Part shown: positions 1 to 64,000 of the stretch, in pieces
Layout: every line of letters begins with the position of its first letter
Numbering within the stretch: position 1 is the first letter of the stretch
DNA from: Planctomycetota bacterium
GTDB lineage: Bacteria > Planctomycetota > UBA8108 > SXIK01
Assembly: GCA_965223265.1 (NCBI GenBank)
Contig: OZ244999.1
Location: 4,672,001-4,736,000, forward strand
Reading direction: 5' to 3'
Length of the DNA: 64,000 nt
Notes under the pieces: model-generated
Databases searched by the model: none
Seen by the model: only the letters and a program-made list of their open reading frames with translations
Told to the model about the DNA's origin: nothing
Translations under genes and position numbers: made by a program

Positions 1-2
1 TC

Positions 3-1646
3 GATCAATCAACCAAGACCGAAGACGACAAGGAAATCGGTTGGAAGATCGGCAGCACAACTCAAGGCGGCGTCTCGTTCGAAGTGTTCGATGGCAAGGG
101 CAACACCATCAAGGGGTTCCTGCCAGGTGAGGAGGCCCTGACGCCGCGTGCCTGGCAGCACGTGTGTGCTCGCTACTCAGGAGGGCAGTCAAACTCGTCG
201 ATCGAGATCCTCGTAAACGGTCGCAGTGGTACACTGCGAAACTCATCAGAGCGGCATATCGACGCGGTCCCGCTCGCCACAATCCCGCTGAAACTCGCTA
301 GCGACATGGAGACCGCTGGGCTCAGCGATGTACGCATCTTCCGGCGTTGGTTGAACGACGATGAGATCCGCCTTCTCGCTCAGGAACACGCGCTAAGATC
401 AACCGTGACTGCAGAAAGTCGCTGGGAAGACCTCTCTGGTGCGAAACAACAACTGGTCTCCTCGTTCTACAACCACACGTTGGACCCAAAGTACCAAGCG
501 CTGTGCTCAGAGATAGCGGCTGGTGAACGGCGCCGAGATTACATCTATGCGCGCTCGACGACGACTCTCGTCATGCAAGAAAACCCGGTCGCGCCACGCG
601 CGTTCGTACTAGAACGCGGCGAGTACGATAAGCGGCTCGAGGAAGTCGCAGCCGACGTCCCAAGCGTTCTGCCGCGACTGCCGGCTGGCGCCCCAAGGAA
701 TCGCCTTGGTCTGGCGCAGTGGCTCGTCGACCGCCGCAACCCTCTCACCGCACGAGTTACCATCAACCGTCTTTGGCAATCTCTGTTCGGAACCGGAATC
801 GTCAAGACCTCGGAAGATTTCGGCGTCATGGGCGCCCCACCGTCTCATCCAAACCTTCTCGACTGGTTGGCTGTCGAGTTGATCGAGTCCGGCTGGGACG
901 TCAACCACATGCTCCGCCTGATCGTCACGTCGGCGACCTATCGCCAGGACGGTTCGGTGACACAGAAAAAGTTCGAAGTAGATCCGAATAACCGCCTCCT
1001 GGCGCGCGGCCCGCGCCTACGCCTCGACGCGGAAGTGCTCCGCGACCAAGCACTCGCGGTCAGTGGTCTCCTCCGCCCCGACGTTGGCGGCCCAAGTGTA
1101 CGCCCATACCAACCGGCGGGACTCTGGAAGGTGGTAGCGATCACGGGAAGTAATACCGGACAGTTCAAACAAGACACCGGCAGCGCGCTGTACCGGCGCA
1201 GTCTTTACACATTTTGGAAGAGGACGTCGCCGCCGCCGTCGATGGCTGCGTTCAATGCGCCCACGCGCGAAAGCTGCACGGTACGCAGAGAGCGTACGAA
1301 CACACCGCTTCAGGCACTCGTGCTTATGAACGACCCGCAATTCGTCGAAGCGGCGCGCCATCTCGCCGAGCACACGCTGCGCAGCCACGACGACGATCGT
1401 GCACGGGCCGAGTGGATGTTGTGGAAAGTTCTTTCCCGTCCTCCGTCGGCCGCCGACCTGAAAGATGTGAGAGAGACCGCGGCCGAGTTTCGAAAAATCT
1501 TTGAGGCTGAACCGGCAGCGGCGGAAGAGCTCTTAGCCGCCGGCGAAAGCCAACACGACGCAGCACTGAACGCCGTTGAACTTGCGGCTTGGACCATTGC
1601 TGCCAACACACTGATGAATCGCGACGACTATATCAACAAGGAATGA
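3..1646 (+). CDS. PSD1/DUF1553 planctomycete cytochrome-c-associated protein with a LamG-like segment (5' truncated by window)
   Basis: Frame is open back to the window start. Motifs [76 protein letters not shown] are typical of DUF1553. Directly precedes a DUF1501 gene. Confidence 0.9.
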
Positions 1647-3115
1647 CTCACGCAGGTGAGTCTGTAGAAGCCATGAGCAAGCATCCGATCGACGAGTGGA
1701 TTCGACTGGAGACCCGACGACAATTCTTCGGCCGAAGCGCCAAAGGGTTAGGAGCTGCGGCATTCGCCTCGCTCCTCGGAAGCGAAACCGCTGCCGCCGA
1801 AGCCGGCGGCACGCTTGGCGATGGCCATTTCGCGGGCCGCGCAAAACGTGTCATCTGGCTCTTCATGGCCGGAGCACCGTCGCAGCTGGATACGTTCGAT
1901 TACAAACCAGAGATGGAGCGCTGGTTCAACAAGGATCTCCCCGAGTCGATTCGGCGCGGACAGAGGTTGACGACCATGACGGCGTCACAAGCTCGCTTCC
2001 CGATCGCTCCGACGATGTTCGAATTCCCTCGCCATGGGAAGTGCGGCAAGCGAGTGAGTGAACTTCTGCCGATGACCGGGTCGATGGCTGATGAACTCGC
2101 GTTCGTCCATTCCGTGTGGACCGAAGCGATCAATCATGATCCAGCCATCACTTACATTCAGACAGGCAACCAGATCCCCGGACGTCCGAGCCTCGGCGCG
2201 TGGCTCAGTTACGGCCTCGGTTCGCTCAACAGCAACTTGCCGGAGTTTGTCGTTCTCAACTGCGCGCCTCGCGGCCAGGCCCTTTATTCGCGGCTTTGGG
2301 GCAGCGGTTTCTTGCCGTCGAAACACGCCGGCGTCGCGTTTCGTTCGCAAGGCGATCCGGTCCTCTATCTCTCGAACCCTGGCGGCATCAGCCACGATGC
2401 ACGTCGCCGCATGCTCGATCGACTGCAAACGATGAATCGTCGAGTTTTCGACGAAGTCGGCGACCCAGAGACGCAGGCCCGCATAGCACAGTACGAGATG
2501 GCGTTTCGCATGCAATCGTCCGTCCCTGAGTTGGTCGACTTCACCGGGGAACCACAGCACGTGATCGACCTCTACGGCGAGGATGTGAAAAAGCCCGGGA
2601 CCTTCGCCGCAAACTGTCTTCTGGCGCGGCGCATGGCGGAACGGGATGTACGCTTCGTCCAAATCTTTCACCGCGGCTGGGACCACCATGGCGACCTGCC
2701 GCGAAACATCCGACGGCAAACGAGCGAGATCGATCGACCGGCGTGGGCTCTCGTTCAAGACCTCAAACAGCGCGGCCTGCTCGACGAGACACTCGTCATC
2801 TGGGGCGGTGAGTTTGGCCGAACGATTTACTGCCAGGGCACGCTCAAGCGATCGAATTATGGGCGCGATCATCACCCGAAGTGCTACTCGATGTGGATGG
2901 CAGGTGGCGGGGTCAAGGGTGGCGTCACACACGGCGAGACGGATGCGTTCGGCTACAACATCGCACGAGACCCGGTACACATCCGCGACATCAATGCCAC
3001 CATTCTCCATCTCATGGGCATCGACCACGAACTCTTTACGGTAAAACATCGTGGGCTCGACGAACGCTTGACCGGTGTACAGCCGGCGCGCGTCGTCCGC
3101 GAGATTCTCGTGTAG
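1643..3115 (+). CDS. DUF1501 domain protein (Tat-like N-terminus)
   Basis: TRRQFF twin-Arg-like leader, [54 protein letters not shown] overlap with the upstream stop; alternative start at 1673. Confidence 0.9.
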
Positions 3116-3367
3116 TCGATAATGCTGGCCCATGGTCGCGCGAGTCGACGGCGCCGAGGCGAAAGCGTGCTAGTCAAATCGTTGCGTTGGAGCATCTTGC
3201 AACGAGCAGGAGAAGCCGCATACGTAGTCGATTTGTCGGCACTCAAGTAGTCGGGTAGTCTTGCGAAGGAGGAGTGCTCTTTTCGAGCACGCCAGCACGG
3301 CTCCGACGCACAAGCCTCGGCGAGTCCTTCAGAGCCGGCGACACCTCGACGCTATCGTGAGGCTCCA

Positions 3368-3949
3368 GTGTTCACGTCACTGCCACGCAAAAACACGGAA
3401 TGTCGGTCGGGTTTCACACTCCCGGAGCTCACCATTTACATGGTACTCAGCGTTGTGGTGGGTGCCGCCTTCGTTTCTGTTGTGTCGACTTCGATCACTA
3501 GCGCGAACGAGAACCTCGCGTTTCACACGACGACGGAGCGCAGCAGGGCCATACTCTGGCGCGTGGAGACCGCCCTACGCAACAGCATGGCAGGCACGGC
3601 CGCATTGAGCGGCGAGGGCAAGATTCTCTCGGTGAGCACCACGAGCGGCTTCGATGCGGATGGCGTCGTCGCCGGCCCGGCGCTTGAGCTGGAGTTTCGC
3701 TGCTCGGGAGGCGAGACCCTGAATGGCGACGACGACAACAGCAATGGGCTCATCGACGATGGCGAACTCGTCTTTCGCGACACGGCAACCAACTCTGAGG
3801 TGATCATCGGCGGCAACGTTGATGTCGCCGGCTCTCAATTCCAGTTGGTGGGCACGACGATCCGTGTGAGGCTGTCTACCTTCGCAAACGCCGGACAAAC
3901 CGGTCCCTTAGCTTCGCGTCGAGAAATCAACGTCCAACCGCGCAACTGA
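3368..3949 (+). CDS. prepilin-type N-terminal cleavage protein (PilW/GspJ-like pseudopilin)
   Basis: RSG|FTLPELTIYMVLSVVV: class III signal with Glu at +5 and a hydrophobic helix. Confidence 0.75.
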   Translation: MFTSLPRKNTECRSGFTLPELTIYMVLSVVVGAAFVSVVSTSITSANENLAFHTTTERSRAILWRVETALRNSMAGTAALSGEGKILSVSTTSGFDADGVVAGPALELEFRCSGGETLNGDDDNSNGLIDDGELVFRDTATNSEVIIGGNVDVAGSQFQLVGTTIRVRLSTFANAGQTGPLASRREINVQPRN

Positions 3950-3954
3950 CCGCC

Positions 3955-5169
3955 ATGGCTAAGACTCAGTCGAAACACTTCTGCGCTCGGAGAGAGTCCC
4001 CACGAAACGACAGCGGCAACGCAATTCTGCTGTCACTTGTCGCGGCAACGCTAACGTCGGCAATCGCTCTGGCGCAGTTCGGCATCTATCAAGCCAACCT
4101 GGGTGCCGCCGTCGACTACATGACCCGTTCCGACCTTCAGAACTACGCTGAATCCGTCGTCGATCTCGCTGTCTATGACGTCAAGCTCAACGTTTCTGGT
4201 GACGAAGGGGACATGGGTACCGTCGGCTGGACGGCCGCGGATGACGTCGGCGCTGATGGTACTCCGGCGACCGGAGATCTCGGCGAAGGGGACGGAATCC
4301 CGACAGCCGGTGAACCGAACACCGCGCCGATCGCGATCGGTCCGCCGAGCCTCGGTGCAGCGTTCCTCTCCTACGTTGAAGACACCGCGTTTCCGAACGT
4401 GCTGAGAGTCGTTGTGACCGTGTCGAACCCGCGCGCGTCGGCAACAGTCATCACCTCGCTGCAGCGACAGGTTGTTCAAATCCCGCAAACGGGAGCCATC
4501 TACATTACGCCGAATACGGCGCTCGACCTCAAGGGCAGTAGCTTTGCGGTCAACGGCAACGACACCAATCCGGATGGCTCAGCAGGGCCAGCAGCTTCGC
4601 TGCCCGGGATCACGACGTCGACCACGGGGACCGTCGGGGATGCGACCGCGACCCTGACAAATCAGATCGACTCCGGGCACCACCACCAAATCGATGGTCT
4701 TGGCGGTTCCCCATCGATCGACGAGACAACGGACGTCGACGCGGATGACCTCTTTGGCCAGCTGGATGCTCTCGTGAACAATCCGATTCCACCCGGCAAT
4801 CAAGGCGGCGCCGATCTCGGCGACTACGACGCCAATCGCCTCCTGATCACAAAGGTCGACGGCGACCTGTCCCTCAGCGGGAGCGGTTCAGGTGCTGGCG
4901 TCCTTCTCGTCGACGGCGACTTGAAGATTTCCGGCGAGTACACATTCTATGGCCTCGTCATCGTCACTGGGGACTTTGACGCCACCGGCGGCGGAGAGGG
5001 TGTTCACGTTTTCGGTTCGACGATCGTGGGGTCGTCGTCGTCGAGCAGCACGGTGACGATCGCCGGAGATGTGAATCTCGTCTACAGTTCGACAGTGATG
5101 GCGCAGGTGGAGTCTATGCTTCTCAACAACAACGCCAAGTACGAGACGGTCTACTACGAGAGCCGCTAA
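3955..5169 (+). CDS. PilX/GspK-like minor pilin with Gly-rich beta-solenoid-like C-terminus
   Basis: SG|NAILLSLVAATL (no Glu5, as in PilX/GspK). C-terminal GSGAGVLLVDGDLKISG..TFYGLVIVTGD repeats. Confidence 0.65.
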   Translation: MAKTQSKHFCARRESPRNDSGNAILLSLVAATLTSAIALAQFGIYQANLGAAVDYMTRSDLQNYAESVVDLAVYDVKLNVSGDEGDMGTVGWTAADDVGADGTPATGDLGEGDGIPTAGEPNTAPIAIGPPSLGAAFLSYVEDTAFPNVLRVVVTVSNPRASATVITSLQRQVVQIPQTGAIYITPNTALDLKGSSFAVNGNDTNPDGSAGPAASLPGITTSTTGTVGDATATLTNQIDSGHHHQIDGLGGSPSIDETTDVDADDLFGQLDALVNNPIPPGNQGGADLGDYDANRLLITKVDGDLSLSGSGSGAGVLLVDGDLKISGEYTFYGLVIVTGDFDATGGGEGVHVFGSTIVGSSSSSSTVTIAGDVNLVYSSTVMAQVESMLLNNNAKYETVYYESR

Positions 5170-5991
5170 ATGTTGCAGACGATCGCGATGACTCACAGGA
5201 AGCATGACGTCCGGCGTTGCGAACGAGACCCTCGCGCGGGGATGCTTCTCGTCGACATCGTCATCGCAGCGACCATCTTCACGATCGGCGTTCTCGGCCT
5301 CGTTGGCTCGTTCACCGCCAACACGCGTGCCAGCCGCGGCCTCGTGCAAGTCGATGACGGCAGATTCGCAATGCAGAACGCAGTCGAATTCCTGCGCAGC
5401 GCGCCGTTCTCGGACATCTATCAGAACTACGAGGGCGCCAGTCTCAGCATCGCGTCGTTCAAAGGGGCCGATGGCCTACCCGCAGACGTTGACATCACGT
5501 GTTACGTCGATGAGACGGCCCTGCCTGCCGAATTCGGCCCGGTCTTGGACCTGGACGGCGACGGCGCGCTGCTCACCACCGACGTCAGTACGTCCTACCA
5601 ACTCCTACCCGTCCGCTTGACGCTCGGCTACGAATCAGAAGAAGGAAAGGTGACGCGCGAACTCTTCGTGCTGATCGAGGGAGTCGACGACGAAGAGGAG
5701 GACAACCCCGATCTGGACGCGCTGATCGCCTACTTCCAGGACCTCGTGGACAACGGCGACAAGGAGGTCGCCAATCGAGCGGCTGGCGTGGTCTCAAAAC
5801 TCGAAGCGGCGCGGGACGAACTGAACGAGTCGCCTCCCGACCACGATGCAGCGGCAAGCAAGCTGCAGGACGCGATCACCGAGATCGAGCGCATGATGAG
5901 CGAGAAGCTGCTCGACTCGACCGAAGGCCTGAAGATGATCAGTGCGATCAAGTCGATCATCACCTCTTTCGGTGTAGCGGAGAATGCTTAG
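5170..5991 (+). CDS. PilV-like pseudopilin with extra C-terminal helical domain
   Basis: RAG|MLLVDIVIAATIFTIGVLGL prepilin-like leader (Asp at +5). Abuts the upstream stop codon. Confidence 0.65.
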   Translation: MLQTIAMTHRKHDVRRCERDPRAGMLLVDIVIAATIFTIGVLGLVGSFTANTRASRGLVQVDDGRFAMQNAVEFLRSAPFSDIYQNYEGASLSIASFKGADGLPADVDITCYVDETALPAEFGPVLDLDGDGALLTTDVSTSYQLLPVRLTLGYESEEGKVTRELFVLIEGVDDEEEDNPDLDALIAYFQDLVDNGDKEVANRAAGVVSKLEAARDELNESPPDHDAAASKLQDAITEIERMMSEKLLDSTEGLKMISAIKSIITSFGVAENA

Positions 5992-6234
5992 CTTATAGCT
6001 TAGCCTCGAGTTCCCCTACGCCTCACGCAGCGCGCACGTCTCGAAAGAGCTCCGCGTAGGCGAGGCTTCTTTAACTGAGCTGGAGGTAGCGCCGCGAAGG
6101 GCAAGCGCCACGGCTGCGACGCGGCTAGCCTCCGCAATGCGTGCGCTCGTGACCACAGCACCGTAGAAAGACGCGAGAGACACGGGTTAGAATTCGCCTG
6201 AATCTTCGTCTTCTCTTCGTCGGTCGCCGCGCAC

Positions 6235-7809
6235 ATGCTTCACAACCTCCACTGGCTTGATTTTCTCGTTCTCGGAATCGGCCTCGCAGCCGTTGTCGCG
6301 ATCGGCGCGCGGGCGGCTCGTCGTAGTCGCTCCGCGGAAGCGTATTTCCTCGCGGGTCGTTCACTGCCAGGCTGGCTCGTCGGTTTCTCGGTGATGGCGA
6401 CGGTCATCAGTTCGATGACGTTTCTCGCCAATCCCGCGTTCACCTACGAGCACGATTGGCGCCACATGCCGGCGAACTGCACTTACCTGTTGGCGACGGT
6501 GCTGGCTCTCGTGCTGTTCATCCCGTTTTACCGGCGCCTGCGCGTAAGCTCGATTTACGAGTACCTCGAGTGGCGTTTCGGCGCCTGGGCAAGGATTTAC
6601 GCGGCTAGTTGCTACGTGCTGCTGAAGGTCGCCAAGATGGGGATCGTCCTCTACATGACGTCGCTGGCGCTGCAGACGATCCTCGGGCTCGATTGGCCGC
6701 TCGAGAACGTCATGCTGCTCTTTGGGACCGTCGTCGCCATCTATACCATCGCGGGAGGGCTCGAGGCAGTGGTGTGGACCGATCTCCTTCAAGGCTTAGC
6801 GCTGATCGTCGGCGGCATCATCTGCCTACCGATCATCGCGGGTCAACTACCGGGAGGCTTCGGCGAGATCATCGAAACGGCGAGCCGCGATGGAAAATTC
6901 GGTGTTGGCGACACTGATCTTTCGCTGGTCAGAATCACGCTGTGGGCGACCGTCTTCGCCAAGTGCATGACGTTTTGCCAAATCCTCGGAACCGATCAGA
7001 CCGCCGGTCAACGCTACGCGGCGACCAAGAGCGAAAAGGAAGCGCAAAAAGCACTGATCGTCGGGGCGCTGCTCACGATTCCAGTTTGGGCCTACTTCTT
7101 TCTCGTCGGAACGAGTCTGTACGTGCTCTACCAAGTCCATCCTGATCCAGCAGTCCAGAACATGACACCGGATCAGGTTTTCCCCCACTTCATCATGACG
7201 CAGGTGCCCGCCGGCTTCGCTGGCTTTGTGATCTTCGGCATCCTCGGGGCAGCGATGTCAACGCTTGACTCCATCATCAACGCGGCGGCTGCGACGGCGA
7301 CAACCGACTTCTACGCTCGACTGTGGGTCAAGGGTCGCGACCCGAAACACTACGTGCTCGTCGGACGCCTGTTCAGCCTCGTCTTCAGCCTCGTCATGAT
7401 TGGCTCTGCGTTAGCCATTCATCACTCACGACAAGCCGACGCCATCGAAGACTTCCAGACGATGCTTCTCTCAATCTTCGGCGGCGGACTCCTCGGGCTA
7501 TTTCTCCTCGGATTCTTGACCCTCCGTGTCGACGGCCGTGCCGCTTTGGTCGCGACGATTGCGACGGTGATCGGAGTGGCGTCGTGGCTCTTCCTGGACA
7601 GCAGCGCCGGAAAAGAAATGTTTCCACAGCTCGCACAAAGCGTACCGCACAAGCTATGGGTCAGCGTCTTCGCGAACGCTGCTCTCTTTTCGATCGGTTA
7701 CGTCGTCAGTTACCTGATCAAACGAAGCACAAGCGATTTCACTGGCTTGACCGTGTGGAGTCGACCGGGAAGGAGCGAGGAGTCGTCGACGTCGACTGGG
7801 AGCAACTGA
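6235..7809 (+). CDS. sodium:solute symporter (SSS family)
   Basis: YFLAGRSLPGW, SIYEYLEWRFG, YTIAGGLEAVVWTD, GTDQ..QRY, AAMSTLDS and many transmembrane segments. Confidence 0.93.
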   Translation: MLHNLHWLDFLVLGIGLAAVVAIGARAARRSRSAEAYFLAGRSLPGWLVGFSVMATVISSMTFLANPAFTYEHDWRHMPANCTYLLATVLALVLFIPFYRRLRVSSIYEYLEWRFGAWARIYAASCYVLLKVAKMGIVLYMTSLALQTILGLDWPLENVMLLFGTVVAIYTIAGGLEAVVWTDLLQGLALIVGGIICLPIIAGQLPGGFGEIIETASRDGKFGVGDTDLSLVRITLWATVFAKCMTFCQILGTDQTAGQRYAATKSEKEAQKALIVGALLTIPVWAYFFLVGTSLYVLYQVHPDPAVQNMTPDQVFPHFIMTQVPAGFAGFVIFGILGAAMSTLDSIINAAAATATTDFYARLWVKGRDPKHYVLVGRLFSLVFSLVMIGSALAIHHSRQADAIEDFQTMLLSIFGGGLLGLFLLGFLTLRVDGRAALVATIATVIGVASWLFLDSSAGKEMFPQLAQSVPHKLWVSVFANAALFSIGYVVSYLIKRSTSDFTGLTVWSRPGRSEESSTSTGSN

Positions 7810-7834
7810 ACTGGTTGAGTGTCGGACCAAACGG

Positions 7835-8536
7835 ATGCAAAGGACGAACAGATTCGGCCAACCGATCGGGCCACAGCTACCAGACTGGCGGCCGGCGAGA
7901 GTGCCACCGCGCGAGCCTTTAGAAGGAGAGTATTGCCGGCTCGAGCCAATCGATGCGGCCCACCACGGAAAGAGTCTCTACGAAGCGAGCGCTGCCGAGG
8001 CAGACAGTAGCAGCTGGACCTACATGGCCTACGGCCCATTTGCATCGTGCGCCGAATATGTGGCATGGCTGGAGCCGATCTGCACGTCGGCCGACTCGCT
8101 CTTCTTCGCTGTTGTCGACAAGGCGACGCGGCACGCCGCGGGTGTGGCAAGCTACCTGCGCATTGCACCGACCGCAGGCTCGATCGAGGTCGGCCACATC
8201 TACTATGCGCCAATGCTACGAAGGAGTCGAGCCGCGACCGAGGCGATGGCTCTCATGATGCAAAACGCTTTCAAGCTCGGATATCGCCGCTACGAATGGA
8301 AGTGCGACGCGCTCAACGAGCGGTCTCGGTCGGCTGCGGAAAGACTAGGGTTTGTCTTCGAGGGTGTGTTTCGCCAAGCGACGGTTTACAAGGGACGGAG
8401 CCGAGACACAGCGTGGTACTCGGTGACCGACCAAGAGTGGCCACGGCTGCAAGCGGCGCTTGAAGCGTGGCTGTCGCCGAACAACTTCGACGAGCATGGG
8501 CGACAAAGGCGCAGCCTGAGTGAGTTTCGAGAGTAA
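7835..8536 (+). CDS. GNAT family (RimJ/RimL-type) N-acetyltransferase
   Basis: GSIEVGHI, LGYRRYEWKCDALN..SR.AAERLGF.FEGVFRQ..VYKGRSRDTAWYS. Confidence 0.92.
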   Translation: MQRTNRFGQPIGPQLPDWRPARVPPREPLEGEYCRLEPIDAAHHGKSLYEASAAEADSSSWTYMAYGPFASCAEYVAWLEPICTSADSLFFAVVDKATRHAAGVASYLRIAPTAGSIEVGHIYYAPMLRRSRAATEAMALMMQNAFKLGYRRYEWKCDALNERSRSAAERLGFVFEGVFRQATVYKGRSRDTAWYSVTDQEWPRLQAALEAWLSPNNFDEHGRQRRSLSEFRE

Positions 8537-8563
8537 GACGAAGACAAAAGGGATCAAACGGCG

Positions 8564-9694
8564 ATGCGCACGACACTCACGGCAGGTCTCACGGCGTTAT
8601 TTCTCGTCACTTTGGCGTACAGCGAAGAGAGCGGACACAGCGACATGCATGTCTACGTCGGAACGTACACGAATCGGGAAGCGACAGGGATCTATCTCTT
8701 TCGCATGGATGGGTCGACTGGACGCCTTACCGAAGAGGGCCTCGCCGTGGAGTCGAATAGCCCTTCATTCCTCGCCCTGCATCCGAACGGTCGCTTCATG
8801 TATGCGGTCAACGAGCAGGACGCTGCAGTCAGCTCGTTTGCGATCGATCGTGCGACCGGAAAACTGACTTTCGTCAACCAGCACCCATCACGCGGTGCGA
8901 CGCCATGTCATCTCACGGTTGATCCAAGCGGCCAGTGCGTGCTCGTAGCAAACTACACCGGCGGCAGCGCTGCAGTCCTACCGATCGACCTCGACGGGAG
9001 TTTGAAGCCGGCGACCGGTTACGTCAAGCACGAAGGAAAACCGGTCGACAAAGCCGGCCCACATGCGCATTCGATCAACGTCGATCCAGCGAATCGATTC
9101 GCTTTCGTCCCAGACGTCGGGCTCGACGAGATCTTCGTCTACCGTTTCGACCCAAAGACAGGCGCGCTGAAGCCCAACGATCCTCGCGGTGTCGCCACGC
9201 CGAAGGTCGCAGGGCCGCGCCACTTCGCGTTCGGCAGGGACGGTAAATATGCCTACGTGATCAACGAAACAAACAACACAGTGATCGTGTATTCGTACGA
9301 CGCCGCGCGCGGCGTTCTCGCTCCGCTGCAAACGATCTCCACGATTCCAGACGACTTCGAAGGGGAGACGTGGACGTCCGAGATTCAGGTTCACCCGTCC
9401 GGGCAGTTTCTCTACGGCTCTAACAGAGGACACGACAGCATCGTCGTCTATTCCATCCATCCGGCAGATGGTCGCCTCGAACTCGTGGAGTACCAATCGA
9501 CGCAGGGCAAGATGCCGCGCGGCTTCGGGATCGATCCATCGGGTCGTTTCTTCTTCGCGGCAAACCAAGAGAGCGACACGATCGTCACGTTTCGCATCGA
9601 CGTCAAATCGGGCGCCCTCACACCGACAGGCGACGTCGCCAAGGTCTCCATGCCAGTGTGCGTCAAATTCTTGCCTGCACAGGCAGCACAGTGA
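8564..9694 (+). CDS. pgl: 6-phosphogluconolactonase-like 7-bladed beta-propeller lactonase with signal peptide
   Basis: VYVGTYT, SPSFLALHP, VANYTGG, GPHAH, GPRHFAF, LYGSNRGHDSI, PRGFGIDPSG, ANQESD. Hydrophobic N-terminus. Confidence 0.85.
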   Translation: MRTTLTAGLTALFLVTLAYSEESGHSDMHVYVGTYTNREATGIYLFRMDGSTGRLTEEGLAVESNSPSFLALHPNGRFMYAVNEQDAAVSSFAIDRATGKLTFVNQHPSRGATPCHLTVDPSGQCVLVANYTGGSAAVLPIDLDGSLKPATGYVKHEGKPVDKAGPHAHSINVDPANRFAFVPDVGLDEIFVYRFDPKTGALKPNDPRGVATPKVAGPRHFAFGRDGKYAYVINETNNTVIVYSYDAARGVLAPLQTISTIPDDFEGETWTSEIQVHPSGQFLYGSNRGHDSIVVYSIHPADGRLELVEYQSTQGKMPRGFGIDPSGRFFFAANQESDTIVTFRIDVKSGALTPTGDVAKVSMPVCVKFLPAQAAQ

Positions 9695-9733
9695 GTGACT
9701 ACGACAGAGGACTACGACAGAGGACGCAGTGAA

Positions 9734-10432
9734 ATGGTGCGCATGATTCTTTGCCTCATGATCGCCGGCAGCATGTCTTGCAGCAGTTCGTCGACTGTAC
9801 GCAGCGGCTCTTCTGAGATTCTGCCAGCGGCGTTCATCGGTGACGATGCCAATTTTTCCGGAGATAGGGCCGATGGCAAGAGAACGGCAGCGGAACGCAG
9901 CGAGGAGCGAGGTGACCCGCGAGTGCTGATCGGGTACTTCTCACTGAGCGGCAACACCGAAAAGATGGCGACCGCAGTCGCCGAGGGAGTTCGACGCATC
10001 GACGGCGTGACGGTTCTGAGCAAGCCGGTCGGCGAAGTCACTCTGGAAGAGCTGAGTGCAGCGGACGGTCTGATCCTCGGTTCGCCGACACACTTCGCCA
10101 ACATCCCTGGGGAAATGAAGACGACGATCGACAATTGGGTGTGGAAGTCACGCGCGAACTTCACTGACAAGGTCGGCGGCGCGTTTGCCACTGGCGGCAA
10201 CATGACAGGCGGCAAAGAGCATGTGGTGGTCTCGCTTCTCCTCTACATGCTGAACAACCGCATGATGATCGTCGGGCCGATCTACAAACCCGGCCCGAGC
10301 GGCTATGGCGAAATCGGCGCCTCTGCGACAACGGGTGCCGACGATCGTGGAGTCAGCGAAGTCGAGCTGGAAGAAGCCCGAAAGCTGGGCGAGCGCGTCG
10401 CCGCAGTCGTTCGCCGGCTCGCGAAACAGTGA
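9734..10432 (+). CDS. WrbA-like multimeric flavodoxin with lipoprotein-like N-terminus
   Basis: YFSLSGNTEKMA FMN loop, ADGLILGSPTHF, KVGGAFATGG..GGKE, ARKLGERVA. N-terminal ILCLMIAGSMSC. Confidence 0.85.
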   Translation: MVRMILCLMIAGSMSCSSSSTVRSGSSEILPAAFIGDDANFSGDRADGKRTAAERSEERGDPRVLIGYFSLSGNTEKMATAVAEGVRRIDGVTVLSKPVGEVTLEELSAADGLILGSPTHFANIPGEMKTTIDNWVWKSRANFTDKVGGAFATGGNMTGGKEHVVVSLLLYMLNNRMMIVGPIYKPGPSGYGEIGASATTGADDRGVSEVELEEARKLGERVAAVVRRLAKQ

Positions 10433-10447
10433 CTTGCTCCCTCAGGT

Positions 10448-11344
10448 CTACACCTCCGGCTCGATCACCGACTTATCCTGCGGAAAATAGTTGATGACGC
10501 GTCGACCGTGATTGAGGTCGTAGAGCTCCCACGTGCTGTCCGACACGCCGAAGACGATCTCGTGCTTGACGCCCGGATGCACCACGGCGCGCTCGAAGAC
10601 GCGAACGCAGTCAGCATGGGTCAAGTCGTACGGATGCAGCGGCTCGACGGTGCCGCTCCCGGTTTTGCCATCCGGGTCGATGCGTCCGATCCGCACGGAC
10701 ACGAATCCGATTCCATGGCGGGCGGCGTACAGGAACCCCAGCTGCTCGGCAAAAACTTTCGACAGCGGATAGCCGCCGTGGGGCCGCGTCGGCAAGTCGG
10801 CGCGGCGTTGAACGTCCATAGGAAGGCCTGATAGCACACCCGTCTCGCTCGAATAACCGATCCGACGTACGCCGTTTTGCCGTGCTGCCTCAAACACGTT
10901 GCGCGTTCCAAGCATGTTGTCGCGGCAATCCAGCCAATCGGCGTCGTCCCGTTTGGTACGAATGTTGACGAGGTGGATCACTGCGTCGATGTCCTTTGTG
11001 GCTTCAAAACAGACGTCGAAATCGAGAATGCTCCCGACGACCGAGTCTTCAAGCTCCGGCATAGGACGAATGTCGAGCCCGCGTATCTCGTAGCGTTCCC
11101 TAAGACCACGGACGAGGGTTGAGCCAACAGTACCGGCCGCACCGGTGATCAGGATTTTTCGGATGCTCGGATCGACCGGCAGCTCTTTCGGCATGCGCAC
11201 CGGCTCTGCTTGCGGCACCTGGGACTTTTCGGAAGCCTCGGACGGTGTTGCCGCCCCGTGCGAACCCGGCGCTCGGCAAGAGGTCAGGCCGCTCAGAAAC
11301 GCAAAGACGACGACAAGGTGACATGCCCGCTGGGTGAGTTTCAT
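10448..11344 (-). CDS. NAD-dependent epimerase/dehydrogenase (extended SDR, uronate dehydrogenase-like) with lipoprotein signal
   Basis: ILITGAAGTVG, DAVIHL, N..GTRNVFEAAR..GVRR, YPLSK (YxxxK), SVRIG, GVSD. N-terminal VVVFAFLSGLTSC lipobox. Confidence 0.85.
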   Translation of the reverse strand: MKLTQRACHLVVVFAFLSGLTSCRAPGSHGAATPSEASEKSQVPQAEPVRMPKELPVDPSIRKILITGAAGTVGSTLVRGLRERYEIRGLDIRPMPELEDSVVGSILDFDVCFEATKDIDAVIHLVNIRTKRDDADWLDCRDNMLGTRNVFEAARQNGVRRIGYSSETGVLSGLPMDVQRRADLPTRPHGGYPLSKVFAEQLGFLYAARHGIGFVSVRIGRIDPDGKTGSGTVEPLHPYDLTHADCVRVFERAVVHPGVKHEIVFGVSDSTWELYDLNHGRRVINYFPQDKSVIEPEV

Positions 11345-11475
11345 TCTGTACTCCTTCCGAGTGTTGCCGTGACGATGGAGCGATCGTCCCAGATCGTCGC
11401 CGCCAAGACAACGGTGGCCTCGGGCATCGACGTCGTCGAACCGATAGCCTCGCTTGACAGCTCATTGAGTGCGCC

Positions 11476-11505
11476 TTGCTTGGAGCGCCTGAGCTACTCT
11501 ACAAT
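11476..11505 (+). promoter_or_regulatory. putative sigma70-type promoter upstream of MITE copy 1 and the sulfatase
   Basis: TTGCTT-18 bp-TACAAT. Confidence 0.35.
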
Positions 11506-11543
11506 CGCTTCAACAAACTGCCGCGGCGGGCGTTCAATCCTAA

Positions 11544-11702
11544 CAGCCCGTTGAAAAAGTCATTCGGCCGAGAAACCGGCCTCTTCACGCCCAGCTCGAC
11601 CGCGTCAATACTCGAAAATCTCGGAGATTACCTGCGTTTGCCGCGGCCGATCTGGACGCGAAGAGACCAGTTTTCGGCTCGAAGCACTTTTTCAACGGGC
11701 TG
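11544..11702. mobile_element. MITE copy 1 (159 bp; IS5/IS1182-like ends)
   Basis: 17-bp TIR CAGCCCGTTGAAAAAGT / ACTTTTTCAACGGGCTG, flanked by CTAA direct repeats (11540-43 and 11703-06). Two more copies in the window. Confidence 0.9.
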
Positions 11703-11749
11703 CTAACGCCGGATTTCTCTTTTTCTCGACAAGCTCAAGGCGCTGAATC

Positions 11750-13216
11750 ATGCGACAAATCTTCACTCTACTCCGCCTCCCTTTTGCTCTCTGCCTCGCG
11801 CTCTGCGTCGCCGGCGTGTTCGGCATCTCGACGCTCCAGGCAGCGACGCCGCCCAACGTTCTCTTTCTGATCTGGGACGACCTCAACTGCGATCTCGGAG
11901 TGTATGGACACCCTCTCGTCAAGTCGCCGAACATCGACCGCTTAGCGAGCCGCGGCGTCCGATTCGAAAGCGCATTCTGCCAGTACCCGTTGTGCGGCCC
12001 CAGCAGAGCGTCGTTCATGACGGGTCTCTATCCGGATCAGACGTTGATCCATCGCAATGCCGTCCATCTCCGCGAACGGCTTCCCGACGTTCAGTCGATG
12101 TCGCAAATGTTTCGCCGTGGTGGCTACTTCGCAACGCGCATTGGCAAGATCTATCACTACAACGTGCCACGGCATGTTGGCACCGGTGGCCACGACGACC
12201 CTTATTCGTGGGACCACACGATCAATCCGCGCGGCCGCGACAAAGACGACGAAGACCTCATCTTCAGCCTCAGGCCGGACAACTTCGGCGGCACCCTGAG
12301 CTGGTTAGCAGCCGACGGTACCGCAGCAGAGCAAACCGACGGTATAGCGGCAACGGAAGCGGTTCGAGTTTTGAATGAGCACGCGAAGAGGCGCCAGCCT
12401 TTTTTTCTCGCGGTCGGTCTCTTTCGCCCTCACACCCCCTACGTCGCGCCGAAGAAGTACTTCGAAATGTACCCGCTCGACAAGATTACTCTGCCGCGCG
12501 TCCCAGATGGCTATATGGAGACGCTGCCAGCACCCGCACGCCGTTCACTCACGCGTAAGAAGGAACAGGTCAACCTATCCGACGACTTAGCTCGCCAGGC
12601 GATCCAGGCCTACTACGCGACGATTAGCTTTGCGGATGAACAGACAGGTCGCATCCTCGACGCACTCGAAGACACCGGATTGGCAGACAACACCATCGTC
12701 GTTTTCACATCGGACCACGGCTATCACATGGGCGAACATGGACACTTTCAAAAGACGACTCTCTTCGAGAATGCTGCGCGCGTACCGCTCATCATCGCAG
12801 GCCCTGGCGTCGTCGCTCGCGGCAGGAGTACCGCCACGCTGACAGAGATGATCGACTTCTACCCGACACTTGCTGAGCTGTGTGGCTTGAGCGCTCCGAA
12901 GTACGTCTCCGGAATCAGTCTTGTGCCGGCGCTGCGGGATCCCAGCGCGAAGCTGCGTGAGGCAGCATTGACGCAATACGAAAATGGCTACAGCCTACGG
13001 ACGGCCCGCTATCGCTACACTGAATGGGGACTTGACGGCAGCGAGGGCATCGAGCTCTACGATCACCACACAGACTCGAGCGAGCTCGTCAACCTCGCCG
13101 CACAGGCGGGCCAAGCCGACACGCTTGCGAAGCTCAAAAAGCTGATGCGCGAACGCCTGGTTGCGGCGCGCCGGCTGCCGCCGGGGGTGCGCCAGATTCC
13201 ACCTCACGGCCGCTGA
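11750..13216 (+). CDS. sulfatase (formylglycine-dependent S1 family; iduronate/choline sulfatase-like), secreted
   Basis: PNVLFLIWDDL, CGPSRAS (CxPxR), GKIYH, PFFLAVG..RPH.P, FTSDHGYHMGEH, ELYDH. Signal peptide. Confidence 0.95.
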   Translation: MRQIFTLLRLPFALCLALCVAGVFGISTLQAATPPNVLFLIWDDLNCDLGVYGHPLVKSPNIDRLASRGVRFESAFCQYPLCGPSRASFMTGLYPDQTLIHRNAVHLRERLPDVQSMSQMFRRGGYFATRIGKIYHYNVPRHVGTGGHDDPYSWDHTINPRGRDKDDEDLIFSLRPDNFGGTLSWLAADGTAAEQTDGIAATEAVRVLNEHAKRRQPFFLAVGLFRPHTPYVAPKKYFEMYPLDKITLPRVPDGYMETLPAPARRSLTRKKEQVNLSDDLARQAIQAYYATISFADEQTGRILDALEDTGLADNTIVVFTSDHGYHMGEHGHFQKTTLFENAARVPLIIAGPGVVARGRSTATLTEMIDFYPTLAELCGLSAPKYVSGISLVPALRDPSAKLREAALTQYENGYSLRTARYRYTEWGLDGSEGIELYDHHTDSSELVNLAAQAGQADTLAKLKKLMRERLVAARRLPPGVRQIPPHGR

Positions 13217-13382
13217 TCGACCACGCCGCAGCGGAGAGCTGAGCGACAACGCAGTAGAAACGTCGCGACGCTCTCAGCTAGAATGGGGCAGCGTCGCCGA
13301 GGGTCATGGCGACGCTTTTCGACCGTTCCGATGTTTCCCGCAGCGTGTCGCTTCTGCGACTCCACGAACATGAGGCTCCCCC

Positions 13383-14561
13383 ATGCAACGACACTCCTGT
13401 CACGGCATCGCCGAATCCGCGGTTGATCGTCTTTCGGCTACCTCAACACAGCTCCGAACGCTCCTGACGTCACCACAACTCAAAACTCTCGTCGCCATCA
13501 CGGTCGTTTCGATCGTGGCATCATGGCTTGCAGTGAAGTCCACGGAGCGTCCGGCGCTCGCTAAGTCAGCGATGGACGCACCAGAGCTCGCTGCCGAGAT
13601 GGTGAACGCTGCGAAAAACTACGTCGCCACACTGTCTCGCAGCCAGACCTCGCGTGGAAAGTTTCTGTTCCAAGACTACGAACGGTTCAACTTCCACTAC
13701 TTCCCCATCCCGCGCCGTGGCGTCGCGCTCAAGGATATGGACGCGGGCCAGCGACCACTCGCCTACGCTCTTCTCAACACCGCTCTGAGCCACCGCGGCT
13801 TCGCCAAGGCGACGACCATCATGAGCCTCGGCGAGCTTTTGCGCCAAACGCTGGAAGTGAAGAATCCTCTACGCGATGCGGATCAGTACTACGTCTCGAT
13901 CTTCGGCACGCCAGAGGTCGGAGCCACTTGGGGCTGGCGCTTCGAGGGCTTTCACGTCTCGGTGAACGTCACCATCGTCGAAGGACGCTGGATCGCAGTG
14001 GCGCCGTCTTTCTTCGGCAGCCGGCCGGCCATCGTTCCGGATGGCCCACGCGCAGGCCTGCAGGTTCTCATGGAAGAAGAGGAATGGGGTCGCAGCCTGG
14101 CGAAGTCGCTCCGCGCGGACCAGCGCAAGATCGCGTTTGGCGAGATTCCTGACTTTCTCACTGAGACCGTCGGCGGTTTGACGACAGCCAACCGGCCGAA
14201 AGTAGACCCCACGCCGGCGCGAGGAATCCCCGTCAGCAAGCTTTCGGAGGAACAGGTCAAGCTCTTGATGGATCTCATCCGCGAGTATGCGAAACGTCAT
14301 CGACACCGGCTCGCGGCGCAGGACCTCGCCAAGATCGAAGCGGCAGGCGTTGACAAGATTCACTTCGCGTGGGACGGGAGCCTCGAACGCTTCGAGCCGC
14401 ACCACTACATCATTCAAGGTCCGACGTTCATCATCGAGTACGACAACACGCAGGACGGTGCCAACCATGTCCACTCAGTGTGGCGCGACCTCGAAAACGA
14501 CTTTGGGGTCGACATGTTGAGGCGGCACTATCGGCTGCACCATCGGAAGAAGTCCGGTTGA
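13383..14561 (+). CDS. DUF3500 domain protein
   Basis: YYVSIFGTP....WGWRFEGFHVS.N, HFAW.G......HY.IQGPTF.IEYDNTQ..ANHVHSVWRD..NDFG.D.LR.HY. Confidence 0.85.
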   Translation: MQRHSCHGIAESAVDRLSATSTQLRTLLTSPQLKTLVAITVVSIVASWLAVKSTERPALAKSAMDAPELAAEMVNAAKNYVATLSRSQTSRGKFLFQDYERFNFHYFPIPRRGVALKDMDAGQRPLAYALLNTALSHRGFAKATTIMSLGELLRQTLEVKNPLRDADQYYVSIFGTPEVGATWGWRFEGFHVSVNVTIVEGRWIAVAPSFFGSRPAIVPDGPRAGLQVLMEEEEWGRSLAKSLRADQRKIAFGEIPDFLTETVGGLTTANRPKVDPTPARGIPVSKLSEEQVKLLMDLIREYAKRHRHRLAAQDLAKIEAAGVDKIHFAWDGSLERFEPHHYIIQGPTFIIEYDNTQDGANHVHSVWRDLENDFGVDMLRRHYRLHHRKKSG

Positions 14562-14634
14562 TCGGGCTTCTCGGTGATCGGTCAGCAAAGGTGTTATCGG
14601 TTAGAAGAGTGCGACTTGGTGAGCAGCGGCGGTG

Positions 14635-15021
14635 TTACTTGATGAGCCGAATCGTCGCGGGGTAGCGGTAGGATTCACCCCGTCCGGCGGCAACGGCTGC
14701 AATGATCACCAAAACCAAATCGGCAACCAGAAGCGCGAAGAAGAGGAAGATGCCGACCACCACGAAGACGAGCGGTATGCAGGCGAGCATATAGATCGTC
14801 ATCGAAATCTGGAAATTGAGTGACTCCTTGCCGTGCTCGTCGACAAACGGCATCTCATCCTTCTTGACCAACCAGACGATGAGTGGCCCGAGGATGTGGC
14901 CGAACGGAATGCCGATGTATGCGGCGAGCGCTGTCACATGGGCAGCAAGCCCCCAATTGCGTTCCTCGGGCTGAATACTCGAGTTCGGTGTGTCCGCGTT
15001 GCGTTCGTCGAAGTTCTCCAT
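14635..15021 (-). CDS. DUF4870 (Tic20-like) membrane protein
   Basis: GPLIVWLVKKDE..FVDEHGKESLNFQIS ... GESYRYP..IRLIK. Confidence 0.9.
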   Translation of the reverse strand: MENFDERNADTPNSSIQPEERNWGLAAHVTALAAYIGIPFGHILGPLIVWLVKKDEMPFVDEHGKESLNFQISMTIYMLACIPLVFVVVGIFLFFALLVADLVLVIIAAVAAGRGESYRYPATIRLIK

Positions 15022-15234
15022 AGCCGCTCCTTTCTTCCCCCGTTCCTAACGACGATTTCCCGCGACTAGCCCGCATTTCCCACAAGATTCCTACTGCGGC
15101 ACTGTAAGTCGCGTCGTTAAGTCGCGTCGTGGACTGCGTCAGGCTTGCAGCGATTCGCACCAGTTGGAGAGACGCGCGAGAAGGTCGCTCGTTACAAACG
15201 TTTTCGCTTGGTGGAAGGAAAACCTGGCGGCGCG

Positions 15235-17094
15235 CTACCGCGATCCATCGGCGGCCGGAAGGCGCGGAACCCGGAGCTCGAAGCAGGCGCCAGACTCTCC
15301 GCTTCCGACGTCTACAGTGTCGAGGTCACCACCCATAGAGCGCGCAAGCCTTCGGCTGAGCGCAAGCCCCAACCCGATTCCGGGCGCAGAAACGGCCGCC
15401 TGGCGCGCGGACTTGCTGAACGGCTGAAACAGCCGCTTAGCGACGTCGGCGGCGACGCCTGGACCGAAGTCGCGAACACGAAACGAGACATGCGCCGTCG
15501 TCGCACTCACGGCAAGCTGGATGCGCTGGGCCTCGTCGCGAGCTCTTGGGCGCGCGTACTTACACGCGTTGTCGATCAGGTTGAGGAGAATCTGCTCGAC
15601 GACCGAAACGTTGACGCGCAAGCGAGCCTCGGCAGGGGTCCCAACACCGCTCGCATCGATCGTCAGTTCGAAACCTCCTTGCTGGGCGCGATCTCGAAGC
15701 CGCGCTCCGGCGCGTTCGAGCACACACTCAACAGAGATCACTTCGGCGTCGCTGGTGACATCTCGATTCTCGAGACGGGCGTAGGCAAGCACGTTCTCAA
15801 CCATGTGGCCAAGCCTTCCGGCTTCCCGGTTGAGCGTCTGCAGGTACCGCTGCCGCGCTGAATCATCGGCAACCATGTCCTCCGCCAACATTTCGCTGTA
15901 CATGCGGAAAGTGGTGAGAGGGGTGCGCAACTCGTGAGTCACTGCAGAGACGAAAGCCCCGCGGCGTTCGCTCAGAGACACAGCACTCCGCAAAAGAAGC
16001 GCCACCGCAACGGCAAACACAAGAACACAACCCCATGCCAGCGCGAGCGGCCCTCCCACGGTCGTCAGACACTCTGCCAGCGGCACGTCGACCGTATTTG
16101 CGACGACCGCAGCCGGCACCACCGCAAGCCGCCGCGCCGCATCAACGTCGCCCGAGGAGCTGCGCATGACGGCAGGTGTCAGCCGTGCATTCGGTAACAG
16201 GTCGCTGACCTGATCCAGAAGAGAGCGCTCGAGCTTTTCCCAATCGAACCAACACGCCTGGACAAAAGAGCGCTCGTAAACTGCGACTCGCCGGGCGAGA
16301 AACAGGTGGTCGTTGAGCCACAACGGCTGCATGCCGCCCACGTTGACGTCGATCGTCTCCTTTGCTATGAGGTCGCAACCTATCGTCTGCCGCGGTAGAG
16401 CACGTTGATTGCTGTCGACGATGGAGTTGCGCAAGTTGAATCGCTGTACGAATTCATCGGTATTCTTGCCGTTCTGTAGCGGACTGATTGACGCCACTTG
16501 TTGTTGCTGCACGGAGAGCTCTGCCACGTCATCCCCAGCCTGCTCAGAGAGCTCGGGCGATTTCCCTTTCGATAGGGTCGCGATCGCGTTCTCGCTCGCT
16601 GTCGCGAGACGCGCGGCGAAATCCTCGCCACGCAGAACCTCACGGACTTCCTCGAGGCGGCGTTCTCGGTCTGACAAAAGGTAGCTGTTGAGTCCGCTTT
16701 TGAGAGCACGGTCGCGAGCCACACCGGTCGGGACCTGAGGCGAAGTCAGGTCGTCAGCCCCGCGTACTTGTAGGTGGAGCGCGATCACGGGCTGATCCAG
16801 CGTCAGGAGCGGCGATGGAGTGAGTTGATCACCCTGTGGAACGCGGCCCGTACCAGTGAGAAACGGGTGCGCTGCCGAAAAAAAAGTATCGTACTCGAAA
16901 TAAGGGCGCGCGCTCTCTGCCAACACTAGCGACGCCAAAGTCGAGTCCATTCGCCAAAGCGCAAGCCGGACGCGTTCTTCGCGCTGCTCCTCGCGTGCCG
17001 ACGCAATCACGCGCGAACTGACCCACACCAAGGCGCCAATGACGACGGCCAGAGCGGCAAGAAAAATGATCCACGTGCTCGTCAGTTTCTTCAC
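15235..17094 (-). CDS. membrane sensor histidine kinase
   Basis: Two TM segments flanking a large periplasmic domain. H-box FVSAVTHELRTPL, N-box EQILLNLIDNACKY, G boxes DFGPGV and GIGLGLALSR. 4-bp overlap with the regulator. Confidence 0.95.
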   Translation of the reverse strand: MKKLTSTWIIFLAALAVVIGALVWVSSRVIASAREEQREERVRLALWRMDSTLASLVLAESARPYFEYDTFFSAAHPFLTGTGRVPQGDQLTPSPLLTLDQPVIALHLQVRGADDLTSPQVPTGVARDRALKSGLNSYLLSDRERRLEEVREVLRGEDFAARLATASENAIATLSKGKSPELSEQAGDDVAELSVQQQQVASISPLQNGKNTDEFVQRFNLRNSIVDSNQRALPRQTIGCDLIAKETIDVNVGGMQPLWLNDHLFLARRVAVYERSFVQACWFDWEKLERSLLDQVSDLLPNARLTPAVMRSSSGDVDAARRLAVVPAAVVANTVDVPLAECLTTVGGPLALAWGCVLVFAVAVALLLRSAVSLSERRGAFVSAVTHELRTPLTTFRMYSEMLAEDMVADDSARQRYLQTLNREAGRLGHMVENVLAYARLENRDVTSDAEVISVECVLERAGARLRDRAQQGGFELTIDASGVGTPAEARLRVNVSVVEQILLNLIDNACKYARPRARDEAQRIQLAVSATTAHVSFRVRDFGPGVAADVAKRLFQPFSKSARQAAVSAPGIGLGLALSRRLARSMGGDLDTVDVGSGESGACFELRVPRLPAADGSR

Positions 17095-17798
17095 GACGCT
17101 GGCTCCAAACGCGCCAGCATGTACCCCTTGCCGCGCACCGTAACCAGCACGCGCGGCGTCTTCGGATCGTCGCGCAGCTTACCGCGAAGGCGCGCGATGT
17201 GCATATCAATGGTGCGTGTCTCGACGCCCTTCGGATCGAGACGCCAAACGCGCGTCAAGATCTCCTGACGCGAGACTGCACGTTCTGGATTGCGCGCCAG
17301 ATACTCAAGGATCGCCAGCTCTCGCTCGGACAGTTCAACGCGTTCGCCGTCGTCGAAGCACACTTCGCGGCGGGCCAAGTCGACCGCGCCGCCAGAGAAA
17401 ACGATGGTTCGCAGTTCAGTCGAACGCTCCGGGGAGCGTCTCAGTACCGACTCGATACGCGCAAGCAGCTCCTTGACGCTGAACGGCTTGACCACATAGT
17501 CGTCCGCACCAAGGCGCAAGCCGTGTACACGGTCGGCCTCCTCGCCGCACGCCGTCAAAATGATGATCGGCATCGTGGGCCGCGCAAGGCGAACGGCAGC
17601 CAGAATCTCCAGACCGCCTCGTCCCGGGAGAATCAGATCGAGGAGTATGAGGTCACACTCGGCCCCGAGTGCCAAATCCAGGCCTTCGTCGCCGGAGGTC
17701 GCAGCGAGGGCCGCATATCCTTCGTAGGCGAGTGCATCGAGAATGCCCTCGCGGATCGCGGCGTCGTCCTCGACGACAAGAATCTGCTTCTTCTCCAT
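17091..17798 (-). CDS. OmpR/PhoB family response regulator
   Basis: ILVVEDD, DLILLDLILP, GADDYVVKPF, winged helix TRTIDMHIARLR.KL..TVRGKGY. Start moved to the ATG at 17798. Confidence 0.95.
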   Translation of the reverse strand: MEKKQILVVEDDAAIREGILDALAYEGYAALAATSGDEGLDLALGAECDLILLDLILPGRGGLEILAAVRLARPTMPIIILTACGEEADRVHGLRLGADDYVVKPFSVKELLARIESVLRRSPERSTELRTIVFSGGAVDLARREVCFDDGERVELSERELAILEYLARNPERAVSRQEILTRVWRLDPKGVETRTIDMHIARLRGKLRDDPKTPRVLVTVRGKGYMLARLEPAS

Positions 17799-17957
17799 AG
17801 CGTGCCCTGTGAGTCGCGAAGGCTTTCGGTTTTCGCAATTGCCGTCCAGCCATCGAATGCTGCTCTTGATGCTACATCCTTTGTCGGCCAAAGCGCCCCA
17901 AATACACAGCGATTCGGCCGGCAAGCCGCATGCTCGCCGGCCGATCAACGTCGCGCC

Positions 17958-20387
17958 TTACGGCTGATTTTCGTCGCTGGCCGTGTCAGTCTGGGTGGCT
18001 GCAGACCGATTTGTACGATCGCCGGCGACTCTCTGCGCAGTCGGAGAGGAATCTGTTGTCGTCCTACTATTCTGTGCCGCCGCGTTGTCGGCGAGCTGCG
18101 CGCCGCGACCTCTTGAAGACGCCGGCGCGACCGGCCCACGGACAAGGACCGTCTCGCCGTCAACTGTCATGAGGATATCGCCACGCAGTGAGACGCACCC
18201 CTGGCGGCCGTCGCGAGTCAGTCGCTCCAGGAGCGTCTTGAATTCGCTCGAGCCAAACTCGACTTCGCGATCTGGCTCTGCGATCTTTCTATTCACCAGC
18301 CTGCTGTCAATCCACCGAGCACCACGGCGGTAGAAGGCGCGATCCGACACTTGCTGCACAGCTGCCACCTCCACTTGGTTGAGGTTCTCGTCGAGGCGGT
18401 TATTGGAGATGTTGAGACAAATCTGCGTCTTGAGTGCGAGACGATTGACGTCTTGGTTGCAGCCACCGATGCCGGTGCGGACGCGCACGGCGCGTCGGAT
18501 AAAATTGCTGCCGGCGTTTGACGCCACCGCTTCACGATCGCTCAGGTCACTGCCCTCGAGGGCGAGAAACGCGGTGTATTCGGAAAGAATCCCGAATTCA
18601 GTGGAAAGATCGACGATTGCGTCCACGAGCTCCTTGAAGCGGGGATCCGTCGCAACACCAGAACTTGCCGTTGGATCAGCACCAAGGTTTCGTATTTCGT
18701 CCTCGAGCATGCCGATCTTCCGGCTCGCCCAGAGTCGCGGCACATAGGCGTTTCGTGTCGTCGCTCGATCAAGGTTGAACGCGAAACGAAACGAACGTTC
18801 CTGGCCTCGGTAGTTTCCACTGAGCACAAAGGTGATTGGCTCCGTCCCGATGTATTTGGCGATGACGTTCAGCTGGTCACCTTCGTAGAGGTCGGGGAGG
18901 GCAGCCGGCAGGAGGTCGCGCACGCGATGCGGTGTGGCGTTGCCGGAGTCGTCGACTGCTACCAGGATAGGCGAGGCGAGCACCGGCCCGGAGAGTTTTC
19001 GAAAGACACTGCCGACCTTGACCTCAACATCCTCGCTGGGTAGCACGAAGGTCGCGCGGCCGCGTGAGGCGTAGGCGAGATTCTCGAGCAGCGGTGTGTT
19101 GACGTCAAATCCGACCCCGAACGTGAAGACTCGGCGTTCCTGATCATTGCGCTTCGAAATCAGCTCCCGAATCGCAGCTTCCGAGGTCTGGCCGACCGTC
19201 GGCAGCCCGTCCGTGAGAAAGAGCACGATCGGCAGCGTGCCGTCGTGCTTCGGCGCAATGAGCGCCTCGAGCAGCGCGTCGTGGAGATTCGTGCCGCCCA
19301 CAGGTGTCACGCCCCGGAGGTATTTCGCAGCGGCGGCGAGCGTTGCGGCAGACTTAATCGCCGCGCCGTCGGAAAAACGATCAACCGCGTCGTTGTAGAC
19401 GAGGAGATGGAACATCTCGCCGTCGTTCAGTCCCGCGATCACCTGCAGAGCCGCTTCTCTCGCCTGCTCGAATTTGCCGTTCTTCATACTGCCCGAACGA
19501 TCGATGACGAGGGTCACTTCGCGCTTGAGGTGCGCGTTTTCATCATCGTCGCCCGCCGCGCGAGACGGCACGCCGCCGAGGAGAAGGAAGTATCCCCCAT
19601 CGGTATTCGCGTCGGGGTAGGCGACAAGTGACGCGCTCATGTCGCCGTGCTCGGCGAGGTAGGAAATGCGCAGCGAGCCAGGATCGATACGACCGCCTCG
19701 TTGCGTCACCGAGAGGCTGACTGAGTTGGCGCTCGTCTGTGTCGCAACAGGATGCGACGGCGAATACACAGTGGCAATCGGAGTCTTAGAGCGAACGGTA
19801 GCGGAGATCTCCCATGGCACATGATAGTCGAGAGATTCGGTGCGCGGCAGGACGTAGTCGATGCGGTCGCCGTCGCGCTCGAGGAGTTCTTCGTAGACCA
19901 GGCGGACACGCTGCGTGCCGTTCGCGGTGACGGGAAAGACGCTCGATCGAATCATGTTGTAGCCGACAAACTCGAGGAGCGCCGGATCCTGCGCCCGCGA
20001 CACGATCGCGTCGTAGGTGCGCCTCGCCTCCTCGCGTGTCAGGAGGCGAGCGGATGTCTCCGGCGCCGAGCCCTGAAACGTGAAATCGCGAACCACCGCG
20101 TGCGGCGGCACGGGGACGACGAGCTCAGCCTCGGCGGCACGCGCGGACGGATTCTGCAGGCCGACCTCGAGCGTCGTCGTCGCCACCTGTTCGGAGATCT
20201 CGACACGTGCCTTGACGTCGGTCATGATGACCGCGTCGGGTGTCGACGGCGCGACGACGCGTGTCTGCGGCACGATCACTGAGCGCGCCGGCGGCGTGGG
20301 AGCCGTGAGCGTCTGTGCCTGCAGCTGTGAGCTGAGCGGACAGAAAAGGGCAAGAGCCACGAAGGCGGCGCGGGTCATTAGAGTCAT
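17958..20387 (-). CDS. secreted VIT + vWA domain protein (inter-alpha-trypsin inhibitor-like)
   Basis: Signal peptide, VIT region (EAR.TY..IV....DPALLE), MIDAS motif VIDRSGSM, GGTNL, FLTDGLPT, FTFGVG. RBS GAGGTG before the ATG at 20387. Confidence 0.9.
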   Translation of the reverse strand: MTLMTRAAFVALALFCPLSSQLQAQTLTAPTPPARSVIVPQTRVVAPSTPDAVIMTDVKARVEISEQVATTTLEVGLQNPSARAAEAELVVPVPPHAVVRDFTFQGSAPETSARLLTREEARRTYDAIVSRAQDPALLEFVGYNMIRSSVFPVTANGTQRVRLVYEELLERDGDRIDYVLPRTESLDYHVPWEISATVRSKTPIATVYSPSHPVATQTSANSVSLSVTQRGGRIDPGSLRISYLAEHGDMSASLVAYPDANTDGGYFLLLGGVPSRAAGDDDENAHLKREVTLVIDRSGSMKNGKFEQAREAALQVIAGLNDGEMFHLLVYNDAVDRFSDGAAIKSAATLAAAAKYLRGVTPVGGTNLHDALLEALIAPKHDGTLPIVLFLTDGLPTVGQTSEAAIRELISKRNDQERRVFTFGVGFDVNTPLLENLAYASRGRATFVLPSEDVEVKVGSVFRKLSGPVLASPILVAVDDSGNATPHRVRDLLPAALPDLYEGDQLNVIAKYIGTEPITFVLSGNYRGQERSFRFAFNLDRATTRNAYVPRLWASRKIGMLEDEIRNLGADPTASSGVATDPRFKELVDAIVDLSTEFGILSEYTAFLALEGSDLSDREAVASNAGSNFIRRAVRVRTGIGGCNQDVNRLALKTQICLNISNNRLDENLNQVEVAAVQQVSDRAFYRRGARWIDSRLVNRKIAEPDREVEFGSSEFKTLLERLTRDGRQGCVSLRGDILMTVDGETVLVRGPVAPASSRGRGAQLADNAAAQNSRTTTDSSPTAQRVAGDRTNRSAATQTDTASDENQP

Positions 20388-20501
20388 CGTCACACCTCGA
20401 AGAATGCCGGTCCGCGCGCACCGATAGACTGCGGGACGCACGGCGGCAGCCGGGATCAAAGGAACGTTGCTGACCGGACCGTTCGGCCAAGCGCTCATCC
20501 A

Positions 20502-20545
20502 AACGTAGCCCGAGGTGAGGCGAATTCTTGTAACGGGTTCGTAAC
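20502..20545 (-). promoter_or_regulatory. putative OmpR/PhoB-family tandem binding site plus -10 box
   Basis: GTTAC-n6-GTTAC with 11-bp period on the minus strand (20530-45), followed by a TACGTT -10-like hexamer (20502-07), upstream of the VIT/RR/HK operon. Confidence 0.45.
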
Positions 20546-20938
20546 ATGTGTTCGACGGTAGCGATGAGAAGAAGGCGGGGGCGGAATCAGAAGCGGGGGC
20601 AACCATGCAGCGGCGGCTCGGGTCGATAGTGCGAGTTGGTCAAACACAGCGCACGGGCGTACCTCCCTGAAGTCCACCGTGCGGCGTTCCACGACCGCCG
20701 ATCGAACCGTAGGACAAGGGTCTCTGAGCCCTTCCGGCGGGAAACTTGGTGTTCTCCGTCCCCTTGGGTGCAAAAGAGAAGCGCTTCAAGACCATCCGCG
20801 ATGGGTTTGCGTGGGGGTTTGCGTGGGCGTGGGCGTGTTCTACCTTGTGAAAATCCTTCTGTCTCCGTCCACTGCCTCGCATTCGCCGCCAGACTCGTGG
20901 CTTTTCACGTCGGCTCCATCCGAGTAGGCTCGCGCCTC

Positions 20939-22075
20939 ATGTCGCGTCTGCACACCTTCTTTGCCACTTGTGCTCCGGGGCTGGAGCCTCTGCTTCACGA
21001 CGAGGCACGTCGGCTGCGGCTGGCGAGGATCGAACGCCAGGTCGGCGGCGTGCGGTTCGCTGGCCGTCTCGAGGACGCCTGGCGTGCGAACCTCTATTTT
21101 CGTACTGCCATTCGGGTTCTGCAGCGACTTGCGCGCTTTGAGGCACGCGATCAGGACGAGCTCTACAAGGGCGTGCAGGAGCTCGACTGGATGCGCTGGC
21201 TGCGGCCTCACGCCACGCTCGCTGTCAGTGCGCAGTCGAGCGACTCCCAGCTCGATCACTCGCTTTTCGTCGCGCAGCGCACCAAAGACGCCATCGTCGA
21301 CCAGGTGCGAAAAACATCCGGCTCACGCCCGGACGTCGACAAGGAGGATCCCGATCTTCTCGTGCATGTTCACCTCTACCGAGACCGCTGCACGGTGTCC
21401 GTCGACACCTCCGGCGAATCGCTCCACAAGCGCGGTTGGCGACGTTATCAAGGGCGCGCGCCGCTGGCTGAAACGCTTGCTGCTGCCGTCGTTTTACTGT
21501 CGGGGTGGGATCGGCGCTCGCCGCTGCTCGATCCGTTCTGCGGTTCGGCGACGATTCTGATCGAAGCCGCGCTTTTGGCGGCTGACTTCGCGCCCGGTAT
21601 GTTTCGCCGCGGCTTCGCTTTCGAGCGTTTTCCCGATCACGATCCACAGCGCTGGCAGGCGCTCCGCGCCAAGACGCGAGATGCAGCTAGGTTTCCGCCG
21701 CGTTTGATTCTTCGCGGCAGCGACACGAGCGTTCGCGCGATCGAGGGCGCACGTGAAAACCTTGCCGCGGCGGAACTGGACGACCGCATCGAAATCGAGC
21801 AATGCGATGTGTGTGCGTTCGACTTTCGCCGCGGCTGGAACGCCTGGATCGTCACCAATCCTCCATACGGCGAACGTGTCGGCAACACGGGCGAGCTGAT
21901 TCCGCTCTTCGCTGACTTTGGCCGCATTGTTAGCGACCACTGCTCTGGTTACCACCTGGCGCTCTTGTCGGGCTCTCGTGAGCTGACGCGCGCGCTCGGG
22001 ATCAGGGCGGACAGCGCAGTTCGCCTGATGAACGGACGTCTGCCGTGTGAGCTACTGTGCGCGCGGGTGCCGTAG
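20939..22075 (+). CDS. rlmL: THUMP-domain 23S rRNA m2G2445-type methyltransferase (stand-alone RlmL-like)
   Basis: FFATCAPGLE, KDAIVDQ, DTSGESLHKRGWR, APLAETLAAA, LLDPFCGS.TILIEAA, IVTNPPYGER. Confidence 0.85.
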   Translation: MSRLHTFFATCAPGLEPLLHDEARRLRLARIERQVGGVRFAGRLEDAWRANLYFRTAIRVLQRLARFEARDQDELYKGVQELDWMRWLRPHATLAVSAQSSDSQLDHSLFVAQRTKDAIVDQVRKTSGSRPDVDKEDPDLLVHVHLYRDRCTVSVDTSGESLHKRGWRRYQGRAPLAETLAAAVVLLSGWDRRSPLLDPFCGSATILIEAALLAADFAPGMFRRGFAFERFPDHDPQRWQALRAKTRDAARFPPRLILRGSDTSVRAIEGARENLAAAELDDRIEIEQCDVCAFDFRRGWNAWIVTNPPYGERVGNTGELIPLFADFGRIVSDHCSGYHLALLSGSRELTRALGIRADSAVRLMNGRLPCELLCARVP

Positions 22076-22238
22076 GGAGTCAAAACAGGGCGAGGCCTTC
22101 GGAAACGTCACTGCTGCGTCTGGCGGTCGGCAGCAGGTCTAAGGTTGACTTCATCGATCACGGAAAGGACACTTGAACACCTTCTCCTCCCTCCCACGCC
22201 GGCTGAGCCCTTCCACGTCAAGTGGAGGCTTCCACTTG

Positions 22239-22373
22239 TCACGAACGAGACTCTGCAGCGCAGTGAACGACCTGATTGACCATCTTCGACGGGCGCAGGA
22301 GGAACTGGCGCTGCGCACAGCGCCTGGTGATCAGGTAAGTGGTCCCGGGAATGATTTGTCGTGGCGCTGTCAT
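22239..22373 (-). pseudogene. truncated Y1 (IS200-like / REP-associated tyrosine) transposase N-terminal fragment
   Basis: My translation, below the ORF-track cut-off: MTAPRQIIPGTTYLITRRCAQRQFLLRPSKMVNQVVHCAAESRS*. It resembles the RAYT N-terminus but stops before the HUH motif. Confidence 0.7.
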
Positions 22374-22710
22374 CGCCGCCACTTATAGGCAAACGCCATT
22401 CCACGCACGCAAGATCGCAGAAAAACGACACAAGTCGGTGCGACAACTCAGTCTCGTTCGGGCAGCCGTCTGGCGAGGTAGCGCTCGACTGTTGCGTACT
22501 CGCGACAACTGTTCACAACCGGACGACCGAAAACGACATCAGCGATTTTTTCTTCGATTTGTGACGGTTTTTTTGGTGTTCGCCAACCCCGGCAGAGAAG
22601 GAGGGATCGGTTTTGGTGTCGAGATCTCACGGTCGACACAACCTCGGGACCGGCAGCCACTAGCGGAGCCAAAGCAATGGTAGCTATGGCCACAGAAGCG
22701 TTTCACGGCG

Positions 22711-23502
22711 CTATGGCATCTTGCGCGTCGCGTACAGCAAACCTTCGGTTGGTTTTCGGTTATGCGCTGAGTACTGAACCTCGAAACCATGGGACCGCAG
22801 GCAGTCCACCAAGGTTTCGGCCCGCGCTCGCTCATCGCCGGGAACGATGTGATACTCGCAGTGAATGCGCTGAATCCGCCGCATCGTCGCTTCGTCGGCC
22901 CCACCGAGGATAGCGTATTCAGCGCCCTCGACATCCAATTTGAGTAGGTCGCAGGTGTCGATGTCGTGACGTGCGAAAAGCGTGCGGAGAGACACCACCG
23001 GGACCTCGTCGTAGTGCTCCGACATCGGCACGTCCCGCTCAGAAACGAGCGAGTAGGAGCCGGTCAGGAGGTTTGACTCGGGATGATACAGTCGCTGGAC
23101 GCCGTCTTTGTCTGCGACGGCCGCCTGCACCACCTCGACATTGCGCTCGCCGACATTGCGGCGGAGCTGATCGAAGTTGCCCGCAAACGGCTCGTATGCA
23201 ATCACGCGACGAGCCACCCGCGCGGCTCGAATCGAGAAGAAACCCGCGTTGGCTCCGAGGTCGACCACGCAGTCCCAGCAGCCCGGTGCGAGACCGTCGA
23301 GCTGGTACTCGTCCTTGAGGAACATCTGGCGGAAGATGTGGTACTCCCGCATCCCGCCGCGAATGCGAAACGGGTCCTCGCCGCGTAGCCGCACCGTGAG
23401 GGCAGTCTCCAGCTTCTGCGTCTTACGGAAGCGGATGATCTCCCAGGGATTTTCAGCAATCCGACGAAGCTTGAGGAAGTCGGAAAAATCTGCCAGGCGC
23501 AC
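22711..23502 (-). CDS. FkbM family SAM-dependent methyltransferase
   Basis: VVDLGANAGFFS, AYEP, DLLKLDVEGAEY, I.CEYH. GTG start with AGAGGAG RBS. Confidence 0.9.
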   Translation of the reverse strand: MRLADFSDFLKLRRIAENPWEIIRFRKTQKLETALTVRLRGEDPFRIRGGMREYHIFRQMFLKDEYQLDGLAPGCWDCVVDLGANAGFFSIRAARVARRVIAYEPFAGNFDQLRRNVGERNVEVVQAAVADKDGVQRLYHPESNLLTGSYSLVSERDVPMSEHYDEVPVVSLRTLFARHDIDTCDLLKLDVEGAEYAILGGADEATMRRIQRIHCEYHIVPGDERARAETLVDCLRSHGFEVQYSAHNRKPTEGLLYATRKMP

Positions 23503-23518
23503 GAGACGTCTCCTCTAA

Positions 23519-23678
23519 CAGCCCGTTGAAAAAGTGCTTCGAGCCGAAAACTGGTCTCTTCGCGTCCAGATCGGCCGCGGCAAACGCAGGCAATCTTCGG
23601 GATTTTCGAGTATTGACGCGGTCGAGCTGGGCGTGAAGAGACCAGTTTCCTCGGCCGAATGACTTTTTCAACGGGCTG
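23519..23678. mobile_element. MITE copy 2 (160 bp, inverted relative to copy 1)
   Basis: Same 17-bp TIRs. CTAA duplications at 23515-18 and 23679-82. Near-identical to the reverse complement of copy 1. Confidence 0.9.
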
Positions 23679-23803
23679 CTAAGCGTCGGCCAATGGTCGA
23701 TCGAGTCAGCCCGGAAAATAGCCTGTGTGCGCGGTGAAGTCGAAGCAAATCCGCAGTAGCCGGATTGAGACACGCCGGGCTCCAGAGTCCCAAAGAATCA
23801 AAT

Positions 23804-23964
23804 CCCAGGTTCGTTCCCGAGGGTGGGTTCGTTCCCGACGGTGCACGACGCGATCACGTCCGTTTAGAGCGTCTTTCACTCGTCGCCACGCCTCCCAAGA
23901 AAGTCGACCCAGGTTCGCGGCGACGCACGACGCAAAAAAAGTCGACCCAGGTTCGCGGCGACGC
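23804..23964. repeat. intergenic direct repeats sharing a (CCCA)GGTTCG core
   Basis: GGTTCGTTCCCGA x2 (23808, 23826) and the 27-mer AAAGTCGACCCAGGTTCGCGGCGACGC x2 (23900, 23938). Confidence 0.7.
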
Positions 23965-24033
23965 GACGCAGCCCCGGCGGCCCCGGCGGCCCACCGACGG
24001 CTGAGACCGCATGACAACCGCCCCACCACCGCC

Positions 24034-26070
24034 TCAGCGCCGCCGCCGCCCCGCCGACCGTCGCCCCGGCCGATATCCGACTCCGGGGGCCCGCTGCGTC
24101 GAATGGACGTGGTCGCCGCCAAGACTCTTCGTCGCCTGCCGAGCCGCCTGCCGGCGCCGGGCCTCGATGGCTGCTGGTGGTGGACGCGACGGAACCAGGC
24201 AATCGCAGCCGTCACCGATGAGGTCGCCACGGCCAGCGTCGAGGAGGATCCGCCTCACCGCGAAGTAATTCTCCGGCATAAAGAACTGCATGAGCGCCCG
24301 CTGTGCTTTGCGGTCACGCATTTTCTTGGCGACCGCGACCGGCTTCCTGGTCATCGGATCGAGGCCAGTGTGGTACATGCAGGCCGCTATGTCGAACGGC
24401 GCCGGGATGAAATCCTGCACCTGTTCAGGTCGATAGCCGCTGCGTTTGAGAAACAGCGCCAACTGAATCATCGCCTCGGTATCGCTCCCAGGATGTGCAG
24501 AGATGAAATATGGCACCAAGTACTGGTTCTTGCCGACATCCTTCGAAGCCGCTGTGAACTTGGCGTCGAAATCCTCAAAGTTCTCGGCGCTCGGCCGCTT
24601 CATTCTCGCCAGCGTCTCACCGTCGCTGTGCTCCTGCGCGACTTTCAGGTGACCGCCGACGTGATGTGTCGCCAGCTCCTTGAGATAACGCGCGTCATGG
24701 CGCGCCAGGTCCATCCGTACGCCACTGGCCACGAACACCTTACGCACCCCGTTTTGCGAACGCGCCGCCTTCATGACTTGGATGAGTGGACCATGGTCAG
24801 TCTCCAGGAGAGGGCACACCTTCGGATGCACACACGAGAGCCGCTTACAGACCGCCTCGACCTGCGGGTCGCGACAACGCATCTCGTACATATTGGCGGT
24901 CGGCCCACCGATGTCGCTGACGATTCCCTTGAAGTCAGAATCCGCAGCCATACGGCGGACCTCACGCTCAATCGACTCCTTGCTCCGCGACTGGATGATC
25001 CGTCCTTGGTGCGTCGTGATCGAACAATACGTGCAGCCGCCAAAGCAGCCACGCATGATCGTCACCGAGTCTTGGACGACCTGAAAGGCAGGGATAGGGT
25101 CGACATAACTCGGATGCGGCTGGCGCGTATATGGGAGCTCGTAGAAAAAGTCCATCGCCCGCTGCGACTCCGGCAGACGCGGCGGATTGCACACCACGGC
25201 CTGACGGTCGTGCCGCTGCACAAGCGTCTTCGCGTTGTACGGATTCGTCTCGAGGTGAATGATGCGCGTCGCTTCCGCAAAAGCGAAGCGGTCAGCCTTG
25301 ACCTCCTCGTAAGACGGAAGGACGGCGACGTCCGGGCCGCTCGGTGGCGCTTCCTTGGCGCCAAGAGCGTAGGCGACCCCGCGGAGCGAACGCAGTGCGC
25401 GGACGTCCTCGCCGCGATCGAGCTGCTGCGCGATCTCGACGATCGCTGACTCCCCCATGCCGAAGACAACAAGGTCTGCCTTCGCATCGAGAATGATGGA
25501 CCGCTTCACCGTGTCGCTCCAGTAGTCGTAGTGCGCGAGGCGTCGCAGGCTCGCCTCAACACCTCCGGCGATCACTGGCACATCTTTGTATGCTTCACGT
25601 GCACGCTGGCAGTACACGAGCGTAGCGCGATCCGGACGCCGACCGATAGCGCCACCTGGCGAGTAGGCATCGTCGTTACGCACCTTTCGGTTCGCGGTGT
25701 AGTGGTTGATCATCGAGTCCATGTTGCCTGCGCTGATGGCGAAGAAGAGACGAGGTCTTCCAAAACGCCGCCACGCGTCAGCGCTCTGCCACTCAGGCTG
25801 CGAAAGGAGTGCGACGCGAAAGCCGTTCGCTTCGAGCGCGCGGCCAAGGATCGCCATAGCGAAACTTGGGTGATCGATGTATGCGTCGCCCGTGACGAAC
25901 ACGACATCGACTTCGTCCCAACCGCGCGCTTCGACCTCACCTGGTGACATCGGTAGGGGCTGCGGCGGCGCGGAATCGGCGGCGGCACGATCGATCCGCT
26001 GCAGCTGAGTCACGGGGATGAACGTCTCCGGTGTGTGCGCACCGGGACGAGGCCGGAGAGACCTCTCCAT
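24034..26070 (-). CDS. ygiQ: YgiQ/UPF0313 family radical SAM protein
   Basis: [51 protein letters not shown] (CxxxCxxC), [26 protein letters not shown]. Confidence 0.93.
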
Positions 26071-26493
26071 CGCTGAATCAGTCCTTCTGATCGACGCCGT
26101 CCGCTCAACGCTCGCGACGCTATCTTTGCAGTTGACCAGGCCGGCCGACCGACCTCTTGGTCGTCCTCTGGCCAGTTCCGGCCGTAGAACTCGACTGTTC
26201 TACCAGCTCTCGGTCCAAGTGACCACCGCGTTCTCGCGATCCGGCTCCCTTCCATGTCGCGCTGCTACTGCCCCCGAACGGGCTCTCCGCCCCGGCTCCC
26301 CCACTCGTGCCTCTTCCCCTCCGCGCTCGCATCATTTGGATGCCGTGGTATGATCTTCCTCGCGCTCGGCGGTCGGGGGGCTGTGCGAGAGCGCGGCTCG
26401 CCCGAGTCCATAGCAGCGGCGTGCCGGCCGCGAGCCGGCGCAAAGGACCGAATTCAGTCGAAAGAGCCCAGGCTCGAGAGAGAGGAGTGCCGC

Positions 26494-26835
26494 ATGCCGG
26501 TCATACCGTGGGAATCGTCACGTGATTTCGAAGAGTTCGTCGCTTCCGGCGAAGCCGGATTCATCTTGAAGCACAGCACCCGCTGCCCCGTGTCGAGCGA
26601 GGCCAAAAAAGAGTTCGAGGCGTTCGCCGAAGACTCACCTGACATCCCCGCATTTCTCGTCTTGGTCGTCGAGAACCGGGCCACTTCGAACGCCGTGACG
26701 CAGGAGCTGGACGTCAAACATGCGTCGCCGCAGGCCATTTTAGTGCAGAGCGGAAAAGCAACGTGGAACGCTTCCCACTGGGATGTTACCGCTGCCAATT
26801 TGAAATCCGCTTGGGAAGCCGTCACCGCCAGCTGA
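26494..26835 (+). CDS. ytxJ: YtxJ/DUF2847 monothiol thioredoxin-fold protein
   Basis: ILKHSTRCPVS, V.ENR..SN.V...L.VKH.SPQAIL...GKA.WNASHW. RBS GAGGAG before the ATG at 26494. Confidence 0.85.
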   Translation: MPVIPWESSRDFEEFVASGEAGFILKHSTRCPVSSEAKKEFEAFAEDSPDIPAFLVLVVENRATSNAVTQELDVKHASPQAILVQSGKATWNASHWDVTAANLKSAWEAVTAS

Positions 26836-26920
26836 GCGCGCCATCATTTCGGTGCGGCGCTTTCCCGTCCGCTAGAACCCCACGTGGCACAGGCACAGCC
26901 ACTCGCCCAGGAGATTCACA

Positions 26921-27295
26921 GTGCTGATTCGCCGTCACCGTGAATGTGAAGAATTCGTCGCCGGCGACGATTCCATCCTGCGTGAACTGCTCCACCCGGA
27001 CAAGCAAGCCGTGGAGCTCCGCTACAGCTTGGCGCACGCCATCGTCCCCGCCGGTCAAGTGACGACGCCGCATCGCCTCCGCACCAGTGAGGTGTATTAC
27101 ATCATCAGCGGCACGGCCGAGATGCACATCGATGGCGAAACGTCGACCATCGGACCGGGCGATGCCGTGTACATTCCGCCTGGTGCAACGCAGTTCGTTC
27201 GCAATAGCAGCAACGAAGCGCTCAAGTTCGTCTGCATTGTCGACCCGGCATGGCGCCAGGAAGACGAAGAGATTCTCGAGCGCGCCAAGGCTTGA
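26921..27295 (+). CDS. cupin domain protein
   Basis: LRELLHP, YSLAHA.V..G..T.PH....EVYYI.SG, GDAVYIPPG..Q...N, CIVDPAW. Confidence 0.85.
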   Translation: MLIRRHRECEEFVAGDDSILRELLHPDKQAVELRYSLAHAIVPAGQVTTPHRLRTSEVYYIISGTAEMHIDGETSTIGPGDAVYIPPGATQFVRNSSNEALKFVCIVDPAWRQEDEEILERAKA

Positions 27296-27319
27296 GCGGA
27301 CAGCTACGCTGTGCGGCGA

Positions 27320-28441
27320 TCACTTCGTTCGCAAGATGATGTGGTAGCCGAACTGCGTCAAGACTGGCTCAGAAACCTCAGCAACTTCGAGCGCAAACAC
27401 GGCAGCGTCAAACGGCGGCACCATGCGACCACGCCCAAATTCACCAAGGCTACCTCCGCCAGGTCCGCTCGGCCCTTCGGAATACTTGCGGGCGAGCTCA
27501 GCAAAGTCGGCGCCGTCGGCGACCGCCTCGGCGCGCACCTTGGTAGCTAGCTCGAGCGCCTCTTCCTTGGTGCGCGTCGCTTGGTCCGAAGTGCCCTGAA
27601 ATCCGATCAAAATGTGACTCGCCTCGACGCGCTCGATCTTGTCGCGCTTGATCACGTGGTAGCCGAACCCAGTTTCGACTGGCCCTGCGATCTCACCGAC
27701 CTTTAGCCGCGCGAGTGCGGCCTCAAAGGCTGGCACCATCTGACCGGTACTGAAGATGCCCAAGGCCCCCCCCTTCGGCCCCGAGGGACCATCGGAGTGC
27801 TCACGCGCCAGGGCGCCGAAGTCTGCGCCTTCCGCCTTCGCCTTCGCCGTCAGCTCGGTCGCCAGTTTCTCTGCGTCCTCTTTTGATCTGGTGACTTCCG
27901 GCCCAGCGCGCTGGCTCCCCTTGTACTGAATCAAAATGTGAGACGCCGCGTACTCGATGATTTCAAAGCGTGTCAGGACGTGAAAGCCAAGCGGCGACTC
28001 GACCACGTCGGAGACCTGGCCGACCTCCATGCCGAAGAGCGCGGCGCCAAGAGCTTGAAACTCCGGCCGCAGACCCCGGTTCTGTATGATGCCAATCTTG
28101 CCGCCGAGCGCGACGCTCCGCGCGTCGTCGGAGTAGGTGTTCACCACGTCTTCCCACTTTGCATCACTCTTGCGCGCTGCAGCCAGCGCCTCGTCCGCCC
28201 GGGCTCTGGCCTCTTCCTTCGTCCGCGTCACGGTCGGCGGTTTCTGCTGAGCTTCTGCATGTGAAACGAGGATGTGAGCTGCCAAAACGCGACTCGGGGC
28301 TGCAGCTGGCTTGGTCGGGACTTTGCTCTGCGGCTTGGCGTCTTCCGCCAAGAGTGCCGCGCTGCAACCAGCGAGCATGAAAACCGCCACGGCGACGCGG
28401 GCGAGTGACGATAGAGTCGTGTTCGTAGTCAAAACGTTCAT
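27320..28441 (-). CDS. secreted peptidyl-prolyl isomerase with three tandem parvulin domains
   Basis: Three (A)A(S/A)HIL...TR.KEEA...YS/HS D/E...GG.LG...F...(E/L)(S/T)..G(F/Y)H units after a signal peptide. Confidence 0.92.
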   Translation of the reverse strand: MNVLTTNTTLSSLARVAVAVFMLAGCSAALLAEDAKPQSKVPTKPAAAPSRVLAAHILVSHAEAQQKPPTVTRTKEEARARADEALAAARKSDAKWEDVVNTYSDDARSVALGGKIGIIQNRGLRPEFQALGAALFGMEVGQVSDVVESPLGFHVLTRFEIIEYAASHILIQYKGSQRAGPEVTRSKEDAEKLATELTAKAKAEGADFGALAREHSDGPSGPKGGALGIFSTGQMVPAFEAALARLKVGEIAGPVETGFGYHVIKRDKIERVEASHILIGFQGTSDQATRTKEEALELATKVRAEAVADGADFAELARKYSEGPSGPGGGSLGEFGRGRMVPPFDAAVFALEVAEVSEPVLTQFGYHIILRTK

Positions 28442-28842
28442 GAAGCGTCTCCTCAGAGGAAGATGGGCGTTTCGGGAATCCCGCGGTCCCATGCAGATCA
28501 ACACATCAGGGCACCACAGGAGCTTCTCAGACTCCCGTGAGTTTTCGCACCTGGCGCCTGGAGCTCCCGGTGCAGGTGCTCAAAACACCGACCCGATCCC
28601 TACATCATACCGGTGCGGTGCGGCGGGATCGAACGCCATGCACGTCGCGGACAACTGTCCACGGCGCTCTCGCAGGAGAAATTCGGTGCCAAGCGTAACC
28701 GATATCCTCGGAAGGCGCCCGCAAAAAGCCTGCGTCGGAAGCGATTCGCACTGACTGCAGGCGACCGGAAAGACAACCGGCCCCGAGGCGACACACGTCA
28801 TCTCGGGGCCGGCCATTGTTGCCAAGGGCTGAACTCAGCGCG

Positions 28843-30978
28843 TTAGAGACTTTCCTCACAGAAGAGGGTGTCCGCGGTCGAGTCGAAACCACTGATCACC
28901 GCGCCTGGTGGCGGCAACTTGACGTTGCCGACGAAAAGGAACTGGAGCGTCGTGATTCCGTCTGAGACGTCAACCGCGCCATCGTCGTTAGAGTCCGCCG
29001 CATCGAAGCAGACAGGACGTTCGACGTTGTCGCCGCCAACAAAGAGATAAACGAGTGTGTGGATCGGATCGCTGACATCAACGACGAGGTCGGCGTTCGA
29101 GTCGCCGCGCAAGAACGGTGCGTCGAATGGACCGACGACGGCAAAACCATCGTCGACAGGCAGCTGAACGCCGCCGCCACCGCCATCGGTGCCGTCACTC
29201 CCGTCGTCGCCGTCGTCGCCATCGTCGTCGTCGACACAGACGACGATCTGACCACGGATCTCGCCGGGCCGGTTCGCTTCGGTGTGCACATTGACGTACG
29301 TGTTGCCAGCGAGCATCTGCTCGACGAGAGACGCCAGCGTGCCATCAAAGCCGATGTCAGGTCGCTCGATGATGTCTTCGTCCGTGATGTCGCCTTCGGC
29401 GATCTCCGTCTTGTCGCCGACATCGATGGGCGGATCGGCCGGTCCGAAAAGAAACGCGACCACCGGACCGTTCTCCCCGGCAGGGCCAACGTGGATGTGC
29501 GCCTGAATGACGCCGACGAGATCAGCGACGTCGAGCTCGAATTCGAGCTTGCCGTCCTCGAGCTCAAACTCAGCTTTGCCCGAGCCGGCCGATTCGACTG
29601 GCGGCACCTCTTGCGAGCCGTCCAAAAGAGCCTTGAACTCGATCTCGTCGTCATCCCCATCATCGTCATCATCATCGTCGTCATCGTCACCCATGTCGCA
29701 GTCAGCCTCGTCGCCGAGGGTCGGGACCACGCCGGTGAGGACAGCGTTCCCGTCGGCGTCGACGACCTCGACCGTCGCGCCGGCCAAGTCGCCGACGCTC
29801 GAGACACCCAAGAGAAGCGCATCCGCATCGCGAAGGAACAGCTCCCCTCGGCCGCGGCTATTGGTGGTGATGTCGCCAGCCGAGGCGCTGGCGCCATCCG
29901 CTGCCGTGACCACAACGCCGAAGACACTCGCAGGGGCAAGGCCCTTGACCTTGACTTTGAACTTCTGCTCGCCGTCGCCTTCGATTTCGATCTCGACTTC
30001 ACCGCGCGCGCCCGACTCAGCGTCGGTTGCCGCGAGACAAGCTTCGCCTTCTTCTTCGTCGTCCTCGTCGCCGTCGCCGTCGCCGTCATCGTCATCAGGA
30101 ACGGTCTTGACGTCTTCGATCGTGCCCTTGAGAACGACGTTGCCTTCCGCATCGGTGACGGCAACGTCGAATCCGATGAGATCGTCCAGGTTACCAACAC
30201 CAAACGGGACCGAGTCACCCTTACCGGTGTCGACGCGCAGTTGGCCATTGCCACCGCCGTTCGTGGTCACGTCGCCGAGCGCTTCCGTCGTGCCATCGGG
30301 GCTCGTTAGGCTGACACTGTAGACCGTTTCGGGATCAAGGTGGCGCACCTTGACGCGGATCTGCAACCTGCCGCCCTCTTGCTTGAGGCGGATTTCACCC
30401 TCAGCGTCGTCGTCGACGGGCGGCTCGGGACGCATGAGCTGCGTTTCACCCTCGCGCTCCTCGTCCATGAAGACGAGGTCCGGCGTCAAACCTGCCAGGA
30501 CGACGTTGCCGTCAGCGTCACGGATTTCAATGGCACGTCCGGCAAGCTGGTCGGCGTTCTCGACACCGAATGGTAGCGGCAGCTCGTCGTCATCGTCGTC
30601 CCCATCATCGTCACCGTCGTCATCGTCACCATCCGGTACCGACCCACCGCCGTCCGTCCCGTCGGTTCCGTCGCTGCCATCGGTGACGGCGGCACCTTCG
30701 AACTCCAGTTTGCCTTCGCCGTCGCCATTGGTGTCGATGGCACCGACGTCAGTCAAGGCGCCCGAGCCATCGTCTAGGTACACACCATAGCTGGCGTCCG
30801 CCCCAAGTCCTTTGACTTTGATCTCCAGCTCGTCATCCTCGATCTCCACCCGACCCATGGCGTCAGGGAAAGGAGCACCCTCAGGCGGAAAGAGATAGCT
30901 CTTTCGGCCGTCGTCGTCGGCGAGGAGTCCGCTGACGCCAAACAGAGTAGCGAAGAGAAAAAAACGGTGTAGCCGCAT
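28843..30978 (-). CDS. secreted acidic protein: three beta-sandwich repeats, CHRD domain, C-terminal dockerin-like domain
   Basis: Signal peptide, poly-Asp linkers, CHRD motifs L.GSQEVPPV, AHIH.G..G.NGPVV..L and YVNVHT...P.GEIRGQI, and an FLRGDSNAD..VDVSD..C.DAADSNDDG tail. Confidence 0.85.
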   Translation of the reverse strand: MRLHRFFLFATLFGVSGLLADDDGRKSYLFPPEGAPFPDAMGRVEIEDDELEIKVKGLGADASYGVYLDDGSGALTDVGAIDTNGDGEGKLEFEGAAVTDGSDGTDGTDGGGSVPDGDDDDGDDDGDDDDDELPLPFGVENADQLAGRAIEIRDADGNVVLAGLTPDLVFMDEEREGETQLMRPEPPVDDDAEGEIRLKQEGGRLQIRVKVRHLDPETVYSVSLTSPDGTTEALGDVTTNGGGNGQLRVDTGKGDSVPFGVGNLDDLIGFDVAVTDAEGNVVLKGTIEDVKTVPDDDDGDGDGDEDDEEEGEACLAATDAESGARGEVEIEIEGDGEQKFKVKVKGLAPASVFGVVVTAADGASASAGDITTNSRGRGELFLRDADALLLGVSSVGDLAGATVEVVDADGNAVLTGVVPTLGDEADCDMGDDDDDDDDDDGDDDEIEFKALLDGSQEVPPVESAGSGKAEFELEDGKLEFELDVADLVGVIQAHIHVGPAGENGPVVAFLFGPADPPIDVGDKTEIAEGDITDEDIIERPDIGFDGTLASLVEQMLAGNTYVNVHTEANRPGEIRGQIVVCVDDDDGDDGDDGSDGTDGGGGGVQLPVDDGFAVVGPFDAPFLRGDSNADLVVDVSDPIHTLVYLFVGGDNVERPVCFDAADSNDDGAVDVSDGITTLQFLFVGNVKLPPPGAVISGFDSTADTLFCEESL

Positions 30979-31249
30979 GGTCACATTTCCTCCTGAGTGT
31001 GGATCGCTGCGAGCCACCGCGCGCTCGACCCAGGGCGCGCAGGCGAAAAGACATTCAGATCGATTGCCCCGAGGAGCCCATCGTAGCGAAGCTGCGAGGC
31101 TGAGAAAAACAAAACTCCCGCCTACAAAAAAAACGAAAAAACGCAGTGTAAAATGCGCTTAACGTCGACCGAAGACGATGGAAAGAATATTTCCTCAACC
31201 CAGTCGATTCGGCGCGGCGAGCGGTTCAAAAGGTCTCTGACGATTTGAA

Positions 31250-32368
31250 CTATGGCCCCAGGTGCGCCCACCGCGCCTCCATGTGCGTCGCCGTGCCGGC
31301 GTAGAAGAGAACAATGACGTCACCGTCAGGGAGCGCCTCGGCGTAGGGTAGGCCGAAGTTCCAAACGCCCATGTCGCTGAGCAGCTCGCCGGTGGTGCGG
31401 CGATCGGCGCCGGAGGCGCTGCCGTCGAACTCGTACAGCACCACCTCGGAGTCTTCGGTGAAGGCACCGGCGCCGTCCGCCGCGAGGCGTGCACGGATTG
31501 ACCGAGTGCCGAAACGATCCACCCACGCAAGCACGACGCGGCCGTCCGGCAGCACCGCCGGATGCGCCGCCTGGTCGGTGAAGCCTAAGTCTTCGGGAGT
31601 GCTCCACGTCGCTCCTTCGTCACGACTCAACATGCGGTGGATATTGATGTATTTCCCGGCGCTGCGATCGTAAGTCCACGAGTAGGTTGCTATACGGCCG
31701 TCCGGCAAGACGCCGGCTCGCTGGTCCCAATAGAAGATCCGAGCCTCCGGGTCCTGCGCCACTGTGTGTGGCGGCCCCCAAGACCGCCCCAGATCGTCCG
31801 AGTAGAAATAGACCACACGCTGAAACCACGTCGAAGCGTCCTCGTACTCCTTGTTCGTCTCGATGCTCAGTGCGAGCCTCCCGCTCGGCAGTTTGAGGAT
31901 CGGATTCGTGAGACTCGGCGGCCCGACATCAGGAGGCGTCGCGACAACCCGCCACGGTGTCCAGGTGGCGCCACCGTCACGCGAGTCGGCGAGGAGAATC
32001 TTCATCGGCAGGCAGCCCTCGGTCTCCGCATTGAAGAGCGGCTTTCCCGGATAGGCTTCGCGGTCAATCCACATCGCAGCGACGATGAGATGATCGTCGG
32101 CGAGCAGCGTCGCATAGGCGACGGAAAGCGTGCCGCGTCGTCCTTCGACATGGCTTTCAAACGGAGACGTCGGCTCACTCCAACTGTAGCCGCCATCCGA
32201 TGAGCGACGCAGTTCGATGCCCTGGTCGTCGCAGTCTTTCGTCGAGCCAACACGATAGAAAGCCAGGAGCTCGCCACTCGGCAGCACCGTGACGGCGGGA
32301 AACGTTGATACGGCGCGCGGTCCGCCGGGAGACCCGCTGTTGACGACACCGCGATCGATGATGCGCAT
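31250..32368 (-). CDS. BNR/Asp-box beta-propeller (sialidase-like) protein
   Basis: Asp boxes SSDGGYSW, SRDGGATW, SDDLGRSW, SRDEGATW. FGLPY..LPDG motif. Confidence 0.85.
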   Translation of the reverse strand: MRIIDRGVVNSGSPGGPRAVSTFPAVTVLPSGELLAFYRVGSTKDCDDQGIELRRSSDGGYSWSEPTSPFESHVEGRRGTLSVAYATLLADDHLIVAAMWIDREAYPGKPLFNAETEGCLPMKILLADSRDGGATWTPWRVVATPPDVGPPSLTNPILKLPSGRLALSIETNKEYEDASTWFQRVVYFYSDDLGRSWGPPHTVAQDPEARIFYWDQRAGVLPDGRIATYSWTYDRSAGKYINIHRMLSRDEGATWSTPEDLGFTDQAAHPAVLPDGRVVLAWVDRFGTRSIRARLAADGAGAFTEDSEVVLYEFDGSASGADRRTTGELLSDMGVWNFGLPYAEALPDGDVIVLFYAGTATHMEARWAHLGP

Positions 32369-32490
32369 GAAAACTCTCCAGCACTGCGGTTCAATGTCAG
32401 GTTCAAGCTGTCAGGATGGTAGACCCTCGCGCGAGTCAATCTGCCGACATCGGCCGACCCGATCAAGCCGCTGCTTCACCGATCAGCGCA

Positions 32491-33336
32491 TCAAAACGAG
32501 TTCGACAGCTCCCGAAGGTACCCCTGACTCGTCTCGAGCGCACTCCACACGTCGGCCGATGGTGCGATCTCGAAGAGTAGCGGTCCCGCATACCCGATGG
32601 CCCCCAAGGCCTCGAGCTGCTGCCGCCAATCCACGTCCCCGTGCGTGAGGTGAGGCAGGTGCGCTCCGGCGCGCACCTGCTTCAAATGCACCATGGCGAC
32701 GCGCGCAGAGTCGAGGGTCTCCGCAACGCGCCGTGGATCCGCCGGCACCGGCGTGCCCAGGAGGTTGCAAGGGTCAAAGCAGAGCTGGAGAACCTCGGCA
32801 TGACGTCCAAGAGCTCTTCGGGCCGCAACAAGGCAAGGCGCGAACAGACTCCAAGACTGCCGCCCATGTTCAAGCGAAAGAGTGCTGCTCGCGCTCGAGG
32901 CCAACGCCGCCAAACGCGCGATGTCGGCGCCGATCGCCGCGGCGCTGCGACACGCGAGATCGGCGTCAGTCGTCGTCAGGTCGACGAGGCGCAAATGTGG
33001 CCGTCCATGAGGCGCGAGTGCTGCGGCGGCGTCGAGCCCTCGCTTCACCTGATCGAAGAGCTGATCCCCAGGCGACGTTAGGAACGCAGCCGGCACTGCA
33101 GCGTTGAACTCGACAGCCGAAAACCGCTGCGCCAGCCTCGCGAGACCAGCGGCATCGCTGCGGCCGTCGCCGCCTTCGAGAGCGCCAAGGCTGCCCTGGC
33201 GGAGCTCGATGCAGCGGTAGCCACGATCAACCGCCGTGCTCACAAGCGCGTCGAGCGAGGCACCGGAGCGCAGCTGCTGCTGGAAACAGTTCGAGACGAT
33301 GCCGAGTCGTTGCGCCCTGTTCTCCATGGTCTCCAC
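32491..33336 (-). CDS. sugar phosphate isomerase/epimerase (xylose-isomerase-like TIM barrel)
   Basis: GY.CIELR, LSLEH, LCFDPCN, MVHLK, GDVDW...L..IGY.GPLLFE. Confidence 0.75.
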   Translation of the reverse strand: METMENRAQRLGIVSNCFQQQLRSGASLDALVSTAVDRGYRCIELRQGSLGALEGGDGRSDAAGLARLAQRFSAVEFNAAVPAAFLTSPGDQLFDQVKRGLDAAAALAPHGRPHLRLVDLTTTDADLACRSAAAIGADIARLAALASSASSTLSLEHGRQSWSLFAPCLVAARRALGRHAEVLQLCFDPCNLLGTPVPADPRRVAETLDSARVAMVHLKQVRAGAHLPHLTHGDVDWRQQLEALGAIGYAGPLLFEIAPSADVWSALETSQGYLRELSNSF

Positions 33337-33449
33337 GCGATGATATGTGTGCGCGATGAATTCGCGATGAAGATGAATACGTGTGAGGTGCTGCCACGGT
33401 CAACGCGGTGTTGCCTCGCGGTGCGCTCTTCTCCAGCTGACGGCCGGAC

Positions 33450-33665
33450 AAAAAAAAGCTCCCGCAACTCCGTTGGTGGGCGACTCCGTGAGGAGTCAGC
33501 TATGGTTAACCGGGCAGGGGGGAAACCACAGCGACCAACCGCTGAGAGTAGCGGGAGACATTCCTTACTTGCAGCCTGACATGCGGCCCAAGCTACTGAC
33601 AGCTTTGAGGCCTGCCGGAGCGACCGCGAACAACAGCTCGCTCTCGACCCGGCTGCGAGCACATT
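33450..33665 (-). ncRNA. candidate structured RNA / leader ending in a terminator-like stem plus U8
   Basis: Nested helices (ctcccgc/gcgggag, gttggt/accaac, gctgtggtt/aaccatagc, gactcc/ggagtc). G-U wobbles favour the minus strand. TATGAT -10-like box at 33670-75. Family not recognised. Confidence 0.35.
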
Positions 33666-34020
33666 TGCGATCATACCGTCAAGGCGAAGCGGCGACCAGA
33701 AAAAATGGCGGCGCCGATCAGTCTCTCTGGGCCGGCGGCGGACTCATGTCCTCCAAATGAAGGACAACCGTGAGTGAGCGGCGTGTAGCCCCCGCACGTT
33801 CCCCAAAGCGGAGTTGTGGATACAGCGATCGAGGAACAAGTTGACGCCCTGGCGTCCGAAAAGCGCTGCCGCGAAAACGATGGATCGTTAGGATGCCAAC
33901 GAATTGGCGCTGCGGGCAAGCCCCGCCGGAGAAGACTAGCAGCGCTCATCCCAGACAACGCCATGCGTGCTCGACTTCTTTCGCAAGTTGTTCGCGACGA
34001 TGACCACGAGGAGGATCAAG

Positions 34021-35370
34021 ATGACACGACACAAAAGCGGGACGAATCGGAAACCACACGGGACGGTTAATGTCGGAGTGCCTCTCGGAGCGACTCTCGG
34101 AGTGACTCTCGGAGTAGTTGTCGGAGCGGCTGTCGCCCTAGTCGCGACACTGATCACAGTTTCCGACGCTATCGGGCAGGCAGCACCGCAGAGCGGCTAT
34201 CTCTCTCGAGGCGGAGAACGCATCTTCCCGATCGGCAGCTATGAACTCCCAAGCCAAGACGCCGACCTCGCAGCCATGGGCAGACACGGTATCAACCTCG
34301 TACGCTGTGGCAATCGCACAGACCTCGATCGCGCTCAGGCCGCAGGTGTACTCGGCTGGGTCTCCCTTGGGATCACGTCGGGTCCGACAGCCGACCTGCG
34401 ACGGCAGATCGTCGCGCTCCGGGACCATCCGGCGCTCGCTGTTTGGGAAGGACCCGACGAGATCGTGTGGAACTTCACCGCCTACAGCGGCTTGGCGAAA
34501 ACAGCTGGCTTCACGCGCGAAGATTGGCGCAACCAGACGCCGAAGGCCGTCGCCTACGCTCGCGAGCGCGCAGCGGATCTCATGCCGAAAATGAACGCCG
34601 CAATCGCACTGGTGAGGGAGCTCGACCAGAGCGATCGTCCCTTTTGGATCAACGAAGCTGGTCGCAGCGACGTCAAGTACTGTCGCCAGTATATGGATTC
34701 CATCGACATCACCGGCTGCGACTACTACGCAGTGCGCCCAACGCACACCGATCTCGAGGCCATCGGTCGCATGACGAGACGCTGGTCGCTGGCCGGACGC
34801 GGCCGTCCGGTGTGGATGGTTCTGCAAGCGTTCTCGTGGCACAAGGCAAACCCGGCACGCTACTTTGAGCCGCGCCACCCAACGTTCGCCGAAACCCGGT
34901 TCATGGCCTACGACGCCATCGTCCACGGCGCGCGCGGCATCATGTATTGGGGCTCGTTCTTGATCGAAGTGCCGGCGTTTCGTCAGTCAATCTACGCCCT
35001 GACCGCCGAGCTCGCAGCACTCCAGCCGTTTCTGGTTCAGCCGGACGAGGACGGCGTCACCGTCACCTTGATCGAGGCGCCGCGCGACGACCGCGTCCAG
35101 CGCGGCGTTCGCGCCAGCGTACGTCGCCGCGGCGATGACTGGCTTGTGATTCTCGTCAACGAGGACAACTACCGCCACCTCGCCGTCGAAGTCACCGGGC
35201 TCGAAGCCCTGAGCGGCCGCGACCTCGTCCTCCTCTACGGCGACGAGAAGGAGAGGATCCAGCGCGGCGAGTTGCTGACGCGCATGCAGGCCTACGAGAC
35301 CAAGGTCTTTGCCACGTCACGCAATTTCGAAACGAAGCTCACTGAAGGACGTGACTTTTTGATGCGATAG
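34021..35370 (+). CDS. secreted/membrane-anchored glycoside-hydrolase-like TIM barrel protein
   Basis: N-terminal hydrophobic helix, HPALAVWEGPDE, DITGCDYY, PVWMVLQAF, ETRFMAY.AIVHGARGIMYW and a beta-sandwich tail. Start uncertain (33967-34021). Confidence 0.6.
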   Translation: MTRHKSGTNRKPHGTVNVGVPLGATLGVTLGVVVGAAVALVATLITVSDAIGQAAPQSGYLSRGGERIFPIGSYELPSQDADLAAMGRHGINLVRCGNRTDLDRAQAAGVLGWVSLGITSGPTADLRRQIVALRDHPALAVWEGPDEIVWNFTAYSGLAKTAGFTREDWRNQTPKAVAYARERAADLMPKMNAAIALVRELDQSDRPFWINEAGRSDVKYCRQYMDSIDITGCDYYAVRPTHTDLEAIGRMTRRWSLAGRGRPVWMVLQAFSWHKANPARYFEPRHPTFAETRFMAYDAIVHGARGIMYWGSFLIEVPAFRQSIYALTAELAALQPFLVQPDEDGVTVTLIEAPRDDRVQRGVRASVRRRGDDWLVILVNEDNYRHLAVEVTGLEALSGRDLVLLYGDEKERIQRGELLTRMQAYETKVFATSRNFETKLTEGRDFLMR

Positions 35371-35446
35371 TCACCTGGTACACAGCAGCGCTCCGATTTC
35401 GAGCGGAGCGGCAAACGACAAGCTGTCTTCGGTCCCTCGCTACGGA

Positions 35447-35481
35447 CCGATCGGTAGGGCCGATCGGTAGGGCCGATCGGT
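35447..35481. repeat. 13-bp tandem repeat containing the CCGATCGG palindrome
   Basis: CCGATCGGTAGGG x2 plus CCGATCGGT. Confidence 0.7.
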
Positions 35482-35539
35482 GTGCTGCCCTTGCCGGCGA
35501 CGAAGCCAGACAGCTTTGAGCCACACCGGGAGACGCTCT

Positions 35540-35578
35540 AAAAAAAACGGCGGGCCGACGTGTTCGTCGGCCCGCCGT
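35540..35578 (-). terminator. rho-independent terminator of the Cys-rich gene
   Basis: Perfect 14-bp stem ACGGCGGGCCGACG/CGTCGGCCCGCCGT with a 4-nt loop and an A8 run on the + strand (U-tract on -), about 35 bp past the stop. Confidence 0.85.
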
Positions 35579-35612
35579 GTGACCCGCCGCAGTACAGCAG
35601 ATCCTCTTCCTC

Positions 35613-37922
35613 TTACTCGAAACAGATGTGAAGGTCCGACGTCGGGTCGTGACCTTCCGTGAATGGCCCTGGGGACGGCGGCTCAGCGCCGTTCGAGAAG
35701 AGCCAAACCAGGGTGAAGATCGAGTCCGAGATGTCGACATCGCCATCGTCGTTGGCGTCGAGACGATCGCGACAGATCACCTCAAGCGCGTTCCCCTTGT
35801 TTTGGAAGAGCGCGAGCAGGGTGTTGATGCCATCGGCGAGGTCGATCACGCGGTCGCGATTCGAATCGCCGCGGATGAATGGCCGCGGCGGCGCGGCGCG
35901 AACCAGCTCGAGCCAATCTTCGATGCCGCCGAGCTCGACCGCACAGACTTGCTCAAAACTGAAACGAAACGCCTGGCAGGCAGGAGGAGTCATGCCCAGG
36001 TCACTGCAGATCGACATCAGCTCGAGCGAACGCTCGCTGCAGATCACCTCGGAGTTGGTCGCGGCCACTCCCCCGCCGCCGCCGTCGACACCGTCGCCAT
36101 CGTCGTCGCTACACAGCCTCTCGCAGCGTGCGAGGAACGCAGCCACAGCTTCGTCGCACGCCGCTTCGTCACCACCGCGCGCCGCACAGGCATCGCGCAG
36201 GCGGCTCGCCGCATCGCTACAGCGAACACGACAGTCCGGAGCCGAAGGCGGTTCGCGGTCGCAGCCGCTCGTGCAGCCTTCCAAGACGCGATTGGAGATC
36301 GCAGCGCACTCCTCATCCTCGAGTCCGGCGGCTTCGCAGCGCGAGAGAACCTCCCGGGCGACCTGCGCGCAGCGCTCGCCACAGTCGAGAGGCGGTTCTG
36401 CAGCGCAGCGCGACAGGCAGGCGTCGAGAACGCCGTCGGCACGGGCGCGGCAAGTCTCGTCGTCGCCGCCGGCAGCAATGCAGCCAGCGAAGACCTTGTC
36501 ACCGGCTGCCTCGCACCGTCCTTCACAGCTTGGCGGTTCTGCGTCGCCGCCGTCACAGCGCGACAGGCAGGCGTCACGGGCCTCAACAGCGCTGGCATCG
36601 CACTCGGCCTCGTCGCCACCGGCTGCGATGCAGGCAGCGCGGATCGAGCCGGCGACGCGATCGCAGCGCGTCTCGCACGACGGTGGCTCCGGCGGCGGTT
36701 CCGCACAGCCGCCGCGGCAGTGCGCGAGGAAGGTCGAAATCTCAGCGCTACACTCCTCCTCAGAAAGACCGCGCGCCTCGCAGCTGCGCGTCAGTCCGCG
36801 CACACCGTTTTCACATCGACTGACACAATCCGACGGGAAGATACCTTCACAGCGCCGCAGGCACTCGCCGCCGACGCGCGCCGCAAGAGCGTCGCACTCC
36901 TCGCCGTCGCCGCCGCGCTGCAGACACCGCTCGCGCACGCGTTCAGCAGCTGCCGCACAGCTGGCGCCACACTGCGGCGGAGCCGGCGGTCCGGCGCAGC
37001 GCGTCAGGCAACCCTCAAGAATCGCCTCCATGCGCGCACGACAACCTTCCTCGTCTCCCGTGGCGTCGATGCAGCGAGCGAGGAATGCACTGGCGATGCC
37101 GTCGCAGCGATCTTCGCAGGAAGGACGATCAGGTGGCTCGCCACCGTTGTCGCAGCCGTCCAGGCAAGCAGCCAGCTCGCCGTCGACCGTCGCCTGGCAC
37201 GTCTCTGCGTCACCGCCATCGGCAAGACAGGCGGCAAGACTTTCACGCGCATCAATGTGACATCGTGCCGGACACGATGGAACCGGCAAACCTTCGCAGC
37301 CGCGCAAACAACTCTCCAGCACGCTCTCACCGCGCGCCGCGCACGTCTCGGCATCGCCGCCTGCCGCCTCGCACGCCGCGACGACGGCGTCAGCTGCTTG
37401 GTCGCAGCGATCGCCACACGTCGGCCGCACGCCATCGCAGCGGGCGATGCAGCGCTCGAGGTGAGACGTTGCCAACAGTTCGCACGATTCAGCATCGCCT
37501 CCTGCGATCTCGCAAGCGGCGCGGATGCCGTCGGCACGTGCCTGGCAGCCTTCACCACACGAGGGGGCATCTGGAAGATCGCAGCGCTGCATGCAGAACG
37601 ATACGGCGGCCAGCACGAGCGCATCGCACTGCTCGCTCGTGGCGCCGAGAGAGTCGCACATCATCGCTACCTGCTCGCCGATGCCAGTGCAGCCGTCCTC
37701 GCAGCTGCCGGGAATCGTATCGGGTGGCGGCTCGTCGCTCGTGCAGCGCTCAAGCACGTCTGCGGCAACCTGATCGCACGTCGCCGCGTCACCGCCACGG
37801 GCCAGGCAAGACTCCCGGGCGGATTCGGCGATGCGCTCACAGTTGACAAAGATTTCCTGGGATTCGAGCTGCCCGGCGAAGAGACAGGCGAAAGCGATCA
37901 AGCAAAAACCTTTTCGTAACAT
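35613..37922 (-). CDS. secreted Cys-rich helical-hairpin repeat protein with C-terminal dockerin-like domain
   Basis: Signal peptide, 11 exact C-x3-C-x10-C-x9-C-x10-C-x3-C units, two 4-Cys units and a PFIRGDSNRD..IDLAD..C.D..DANDDG tail. Has its own terminator. Confidence 0.85.
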   Translation of the reverse strand: MLRKGFCLIAFACLFAGQLESQEIFVNCERIAESARESCLARGGDAATCDQVAADVLERCTSDEPPPDTIPGSCEDGCTGIGEQVAMMCDSLGATSEQCDALVLAAVSFCMQRCDLPDAPSCGEGCQARADGIRAACEIAGGDAESCELLATSHLERCIARCDGVRPTCGDRCDQAADAVVAACEAAGGDAETCAARGESVLESCLRGCEGLPVPSCPARCHIDARESLAACLADGGDAETCQATVDGELAACLDGCDNGGEPPDRPSCEDRCDGIASAFLARCIDATGDEEGCRARMEAILEGCLTRCAGPPAPPQCGASCAAAAERVRERCLQRGGDGEECDALAARVGGECLRRCEGIFPSDCVSRCENGVRGLTRSCEARGLSEEECSAEISTFLAHCRGGCAEPPPEPPSCETRCDRVAGSIRAACIAAGGDEAECDASAVEARDACLSRCDGGDAEPPSCEGRCEAAGDKVFAGCIAAGGDDETCRARADGVLDACLSRCAAEPPLDCGERCAQVAREVLSRCEAAGLEDEECAAISNRVLEGCTSGCDREPPSAPDCRVRCSDAASRLRDACAARGGDEAACDEAVAAFLARCERLCSDDDGDGVDGGGGGVAATNSEVICSERSLELMSICSDLGMTPPACQAFRFSFEQVCAVELGGIEDWLELVRAAPPRPFIRGDSNRDRVIDLADGINTLLALFQNKGNALEVICRDRLDANDDGDVDISDSIFTLVWLFSNGAEPPSPGPFTEGHDPTSDLHICFE

Positions 37923-38057
37923 TTCTCTGTCCTCGTTTCCCTCTACAAAGCTGAATCGACGACTCAACTCGACCGCGAATGACCCGCGTAGATGTCGAAG
38001 ATGGTAGACCATGCAATTGGACGACCAAATGCATAAGTCGCGCCCCCGCCCAGACCC

Positions 38058-38077
38058 GTGTAAAATCGAGTTTACAC
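38058..38077. promoter_or_regulatory. palindromic operator-like site GTGTAAA-N6-TTTACAC
   Basis: Perfect 7-bp inverted repeat in a divergent intergenic region. Contains the TyrR-box consensus TGTAAA-N6-TTTACA. Confidence 0.5.
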
Positions 38078-38244
38078 CGCCGACGACGCGCCGCGATGCG
38101 ATTTTTCACTCCGCCGGCACGTCCGCAGTCAACCCCGCCAGCAAGCTGCGAAGACAAGATTCCCACGAGCCGGCCGCAACGCGTAGAATACTCCAGATTT
38201 CGGTGTCCTGACGGGGCAGAAGCGAGACGCGACCCCGGTGCGAG

Positions 38245-39651
38245 ATGTTTGGGCCTCAAAACGACAAACTGAGCCGTCCACTGCGGCGACGCGAGTTCTT
38301 CCGTCTTGGCGGCGGCCTTACGATGGCCGGCGTGACGCTACCTCACCTGCGGAGGCGGGCGACGGCAGCGCAAAACGCGGCTGTCGGTCCAAGCGCCGGC
38401 CAAGCGAAGTCGTGCATTCTCGTCTACTTGCTGGGCGGCCCGCCGCATCTCGACACTTTCGACCTCAAGCCGGAAGCGCCGTCGGAGATTCGCGGCCCGT
38501 TTCGGCCGATCCCGACGACGGTGCCTGGTTTTCAGGTGTGCGAGCACTTACCGCGGTTGGCATCGATGGCGCACAAGTATTCGGTCATTCGATCCGTAAC
38601 GCATGCCAACAGCAATCACACGCCGATGATCTACTACACCCTGACCGGCCACCACGTCGCGCAGCCGGGACGGGATAACGACATCAGGCCGCCTCTACGG
38701 ACGGACTTTCCGCACCTCGGCTCGATCGTCGCACAGCAAAAACCTTCGCCCATCGACCCAGGCTACGTCGCCATTCCAGAGGTGGCGATTCGCAGCAGCA
38801 TCGAAGGTGAATACAAGCGCGCTCGCCTGCCTTTGCGCGGTGGTAACGGCGGCTTTCTCGGGCCGCGCTACGACCCGTTCACGATCAATGATGCGCCGGG
38901 TGAGAACCGTGCGGTTCCAAGCCTGACACTTCCTCCCGCCGTGCGTGAGGTTCGATTCGAGCGCCGTCGCGCGCTGCTCGACGTGCTCGATCGCGGCACA
39001 CCGGCAGCGGCGGCGATGCGAGAGTACGACACGTTCCGTGACATGGCCGTGACCCTCACGGGACAGGCGAACGATCGCCGCAGCAGTCTCTTCTCCGTCG
39101 ACACAGAACCTCCGCGCATCCGCGAGCGCTACGGGCGCCACCGATTTGGGACGACGCTACTTTTAGCGCGCCGCCTCGCAGAAGCGGGCGTGCCAATGGT
39201 GGCGGTCCACTTCAACGAGATGACGGTGTGCGACGGTTGGGATACGCACAGCAAGAACTTCGAGGCGCTGAAGAGCGAGTTGCTGCCGCTTCTCGACCAG
39301 GGACTGTCAGCGTTGATCGAAGACTTGGAACAGCGCGAGCTCCTGCCGGAGACGCTGGTAGCGTGTTTCGGCGAGTTCGGGCGGACGCCGAAGATCAACC
39401 GCAATGCCGGCCGCGACCACTGGGGCCCGTGCTCGTCGACGCTGCTGACGGGAGGAGGAATCCAGGGCGGGCGCGTCCTCGGCGCCTCCGATGCCACCGG
39501 CGCACTCCCGACGCGCGACCTTGTCGACCCGGTGGATGTGCACGCGACGCTCTACCATTGCCTCGGCCTCGAAGCCGAGCAGACGATCCACGACCACCGC
39601 GGACGGCCTTATCCGATCAGTAGCGGCCGGGTAATCGACGCACTGTTGTGA
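38245..39651 (+). CDS. DUF1501 domain protein
   Basis: RRREFF leader, AKSCILVYLLGGPPHLDTFDLKP.AP.EIRG.F.PI.T, LLARRL.EAGV, WDTH, GEFGRTPKIN..GRDHW. Confidence 0.92.
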   Translation: MFGPQNDKLSRPLRRREFFRLGGGLTMAGVTLPHLRRRATAAQNAAVGPSAGQAKSCILVYLLGGPPHLDTFDLKPEAPSEIRGPFRPIPTTVPGFQVCEHLPRLASMAHKYSVIRSVTHANSNHTPMIYYTLTGHHVAQPGRDNDIRPPLRTDFPHLGSIVAQQKPSPIDPGYVAIPEVAIRSSIEGEYKRARLPLRGGNGGFLGPRYDPFTINDAPGENRAVPSLTLPPAVREVRFERRRALLDVLDRGTPAAAAMREYDTFRDMAVTLTGQANDRRSSLFSVDTEPPRIRERYGRHRFGTTLLLARRLAEAGVPMVAVHFNEMTVCDGWDTHSKNFEALKSELLPLLDQGLSALIEDLEQRELLPETLVACFGEFGRTPKINRNAGRDHWGPCSSTLLTGGGIQGGRVLGASDATGALPTRDLVDPVDVHATLYHCLGLEAEQTIHDHRGRPYPISSGRVIDALL

Positions 39652-39904
39652 CCGGGAGTGCGTCTGCTGTGCAGTCTCGACGCGATCTCAAAGCGAGACG
39701 TCGCCTGAGAGTCGCTGTTCTCCGCCTGAAGCCCGTGCTCCTCGGCGGACAGAGCCGGCGACGTTGCGGCGCATGCACGGCGCGCAAAGCCGAGACGGTT
39801 CGAGCACGGAGCACTTGTCTGCTGGTTAAACCGGTTCGTCACGGCGGCCGACAGCGGATTGAACCGTTGGCAGGAGCGGCAGTTGCGCGCCTCGACGTGC
39901 CCGC

Positions 39905-39932
39905 TTGACAGTCAGTCGCCCTGAGGTAACAT
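39905..39932 (+). promoter_or_regulatory. sigma70-type promoter of tRNA-Pro
   Basis: TTGACA-16 bp-TAACAT, 33 bp upstream of the tRNA. Confidence 0.65.
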
Positions 39933-39965
39933 TGCCCCCTTACGAAACTGGCAGTGTGCGCCGAT

Positions 39966-40043
39966 CGGGGTGTAGCTCAGCTTGGCTAGAGCGCTACGTT
40001 CGGGACGTAGAGGTCGGAAGTTCAAATCTTCTCACCCCGACCA
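39966..40043 (+). tRNA. tRNA-Pro (anticodon CGG)
   Basis: Acceptor stem CGGGGTG/CACCCCG, D-arm AGCTCAG.TTGG.TAGAGC, anticodon arm CTACG-TTCGGGA-CGTAG, T-loop TTCAAAT, encoded CCA. Confidence 0.97.
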
Positions 40044-40048
40044 ATCTG

Positions 40049-40087
40049 AATCCTTTCGCAGACCTTGGTCGCGGAGGGATTTTTTTT
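40049..40087 (+). terminator. rho-independent terminator after tRNA-Pro
   Basis: AATCCTTTCGCAGACC-TT-GGTCGCGGAGGGATT hairpin followed by a T run. Confidence 0.7.
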
Positions 40088-40185
40088 GGACGGGATGGGG
40101 GAGTTTTAGGGTGGTGAACGCGACACGACGATCGAGCTCGCGCGCCCTCGAGGTGTTCAAGGTCGCTGGTTTCGCGCTGGACGAA

Positions 40186-43100
40186 TCATTCACAGCCGAG
40201 TTCGTCCTGAGTTGGATCGGTACCGATGATCGGCGCCGGCGGAGGGATCGTGGCACCGCCTCGGAACAGGAAAATGAGAATTCTGATCGCGTCAGAGATG
40301 TCAACAAAGCTGTCGTCGTTAGAATCCGCGGCGTCCGAACAATAGAGTGGTTCGTTCGTGAGGAAGAGACTTTGAAGAATGAAAATGCCGTCAGAGATGT
40401 CAACGGATTCGTCCCAGTTGATGTCGCCACGGAGAAAGAGCGGCTCAGGGGTCAGGGCCTCGAACTCCGCCAGAGAGAGGACGACCGTGGCGCCGCCGGC
40501 TCCACCACCCAGGCCTGCCGGGCAAACGGTGGAGTCGAAATTCTGGCCGTCGTCCGTGCAGTCGGCGCCTAGACCCTGGTCGTGAGGGACGCAAAAGGTC
40601 ACCGAGCCAGTACATTCACCACCGTTCCCATCGCTGGCGATGAAGCTGATATTGTAGACTCGCCCGTTACCCGGTACAGCAGGATTCCCGGCGCGCTCGC
40701 AGCGGACTCCGGCCGAATCGGCACTTCCGTCGCCGCTGACATCGACGAAGACTCCATCCGGGCAGGTGGTACCACTGCCGTTACCTACATGCTTCACCGG
40801 CTCATCCTGTGTGATTCCCGTGACCTCGATGGTGACCGCGTCGCCGTCCGGGTCAGTCACGCCGAGGACGTCGAGCAGGACGAATTTGTGGTTCGGCGGC
40901 CAGCAACCGGTCATGCTCGCCTGAGCCGCCGAGCAGTCCGGAGGCTGGTTACAGCCACCGGGCGCCTCCGCAACCGTGACCGTGAACTCACAGGGTGAGC
41001 TCTGGCATCCGCCGGCTTGCGTGGCGATGCAGGTGACGTCGGTTTCGCCCAGCGGGAACACACTGCCCGACGGCGGATCGCAGGCGACGATGGCTCCCTC
41101 GGGACAGAAGGCCTCCACCTCAAACTCGACGGGAGCACCACTCCCGCGATCGCACTCCACCGCGATGTCGTCAGGGCAGAAGATGGTACATTCCTTGCCG
41201 AACACCCGCGGGGTCAAGGTCAGGACTGCGAGTGAGGTCTCGAACGAAGGTCCTCCTTCCTCCGACAGGTAGGTGCCTTGGTCCCAGCGCCCTCGCTCCA
41301 ATGGGACGCTCGTTGTATCCTGGGCGTCGACCAGGAACGGGAAGTACCCTTGGCGTGGAGATCCAGTGCTCGGGACGTTGCCCGAGCCGTTTTCCTCCCC
41401 GGTTTCCCAGTCGAACTGCACTCCTCCGTTGGTCAAAAGCACCTTGCCGCCGGAGGGCAGACCGAGCGCCACCGCGGTCAGTCGGAGCGCCCGGGCCGTC
41501 GTCCACATAGCGTAAAAATTGCCGCGGTTGGCACGGCCAAGGAGTTCGCTATCTGCCGTGACACCCCACTTCTCACCGAGATAAGCGAGCGCCGCGTCCC
41601 TCTTGGCGGTAACGGTATTGAGGGGCGGACTGGCAGTGGCGATCACCTGACCGACCGGCACTCCAGTTACGGTTTCCACCAGCGCGAGACCCGACAGGCC
41701 TCCGGACGTCGTCGCCTGACCGTTGTCCGTTCCAGCCAAAGGAGTCTCATCGCTGTAGCCGAAAGGCTGCGGGCCAGAGGCGTTTCTCTGGTGGAAGACC
41801 AGCGCGTATTCCGCCTCTTGCTTGATCCAGTCGGGAACGGCGACCCCAAAAACGACTTCGGCGCCTTCCAGCGCCACGTAGTCCCAGCTGTTGATCGACA
41901 TGTCGCTGCGGTTAGTGGGCCCGACGTAGTCCCAACCTCCCCGTCCCTCAGGACCCGGGTTCTGGCGGGTACCAATGTAGTCCACGACATCTTCGATGAC
42001 CGTCCTGTAGGTCTCCCCTGCGAAGGGGCCCACCGTCACCAACCGGCGCGGCGCCAGACTGGCCAGGATGCCGGCGCAGGAAATCGATGTGGAATAGTGA
42101 TCGTCGAAAGGGCACGGATTGACGCTACGGCCATTGCGGTTGAGATCGGAAACACCACTTGCCGAGGCTCCGCGCGCGACATCGGCCCTGGTCGCTACGG
42201 TGCCGCCTTCCACAGCCGCATTCCTGAAGAGGAAGTCCAGCCCTCTTTGTACGAACTCGGCGTAAATGTCTTCGCTCGAGTCGTTGGTGGGCAGGTGCCC
42301 CTGGTTTTGCAGAGCCCAGAGGGCAAATCCGGCTCCCGCGCAGCGCCGAGAGTCCGGCCAGCCGCCGTCGACCTCCTGCAGCAGGTAGAGATGGCGGAGG
42401 CCGTCTTGAATCGCAACATTCACGTCGATCTGTAGATCATCGAGGGGAGCGATGGAAGTGGGATCGGTACGATCGATGATCCTGAGCTGCACGGTATCGG
42501 AATCGACGCCGGCAGCACCGCCATCCACCGTCAGCGTGGCCGCGATATCCTCCAGCGTACTTCCATTCAAGAGCTGGAACGTAACCTCTTCATAGATGAA
42601 CTTGTCGTCGACGACGGCGCCGGTCAAACCGTTCCCGTCGTCGATGATAGAGACGTTTGGGTTGGCGGAGAACGTCCAGGTGTAGGTGGCCCCGATCGCC
42701 GTACCCCGCCCGCCGTTGGCGTTGCCAAAAACGATGACGGGCGTACCGGGGCGCACCGGCCGTCTCTGGTGCGGGCAAGAATTGGGAGCATTCGGGTACC
42801 CGGGCATGACGTTGACACAAGTCATCTGCGCATCGCAGGTATCGCCAACTCCATCGCCATCACAGTCCCTTTGATGCGGGTTGAAACTGACGGGACAGTT
42901 GTCGCAGACATCGCCTAAGCCGTCGCCATCGCCATCCTCTTGGCCCGCGTTGGCATCGATGGGACAGTTGTCGCAGACATCGCCCAAGCCGTCGCCGTCG
43001 GTGTCAGCTTGGCCTGCGTTGGCATTGGTCGGGCAGTTGTCGTCGGAATTCAAGTGACCGTCGCCGTCGGCATCGGGGTCACACGCGTCACCGACGCCGT

Positions 43101-44169
43101 CTCTGTCGAGGTCTTTCTGCAGTGGGTTGACGTCGGCGGGACAGTTATCACAGAAATCCGCGAGACCATCGCCGTCGGCATCAATCCCGTCGTCCCCGCC
43201 GGCACAGACGTCACATGCGTCACCGACACCATCGCTGTCACCATCCTCCTGGCCCGGGTTGGCCTGATTCGGGCAATTGTCCGCACCGTTCAAGGCGCCA
43301 TCCCCGTCGACATCAGGGTCACAAACATCACCGACTCCGTCTCCGTCGCCATCTTCCTGGCCTGGATTGACGTCGTTCGGGCAGTTATCACAAGCGTCTC
43401 CGAAGGAATCCCCATCGGAATTCGCTTGGTCCGGGTTGGGAACCTCGGGGCAGTTCTCACACTCGTCCCCCACACCATCGCCGTCCATGTCGTCAAAGCC
43501 ACCGGGGAAACCTGGGCAGTGGTCGCAAGCATCCCCAACACCATCGAAGTCGCTGTCGGTTTGGCCTGGGTTCGAATCTTCCGGACAGTTGTCACAGTCG
43601 TTTCCCAGACCGTCGCCATCGAAGTCTCCGAAACCGCCGGGGAGGCCGGGACAGCTGTCGCAAGCGTCTCCAATGCCGTCGAAGTCGCTGTCGGTTTGGC
43701 CCGGGTTCGAATCTTCCGGGCAGTTGTCACATTCATCCCCCAGGCCATCACTATCGGAGTCCATGCCGTCGGGGACACCGGGAGAGCCATCGCAGACATC
43801 ACCGATGCAGTCTCCATCGGCGTCAGCTTGGTCGGCATTGGGATCGTCGACGCAGTTGTCACACTGATCCCCCACACCGTCACCGTCGGAGTCGTCAACG
43901 CCAGAATCAAGGAGGAAGGGACAGAAGTCACAAGCATCCCCTAGATCGTCGCCGTCGCTGTCAGCTTGGTCTGAGTTGGCGTCGTTCGGGCAATTGTCCA
44001 GGGAGTCGATCACACCGTCGCCGTCGGAATCCTGAGCACGCACAGTGGCCGCCGACGAAAGTACCAACACGAGCACGAGCAGGGTGCCCGCTCCATGAAG
44101 AATCCCCGCTCCTTGAAACCGTGGCGATGAGGGATAGGCCCAGCGCGGCACGTGACGTTCTTTTTGCAT
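40186..44169 (-). CDS. large secreted protein: thrombospondin type-3 repeats, prenyltransferase/cyclase-like alpha-alpha toroid, HYR-like domain, dockerin-like tail
   Basis: Many DNCP...N..Q.D.DGDG.GD.CD repeats. AI..GL..L...Q..DGGW and QN....GGW.Y motifs. C.PPSGS.FPLG.T.V.C.A (HYR). FLRGDINWD..VDISD tail. Confidence 0.85.
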   Translation of the reverse strand: MQKERHVPRWAYPSSPRFQGAGILHGAGTLLVLVLVLSSAATVRAQDSDGDGVIDSLDNCPNDANSDQADSDGDDLGDACDFCPFLLDSGVDDSDGDGVGDQCDNCVDDPNADQADADGDCIGDVCDGSPGVPDGMDSDSDGLGDECDNCPEDSNPGQTDSDFDGIGDACDSCPGLPGGFGDFDGDGLGNDCDNCPEDSNPGQTDSDFDGVGDACDHCPGFPGGFDDMDGDGVGDECENCPEVPNPDQANSDGDSFGDACDNCPNDVNPGQEDGDGDGVGDVCDPDVDGDGALNGADNCPNQANPGQEDGDSDGVGDACDVCAGGDDGIDADGDGLADFCDNCPADVNPLQKDLDRDGVGDACDPDADGDGHLNSDDNCPTNANAGQADTDGDGLGDVCDNCPIDANAGQEDGDGDGLGDVCDNCPVSFNPHQRDCDGDGVGDTCDAQMTCVNVMPGYPNAPNSCPHQRRPVRPGTPVIVFGNANGGRGTAIGATYTWTFSANPNVSIIDDGNGLTGAVVDDKFIYEEVTFQLLNGSTLEDIAATLTVDGGAAGVDSDTVQLRIIDRTDPTSIAPLDDLQIDVNVAIQDGLRHLYLLQEVDGGWPDSRRCAGAGFALWALQNQGHLPTNDSSEDIYAEFVQRGLDFLFRNAAVEGGTVATRADVARGASASGVSDLNRNGRSVNPCPFDDHYSTSISCAGILASLAPRRLVTVGPFAGETYRTVIEDVVDYIGTRQNPGPEGRGGWDYVGPTNRSDMSINSWDYVALEGAEVVFGVAVPDWIKQEAEYALVFHQRNASGPQPFGYSDETPLAGTDNGQATTSGGLSGLALVETVTGVPVGQVIATASPPLNTVTAKRDAALAYLGEKWGVTADSELLGRANRGNFYAMWTTARALRLTAVALGLPSGGKVLLTNGGVQFDWETGEENGSGNVPSTGSPRQGYFPFLVDAQDTTSVPLERGRWDQGTYLSEEGGPSFETSLAVLTLTPRVFGKECTIFCPDDIAVECDRGSGAPVEFEVEAFCPEGAIVACDPPSGSVFPLGETDVTCIATQAGGCQSSPCEFTVTVAEAPGGCNQPPDCSAAQASMTGCWPPNHKFVLLDVLGVTDPDGDAVTIEVTGITQDEPVKHVGNGSGTTCPDGVFVDVSGDGSADSAGVRCERAGNPAVPGNGRVYNISFIASDGNGGECTGSVTFCVPHDQGLGADCTDDGQNFDSTVCPAGLGGGAGGATVVLSLAEFEALTPEPLFLRGDINWDESVDISDGIFILQSLFLTNEPLYCSDAADSNDDSFVDISDAIRILIFLFRGGATIPPPAPIIGTDPTQDELGCE

Positions 44170-44196
44170 CCCAAGGTCCTCCTCTCGAGGGCTATC

Positions 44197-45285
44197 TCAC
44201 CGCCGAACTGCTGGAGGCTGTGATGCGGCGTCACGACACCTTCTAAGGGCTAGCATCGCGTAGGACGTTGCCAAAACCGGCTCCTCCTGCCACGCTTTTC
44301 CAGGTGATGGCGTCGATGGGGTTGCCCAGTATCCCTCATCCGTCTGCAGGTTCAGGAGGCGCTCCGCGAGCTCGCGAGGCCAATCATGTTCCCCTCCCCC
44401 GGGATGCTGAATCACGGGCTTCGTAGAGAGGTCCAGGGCTTTCGCCAACGCCAGGTAGTAGAAGTACAGGCTCCCTGAGTGCGGCAACAACTTCCCCTCC
44501 GCGAAGCTCGTCGTCAAAGGCGAGGGCGTATCCAATGAGTAGTTGACAAGCGCAGCCTGGTAGAGACGGACAGCCCGCGGCTCGGGCATGACCATCTCGG
44601 TGAACACAAAAGGCGCAAGATTCGCGACCAAGGAGGCATCCTTCCCTCCCTTGGTGGCGCCCGGATAGGTTTCCCGAGACGGCTTGATCCGCGTGAGAAA
44701 ACTCATGGCCTCGGATTCTCCCGCCGAGAGCTTGTGCGCCTTCTCGATGAGTCCGTCCACTGCCGGCGACCAGGCTCTTCCCAACAGACCCTGGTCGACA
44801 AAGTTCTCTGCACCCTGGAGAAACTCAGCGATCTGTCGCGAGTCGGTTTGCCTGTTGACGCTGCGAAGCGCTTTGGCGACGACCCCAGTGGTATAAACTG
44901 CAAGTCCGCGGTGTGGATCGTAAAACCCGCCGTCGGACTGGCGATGGCGACAGAGATAGCCAACCGCCTTGAGCCGCCGCGATTGCGGGAACACCGGGCT
45001 GTCCACTTCAGCGATTGCCCAGAGGCACATGCCGGTTAAGAGTACCGGGCAAAGCTCGCGGTGAAGCTCGGGAAGGATCGCGCCTCGATCGTCTTGGCGG
45101 ACGGTGAGCCACTTCGCGGCACGACGCATGGCAGAGTCGATGGCTCTGCGTTCTTCAGAGCTGACATGGTAGGTGCGATCCGCGCCAGAGATCGGTGCAC
45201 TAACGGCAAACTGCACCGTGGGGAGGCAGAGGAGCAAAAAAGCCCTCAGCCTGATCGGGCCCAATATCGTGTGAAGCCTCCACAT
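44197..45285 (-). CDS. secreted prenyltransferase/squalene-oxidase-repeat (alpha-alpha toroid) protein
   Basis: AAKWL..RQ...G, AVGYL...RQSDGGFY, LYFYY..LAKAL, DW..EL..RL..LQ..EGYW, PVLATSYAMLAL. Confidence 0.7.
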   Translation of the reverse strand: MWRLHTILGPIRLRAFLLLCLPTVQFAVSAPISGADRTYHVSSEERRAIDSAMRRAAKWLTVRQDDRGAILPELHRELCPVLLTGMCLWAIAEVDSPVFPQSRRLKAVGYLCRHRQSDGGFYDPHRGLAVYTTGVVAKALRSVNRQTDSRQIAEFLQGAENFVDQGLLGRAWSPAVDGLIEKAHKLSAGESEAMSFLTRIKPSRETYPGATKGGKDASLVANLAPFVFTEMVMPEPRAVRLYQAALVNYSLDTPSPLTTSFAEGKLLPHSGSLYFYYLALAKALDLSTKPVIQHPGGGEHDWPRELAERLLNLQTDEGYWATPSTPSPGKAWQEEPVLATSYAMLALRRCRDAASQPPAVRR

Positions 45286-45704
45286 GACGACCCTTTTACG
45301 ACCAACACGAGTCGCGTAACACCCAAAGGAAGACGACGGCTACCCACCAATCTCGTATCAGAATCCCGCGAGACACTCAACCCCGCGCTCCATTTTCACT
45401 CCCTTGTCCCACGCTCTCGGCATAGAATGCGAGGGCGTCCGAGGTAGACGGAGCGTTCCTCTCATCTCCGCATCCCGTGATCTACCTAACGTCCAGCGCC
45501 GTGATCAGACGGAAACCTCCGATCCGAGGGAGTCCACACGCCCTGAGCCGTCGTCTCGATCGAGGAGATGCGCCTGGGCGGCGCCAGGTGGCTTTCAGCA
45601 AGCCTCAAGGCACACGAGGCCCTCAATGCGCGTGACGGAACAAGAGCGTTCCTTCGCGTTGCGATGGCAGTGGCAGTTAGGTTAGTCGACGCCAAGGAGT
45701 TTTG

Positions 45705-46808
45705 ATGACGTACTTAACGATTCTCGTCCTCGTGGGTCTCATAGAGGGGACCGATGGTGACGAGCATCAGGAAAACGACACCTACCACCTCGAGCCACCT
45801 CGGCGAGCACGCATTCAAGAAGCCGTCGACAAGGCCGCCAGCTGGATTGTCCTACATCAGAGCGAGGACGGCGCAATCCGCTCGGAGAAGGTGGACGGAG
45901 TGCCGGCTCTTCCCCTGACCGCCATGGCGCTCTGGGCCCTTTCGGAGCTTGGTGAACGACCTGACCTCGAGGCCAGTTGCAGCGCGGCGGCGTCCTACCT
46001 CCTCTCCTTTCAGCAATCGGATGGAGGTATCTACGCGCCGTCCGGCGCACTGGTGTACTCCACGTCGGCTATCGCTCGTCAGGGGCTCCAAAACTGGCTT
46101 TCTCGCCGGCCGGATACAACGCTGCGGTCTGCTGTGAGTCGGCTGAATCTGTTCCTGGAGCAGCGGCGACTCGTGCAATCTGTAGAACCCCCCAAGCCGA
46201 AACCTGCGGCTAGCAGACGAGGTAAGGAGGTCGAAGCGCTACTGAGGCGGAAGGATTTACCACAGGATCTCGGGAGAGCCCTGGAATTCCTTCGCAGCGG
46301 CGACAAGGCCTCAAGCGGCGCAGTCACGCCGCAGCGGAACAAGGCTTTGTGCGGGCAGGGGAAGATGAAACTCACTTACGACGAGCTGCTCGGCTGCATT
46401 TACGAAACGATGCGCGAAGACAACCCGACGCTCCAGCGTGCCTACCAGGCAATTCAGGCTTCCTACACGATGCGCCGAAATCCCGATCTCACCGGACGAC
46501 TTGCCGGACGATTTGCCGGACAATATGGCGACGATCGATTCCGACGCGGGAAGTCCGGCCTCTACTACTACTACCTAGTCGTAGCGAGGACGCTCGGAGC
46601 GATTCCCACTGCGAAGCTGCAAACAACCGAGGGCCGGACCCACGACTGGTCGAGAGAGCTGAGTGAGCGGCTTCTGCTTCTGCAAGCAGATGAGGGCTAC
46701 TGGGTCAACGAGGACCAACGGTGGTGGGAAGGTGACCCCGTGCTGGTCACTTCGTACGCTATACTCAGCCTACGAGTGTGCCGTGATCTGAAAGGGAAAA
46801 CGAACTGA
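45705..46808 (+). CDS. secreted prenyltransferase-repeat protein, paralog of 44197-45285
   Basis: AASWI..HQSEDG, AASYL..FQQSDGGIY, GLYYYY..VARTL, HDW.RELSERL..LQ.DEGYWVN..RWWEGDPVLVTSYA.L.L. Confidence 0.7.
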   Translation: MTYLTILVLVGLIEGTDGDEHQENDTYHLEPPRRARIQEAVDKAASWIVLHQSEDGAIRSEKVDGVPALPLTAMALWALSELGERPDLEASCSAAASYLLSFQQSDGGIYAPSGALVYSTSAIARQGLQNWLSRRPDTTLRSAVSRLNLFLEQRRLVQSVEPPKPKPAASRRGKEVEALLRRKDLPQDLGRALEFLRSGDKASSGAVTPQRNKALCGQGKMKLTYDELLGCIYETMREDNPTLQRAYQAIQASYTMRRNPDLTGRLAGRFAGQYGDDRFRRGKSGLYYYYLVVARTLGAIPTAKLQTTEGRTHDWSRELSERLLLLQADEGYWVNEDQRWWEGDPVLVTSYAILSLRVCRDLKGKTN

Positions 46809-47680
46809 TGCCGCGGGTGCCGTCGAAGCTTTCTTTCCGTTCGGCAGCTCGGGCGGGAATCGTAGCATCTTTAGCGGTGTTGTGTGACTGCCGTCACGTT
46901 CAGGACGAAGGTTCACCGGTAGAGACTGACGTTTCTCTAACCGACAGCAGTCCTGAGGTATCGTCAGCCCACGAAATGGACGATGCACCAGAGATTCGTT
47001 CGCCAGTAGGACTAGAAACTCCGCGCGTCGATTCGCCAGGAAGCTCCGGCAGTGGCGAGGAACAAGGCGAGTCCGCGGAGGAAACTTTTCGGAGGCTCCT
47101 TGCGGGCATGGGCGTCCAGTACTTTCGTGAGGAGCGTAAGCTGGAGGTGGCAGGGCGCGTCAACATGCAGAGGGGTCTGGTGGAGGTTTTCGCCTGCGCT
47201 CCGGGAGGCAAGACTCACGAAGCAGTCGTTGTTCTCGACTGTGTACCGAGTGGCCTCCATGCCGGGCTCCTGGCCCTTGGATTGAAACCGGGGACCGCCG
47301 TAGAGCTTGGCACTTCGGGAGGCTACAAGCCACCTACGGGAGATCGCGTCGAGATTCAGATCCGATGGCCTGGAGAGGATGGGAGGGTGCATACGGCGAG
47401 AGCGGAAGAGTGGGTCTGGAACCAGACGGAAGGTCGCCCGATGAGGTCCGGGCCATGGATTTTCGCCGGCTCGTTCATGCAGCGCGTCGCTGGTGATCCA
47501 GAGGAAGTCACCTACGCGGCGAACTACGTCAAGAGCCTTGTGACGACCCATCACGACGCTACCAGCATCCTCGAGAATCCGTACCCTGAAGGCATCGATG
47601 ACACTGTCTACTACGCCAACGAGAAAGCGGTACCGCCAGTGGGGACCCCCGTGACGGGCATCTTCTCCGCGTTCAAGTAG
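46808..47680 (+). CDS. YdjY domain protein (possible lipoprotein)
   Basis: GLVE.FAC..GGKTHE.V......LHAGLLALGLKPG, W.FAGS and Y.ANE..VPP.GTPV. TGATG coupling to the upstream gene. Confidence 0.7.
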   Translation: MPRVPSKLSFRSAARAGIVASLAVLCDCRHVQDEGSPVETDVSLTDSSPEVSSAHEMDDAPEIRSPVGLETPRVDSPGSSGSGEEQGESAEETFRRLLAGMGVQYFREERKLEVAGRVNMQRGLVEVFACAPGGKTHEAVVVLDCVPSGLHAGLLALGLKPGTAVELGTSGGYKPPTGDRVEIQIRWPGEDGRVHTARAEEWVWNQTEGRPMRSGPWIFAGSFMQRVAGDPEEVTYAANYVKSLVTTHHDATSILENPYPEGIDDTVYYANEKAVPPVGTPVTGIFSAFK

Positions 47681-48092
47681 TTCAGTTTTGAATTGGAGTG
47701 GCAGACCCTTTGTCGCGTTCGTGTAGTCAAGACACTTCTCGTGCTGACGCCGAGAACCGAACTGCCTGTCACGACCAGATGGACAAAATGCGGCAAGTTC
47801 CCTGCACTGCAATGAAAAGAGATACGGCACTTAGCCTCGAGTTTGGCCATTTCGCGCCGGCCTGGCCGGACGAGTTTCACGGGGGTTCCGAGGCCCTTTC
47901 GACTTTTTCGTACCCTGAGAACTCTTGTGCCCATTCAAAAACTCCTGTCCGGCCCTTCGGGGAACGCCAGGAGCGCCGATGCCTGCGTCACTCCTCCGCC
48001 ACGATCGCAGCGGGATCGCGTTGTCGTCGTTCCTTGGCCTCGACGCTCCTGGCGTTCCCAGGCTCGACGCGAAATGGCCAAACTCGAGTTAG

Positions 48093-48270
48093 CAGCCTGT
48101 TGAAAAAGTGCTTCGAGCCGAAAACTGGTCTCTTCGCGTCCAGATCGGCTGCGGCAAACGGAGGCAATCTTCGGGCCCTCTTCTTTCGATTCTGATGGCG
48201 AGTATTGACGCGGCCCGTCTGGGCGTGAAGAGGCCAGTTTCTTCGGCCGAATGACTTTTTCAACAGGCTG
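48093..48270. mobile_element. MITE copy 3 (178 bp, divergent variant)
   Basis: TIRs CAGCCTGTTGAAAAAGT / ACTTTTTCAACAGGCTG (compensatory change in both ends). TTAG duplications at 48089-92 and 48271-74. Longer central loop. Confidence 0.88.
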
Positions 48271-48345
48271 TTAGGTTAGGGAATCCGGTCAAGTTGGACG
48301 TATTCCTCAAGTCACGAATGGGATGGCCGCCTCCCTGAGAACGGT

Positions 48346-49122
48346 GTGTCGATGTTCCTAAGGGTCGTCCTCAACGCAGCCCGCATGCAGTTCCTCATGG
48401 CCCGTCGCAATGTCGAGGAGCTGTTTCCGATCCTGACGATTCCGCTGTCGTCCGTGATCGCGCTCGCAATTCTGCAAAACTCGGGGCGCGAAGATCTCGC
48501 TGGCTACGCGCTCGTGGCTGCCTGCCTCATGAGCATCGCGCAGATGGCGTTTTTCATCGGTAGTGAGATTCTCGCCAACGAGCGCGAAGGGCAGACTCTG
48601 GAGCTCGTGGTGGCGAGCCCAACGGACTACTACGTGCCTTTGCTCACGCGCATTTCCGTCCTCACGTCGGCGGGAATCGTTGGATTTCTCGAAGCCTGGG
48701 CGATCGCCCGTTTCGCGTTCGGAATCGATCTCACGATCCATTATCCCGGCATTCTACTAGCGACCTTGGTGCTGACGATCTTCGCTGGATCCGCGACGTC
48801 TCTGATCACCTCCACACTCTTCTGCTTCGGCAGGTCGACGCGGACGTATCAAAACGCCATTTCGGGTCCGCTGTTTCTGCTCAGCGGCGTACTGGTACCC
48901 GTGACTTTCTTGCCGGAGGTCCTGCAGCCCGTCAGTCGATTCATCTTCCTCTACTGGTCGGCCGATCTGCTGCGCGATGCGCTTCAGCCTTCGCCGCCGG
49001 AGAACGCGGCTCTGCGCCTTGGAGCGATCTTCATCCTCGGAACGGTGGGAGGCATCGTCGGCGGGGTGCTTTTTAGACGTTTTCTCCATCACCTGCGCCG
49101 GGAAGGAAGCCTCGGGTTATGA
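48346..49122 (+). CDS. ABC-2 type transporter permease
   Basis: Six TM segments, EREGQTLELVVASP, LSGVLVPVTFLP..LQP.S. Confidence 0.85.
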   Translation: MSMFLRVVLNAARMQFLMARRNVEELFPILTIPLSSVIALAILQNSGREDLAGYALVAACLMSIAQMAFFIGSEILANEREGQTLELVVASPTDYYVPLLTRISVLTSAGIVGFLEAWAIARFAFGIDLTIHYPGILLATLVLTIFAGSATSLITSTLFCFGRSTRTYQNAISGPLFLLSGVLVPVTFLPEVLQPVSRFIFLYWSADLLRDALQPSPPENAALRLGAIFILGTVGGIVGGVLFRRFLHHLRREGSLGL

Positions 49123-49913
49123 GCTGGCTGCGAGTCCTCCGGCACGGTCTTCTCTTGGGTCGAGAAGACTTCCGCGTCTTCTGGAGCAGTTGGCGTGTTT
49201 GGCTCATGACGCATATCCTGCGCGTCACAACAAGCGCCGCGATGTGGGTCCTGCTCGGACGTCTTCTCGATTCGCAGGATCTCGTCCACTATCTTCTCGT
49301 CGGCCAGATCGTGATCGCGGGTCCGCAGCAAGCCGGCTGGGCTGTGGCGGCGTTCACTTGGGATCGAATGTTCATCGGAACGTATCCCATGCTCGTGGCC
49401 GCACCGATGAGCCTGGTGCCTGCTTTCATGGGCCGCACGTCCATTTGGCTGCTCAACGGAATCGCAACGTCGCTGATGATGCTCATCGTGCTCGTGCCCC
49501 TGTTCGGACTGCGACTATCCCCCGCCGCCGTCGTTGGGATCCCGGCGATCATCGCGCTGGTGTGCGCCAGCTCCTACGCACTGGCGTTCTGCATTGGGAC
49601 TCTGATCAACTGGGCGCCGCGACTGCGTAACGTCGCACACAACACTGCGTCGTTGATCATGGCAGCGATCTGTGGAGTGGTGGTACCGGTGACTTTTTGG
49701 CCCGGTTGGGTCGAGAGCGTAGCCAAGGTTTTGCCTGTGACGCACGGCCTCAAATCCATCCGTCTGCTCGTCGCTGGCGCGCCGGTCGCCGAAATCGCCG
49801 TCGGCGCGGCGCTCGAGGCTCTGGTCGGGCTCTGCTGGCTGTCTCTCGGTATCGTCACGCTGGACCGCACTGTTAACGTAGCGAGGCGCACTGGCGCGAT
49901 CGACATCCTGTAG
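49119..49913 (+). CDS. ABC-2 type transporter permease
   Basis: WDR..GT.PMLVAAP, CGVVVPV.FWPGW...AKVLPVTHGL..IR. ATGA overlap. Confidence 0.85.
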   Translation: MSWLRVLRHGLLLGREDFRVFWSSWRVWLMTHILRVTTSAAMWVLLGRLLDSQDLVHYLLVGQIVIAGPQQAGWAVAAFTWDRMFIGTYPMLVAAPMSLVPAFMGRTSIWLLNGIATSLMMLIVLVPLFGLRLSPAAVVGIPAIIALVCASSYALAFCIGTLINWAPRLRNVAHNTASLIMAAICGVVVPVTFWPGWVESVAKVLPVTHGLKSIRLLVAGAPVAEIAVGAALEALVGLCWLSLGIVTLDRTVNVARRTGAIDIL

Positions 49914-49931
49914 CGAATCCCCGGCATCTGC

Positions 49932-50912
49932 ATGAACGCAATCACAACGCGAGACCTCACCAGAGTTTTTAAGAATCGCAATCATCGAGACGGCATCGTC
50001 GCGCTCGACAGCGTAACGCTGGACATCCCGCAAGGGGAGGTACGTGGGCTCCTCGGTCCCAACGGCGCGGGCAAAACGACTCTGGTGAAAATCCTCTCGA
50101 CACTCTTGACTCCAACTACGGGCTTCGCTTCGGTCCTGGGTCGCGATGTCGAGCGCCAGCCGAAGGCGGTCCGACCGCTGATTGGCATCGTGCTCGGCGG
50201 AGAACGCGGGCTCTACTGGAACCTTACCGGGCGGCAAAACCTGGAATATTGGGCGGCTCTCTACAACGTCCCGCTGCGAGAGACACACAGCCGCATCGCC
50301 GCGCTCCTAGACCGCGTTGGCCTTCTCGACCGCGCCGACGATCTCGTCGAAACCTTCTCCCGCGGCATGAAACAGAAGCTGCACCTGGCGAGGGGGCTGA
50401 TCGGCGACGCGCCGGTCCTCTTTCTCGATGAGCCGACCACAGGAATGGACCCGGTCGCGGCGCGCGACTTTAGGAATCTGGTGCGGGAACTGCGGTCGGA
50501 GGGACGGACGATCCTACTGGCGACCCATGACATGGCGGAGGCCGAAAGCATTTGCGACCGAGTGACACTGATCGATCACGGAAAAGTGCTGGCGGAGGAG
50601 ACGCCACAATCTCTCGCCGCGATGATCGCGAAGTTCGAACGCATCGACTTCGAATGGGAGGAGCCGGAACTCATGGACCGCCTCCGCCGCCAACCGGGCG
50701 TCGCTTCCGCGTCCCGCCTCGAAGCGCGCAACACTTTTCGAGTCGAGCTCTCCGAGGAAACGGCGGCGGAGGCGGTTCTCAGAATCTTGGTCGAGGCCGG
50801 AGTCACGTCAATCCGCACGTCGCGCCCAAGCTTGGATGAAGTCTACTTGCATCTAATGGGTGGATTGAAAACTGAGGACGGCGGTCAGGAGCGCCGAGAG
50901 TCCACCCCATAG
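49932..50912 (+). CDS. ABC exporter ATP-binding protein (DrrA-like)
   Basis: Walker A GPNGAGKTT, signature FSRGMKQK, Walker B LFLDEPTTGMDP, H-loop THDM, C-terminal PSLDEVYL. Confidence 0.93.
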   Translation: MNAITTRDLTRVFKNRNHRDGIVALDSVTLDIPQGEVRGLLGPNGAGKTTLVKILSTLLTPTTGFASVLGRDVERQPKAVRPLIGIVLGGERGLYWNLTGRQNLEYWAALYNVPLRETHSRIAALLDRVGLLDRADDLVETFSRGMKQKLHLARGLIGDAPVLFLDEPTTGMDPVAARDFRNLVRELRSEGRTILLATHDMAEAESICDRVTLIDHGKVLAEETPQSLAAMIAKFERIDFEWEEPELMDRLRRQPGVASASRLEARNTFRVELSEETAAEAVLRILVEAGVTSIRTSRPSLDEVYLHLMGGLKTEDGGQERRESTP

Positions 50913-51101
50913 GCCGCCACGAACGCACGTCTCGTCAACCTAACAGCCCGCCGCGGCGTCAGCAATCAGCCGGTGCTCGATCATGTCACAGTTCGCCACG
51001 AATGGAATCCGCTTGAATCGTTCGCTGTGACCAGGGACCATTCCCTCACGACTCGCGATGCCGCGAGTCGCGGCATCCATCGTGGGGTGGGCCCTGTCTC
51101 A

Positions 51102-53672
51102 ATGGTACAGCACGCACGATCCATCGTCCTCGTCAGCGTGGCGCTGACACTCGCTGTGATTGCACTCGGATGGCGCCCGCTCCGCGACGCGGCGCGGGAG
51201 TACTGGTATATCCACAAACTCGCGGCCGACGACTCGTCTGAGCGCCACCGAGCCATCGATAAGTTACGCCGGCTGGACTCCGTACGCGCCGTGCCACGGT
51301 GGATCGAAATGGCGGCAACGAACCTTCGTGCTCCGCGAGACGGGGACGATGAACTGGGCTGGGCGGCGTGGGAAGCCATGCGGCAGTTGACACGCACTCG
51401 CCCACGATCTGCTGCAGCAGCGTTCGCGCGCTGCATGCAGGACAAGGACCATACGGTACGTCAAGTGAGTGTCGAGTTTCTCGGCGCCCTCGGCGACACG
51501 CACGCTGCAGTCTTCCCGGTCCTGGAAAACGCTTTGTACGACTTGGATCCAGGCGTTCGCGCGCTCGCTGCGGCAGGAGTGCGAACGCTGCCAGAAAGCG
51601 TTCGAGAAGCGACGATTGAGCGCCTCTCCGAGCTGCTCCGCGATCCACACAATACCGTGCCTCTCGAGGCCGCGCGAGCCCTCGCGAACGCCGGCGCAAA
51701 GGCACAGTCGGCGACGTTGGCTCTTACCGACGCGCTCACCGACGCGCGCGATCGCGTCCGTGGACACGCGGCCGAAGCGCTCGTCTCGATCTATCTCGCC
51801 GTCAAGAGAGATCGACCGATCGATGAGGTCACGAGCTTTCGTACGCTCCTCGTCGATCGGCTCGTTTCGCTTCTGGGCTCTCTCGTACCGCGAACCCGAC
51901 GCGCTGCGGTTTACACTCTTGGCCGACTGGGCCCAGACGCGCGCACGGCCCTGCCGCAGGTGTTGGCACGGCTCGACGACGACAGTCCTATCGTGCGCGG
52001 ACCCGCAGCCCGCACGGTCAGCTCTCTGCTTGAAGGTAGCAGCCAAGTTGATGCGTTCGTTCTCACGGCCCTGAAACGCCTCGCGCTGAGTATCGACGCG
52101 GATCGCGAGGTATCTCGGCAAGCCGCCCGTAGCTTCGCGCGACTGATCGCTCGAACCGACAATCCCGATGCGGAGCTGAACGATCTCTTGAACTCCTGGG
52201 GTGAACTCGACGATGACCAAGTTCGCTTCCTTCTTTGCAGCGCGATCGACTCTCTGTTGCGCCTGGCACGCAGCGGCTCAACACGCTCGACAGATCCAGC
52301 GGGAGCGACCAGGCGCACAGTGGAGGCGCTCGCCGCAGCTCTCCACGAACGTGGTGGCGCTCACGCTACCCGCCGACGGCGCCGAGCTCCGTCGGGTCGC
52401 GGCTCGCTCCTGTGGGCTTGCGTTTGGCTTTTAGATGGCCTGGGTGCAGCCTCCACCGATGCTGGTGCAGCCTCCACCGATGCTGCCGTGACCGTTCGGT
52501 CGATCGCGCTGAAACACAGCTCATCGAGCATCCGCATCATCGCAGCCTGGCTTCTCGGCAAATCGGCAGGCACTCCAGAATCGGCCGCCGCTCTCACGTC
52601 ACTGCGAGAGGTGCTGCGAAGCGATCGCAGCTCACACGTACGGGCACGTGCTGCTGAGGCACTCGCGCGGCTCGCCCCGTCGGCAGTCGACGATGAGATG
52701 CTCGCGCCCTTGAGAAGAACAACTTTTCACGCCTCAATTTCGAACGCCGACCCCGGGCGACGCGAAGGCAGCGCCGAAAACTACCCGATCGACGCGGTGA
52801 AGCTACCTCCCGGATTCGCGGCGACGATTTTCTATAGCGGGATCCCAAGCCCGGACGGAGTCGCAGTGCGCGATGACAATACACTCTTCGTCGTCAACGA
52901 GAGTGACCCGACGGGAGTCTTCGTCGCCAGGCGAGGCGATTCGTTCGATCCAGCCGACGCGTTCTCGGCGATCGGCCCTCCGTTCGTCAGTCCCGACGAC
53001 ATTTTCCTTGCAGCCGACGGCACGATTTTCGTCTCCGATATCCAAGCACGCGTCGTCTTCACGCTCCCACGCTGGGGTGGGCAGCCGCTGCATTTTGCCG
53101 CGGTCGGCGCGGCATTTGCGCCGCACGGTATGGTCGAAGCGCCGTTAACGTTCCGCGGTTCGCGGGTTCGTCCTGGCGATCTCATCGTTGCAGATAACGG
53201 CTATGGTCAACCAGAAAGGTGGGCAGTGTGGGCGCTCGGCAGTTCATCGCCACGCGCGATCGCGCAAGGCCGGGTGTTTGTCGACCACGGCCCGTCGCAG
53301 GTCGCGTTCACGCCCACGCGCGAACTCATGGTGTATCAAAATCGCGATGCAGCCACAACGCGCATCGTAAAACTCGCGAGCGACGGCACGGTGACGCCGC
53401 TTGTCGTCGGCATTCGGGACCGCGGTGGCATGGACGTTCACCCCGTCACCGGCGACGTCTATTTTGGTCTACAAGAAAAGGAACGCGAAATCTGGTGGGC
53501 GCCGCCTGCGGGCGGTACAGGCACGGTTTTCGCCATCGGTTTCGACGACCGCATCCAAGATCTCCACTTTCGACGCGACGGCCGCGCGCTTTACGTCAGT
53601 GTGAGAAACCGGATCCTGGAAATCACCGGACCATTCGAACGTCACACGCCGCAGCCACGCCCGCGGCGGTAG
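51102..53672 (+). CDS. membrane-anchored HEAT-repeat protein fused to a beta-propeller (NHL/SMP-30-like)
   Basis: N-terminal TM helix and repeated L..L.D....VR..AA.AL HEAT units. C-terminal SPDGVAV..D.TLFV, PDDI....DGTIFVSD and DL.F..DG..LYVS blades. 21-bp in-frame duplication at 52443-52484. Confidence 0.75.
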   Translation: MVQHARSIVLVSVALTLAVIALGWRPLRDAAREYWYIHKLAADDSSERHRAIDKLRRLDSVRAVPRWIEMAATNLRAPRDGDDELGWAAWEAMRQLTRTRPRSAAAAFARCMQDKDHTVRQVSVEFLGALGDTHAAVFPVLENALYDLDPGVRALAAAGVRTLPESVREATIERLSELLRDPHNTVPLEAARALANAGAKAQSATLALTDALTDARDRVRGHAAEALVSIYLAVKRDRPIDEVTSFRTLLVDRLVSLLGSLVPRTRRAAVYTLGRLGPDARTALPQVLARLDDDSPIVRGPAARTVSSLLEGSSQVDAFVLTALKRLALSIDADREVSRQAARSFARLIARTDNPDAELNDLLNSWGELDDDQVRFLLCSAIDSLLRLARSGSTRSTDPAGATRRTVEALAAALHERGGAHATRRRRRAPSGRGSLLWACVWLLDGLGAASTDAGAASTDAAVTVRSIALKHSSSSIRIIAAWLLGKSAGTPESAAALTSLREVLRSDRSSHVRARAAEALARLAPSAVDDEMLAPLRRTTFHASISNADPGRREGSAENYPIDAVKLPPGFAATIFYSGIPSPDGVAVRDDNTLFVVNESDPTGVFVARRGDSFDPADAFSAIGPPFVSPDDIFLAADGTIFVSDIQARVVFTLPRWGGQPLHFAAVGAAFAPHGMVEAPLTFRGSRVRPGDLIVADNGYGQPERWAVWALGSSSPRAIAQGRVFVDHGPSQVAFTPTRELMVYQNRDAATTRIVKLASDGTVTPLVVGIRDRGGMDVHPVTGDVYFGLQEKEREIWWAPPAGGTGTVFAIGFDDRIQDLHFRRDGRALYVSVRNRILEITGPFERHTPQPRPRR

Positions 53673-53836
53673 ACTCCGCCCCCGCGCACTCGCCGAAGTG
53701 GACGCCTTTTGATCGTTCCCACCGTTGCGAATGGACCCGAACCGTCATAGAATGTCCTCCAGATCACTGTAGGGCGTCTCGCGGCCGAAAACGCCGTCGA
53801 GAATCGAGAGCGCGAAAAGCGTGGCGACCCTCGGCA

Positions 53837-53879
53837 CCATCTCGGGATGACCATCTCCGGATGACATCCTCCGGATGAC
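53837..53879. repeat. three tandem ~14-bp quasi-palindromic repeats upstream of the candidate selenoprotein
   Basis: CCATCTCGGGATGA CCATCTCCGGATGA CATCCTCCGGATGA. Confidence 0.6.
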
Positions 53880-53916
53880 TTGGAGTCGCGGACGCGCAGT
53901 TTGGGAGATCGAAGCC

Positions 53917-54888
53917 ATGAGACGGATTCGCTTCGGAGCGGGTTTCTTGGCCGCTGGCGTTGTTGGATGGGGTCTTTGGGTGTTGAGCCTCGGCGCGCTT
54001 GGGACGTCGGCGGCCAACGCCGACCAGAGAAAGGACGTGCCCGCACCGGCGTCGATTCTGGCGCAGGCCTACAAGAATTTGGTCAAGTCAGGGTCGTACG
54101 AAACAACCATCGCAATCACCGGCGGGGTGACGAAGCGCGACGACCATAAGGTGACGCACCCGACGGTACGACAGAATTACGAAGCGGCGGTGGTCACCTC
54201 GCCACGTCGACCGATCATGAAGGTCACACGGCCGCGGGCGTACCGCACACCCTCCGGCGGCGCGATCGAATCGGCCGGGATCTGGCGCAACATTCATTCC
54301 GACCGGCAGGGGAAGCGCATGGATCGACTGTTCGCGTTTCCTGAAACCGTGCTCGCTCGAGCACTGAAGCACAAGAGGGCTGCTGAGTGGGTCGAACGTT
54401 CTAAGAAAAAGAAGAAGGGCGCGAAGCGATCCAAGGGGAAAAAAGACGAGAAGCTCTCGAGCGATGCGAAGACCAAGAAGAAAGGCAAAACGTCGGTGGC
54501 CAAAGGCCGCGACGCTGAGAAGCCGCCGCTCCCCGGCTACATACGCGTCAATGCGCCGACCAAGGAAGCTCTGCAGCACTTCATTGAGGTCGAGAATTCC
54601 GGCTGCTTCGGTGGCGGCTGAGGTATCTCCAGATTCTTGTCCCGTGTGGACAAGACGATCGCCAACGCCTACTACGAGTTTCTCATCGACGACGAAACTT
54701 TGCTCCCGAAGCGCATCCGCGTCACTGTCCTGACAGGGAGAAAAGGCGGTACGGAAAAAGAAGGCAAGAAGATCGTCGGCGGCGAGCACGTGGTCTTTCA
54801 GTTCTCGTACGCGCTGAAGAAGTTCGGCAAGGTTGAAAGGCCAGAGATCCCGGCACCTGCAAAAAAGCTCCTGGCGAAAGCGAAGTAG
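53917..54888 (+). CDS. candidate secreted selenoprotein (323 aa, LolA/LppX-like fold; UGA at 54619-21 read as Sec)
   Basis: Track ORFs 53875-54621 and 54637-54888 are in one frame, separated only by TGA. Context ENSGCFGGG-(UGA)-GISRF, SECIS-like hairpin downstream, signal peptide ending AANA. Confidence 0.7.
54622..54660 (+). promoter_or_regulatory. putative bacterial SECIS element
   Basis: 8-bp stem TCTTGTCC/GGACAAGA (54635-55) with loop CGTGT (G at position 2 followed by U) starting 21 nt after the UGA. Extendable by GAT/ATC. Confidence 0.65.
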
Positions 54889-54933
54889 GTACTCCCTTTA
54901 GCCCGTCGCCGGATCGTCAGCGACGCATCGAAG

Positions 54934-54963
54934 CATGACATGGCAAATCATGACATGGCAAAT
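54934..54963. repeat. perfect 15-bp tandem duplication
   Basis: CATGACATGGCAAAT x2. Confidence 0.7.
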
Positions 54964-55282
54964 CGCTGCGACGCGACGATGATGATGTTGTTGTTGAGCG
55001 CTCGCCGTTCTGGCGACGACGCGCAGACGCCGCGACGCGAAGGGCCCGCGGCTGCAGAAGATCGTCAGCGACGATGGGCGATCTGACATCTGCGCGGCGG
55101 CAGCCTCAGCCATCGCCGCGCCGCGCCCCAGAGGACGACGACCTCGCGCGCCGGCAACGTCCCAGCAGCCGCACACCCTCGACGTCCCTTGAGAGGCTTG
55201 CAGCGATTGCTTCGAGTTTCACGATGCGCGTCGAGTCTGCCGGACGACCTACGAGATCGGGAACCGAAACTCATAGAGTCAG

Positions 55283-55310
55283 TTGTCCGCAGCCGGCTCG
55301 GTGCTAAGAT
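55283..55310 (+). promoter_or_regulatory. putative promoter of the CotH gene
   Basis: TTGTCC-16 bp-TAAGAT with extended -10 TGc. Confidence 0.4.
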
Positions 55311-55401
55311 ACTGAAATCAGATATAGAGACAGCGAGCTCAGCAGTGCTGCGGCGGCGCAGGCCGTAGCAACGGCGTGCGCAAGAACCCGCGGGCGGAAG
55401 A

Positions 55402-58350
55402 TTGATGGCGACGACTGGGACTGCACGAGGATCGCTCTGCTACTGCAGCGGCGTTGTAGTCAATACCGCGACAGCTTTTCTTGGGCTCGCGCTCGCTGCA
55501 GCGCCGGCGCTCGCCGCCGAGAGTGACCTGGTCATCTCCGAGCTCATGGCTGCGAATCGCTCGACGCTCCGCGATGCCGACGGCGACAGCCCCGACTGGT
55601 TTGAAATCCACAACCGCGGGGAAAAGTCTGTGCTCACGACCCTGTACGTCACGGACGACCCCGCCGTGCCAGCCAAATGGAAGCTCCCGCCGACACGGCT
55701 CGGCCGCGGGGAGTACCTCGTGGTCTTCGCCTCCGGAAAAGACCGCCGCGACGGCGACGAGTTCCACACGAACTTCCGTCTGCGTCGAAGCGGCGAATAC
55801 CTAGCGCTCGTGGCGGCCGACCGCACGACGGTGATCTCAGAATACAAGACTTTCCCGGCGCTCCCAGATGGCGTCTCCTACGGTCTCGATCGAAAACTAC
55901 GTCTGCGGGCGTTTCAGCGCCCGACGCCAGGAACTCGCAACGAGAACGGCATTGAGGTCGCCGCGACACCGGTTTTGACTCCAACTGGCACGCTATTCGG
56001 CTCCAAGGTCACCGTGCGCCAGATAACCGAAGCCGCGGAAACGACGTTTCGTTACACGACCGGCGGAAACGAGCCGACCCGAGGGTCACGCGTCTTTCCT
56101 GAAAAACTCGTTCTCAACTCGAGCACTCTTCTGCTCGTCAAAGGATTCCGCAAAGGAGCGCTCCCCAGCCAGACGGTGACGCGCGGCTTCATCGGCATCG
56201 ATCGCAGCCTCGCCAAAGTGAATTCGAACGTGCCGCTGATCCTGATCGACACGTTCGGGAAGCCCTTAGCCGGCAAACGGCGACAACGATTTCGGGTGCT
56301 CGAGTATCAGCCCGCGATGATGGCAGTGTTCGAACCAACCACGAAGACGGCGCGCGACGGTGACGATCGAAAGGGCAAGAACAAGGGCAAAGAAGAAAGC
56401 AAAGGCAAAGGCAAAAAACCCAAGAGGTCCACCGCTCGACTTACCCCAGGCTTGGCCGCCGACGCGTTCTCGCAGATCGCCATGAGGGTGCGCGGTGCGA
56501 GCACGGCGATCCGCAGCAAAGTGCCGAAGCGTTCATACCGAGTGGAACTGCGTCGCCCCGACGGGAGCGACCGCAAGTTGTCTCTGCTCGGCATGCCGAA
56601 GGATTCAGACTGGATCCTCTACGGCTCGCATCTTTGGGATCGCTCCCTGGTGCGCATGCCGTTTGCCTACAAGCTCAGCCGTCAGATCGGCCGCTATGCG
56701 GCCCGCACGCGGCACTGCGAAGTCTTTCTCAACCAGGACGGTGGACGCATCTCACGCGATGACTTCGTTGGCTACTACACGCTCATGGAAACGATCAAGC
56801 GCGGCAGAAAACGAGTCGACATCGAGCGCACGACAGAGTCCGACACACGCGGCGCAGGCCTTGCCGGCGGGTATCTGTTCAAGCTCGACCACATTCGCCC
56901 TCACGAGGAGCACTTCTCGGCAGGCGGCATGACGTTCTCCCACGTCTACCCAAAACGCGACAACCTCACGGCGGCACATCGCGAGTGGATTCAAAGTTAC
57001 GTCGACGGCTTCGCCAAGGCTCTGTACGGCCGCGCCTTTCGCGACGCGGGTAGGGGCTACGCCAAGTACATCGATGTCGATTCCTGGATCGATCACCACA
57101 TGTTGAACGTCCTGACCATGAACGTCGATGGCCTGCGCTTGAGTACGTATCTGTTCAAAGAGCGCTTCGGACGTCTCGCGATGGGACCGATTTGGGACCT
57201 TGATCGCACCATCGATTCGACCGACAAGCGGGATGACGATCCGATCGGCTGGAAGGGCGCGAACGACGCCACGGACTACTTCGCCTACGGCTGGTGGAAG
57301 CGTCTTTTCGAAGACCCCGACTTCATGCAGCGCTGGATCGACCGGTGGGCAGAGCTCCGCGAGGAGCAGTTCTCTGTCAAAAACATGCACGACATCCTCG
57401 ACCGTGCGGCGGACAAGCTCACGGTCGTGGCGCGGCGCAACTTCAAAAAGTATCCGACAATCGAGCCTTCGGGGGGCTGGAAGACGGAGATCGAGCGCAT
57501 GAAGGAGTGGCTGGAGGAACGCGTCGGGTGGATCGACCGGCAGTTTCCGGAGCCACCACGGTTCGGTCGCAAAGGCGGACAGATTGAGCCGGGGTTCAAG
57601 CTCGAGATGCGAGCCAAAGGCGGCAGGATTCTCTACACGCGCGACGGGTCTGATCCAAGGCAGCCCGGCGGCGGGCGCGCGAAGAGAGCAAAGGTGCTGC
57701 GTTCAGGAAAGACGATCACACTCCGGAAAAACACCAAAGTGACCGCGCGGACCTTGCAGGCATCGGGCAAGTGGAGTCCGCCACGGAGCGCAACGTTCAT
57801 AGTCTCTCCCTTGCCCGTTGTCATCACAGAGATCATGTTTCACCCCACCGCCAGAAACAGTACGGCGAACGCCGGTCCCGCCGCGAGTGCCGACGAGTTC
57901 GAGTTCGTTGAGCTGTTCAACCGCGGCACTGAGACGGTGAACCTCGCGGGCGTACGGTTTCAAAAAGGCATCGAGTTTAAGTTCCCAAAGGGAAAGAAGT
58001 CGTCACTTGAAGCCGGCGAATACGTCGTCATCGTCGGCAGTCTGGCCGCGTTCAAAAGACGCTACGGAACGCGTGGAGTTCGCATCGCCGGCGAATACCG
58101 CGGTCAGTTGAGCAACGCGGGCGAGACGCTGGAGCTCGTCGGGCCGCTGGACGAGACGATCCAGAAGCTCCGCTACCACGACGACTGGTACGAGGAAGCT
58201 GACGGCAGCGGCCGCGCGCTGACGATCCGCGACCCCCACGGTCCGCTGGAGAGCTGGAAGAAACCGGCAAGCTGGCGCGCCGCGGAGGCTTCGCCCGGGC
58301 GGGCGGCGGTCCCAAGCGAGGAGGAAGCTGCAGACGGGGCAGAGTCATGA
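55402..58350 (+). CDS. secreted CotH-family kinase with lamin-tail domains and chitobiase/Fn3-associated modules
   Basis: LVISELMA.N..L.D.DG..PDW.EIHN (LTD), RVRG.ST...PKRSY.VE, LLGMP.DSDWIL, Y.LME.IK, NVDG...S.Y..K, GPIWDLD, YT.DGSDPR and a second LTD VITEIMFHP. Exact start uncertain. Confidence 0.88.
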   Translation: MMATTGTARGSLCYCSGVVVNTATAFLGLALAAAPALAAESDLVISELMAANRSTLRDADGDSPDWFEIHNRGEKSVLTTLYVTDDPAVPAKWKLPPTRLGRGEYLVVFASGKDRRDGDEFHTNFRLRRSGEYLALVAADRTTVISEYKTFPALPDGVSYGLDRKLRLRAFQRPTPGTRNENGIEVAATPVLTPTGTLFGSKVTVRQITEAAETTFRYTTGGNEPTRGSRVFPEKLVLNSSTLLLVKGFRKGALPSQTVTRGFIGIDRSLAKVNSNVPLILIDTFGKPLAGKRRQRFRVLEYQPAMMAVFEPTTKTARDGDDRKGKNKGKEESKGKGKKPKRSTARLTPGLAADAFSQIAMRVRGASTAIRSKVPKRSYRVELRRPDGSDRKLSLLGMPKDSDWILYGSHLWDRSLVRMPFAYKLSRQIGRYAARTRHCEVFLNQDGGRISRDDFVGYYTLMETIKRGRKRVDIERTTESDTRGAGLAGGYLFKLDHIRPHEEHFSAGGMTFSHVYPKRDNLTAAHREWIQSYVDGFAKALYGRAFRDAGRGYAKYIDVDSWIDHHMLNVLTMNVDGLRLSTYLFKERFGRLAMGPIWDLDRTIDSTDKRDDDPIGWKGANDATDYFAYGWWKRLFEDPDFMQRWIDRWAELREEQFSVKNMHDILDRAADKLTVVARRNFKKYPTIEPSGGWKTEIERMKEWLEERVGWIDRQFPEPPRFGRKGGQIEPGFKLEMRAKGGRILYTRDGSDPRQPGGGRAKRAKVLRSGKTITLRKNTKVTARTLQASGKWSPPRSATFIVSPLPVVITEIMFHPTARNSTANAGPAASADEFEFVELFNRGTETVNLAGVRFQKGIEFKFPKGKKSSLEAGEYVVIVGSLAAFKRRYGTRGVRIAGEYRGQLSNAGETLELVGPLDETIQKLRYHDDWYEEADGSGRALTIRDPHGPLESWKKPASWRAAEASPGRAAVPSEEEAADGAES

Positions 58351-58425
58351 CGAGGACGTTGAGCGGTCTCGGGCAAGGATCGGGATTGCGTCAGCCTCCA
58401 TCCGACTGGCAGCAGCGAACCGGTG

Positions 58426-58944
58426 TCATTTGGCGTTCGATTCCTCGAGGAAGGAGAGAAACGCACTCTCGTCGTGAATCCAGAGTGTCTGTGCGTCAAG
58501 AATCACAAGAAGCGGAAACTCTTTCTTCATGTGCTTGTAGAGATCGAGCACGTCGTACCAAGACCCCGTCATGTCGAGTTTGATGCCAAGAAGCGCGTGG
58601 CGCCGGGTTTCGGCCGACACCAGCTCGTCGAGTTGGTCCACCGAAAGAGAGCCCGCGCCGAACTCCTGCGCCCAAGTGGTGATTTTCTCCATTGAGTCGG
58701 CGGAGTGGTCGTGCACTGGATCCACGTCGAAGCCGGAGCCTGGAAACTTGATCCCGTCGCATCTCCAGTAGGATCCGTTCCGTCGCATCTCGGGGAATAT
58801 AGCCAGGTGAGCCCAGAATCGGTCTGGATCATCGACCTCGACCGAGGCAAGCAGCGGCTCGTCACCAAAGAGCCCCTCCGCATTCACTGGAAACGCACTG
58901 CCCGCAGGAACAGTGATCTGCTGAATACAAAAGTCGTAGCCCAT
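58426..58944 (-). CDS. hypothetical protein (172 aa)
   Basis: ATG with GGAG RBS, plausible codon usage, fills the gap between the CotH genes. No family recognised. Confidence 0.6.
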   Translation of the reverse strand: MGYDFCIQQITVPAGSAFPVNAEGLFGDEPLLASVEVDDPDRFWAHLAIFPEMRRNGSYWRCDGIKFPGSGFDVDPVHDHSADSMEKITTWAQEFGAGSLSVDQLDELVSAETRRHALLGIKLDMTGSWYDVLDLYKHMKKEFPLLVILDAQTLWIHDESAFLSFLEESNAK

Positions 58945-59204
58945 GGTGTCCTCCGATTGAGCCTATAGGTCCGCAGATCAATCCCGGTCCGCCCATCGGA
59001 ACGCAACATACGAATCCGACGATCTGCGCCTGAACCTGTCACTACCGGTGCACAGAATATCCAAGATTTCGAGTGTCGACGAAACCCGATGCAAGAGAGC
59101 GCCCCTTGCTACCTAGTCGCTGGAGTGAAAATGCAGGACGCTCAGGGAGACGCGCGAACCGTTTAGTGGCCGCCTCGAAGTGTGACCTACCGATGCGTGC
59201 CAGG

Positions 59205-62200
59205 TCAACGGCACAATGCCGCCGCCGCACATCCAAGCTCCCCGTCCCCCACCGTGAATCCCGCACCGCAGAGTGGAAACGGCGCTGCTGGAGCCGGGCC
59301 GCTGCGGTAGAGGTAGAGGAGCAGTCGTACCGCGTCGGCGACGCTGAGCGTCCCATCACTGTTGGCATCAGCGGCAGCGGCGCATGGCACGGCGTCGCCG
59401 CTCGAAAAGAGATAGCGTAAGAGAAAGATCACGTCGGACGGGCCGCGGAGCGCGCCGTCGCCATCGACGTCGCCGCGCACGAACGGACCGATAGCGTTTA
59501 CGGCAGTGATGTCGAAACGAAACTCGCTGAGGTCACTCCACTTGCCCGAGTCGAAATCCTGGGCGCCATCACCGCTCTCGAAAGCGGCGACTCGCAGCAT
59601 GGACGACGTAGCGATCTCGATCGCTCCACCCGTGAACACACCGCGCGCCTGAGAAAGACGCGGATCGCTGCCATCTGTTGTGTAGACGGCAGTCCACCCC
59701 TGCGGCACCGACAGCGTCACGTCGACCGGGGCCGCGGCAAACACTCCGCCCGGCGGATCCGCCACGGGGAGCACCTCGCGCCCTGGTAAATTCTCACCGG
59801 CAAGCACTTCAACCATGGAAGCGTGCTGCATCGTCATGACGTTTTTCATCTCAGCCGTCGACTCTCGCATCATGCGGAATCTTGAGTTCTCCGCTTCGCG
59901 ATCAACGGCGAGGCGAGCGAACTCGCTGTCCGCCAGCGCTAAGAGCGATTCCAAGTCGTAGACACCGCCCAAGAGCTCTCGCATCTTCAGCAAATAAATC
60001 CGCCGCAGCGTCGCGTTCCGACTGACGCGGAGGCACAGCTTATTGCGCTGCCAATCCGGGTTGTCGCCGACGCCATCGCCGTAAAGCGCGCGCAGCGCTC
60101 CAACGCGCCCGAACGTCAGACCCGAGTCGAAGTCGTAGGCCAGCTGCTTCCACTTACGCGTCTCTGCATCGCCCTCGGGGTCTCGGTAGAGGTAAAAATT
60201 GTGGCCGCCAAAGTCATCGATGTTGAGAAGGATGTAGAGCGACCAGCGCGTAAAAAACTGATCGAGATCGAAGTTGCGATCGAGCCACGGAAGGAGCTCA
60301 GCGTCGTCGACGTCGTTAAGGACGCGCGTCAGCTCTCGGATGTCATCGGGCGGCTCAAGTGGACGCATCTTCTTGTTCCAAGCGCCCCAAAAATCCAAGT
60401 CTTCAACCAGTTGATTCGTGAAAAGATCAGAGTTCTTCCACTGACTCGACGTCTCGACAGAGCGAGCCTTATAGATCTCGGTGCTTGGTGAAAGACCTCG
60501 GCTCTCTGTCCAGGTGCGATTCGGCGACTCGAACGCAATGTAGACGCCCCAGAACCCTCCATTCATTTGGACTCGCACGAGCTCTGAGCCGAGATTCTCG
60601 ATGCCGGCGCGCTCAAAGACCTGAAAGGCAAAGCGCTGCACGAACGGAATGTTGATCATGGTGTCGAGCGTGCGTTGGCCTTCGAAGAGGCGATCGCGGT
60701 TGAAACGGAACTTCCACTGGTTCTTGGCGTGCGCACGGCTGCGGCGACCGCGGCGGCGCAGGTCGATGTGCGGATAGGCGATGCCGTCAATCGCGACGCT
60801 CGCATCTTGATAATCGAGACGCGGATTCCTCGAGATCGCATCGAGCACGTCTTGTGTCACGAAGAGATGAAACACGCGCAGCTCCGTGTCGATGTCGCTC
60901 TTACCGTGAATCGAGTCATCGTGAAAGTACGCCGCGGTCGGCGACGGGTCGGAATCGTAAGGAAAAACCGTCTCGTTGCCCTCGACGTCGGCGACGCGCA
61001 CGCGGTAGTGAACCAACGTGTGGTTCGGCTGGGGCGGCAAGCGCACGCCAAAGATTCCATCGCCGGCGGCGCTGTCGCCCTGATGGCCATCGTCCACCAT
61101 GTCGACGGTGAAGACTTCCGGTTCGACGCCGAACGAATACTCGAGCGCCGCGGTGTCGAGCGCCGCGGCAGCTGTCACACGCGCCGCAATCGTCACTGCA
61201 TCAGTGGACGACGGCGTCTCGGGCGTGTGGCGGAGATCTTCGACGAGAGGTGGAAGGCCCTGCGCAAGCTGCGAGTTCGCCGCGCTCGGCGTCCCCAAGC
61301 CCGCAGCACCGGCGAGCGGCGGCGCGGGCGGCAGGAAAATCGCCGTTTGTGCCTGGATGCGCAGATCGATCGCGACGAAGTCGGGCGCCCCACCATCCTC
61401 AGGCTCGACGTAGCACTCGATGCTCTCACCTGCAAAGAGAAACGACTCGATCGGGTTGCCGTCGTCCGCCGCGATCGGCGTTGGGCTCGCGGCGCTGACG
61501 CGCGCGTCGCCAGCCACGAGCGTCCCCGACGCCAACACGTGATCGCCTTGCTGCAGACGCCACACCTGATTCGCGTCGCCGCTGGCGCGCGGCAGGTAGG
61601 CTGAGCCGGAAATGGTGACGAGGTTCTCGCCACGCGACGTCCAGCGGACGATCGACGGGCCACGCGTTGCGATCGTACCCGCAGGCAGATCGAGAAGCGG
61701 CGCCGCGCCGCTGCCGCGTAGCCAGCCGACCGCGCCGTCTTCCTCACCGCTGGTCCACGCTGCTTGCGCTGGCCCCAGGTCAGCCGGCGACCAATTCTCC
61801 GTCGGCTCCAGGATCCTCCCGTCGCCGGCAAGCAGAGACCAAGGCCCACGCGGATTGAACTCATCGCTCCAGTTGGATGCAAGACGCATGTCGCGAGGAT
61901 CGATGCCAGCCACGAGCTCGGTGCGTAGCGTGCCGGCCGCGAACCGCAGGGTCAGCCGTGGATCCCCTACAAGATGTTTGACCCAACCTGAAAGGACGTA
62001 CGGCTCACCGAGCTCCAAGTCGTCGACGCTCGGAAACTGCAGAACGTTCGCCGCATTGCCGCGTCGCGTCGCGACAAGGTGCTCGCTGCCGACACCAACC
62101 TTGGCGTCCTCGGTCGTCTGAAAACTGCCGGAGTGGCTGCCGCGTTTCGACCATCCCTCGTCGTCGGTTTCAAAACTGCCGTTCGGGAGAACGTTGTCGC

Positions 62201-63464
62201 CCGTGCCATCTCGACGCAGTTCGAGGCCATCGATCAGCCATTCGGACTCGCCGCCAGCCCAGATGAAGAAACGTCTCGATGTCGGCACCCCGGAAATCGA
62301 AAATCTGAACCAGCCGTCGTCGGCGGTGTTGCCACTTTGCGGTGCGTCGTCAACGTAGACGACCTCAGGCGGAATCGGACGAAACGCAGCGCGACTCGCT
62401 CGCCAGTTGGCCGGCGTGCCGTTGTCGGCGTTCACGTCGAGGCACTCGAGAGAGTCGCCGAACTCATCCGGCGCCATGGGCCATGGGTGGCGATCGTCGT
62501 AGCACAGTGTGTTGACGAGCCTGCCGCTGGAATCCTGCAGCGTGATGCGCTCACCCGCATCGCTCAGCCGACCGGAGAACGGACCGAAGACGCGCTCGAC
62601 AGCGTGGCGCTCCGCCGTGATATCGGGGTGACTGGCGACGGTCGCGAATGCGCCGGGAGCGAGCACGGAGCCGCTCGGGAACTCGTAGCGCACACCGTCA
62701 CTGAGTCGCCAACCCGAGAGATCCACCTCGGCAGCGGAGCGATTGACGAGCTCGAGGTACTCGCCGAACGCGTCGTCACCCTCCTCGACATAGGGCCCAC
62801 CGTTGACGGCATCGAAACGCATGCGCGGCTCGGTCCGTAGAGGCTTGTACATGATCTCGCTGATGACCACGGGACCCGCCACACCCGGCATTGCGGGCGC
62901 GTTCGGAGCACCCGGGCTGTAGGGGTCGCCGAGCCCCCAGCTCGCCGCATCGCTATTGTCGCGAGCGGCGTCGACGAGCTCGAGCGAAACACCACCGCCG
63001 TCGGCTTCCTGCGGCCACGGCGGCGAATCGGTGTATTCGACCTGGTCGATCAGCTCGCCGCTCGCAGCGCGGAGTTCGATCGAGTCACCGCCGTTGGAGA
63101 GCGCGCCGCTGTATTCACCTGCGATCAAGATGTCGCCGTAAAAGTCACCCGCATCGTCCAAATTGCGTACGACGACGGCATAGCCCCCTGCGGCGAGAGT
63201 CGTCCCAAGGGGAAACTCAAAGTCGACAGCGACCGCAAGCGTCCACCCGCTCAGGTCGACGGGAGCTCGGCCGCGGTTGTGAAACTCGATGAACTCGCCG
63301 CCAGAGTTGGTCGGGTCGGCGTTGTAGAGGACTTCAGTGATGACGACGTCGCCTGGAGCCGCGGTGAGCGGCGTGGCGCTCAACCATGCGGCGAGTAGAA
63401 GGACCGGGCAAATGACCGCGACCGGCGACAGAGGTTGAAACTTGAAAACGGCGGACAGCGGCAT
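59205..63464 (-). CDS. secreted lamin-tail x2 / CBM-like / CotH kinase protein with C-terminal dockerin-like domain
   Basis: VVITEVLYN..EFIE..N, VISEIMY.P, NGSFE, RRRGRRSR...KNQWKFRF, NIDD..GHNFYLY, AYDFD, YTTDGSDPR and a PFVRGDVDGDG..C.AAADANSDG tail. Start taken at the ATG at 63464 (uncertain). Confidence 0.85.
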   Translation of the reverse strand: MPLSAVFKFQPLSPVAVICPVLLLAAWLSATPLTAAPGDVVITEVLYNADPTNSGGEFIEFHNRGRAPVDLSGWTLAVAVDFEFPLGTTLAAGGYAVVVRNLDDAGDFYGDILIAGEYSGALSNGGDSIELRAASGELIDQVEYTDSPPWPQEADGGGVSLELVDAARDNSDAASWGLGDPYSPGAPNAPAMPGVAGPVVISEIMYKPLRTEPRMRFDAVNGGPYVEEGDDAFGEYLELVNRSAAEVDLSGWRLSDGVRYEFPSGSVLAPGAFATVASHPDITAERHAVERVFGPFSGRLSDAGERITLQDSSGRLVNTLCYDDRHPWPMAPDEFGDSLECLDVNADNGTPANWRASRAAFRPIPPEVVYVDDAPQSGNTADDGWFRFSISGVPTSRRFFIWAGGESEWLIDGLELRRDGTGDNVLPNGSFETDDEGWSKRGSHSGSFQTTEDAKVGVGSEHLVATRRGNAANVLQFPSVDDLELGEPYVLSGWVKHLVGDPRLTLRFAAGTLRTELVAGIDPRDMRLASNWSDEFNPRGPWSLLAGDGRILEPTENWSPADLGPAQAAWTSGEEDGAVGWLRGSGAAPLLDLPAGTIATRGPSIVRWTSRGENLVTISGSAYLPRASGDANQVWRLQQGDHVLASGTLVAGDARVSAASPTPIAADDGNPIESFLFAGESIECYVEPEDGGAPDFVAIDLRIQAQTAIFLPPAPPLAGAAGLGTPSAANSQLAQGLPPLVEDLRHTPETPSSTDAVTIAARVTAAAALDTAALEYSFGVEPEVFTVDMVDDGHQGDSAAGDGIFGVRLPPQPNHTLVHYRVRVADVEGNETVFPYDSDPSPTAAYFHDDSIHGKSDIDTELRVFHLFVTQDVLDAISRNPRLDYQDASVAIDGIAYPHIDLRRRGRRSRAHAKNQWKFRFNRDRLFEGQRTLDTMINIPFVQRFAFQVFERAGIENLGSELVRVQMNGGFWGVYIAFESPNRTWTESRGLSPSTEIYKARSVETSSQWKNSDLFTNQLVEDLDFWGAWNKKMRPLEPPDDIRELTRVLNDVDDAELLPWLDRNFDLDQFFTRWSLYILLNIDDFGGHNFYLYRDPEGDAETRKWKQLAYDFDSGLTFGRVGALRALYGDGVGDNPDWQRNKLCLRVSRNATLRRIYLLKMRELLGGVYDLESLLALADSEFARLAVDREAENSRFRMMRESTAEMKNVMTMQHASMVEVLAGENLPGREVLPVADPPGGVFAAAPVDVTLSVPQGWTAVYTTDGSDPRLSQARGVFTGGAIEIATSSMLRVAAFESGDGAQDFDSGKWSDLSEFRFDITAVNAIGPFVRGDVDGDGALRGPSDVIFLLRYLFSSGDAVPCAAAADANSDGTLSVADAVRLLLYLYRSGPAPAAPFPLCGAGFTVGDGELGCAAAALCR

Positions 63465-63703
63465 GGGCAGAACGGATTTCCGTTGGGAAAGACAAAGCGT
63501 CACGACGATCGACGCGACTCCCATCATAAGGCGGGTGAGACGGCGACCCAATCGCAATCGAGCCCCGCACGGGGCGGTCGCTCCGGGCGCCTTCAATTCG
63601 CCGCAAAAGTGGGTAAAATCTGAGCCGCAGAAGCCGAGACTCGAGCGGATCCGCAGCCGAGCGCCCCACAGCCGTAACGACACCACCTGAGGACGATGTA
63701 TCC

Positions 63704-64000
63704 ATGGAGCTCCGACCGAATCGATTGAAACGAAAGCTGGCAGCCGGGGAATTAGCGTACGTAGCAGCCGGCATCACGGATCCCGATGATATCGACGCCT
63801 TCGGCCCGATCGATTTCGACGCAGTCTGGCTGGAGGGCGAGCATGGCGCGGTCGACGCCTCGGATCTCGGCGACTTGACGCGCGCCTGCGATATTTGGGG
63901 GATGACCTCGCTGGTCCGAGTCAACCGCAACGATCAGTCGCTGATCTACAGGACGTTCGACCGCGGTGCCCAGGCGGTGATCGTGCCGCACGTCAACACG
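63704..64000 (+). CDS. HpcH/HpaI aldolase family protein (3' truncated by window)
   Basis: My translation: MELRPNRLKRKLAAGE...FDAVWLEGEHG...LVRV...IYRTFDRGAQAVIVPHVNT. Absent from the ORF track because no stop is reached. Confidence 0.85.
   Translation, partial: MELRPNRLKRKLAAGELAYVAAGITDPDDIDAFGPIDFDAVWLEGEHGAVDASDLGDLTRACDIWGMTSLVRVNRNDQSLIYRTFDRGAQAVIVPHVNT

Follow-up and report, generated by a model that had tools for sequence, protein, structure and literature searches.

LprG, LprF and LppX are glycolipid-carrier lipoproteins of mycobacteria, exported proteins that carry a lipobox cysteine and combine a curved beta-sheet and helices with a hydrophobic pocket. LolA and LolB are periplasmic. 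The former have no Cys/Sec loop and the latter no redox motif. Elsewhere, the selenocysteine (Sec) centre of the eukaryotic enzyme GPx4 acts on lipid hydroperoxides, and thioredoxin reductase uses a flexible Gly-Cys-Sec-Gly tail that forms a selenenylsulfide. A 2026 catalogue lists 119 prokaryotic selenoprotein families or subfamilies (PMC13188914, Table 1), most of which are thioredoxin-like (PMC13188914). Among them, the DsbA-like, DsbG-like, thiol:disulfide interchange and TlpA-like selenoproteins (PMC13188914, Table 1) have an extracytoplasmic prediction, a Sec/Cys pair in the form UxxC or UGC on a thioredoxin fold, a SECIS element within the coding sequence, and Pfam or NCBIfam models. 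In the CU-motif families of anaerobic Firmicutes and others, database entries end one residue before Sec and so lack the last tens of residues of the protein; these families differ in fold and motif from the protein described here, and NCBIfam models for them now exist.

The window analysed here is a stretch of 64,000 nucleotides from the genome of a Planctomycetota bacterium (contig OZ244999.1, positions 4,672,001 to 4,736,000). On its forward strand a single reading frame spans 53917..54618 and 54622..54888, and its sole divider is the TGA at 54619-21, in the context GGC TGC TTC GGT GGC GGC TGA GGT (G-C-F-G-G-G-*-G). Gene callers divide this frame into 53875/53917..54621 and 54637..54888. 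An earlier, sequence-only reading had proposed that the two apparent ORFs, lying in one frame and split by one TGA, encode a single exported selenoprotein, the downstream piece having only a TTG start without a clear ribosome binding site. Re-reading of the sequence agrees on each of these structural points: the only start after the TGA is TTG 54637, and it has no ribosome binding site. When the TGA is decoded as U, the frame yields 323 residues and terminates at TAG 54886-88. Such a readthrough product is consistent with the frame, with homology across the TGA and with a single predicted fold. The reading we favour, with a probability of roughly 0.88, is that 53917..54888 is one selenoprotein gene in which UGA is decoded as Sec by means of a downstream hairpin, to give one exported carrier-like domain. 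The main proposal of the earlier reading is supported, and the refuting conditions that it named all came out in its favour when examined. The complete coding sequence (53917..54888, + strand) is delimited by its frame, its translation, homology over query residues 1-323 and one confident fold, and the UGA (54619..54621, + strand) would encode Sec235 as codon 235 of 323.

The start is probably ATG 53917 rather than the in-frame ATG 53875, because a Shine-Dalgarno-like GGGAG (53903..53907, + strand; read from the sequence) stands 9 nt ahead of it. The N-termini of orthologs begin to align near the Met of ATG 53917. The 245-nt gap that precedes the gene holds a promoter-like site TTGCGA-17-TAGAAT (53725..53753, + strand), a consensus match only (one found, 0.3 expected), which does not speak for a function. 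Residues 1-35 (53917..54021, + strand) form a probable signal peptide or signal anchor, composed of MRRIRF, a hydrophobic stretch and SAANA before DQ. A hydrophobic N-terminal segment is present in 20 of 20 orthologs, and the predicted structure has a pLDDT of about 50-55 for residues 1-40. The 323-residue protein is therefore likely to be exported or secreted.

Comparison with related genomes establishes both the conservation of the UGA and the continuity of coding across it. The family is matched in 51 of 61 related genomes. Query residue 235 is covered by 75 of these matches, and 73 of them contain an in-frame TGA (counted from the match table); homology across the TGA extends to query residues 319-323. 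In all 20 retrieved loci the TGA lies 80-89 codons ahead of the end of the coding sequence. In an alignment of 24 coding sequences, which leaves out L024 (X in the translation) and L030 (contig end), U occupies a single column in all 24 and homology goes on for about 88 codons; among orthologs, the 88 residues past the TGA can be aligned and show conservation. In a sample of the phylum, the family is matched in 26 of 301 genomes. Each of the 11 full-length matches outside the class of the window has one TGA, and the five of these that were read all keep SGC-x4/5-U. The expectation that homologs would carry an aligned UGA is borne out by these counts, and the opposite case, homologs as two genes with TAA or TAG stops or in different frames, is absent: frame and column are the same, and the codon is TGA.

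If TGA 54619-21 were a true stop, the locus would encode a 234-aa exported protein and either a protein of about 83 aa from TTG 54637 or a dispensable remnant. All public gene calls split it in this way (at least 98 shortened proteins and at least 15 pieces of about 80 aa), and genes of the window end in TGA more often than in any other stop codon. Such an arrangement is nevertheless highly improbable. In 73 of the 75 matches that cover the site, the two parts stay in frame with zero spacing; no ribosome binding site precedes the TTG; and conservation (G/T-V/I-S/P-x-F/L) extends over the stretch from the TGA to any potential restart. Moreover, TAA or TAG was never seen in place of TGA among the homologs examined, and the predicted fold requires strands of both parts.

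It is barely credible that the TGA arose by a nonsense mutation, leaving a pseudogene, or that it reflects faulty sequencing or assembly of this one genome. A lone TGA in an intact frame does resemble a fresh nonsense mutation, and one relative, P0010, has at the site an Arg that is one base change from TGA; but the TGA recurs in 51 of the 61 related genomes, and more distant families within the phylum have it too. As to the check in raw reads that had been called for, contigs from four runs (two samples, one study) carry the TGA with zero differences, although these runs may be the source of the assembly and so perhaps are not independent of it. In addition, a second paralog in the same genome also carries C-x4-TGA. 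A 354-aa protein overlapping the stop of this second paralog was considered as a family member and rejected (hhalign probability 0.4%).

The genome has the complete machinery for Sec insertion: the search for selA, selB, selC and selD that had been suggested found all four components. These are a tRNA-Sec (70.3 bits, anticodon TCA), SelA (474 bits), SelB (68 bits for its wing domain, within a 699-aa frame) and SelD (309 bits), all above the curated cut-offs. TGA is not reassigned in this genome, because 14 of the 25 long ORFs of the window end in TGA, which is the commonest stop there. Six orthologs themselves end at a second TGA, 88-89 codons past the first. Within the phylum sample, SelA is found in 24 of the 26 family-positive genomes; since it is present in 221 of the 301 genomes overall, this co-occurrence is barely discriminating.

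The candidate bacterial SECIS (bSECIS) hairpin lies within the coding sequence at 54635..54655 (+ strand). Its perfect 8-bp stem pairs TCTTGTCC (54635-42) with GGACAAGA (54648-55) around the apical loop CGTGT (54643-47; CGUGU in the RNA), and the spacing from UGA to apical loop is 21 nt (54622-54642). The published model for bSECIS elements specifies an apical loop of 3-9 nt and an upper stem of 4-16 bp (PMC13188914, Fig. 2 legend), a G within loop positions 1-2 that is usually followed by G or U (PMC13188914), a spacing of 16-37 nt between UGA and loop, and a minimum free energy (MFE) of at most -7.5 kcal/mol (PMC13188914). The window hairpin agrees with this model on all four counts, with a loop of 5 nt that has G-U at its second and third positions, a stem of 8 bp, a spacing of 21 nt and an MFE of -11.9 kcal/mol, in agreement with the hairpin described by the earlier reading. 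The remark that it is built from uncommon codons is upheld by the codon usage of the window (15,131 codons in 25 long ORFs), in which TTG accounts for 10% of Leu, AGA for 4% of Arg, TCC for 15% of Ser and CGT for 16% of Arg; the AGA sits just beyond the stem.

Taken by itself, the window hairpin is within chance expectation (z = -1.17; 27 of 200 shuffles fold equally well or better). The exact 12-base hairpin motif has one further copy in the 9.18-Mb genome (C1:9131075), in no credible frame; with 12 bases fixed, chance alone predicts about one match in 18.4 Mb. It is because of the comparative data across homologs, and not of the window hairpin alone, that the element stands beyond chance. 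In 26 sequences the apical loop has the form N-G-U-N-N, with an invariant G (column 26) and a U (column 27) in at least 90%, and this G-U is kept although the encoded residue varies between R, G and S. Among 25 distinct sequences, 91% of stem cells are paired, the unpaired ones including 8 at pair 19-35, 7 at 17-37 and 2 at 22-32. The covariation that had been sought is present in part: compensatory changes occur at two of the eight stem pairs, with seven cells changed on both sides (reached by 0 of 500 shuffles) and a covariation score of 0.074 against 0.036 in shuffles (1/500), but RNAalifold retains only five invariant pairs, among which there is no covariation. Over the seven codons U+5 to U+11, third-position identity is 0.95 against 0.40 +/- 0.15 elsewhere (255 codons), and only one of 264 seven-codon windows, that of the hairpin itself, reaches this value. 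The TGTCC-NGTNN-GGACA hairpin is found in none of seven paralogs lacking the TGA. The comparison shows an RNA element under nucleotide-level selection, with the lineage consensus UGA-N13-YCNUGUCC-NGUNN-GGACARG.

Such a hairpin could also be a general stimulator of readthrough, the UGA being decoded as a standard amino acid (e.g. Trp, Cys or Arg) by a near-cognate tRNA. An Rfam scan of 54400-54900 did not return any SECIS family, its one match being a chance lncRNA (E = 3.3), and some relatives have R, W or K at the site. This is very unlikely in view of the agreement with all four bSECIS constraints, the loop G-U at the right distance, the complete Sec machinery of the genome and the occurrence of SelA in 24 of 26 family-positive genomes. 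Furthermore, the Cys five residues upstream is nearly invariant, as a redox pair would predict.

This residue, Cys230 (codon TGC, 54604..54606, + strand), forms with the Sec an S-G-C-x4-U loop and is proposed as its resolving partner. Its column contains Cys in 28 of the 30 rows of alignment A2 and in 23 of the 24 Sec forms; Leu replaces it in one Sec paralog, and one database form ends SGAVSGG, without an equivalent of Cys230. The C-to-U spacing is x4, or x5 in one paralog group, and together with the differing predicted fold it places the protein outside the thioredoxin-fold CxxU/UxxC class.

A clean Cys-for-Sec homolog was not found among the relatives compared. The nearest Cys form is L035/P0007 (SGCMDANTVTEC-TGIS), in which the Cys lies one alignment column off, inside an inserted loop, so that of the UGA or Cys expected at this site in homologs the UGA proved widespread and Cys is confined to this displaced case. 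The remaining relatives without TGA have W, K, R or E at the Sec site. Trp, Arg or Gly at the site had been named as evidence against a selenoprotein; P0010 indeed has Arg exactly at the Sec position, set against an in-frame TGA in 73 of 75 matches. A search of metagenome contigs with P0010 to read the Arg codon gave no match, and neither did a search of genome contigs for loci related to the joined protein. The family is divided into several lineages of paralogs, and the UGA has been lost from some of them. On a quick tree, midpoint-rooted for drawing, six changes of Sec label are required, two of them forced by well-supported branches. The groups without TGA are nested among Sec branches, which would fit repeated loss of Sec. 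Open frames of 436-612 aa around distant homologs, considered as domain fusions, proved on reading to be GC-rich non-coding sequence.

The structure of the joined protein, whose prediction had been recommended, was modelled with AlphaFold2 (mean pLDDT 84, pTM 0.77), and strands on both sides of the UGA share one domain. The predicted fold is mainly an antiparallel curved beta-sheet plus helices. Three long strands of the sheet (244-301) lie after the UGA, and the loop S-G-C-F-G-G-G-U-G (pLDDT about 71) connects predicted helices 215-227 and 237-242. A low-complexity linker rich in Lys, Glu and Asp (54397..54534, + strand; residues ~161-206) is predicted to be disordered, with pLDDT of about 50-57 over residues 161-200; its length varies among orthologs and its alignment is gapped.

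The best Foldseek matches in the PDB are LprG 3mha (E = 2.4e-4), LprF 4qa8, the LolA-superfamily protein 3buu and LolB 9tpm. The LprG/LprF/LppX structures (3mha, 3mh8, 4qa8) provide the best structural likeness (E = 2.4e-4 to 7.4e-4, probability ~1.0), with which the window protein would share an exported location, a curved beta-sheet with helices and a hydrophobic pocket. Unlike them, it has no Cys at its N-terminus, carries a predicted Cys/Sec loop and has a charged linker of about 45 residues inserted in the domain. With LolA, LolB and the LolA superfamily (3buu, 9tpm, 8cgm, 2w7q; E = 5e-4 to 1e-2) it shares a predicted fold class by Foldseek and, putatively, a periplasmic location; however, scores are weak, Pfam LolA is not matched, and the window gene has no conserved link to nearby lolCDE-type genes. 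The top match has a TM of 0.32 by query and 0.47 by target, weak in absolute terms, and the matches have an rmsd of 9-13 A and 9-11% identity. No Pfam family of the LolA/LprG clan was found at E <= 1 with the whole protein or with either half, and a profile search of PDB sequences gave a best E of only 0.23. The LolA/LppX/LprG-like fold suggested by the earlier reading therefore has moderate support at the level of fold (E = 2.4e-4, TM 0.32/0.47) and no match to a sequence family.

Bacterial Sec insertion competes with release factor 2. In line with this, a dual output has to be weighed, in which UGA acts as a stop when selenium is low, the 234-aa product having a role of its own, and full-length protein is made when selenium is available. 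The position of the UGA, behind the extended disordered linker and a single helix, might suit such an output. It is distinctly unlikely, although compatible with our main reading: the short product would probably not fold, because three strands of the sheet (244-301) are missing from it in the model.

Within the selenoprotein reading, SelB with Sec-tRNA(Sec) would bind the hairpin at 54635-54655, with its conserved apical G-U, and selenocysteine would be delivered at UGA 54619-21, at which selenium incorporation is thus predicted. Translation would then run for 88 further codons to TAG 54886, giving a 323-residue product with an N-terminal export signal, whose two halves, separated by the disordered Lys/Glu-rich linker, would build one LolA/LprG-like domain. 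Sec235 would be the reactive centre, and Cys230 may resolve it as a selenenylsulfide. The comparison of this putative redox pair with GPx4 and with the thioredoxin reductase tail is a functional analogy only, their folds being unrelated to that of the window protein.

It seems possible, at somewhat less than even odds, that the protein acts on a hydrophobic ligand in a carrier-like cavity, such as a peroxidised or reactive envelope lipid; that the redox loop lies at this cavity is proposed with low confidence. A further proposal, doubtful at present, would make the exported protein the first selenoenzyme known to use a LolA/LprG-like lipid-carrier fold, modifying or reducing a hydrophobic envelope molecule held in the cavity; Sec would be ancestral to the superfamily and would have been lost repeatedly. 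The Cys-x4-Sec loop would then reduce, for example, a peroxidised lipid, and loss of Sec would have left non-catalytic paralogs in tandem with Sec forms.

Alternatively, in a true selenoprotein, the Cys/Sec loop could serve as a binding site for soft metals or metalloids (Hg, Cu, As, Se), or as a chalcogen carrier, instead of catalysing redox reactions of a lipid-like ligand. Several catalogued bacterial selenoproteins bind metal, with CU, UxxU or GxU motifs (PMC13188914), and the flexible Gly-rich loop would suit chelation. H77 and H291 are nearly invariant across the superfamily; however, they are not tied to the Sec loop, since they are retained in paralogs without Cys and Sec. The best fold matches, moreover, are lipid binders and no metal-related gene was found as a conserved neighbour, so that this role, too, is unlikely.

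Among the loci compared, no gene neighbour is conserved across lineages, and the genomic context therefore supports no specific chemistry. A giant PQQ-propeller/LamG gene adjoins the gene in five loci, all of one family, and a small cytochrome c gene in 3 of 17 loci, being co-directional in two. A mechanism built on these neighbours was rejected, the loci being too few. In G007 and G009, selA lies 1.4-2.4 kb from the ortholog on the same contig, a weak hint from context.

The protein is probably not among the known bacterial selenoproteins, as the earlier reading had supposed; the 2026 catalogue and the empty family scans are consistent with this. Pfam and NCBIfam scans gave nothing better than E = 0.05, and such matches are noise. 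The CxxxxU motif is absent from the table and text of the 119-family catalogue (PMC13188914), a comparison that does not cover candidate list S9 of PMC4807772. Catalogued families defined by cd or PTHR models were set apart by description (thioredoxin-like, 2Fe-2S, BtuF and Fe-S oxidoreductase types) and are unlike the fold predicted here. Of the selenoproteins introduced above, the thiol-disulfide group shares the Sec/Cys pair, the element within the coding sequence and the extracytoplasmic prediction, but the window protein has a C-x4-U loop, a predicted non-thioredoxin fold and no model match. The CU-motif families show the same database artefact, entries tens of residues short, and have models where this family has none. 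Database searches returned 218 representatives at E <= 1e-3. Among 152 protein records, C-x4-stop forms the end of at least 98, which thus halt directly before Sec, and at least 15 are downstream pieces of about 80 aa.

These results correct a systematic annotation error. The databases searched contain at least 98 distinct proteins truncated directly before Sec, together with at least 15 orphan 'genes' of about 80 aa that represent C-termini of this family. The combination of the predicted fold with a C-x4-U motif, without counterpart in the 119 catalogued families (PMC13188914), points to a new selenoprotein family and, because most catalogued families are thioredoxin-like, would widen the known structural contexts of bacterial selenium use. 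The lineage-specific SECIS consensus can be used for annotating further genomes of the phylum. With its probable export, the protein points toward selenium chemistry in the cell envelope. Should the lipid-carrier proposal hold, the protein would play a part in the bacterial envelope like that of GPx4, with a scaffold unrelated to it.

The candidate selenoprotein gene (window 53917-54888, +) consists of two parts, 53917..54618 and 54622..54888, that share one frame and are divided solely by a TGA (54619-21) within GGC TGC TTC GGT GGC GGC TGA GGT. A GGGAG sequence lies 9 nt upstream of the ATG at 53917, a TAG (54886-88) closes the joined frame, and TTG is the sole start available to the downstream part. 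With TGA taken as U, the translation has 323 residues. The description in the sequence-only reading, including an 8-bp stem, a CGUGU loop and a 21-nt gap, is accurate throughout.

Relatives of the protein are interrupted at the same point. Four relatives came out of a word-indexed protein search, each ending in SGCxxxG, one residue short of the window's TGA. When six-frame searches were allowed to read past stops, 51 of 61 related genomes gave a match; unbroken matches across query residue 235 number 75, of which 73 carry an in-frame TGA and two have no stop. Every one of 20 fetched loci has the TGA 80-89 codons ahead of the frame end, in the motif S-[GN]-C-x3-G-U, and U occupies one column in 24/24 aligned coding sequences, paralogs included (this alignment leaves out L024, with X letters in its translation, and L030, at a contig end). 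Even sampling of the phylum places the family in 26 of 301 genomes; full-length matches from classes other than the window's number 11, and each contains one TGA. The five inspected keep SGC-x4/5-U followed by LSR[AVM][DE]K. Searching 1.84 billion cluster representatives with a profile yielded 218 proteins at E <= 1e-3. Among 152 database proteins, at least 98 terminate as C-x4-stop, and 15 are short pieces (about 80 aa) starting just past the Sec site; relatives are named only 'hypothetical protein'. As shown by this comparison, UGA 54619-21 would be recoded by a SelB-type mechanism, directed by a hairpin within the coding sequence, to give a single 323-residue product.

The machinery anticipated by the sequence-only reading is encoded in the genome, whose single contig is 9.18 Mb long: tRNA-Sec with anticodon TCA (70.3 bits; cut-off 47), SelA (474 bits), a SelB wing domain inside a 699-aa frame, and SelD (309 bits). 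The SelD match (G000:C1:3460739-3461653) lies within a 790-aa open frame, far longer than the model's 311 positions, pointing to a SelD fusion or to a long GC-rich frame that happens to stay open. In the phylum sample, SelA turned up in 24 of 26 genomes with the family, but also in 221 of all 301. Two genomes, both from one family, have selA and the ortholog on a common contig and strand, 1.4-2.4 kb apart (G007:C343, selA 1421-2512 and ortholog 3902-4780; G009:C21, ortholog 28462-29373 and selA 31797-32897). TGA is the stop of 14 of the 25 long ORFs in the window, and six orthologs end on another TGA, 88-89 codons past the first, so the codon is not reassigned.

The hairpin has a perfect 8-bp stem (54635-42 / 54648-55, +) and the loop CGUGU (54643-47). 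The bacterial SECIS model, as presented in the text of a 2026 review (PMC13188914), has a loop of 3-9 nt with G among its first two positions and mostly G or U next, a 4-16-bp stem, an MFE <= -7.5 kcal/mol and a UGA-to-loop distance of 16-37 nt; the window hairpin agrees on every count (5 nt, C-G-U, 8 bp, -11.9 kcal/mol, 21 nt). Taken alone its folding is unremarkable (z = -1.17; 27/200 shuffles fold as well or better), and no Rfam family matched. In 26 sequences with the TGA, the five inner pairs and the loop G never vary, and the next U is conserved in at least 90%; since the codon there encodes Arg, Gly or Ser (CGT/GGT/AGT), the constancy of G-U points to selection at the nucleotide level. 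On the 8-pair structure 91% of cells are paired. Compensatory changes occur at two outer pairs (U-A to C-G in six sequences, C-G to U-A in one); both sides are changed in seven cells, matched by 0/500 shuffles, and the covariation score is 0.074 versus 0.036 (1/500 shuffles). Counting against the hairpin are unpaired cells in eight sequences at pair 19-35 and seven at pair 17-37, and RNAalifold retains just the five invariant pairs. The clearest SECIS signal is synonymous constraint: third-position identity reaches 0.95 in codons U+5 to U+11, seven in all, versus 0.40 +/- 0.15 over 255 other well-occupied codons, a value attained by the hairpin window alone among 264 seven-codon windows. Moreover, a TGTCC-NGTNN-GGACA hairpin is found at the homologous place in none of seven paralogs without TGA. 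The hairpin also uses minor codons, as had been remarked: TTG (10% of Leu), TCC (15% of Ser) and CGT (16% of Arg), with AGA (4% of Arg) immediately ahead of the stem, in 15,131 codons from 25 long ORFs. To judge from its conservation, the hairpin at 54635-54655 is a SECIS element, as originally proposed.

An AlphaFold2 model (mean pLDDT 84, pTM 0.77) was built from a 30-row family alignment leaving out the window's own locus, L024, L030 and the fused relative L042. After a low-confidence N-terminus it comprises a helix (residues 44-58), a long antiparallel sheet (60-125) followed by helices, a strand (156-160), a disordered Lys/Glu-rich linker (about 161-206), a strand (207-213), a helix (215-227), the Sec loop (228-236, pLDDT about 71), a short helix (237-242) and three long strands (244-301). 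The placing of the post-UGA strands within the same predicted domain argues against two separate genes. The LolA/LppX/LprAFG-like fold initially suggested finds moderate support, at superfamily level only: the best Foldseek PDB matches of the model are LprG 3mha (E = 2.4e-4), LprF 4qa8, the LolA-superfamily protein 3buu and LolB 9tpm, together with lipid-binding sheets from ApoB and lipovitellin (TM 0.32 by query, 0.47 by target). At the sequence level the suggestion found no match in Pfam, NCBIfam or a profile search of PDB sequences. The N-terminus opens with MRRIRF and a hydrophobic run and continues with SAANA/DQ. Comparable segments occur in all orthologs, and inspection shows no lipobox Cys in the window's protein, which is probably exported.

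The gene stands alone between those of an 899-aa HEAT-repeat protein (50973-53672; 245-nt gap) and a CotH/lamin-tail giant (55402-58350, +; 513-nt gap), with an ABC-2 transporter operon at 48346-50912; no neighbour conservation was found across lineages. Two giant secreted-type proteins flank the region, this one and another at 59205-63686 (-); they combine CotH kinase, lamin-tail, chitobiase C-terminal and CBM_4_9 domains. Between a promoter-like site and the start codon, GGATGAC occurs three times with 14-nt spacing (53845-51, 53859-65, 53873-79) and could be a regulator-binding array. A 15-nt unit, ATGACATGGCAAATC, is perfectly duplicated in tandem (54935-54964), 47 nt past the stop codon. 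The selenoprotein gene has a cytochrome c gene (about 200 aa; PF00034, E = 1.6e-7; L051:7194-7772, L057, L058) beside it in three of 17 loci, which belong to two families; in two of the three it lies downstream in the same direction, and its product could be a redox partner.

A second Sec paralog in the same genome (G000:C1:6360856-6362037; L037:1357-2535, L061:7857-9035) has the motif V-S-C-G-G-W-G-U, common to two database clusters, and a long poly-Lys linker. At its stop codon this paralog overlaps the beginning of P0170, a 354-aa exported protein without Pfam match, and genes for an ECF sigma factor and a Ser/Thr kinase come next; hhalign places P0170 outside the family (probability 0.4%). 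Within one family of small genomes, paralogs stand in tandem triplets (L038:822-3922 in G055, L040:667-3889 in G045, L039:117-1922 in G033) in the order C-x5-U Sec form, no-TGA form keeping only Cys, and C-x4-U-C Sec form (SGCLSGGUC), which may reflect a hetero-oligomer or subfunctionalisation. Because Leu replaces the partner Cys in the first copy of L040 and one database form ends SGAVSGG, Sec is the less variable of the two. Relatives of full length without a TGA are divergent classes, mostly missing the motif: one (L035/P0007) has Cys beside the Sec site within an inserted loop, and P0010 has Arg at the exact site. Another, P0106 (607 aa; L042:249-1799, G048:C367), carries a long fused domain, some 350 aa, at its N-terminus. 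In a maximum-likelihood tree of 54 rows, unrooted and from a quick search, these groups without TGA branch among the Sec forms, with six Sec-label changes needed (two forced by strongly supported branches) versus 18 in shuffles; this fits an ancestral Sec that may have been lost repeatedly.

In the product, probably exported, Cys230 and Sec235 would form a selenenylsulfide redox loop. Speculatively, at about 35-40%, this loop acts on a hydrophobic ligand in the carrier-like fold; the main alternative, that it binds a metal or chalcogen, seems unlikely. The view that such a protein lies outside the known families stands. Table 1 of PMC13188914 covers 119 prokaryotic selenoprotein families and subfamilies with domain models and motifs, and CxxxxU is absent from that table and the accompanying text. 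The accessible text of deep-Sep (PMC12013277) and of PMC1794560 does not mention the family, nor, candidates in the PMC4807772 supplement aside, was it found in the accessible literature on bacterial or Planctomycetota selenoproteins and on selenocysteine with LolA/LprG. Because no CxxxxU entry appears in that catalogue, no Pfam or NCBIfam model matches and no report was found in these sources, we rate the gene as representing a new bacterial selenoprotein family, which would employ the standard recoding mechanism in a fold not previously linked to selenium.
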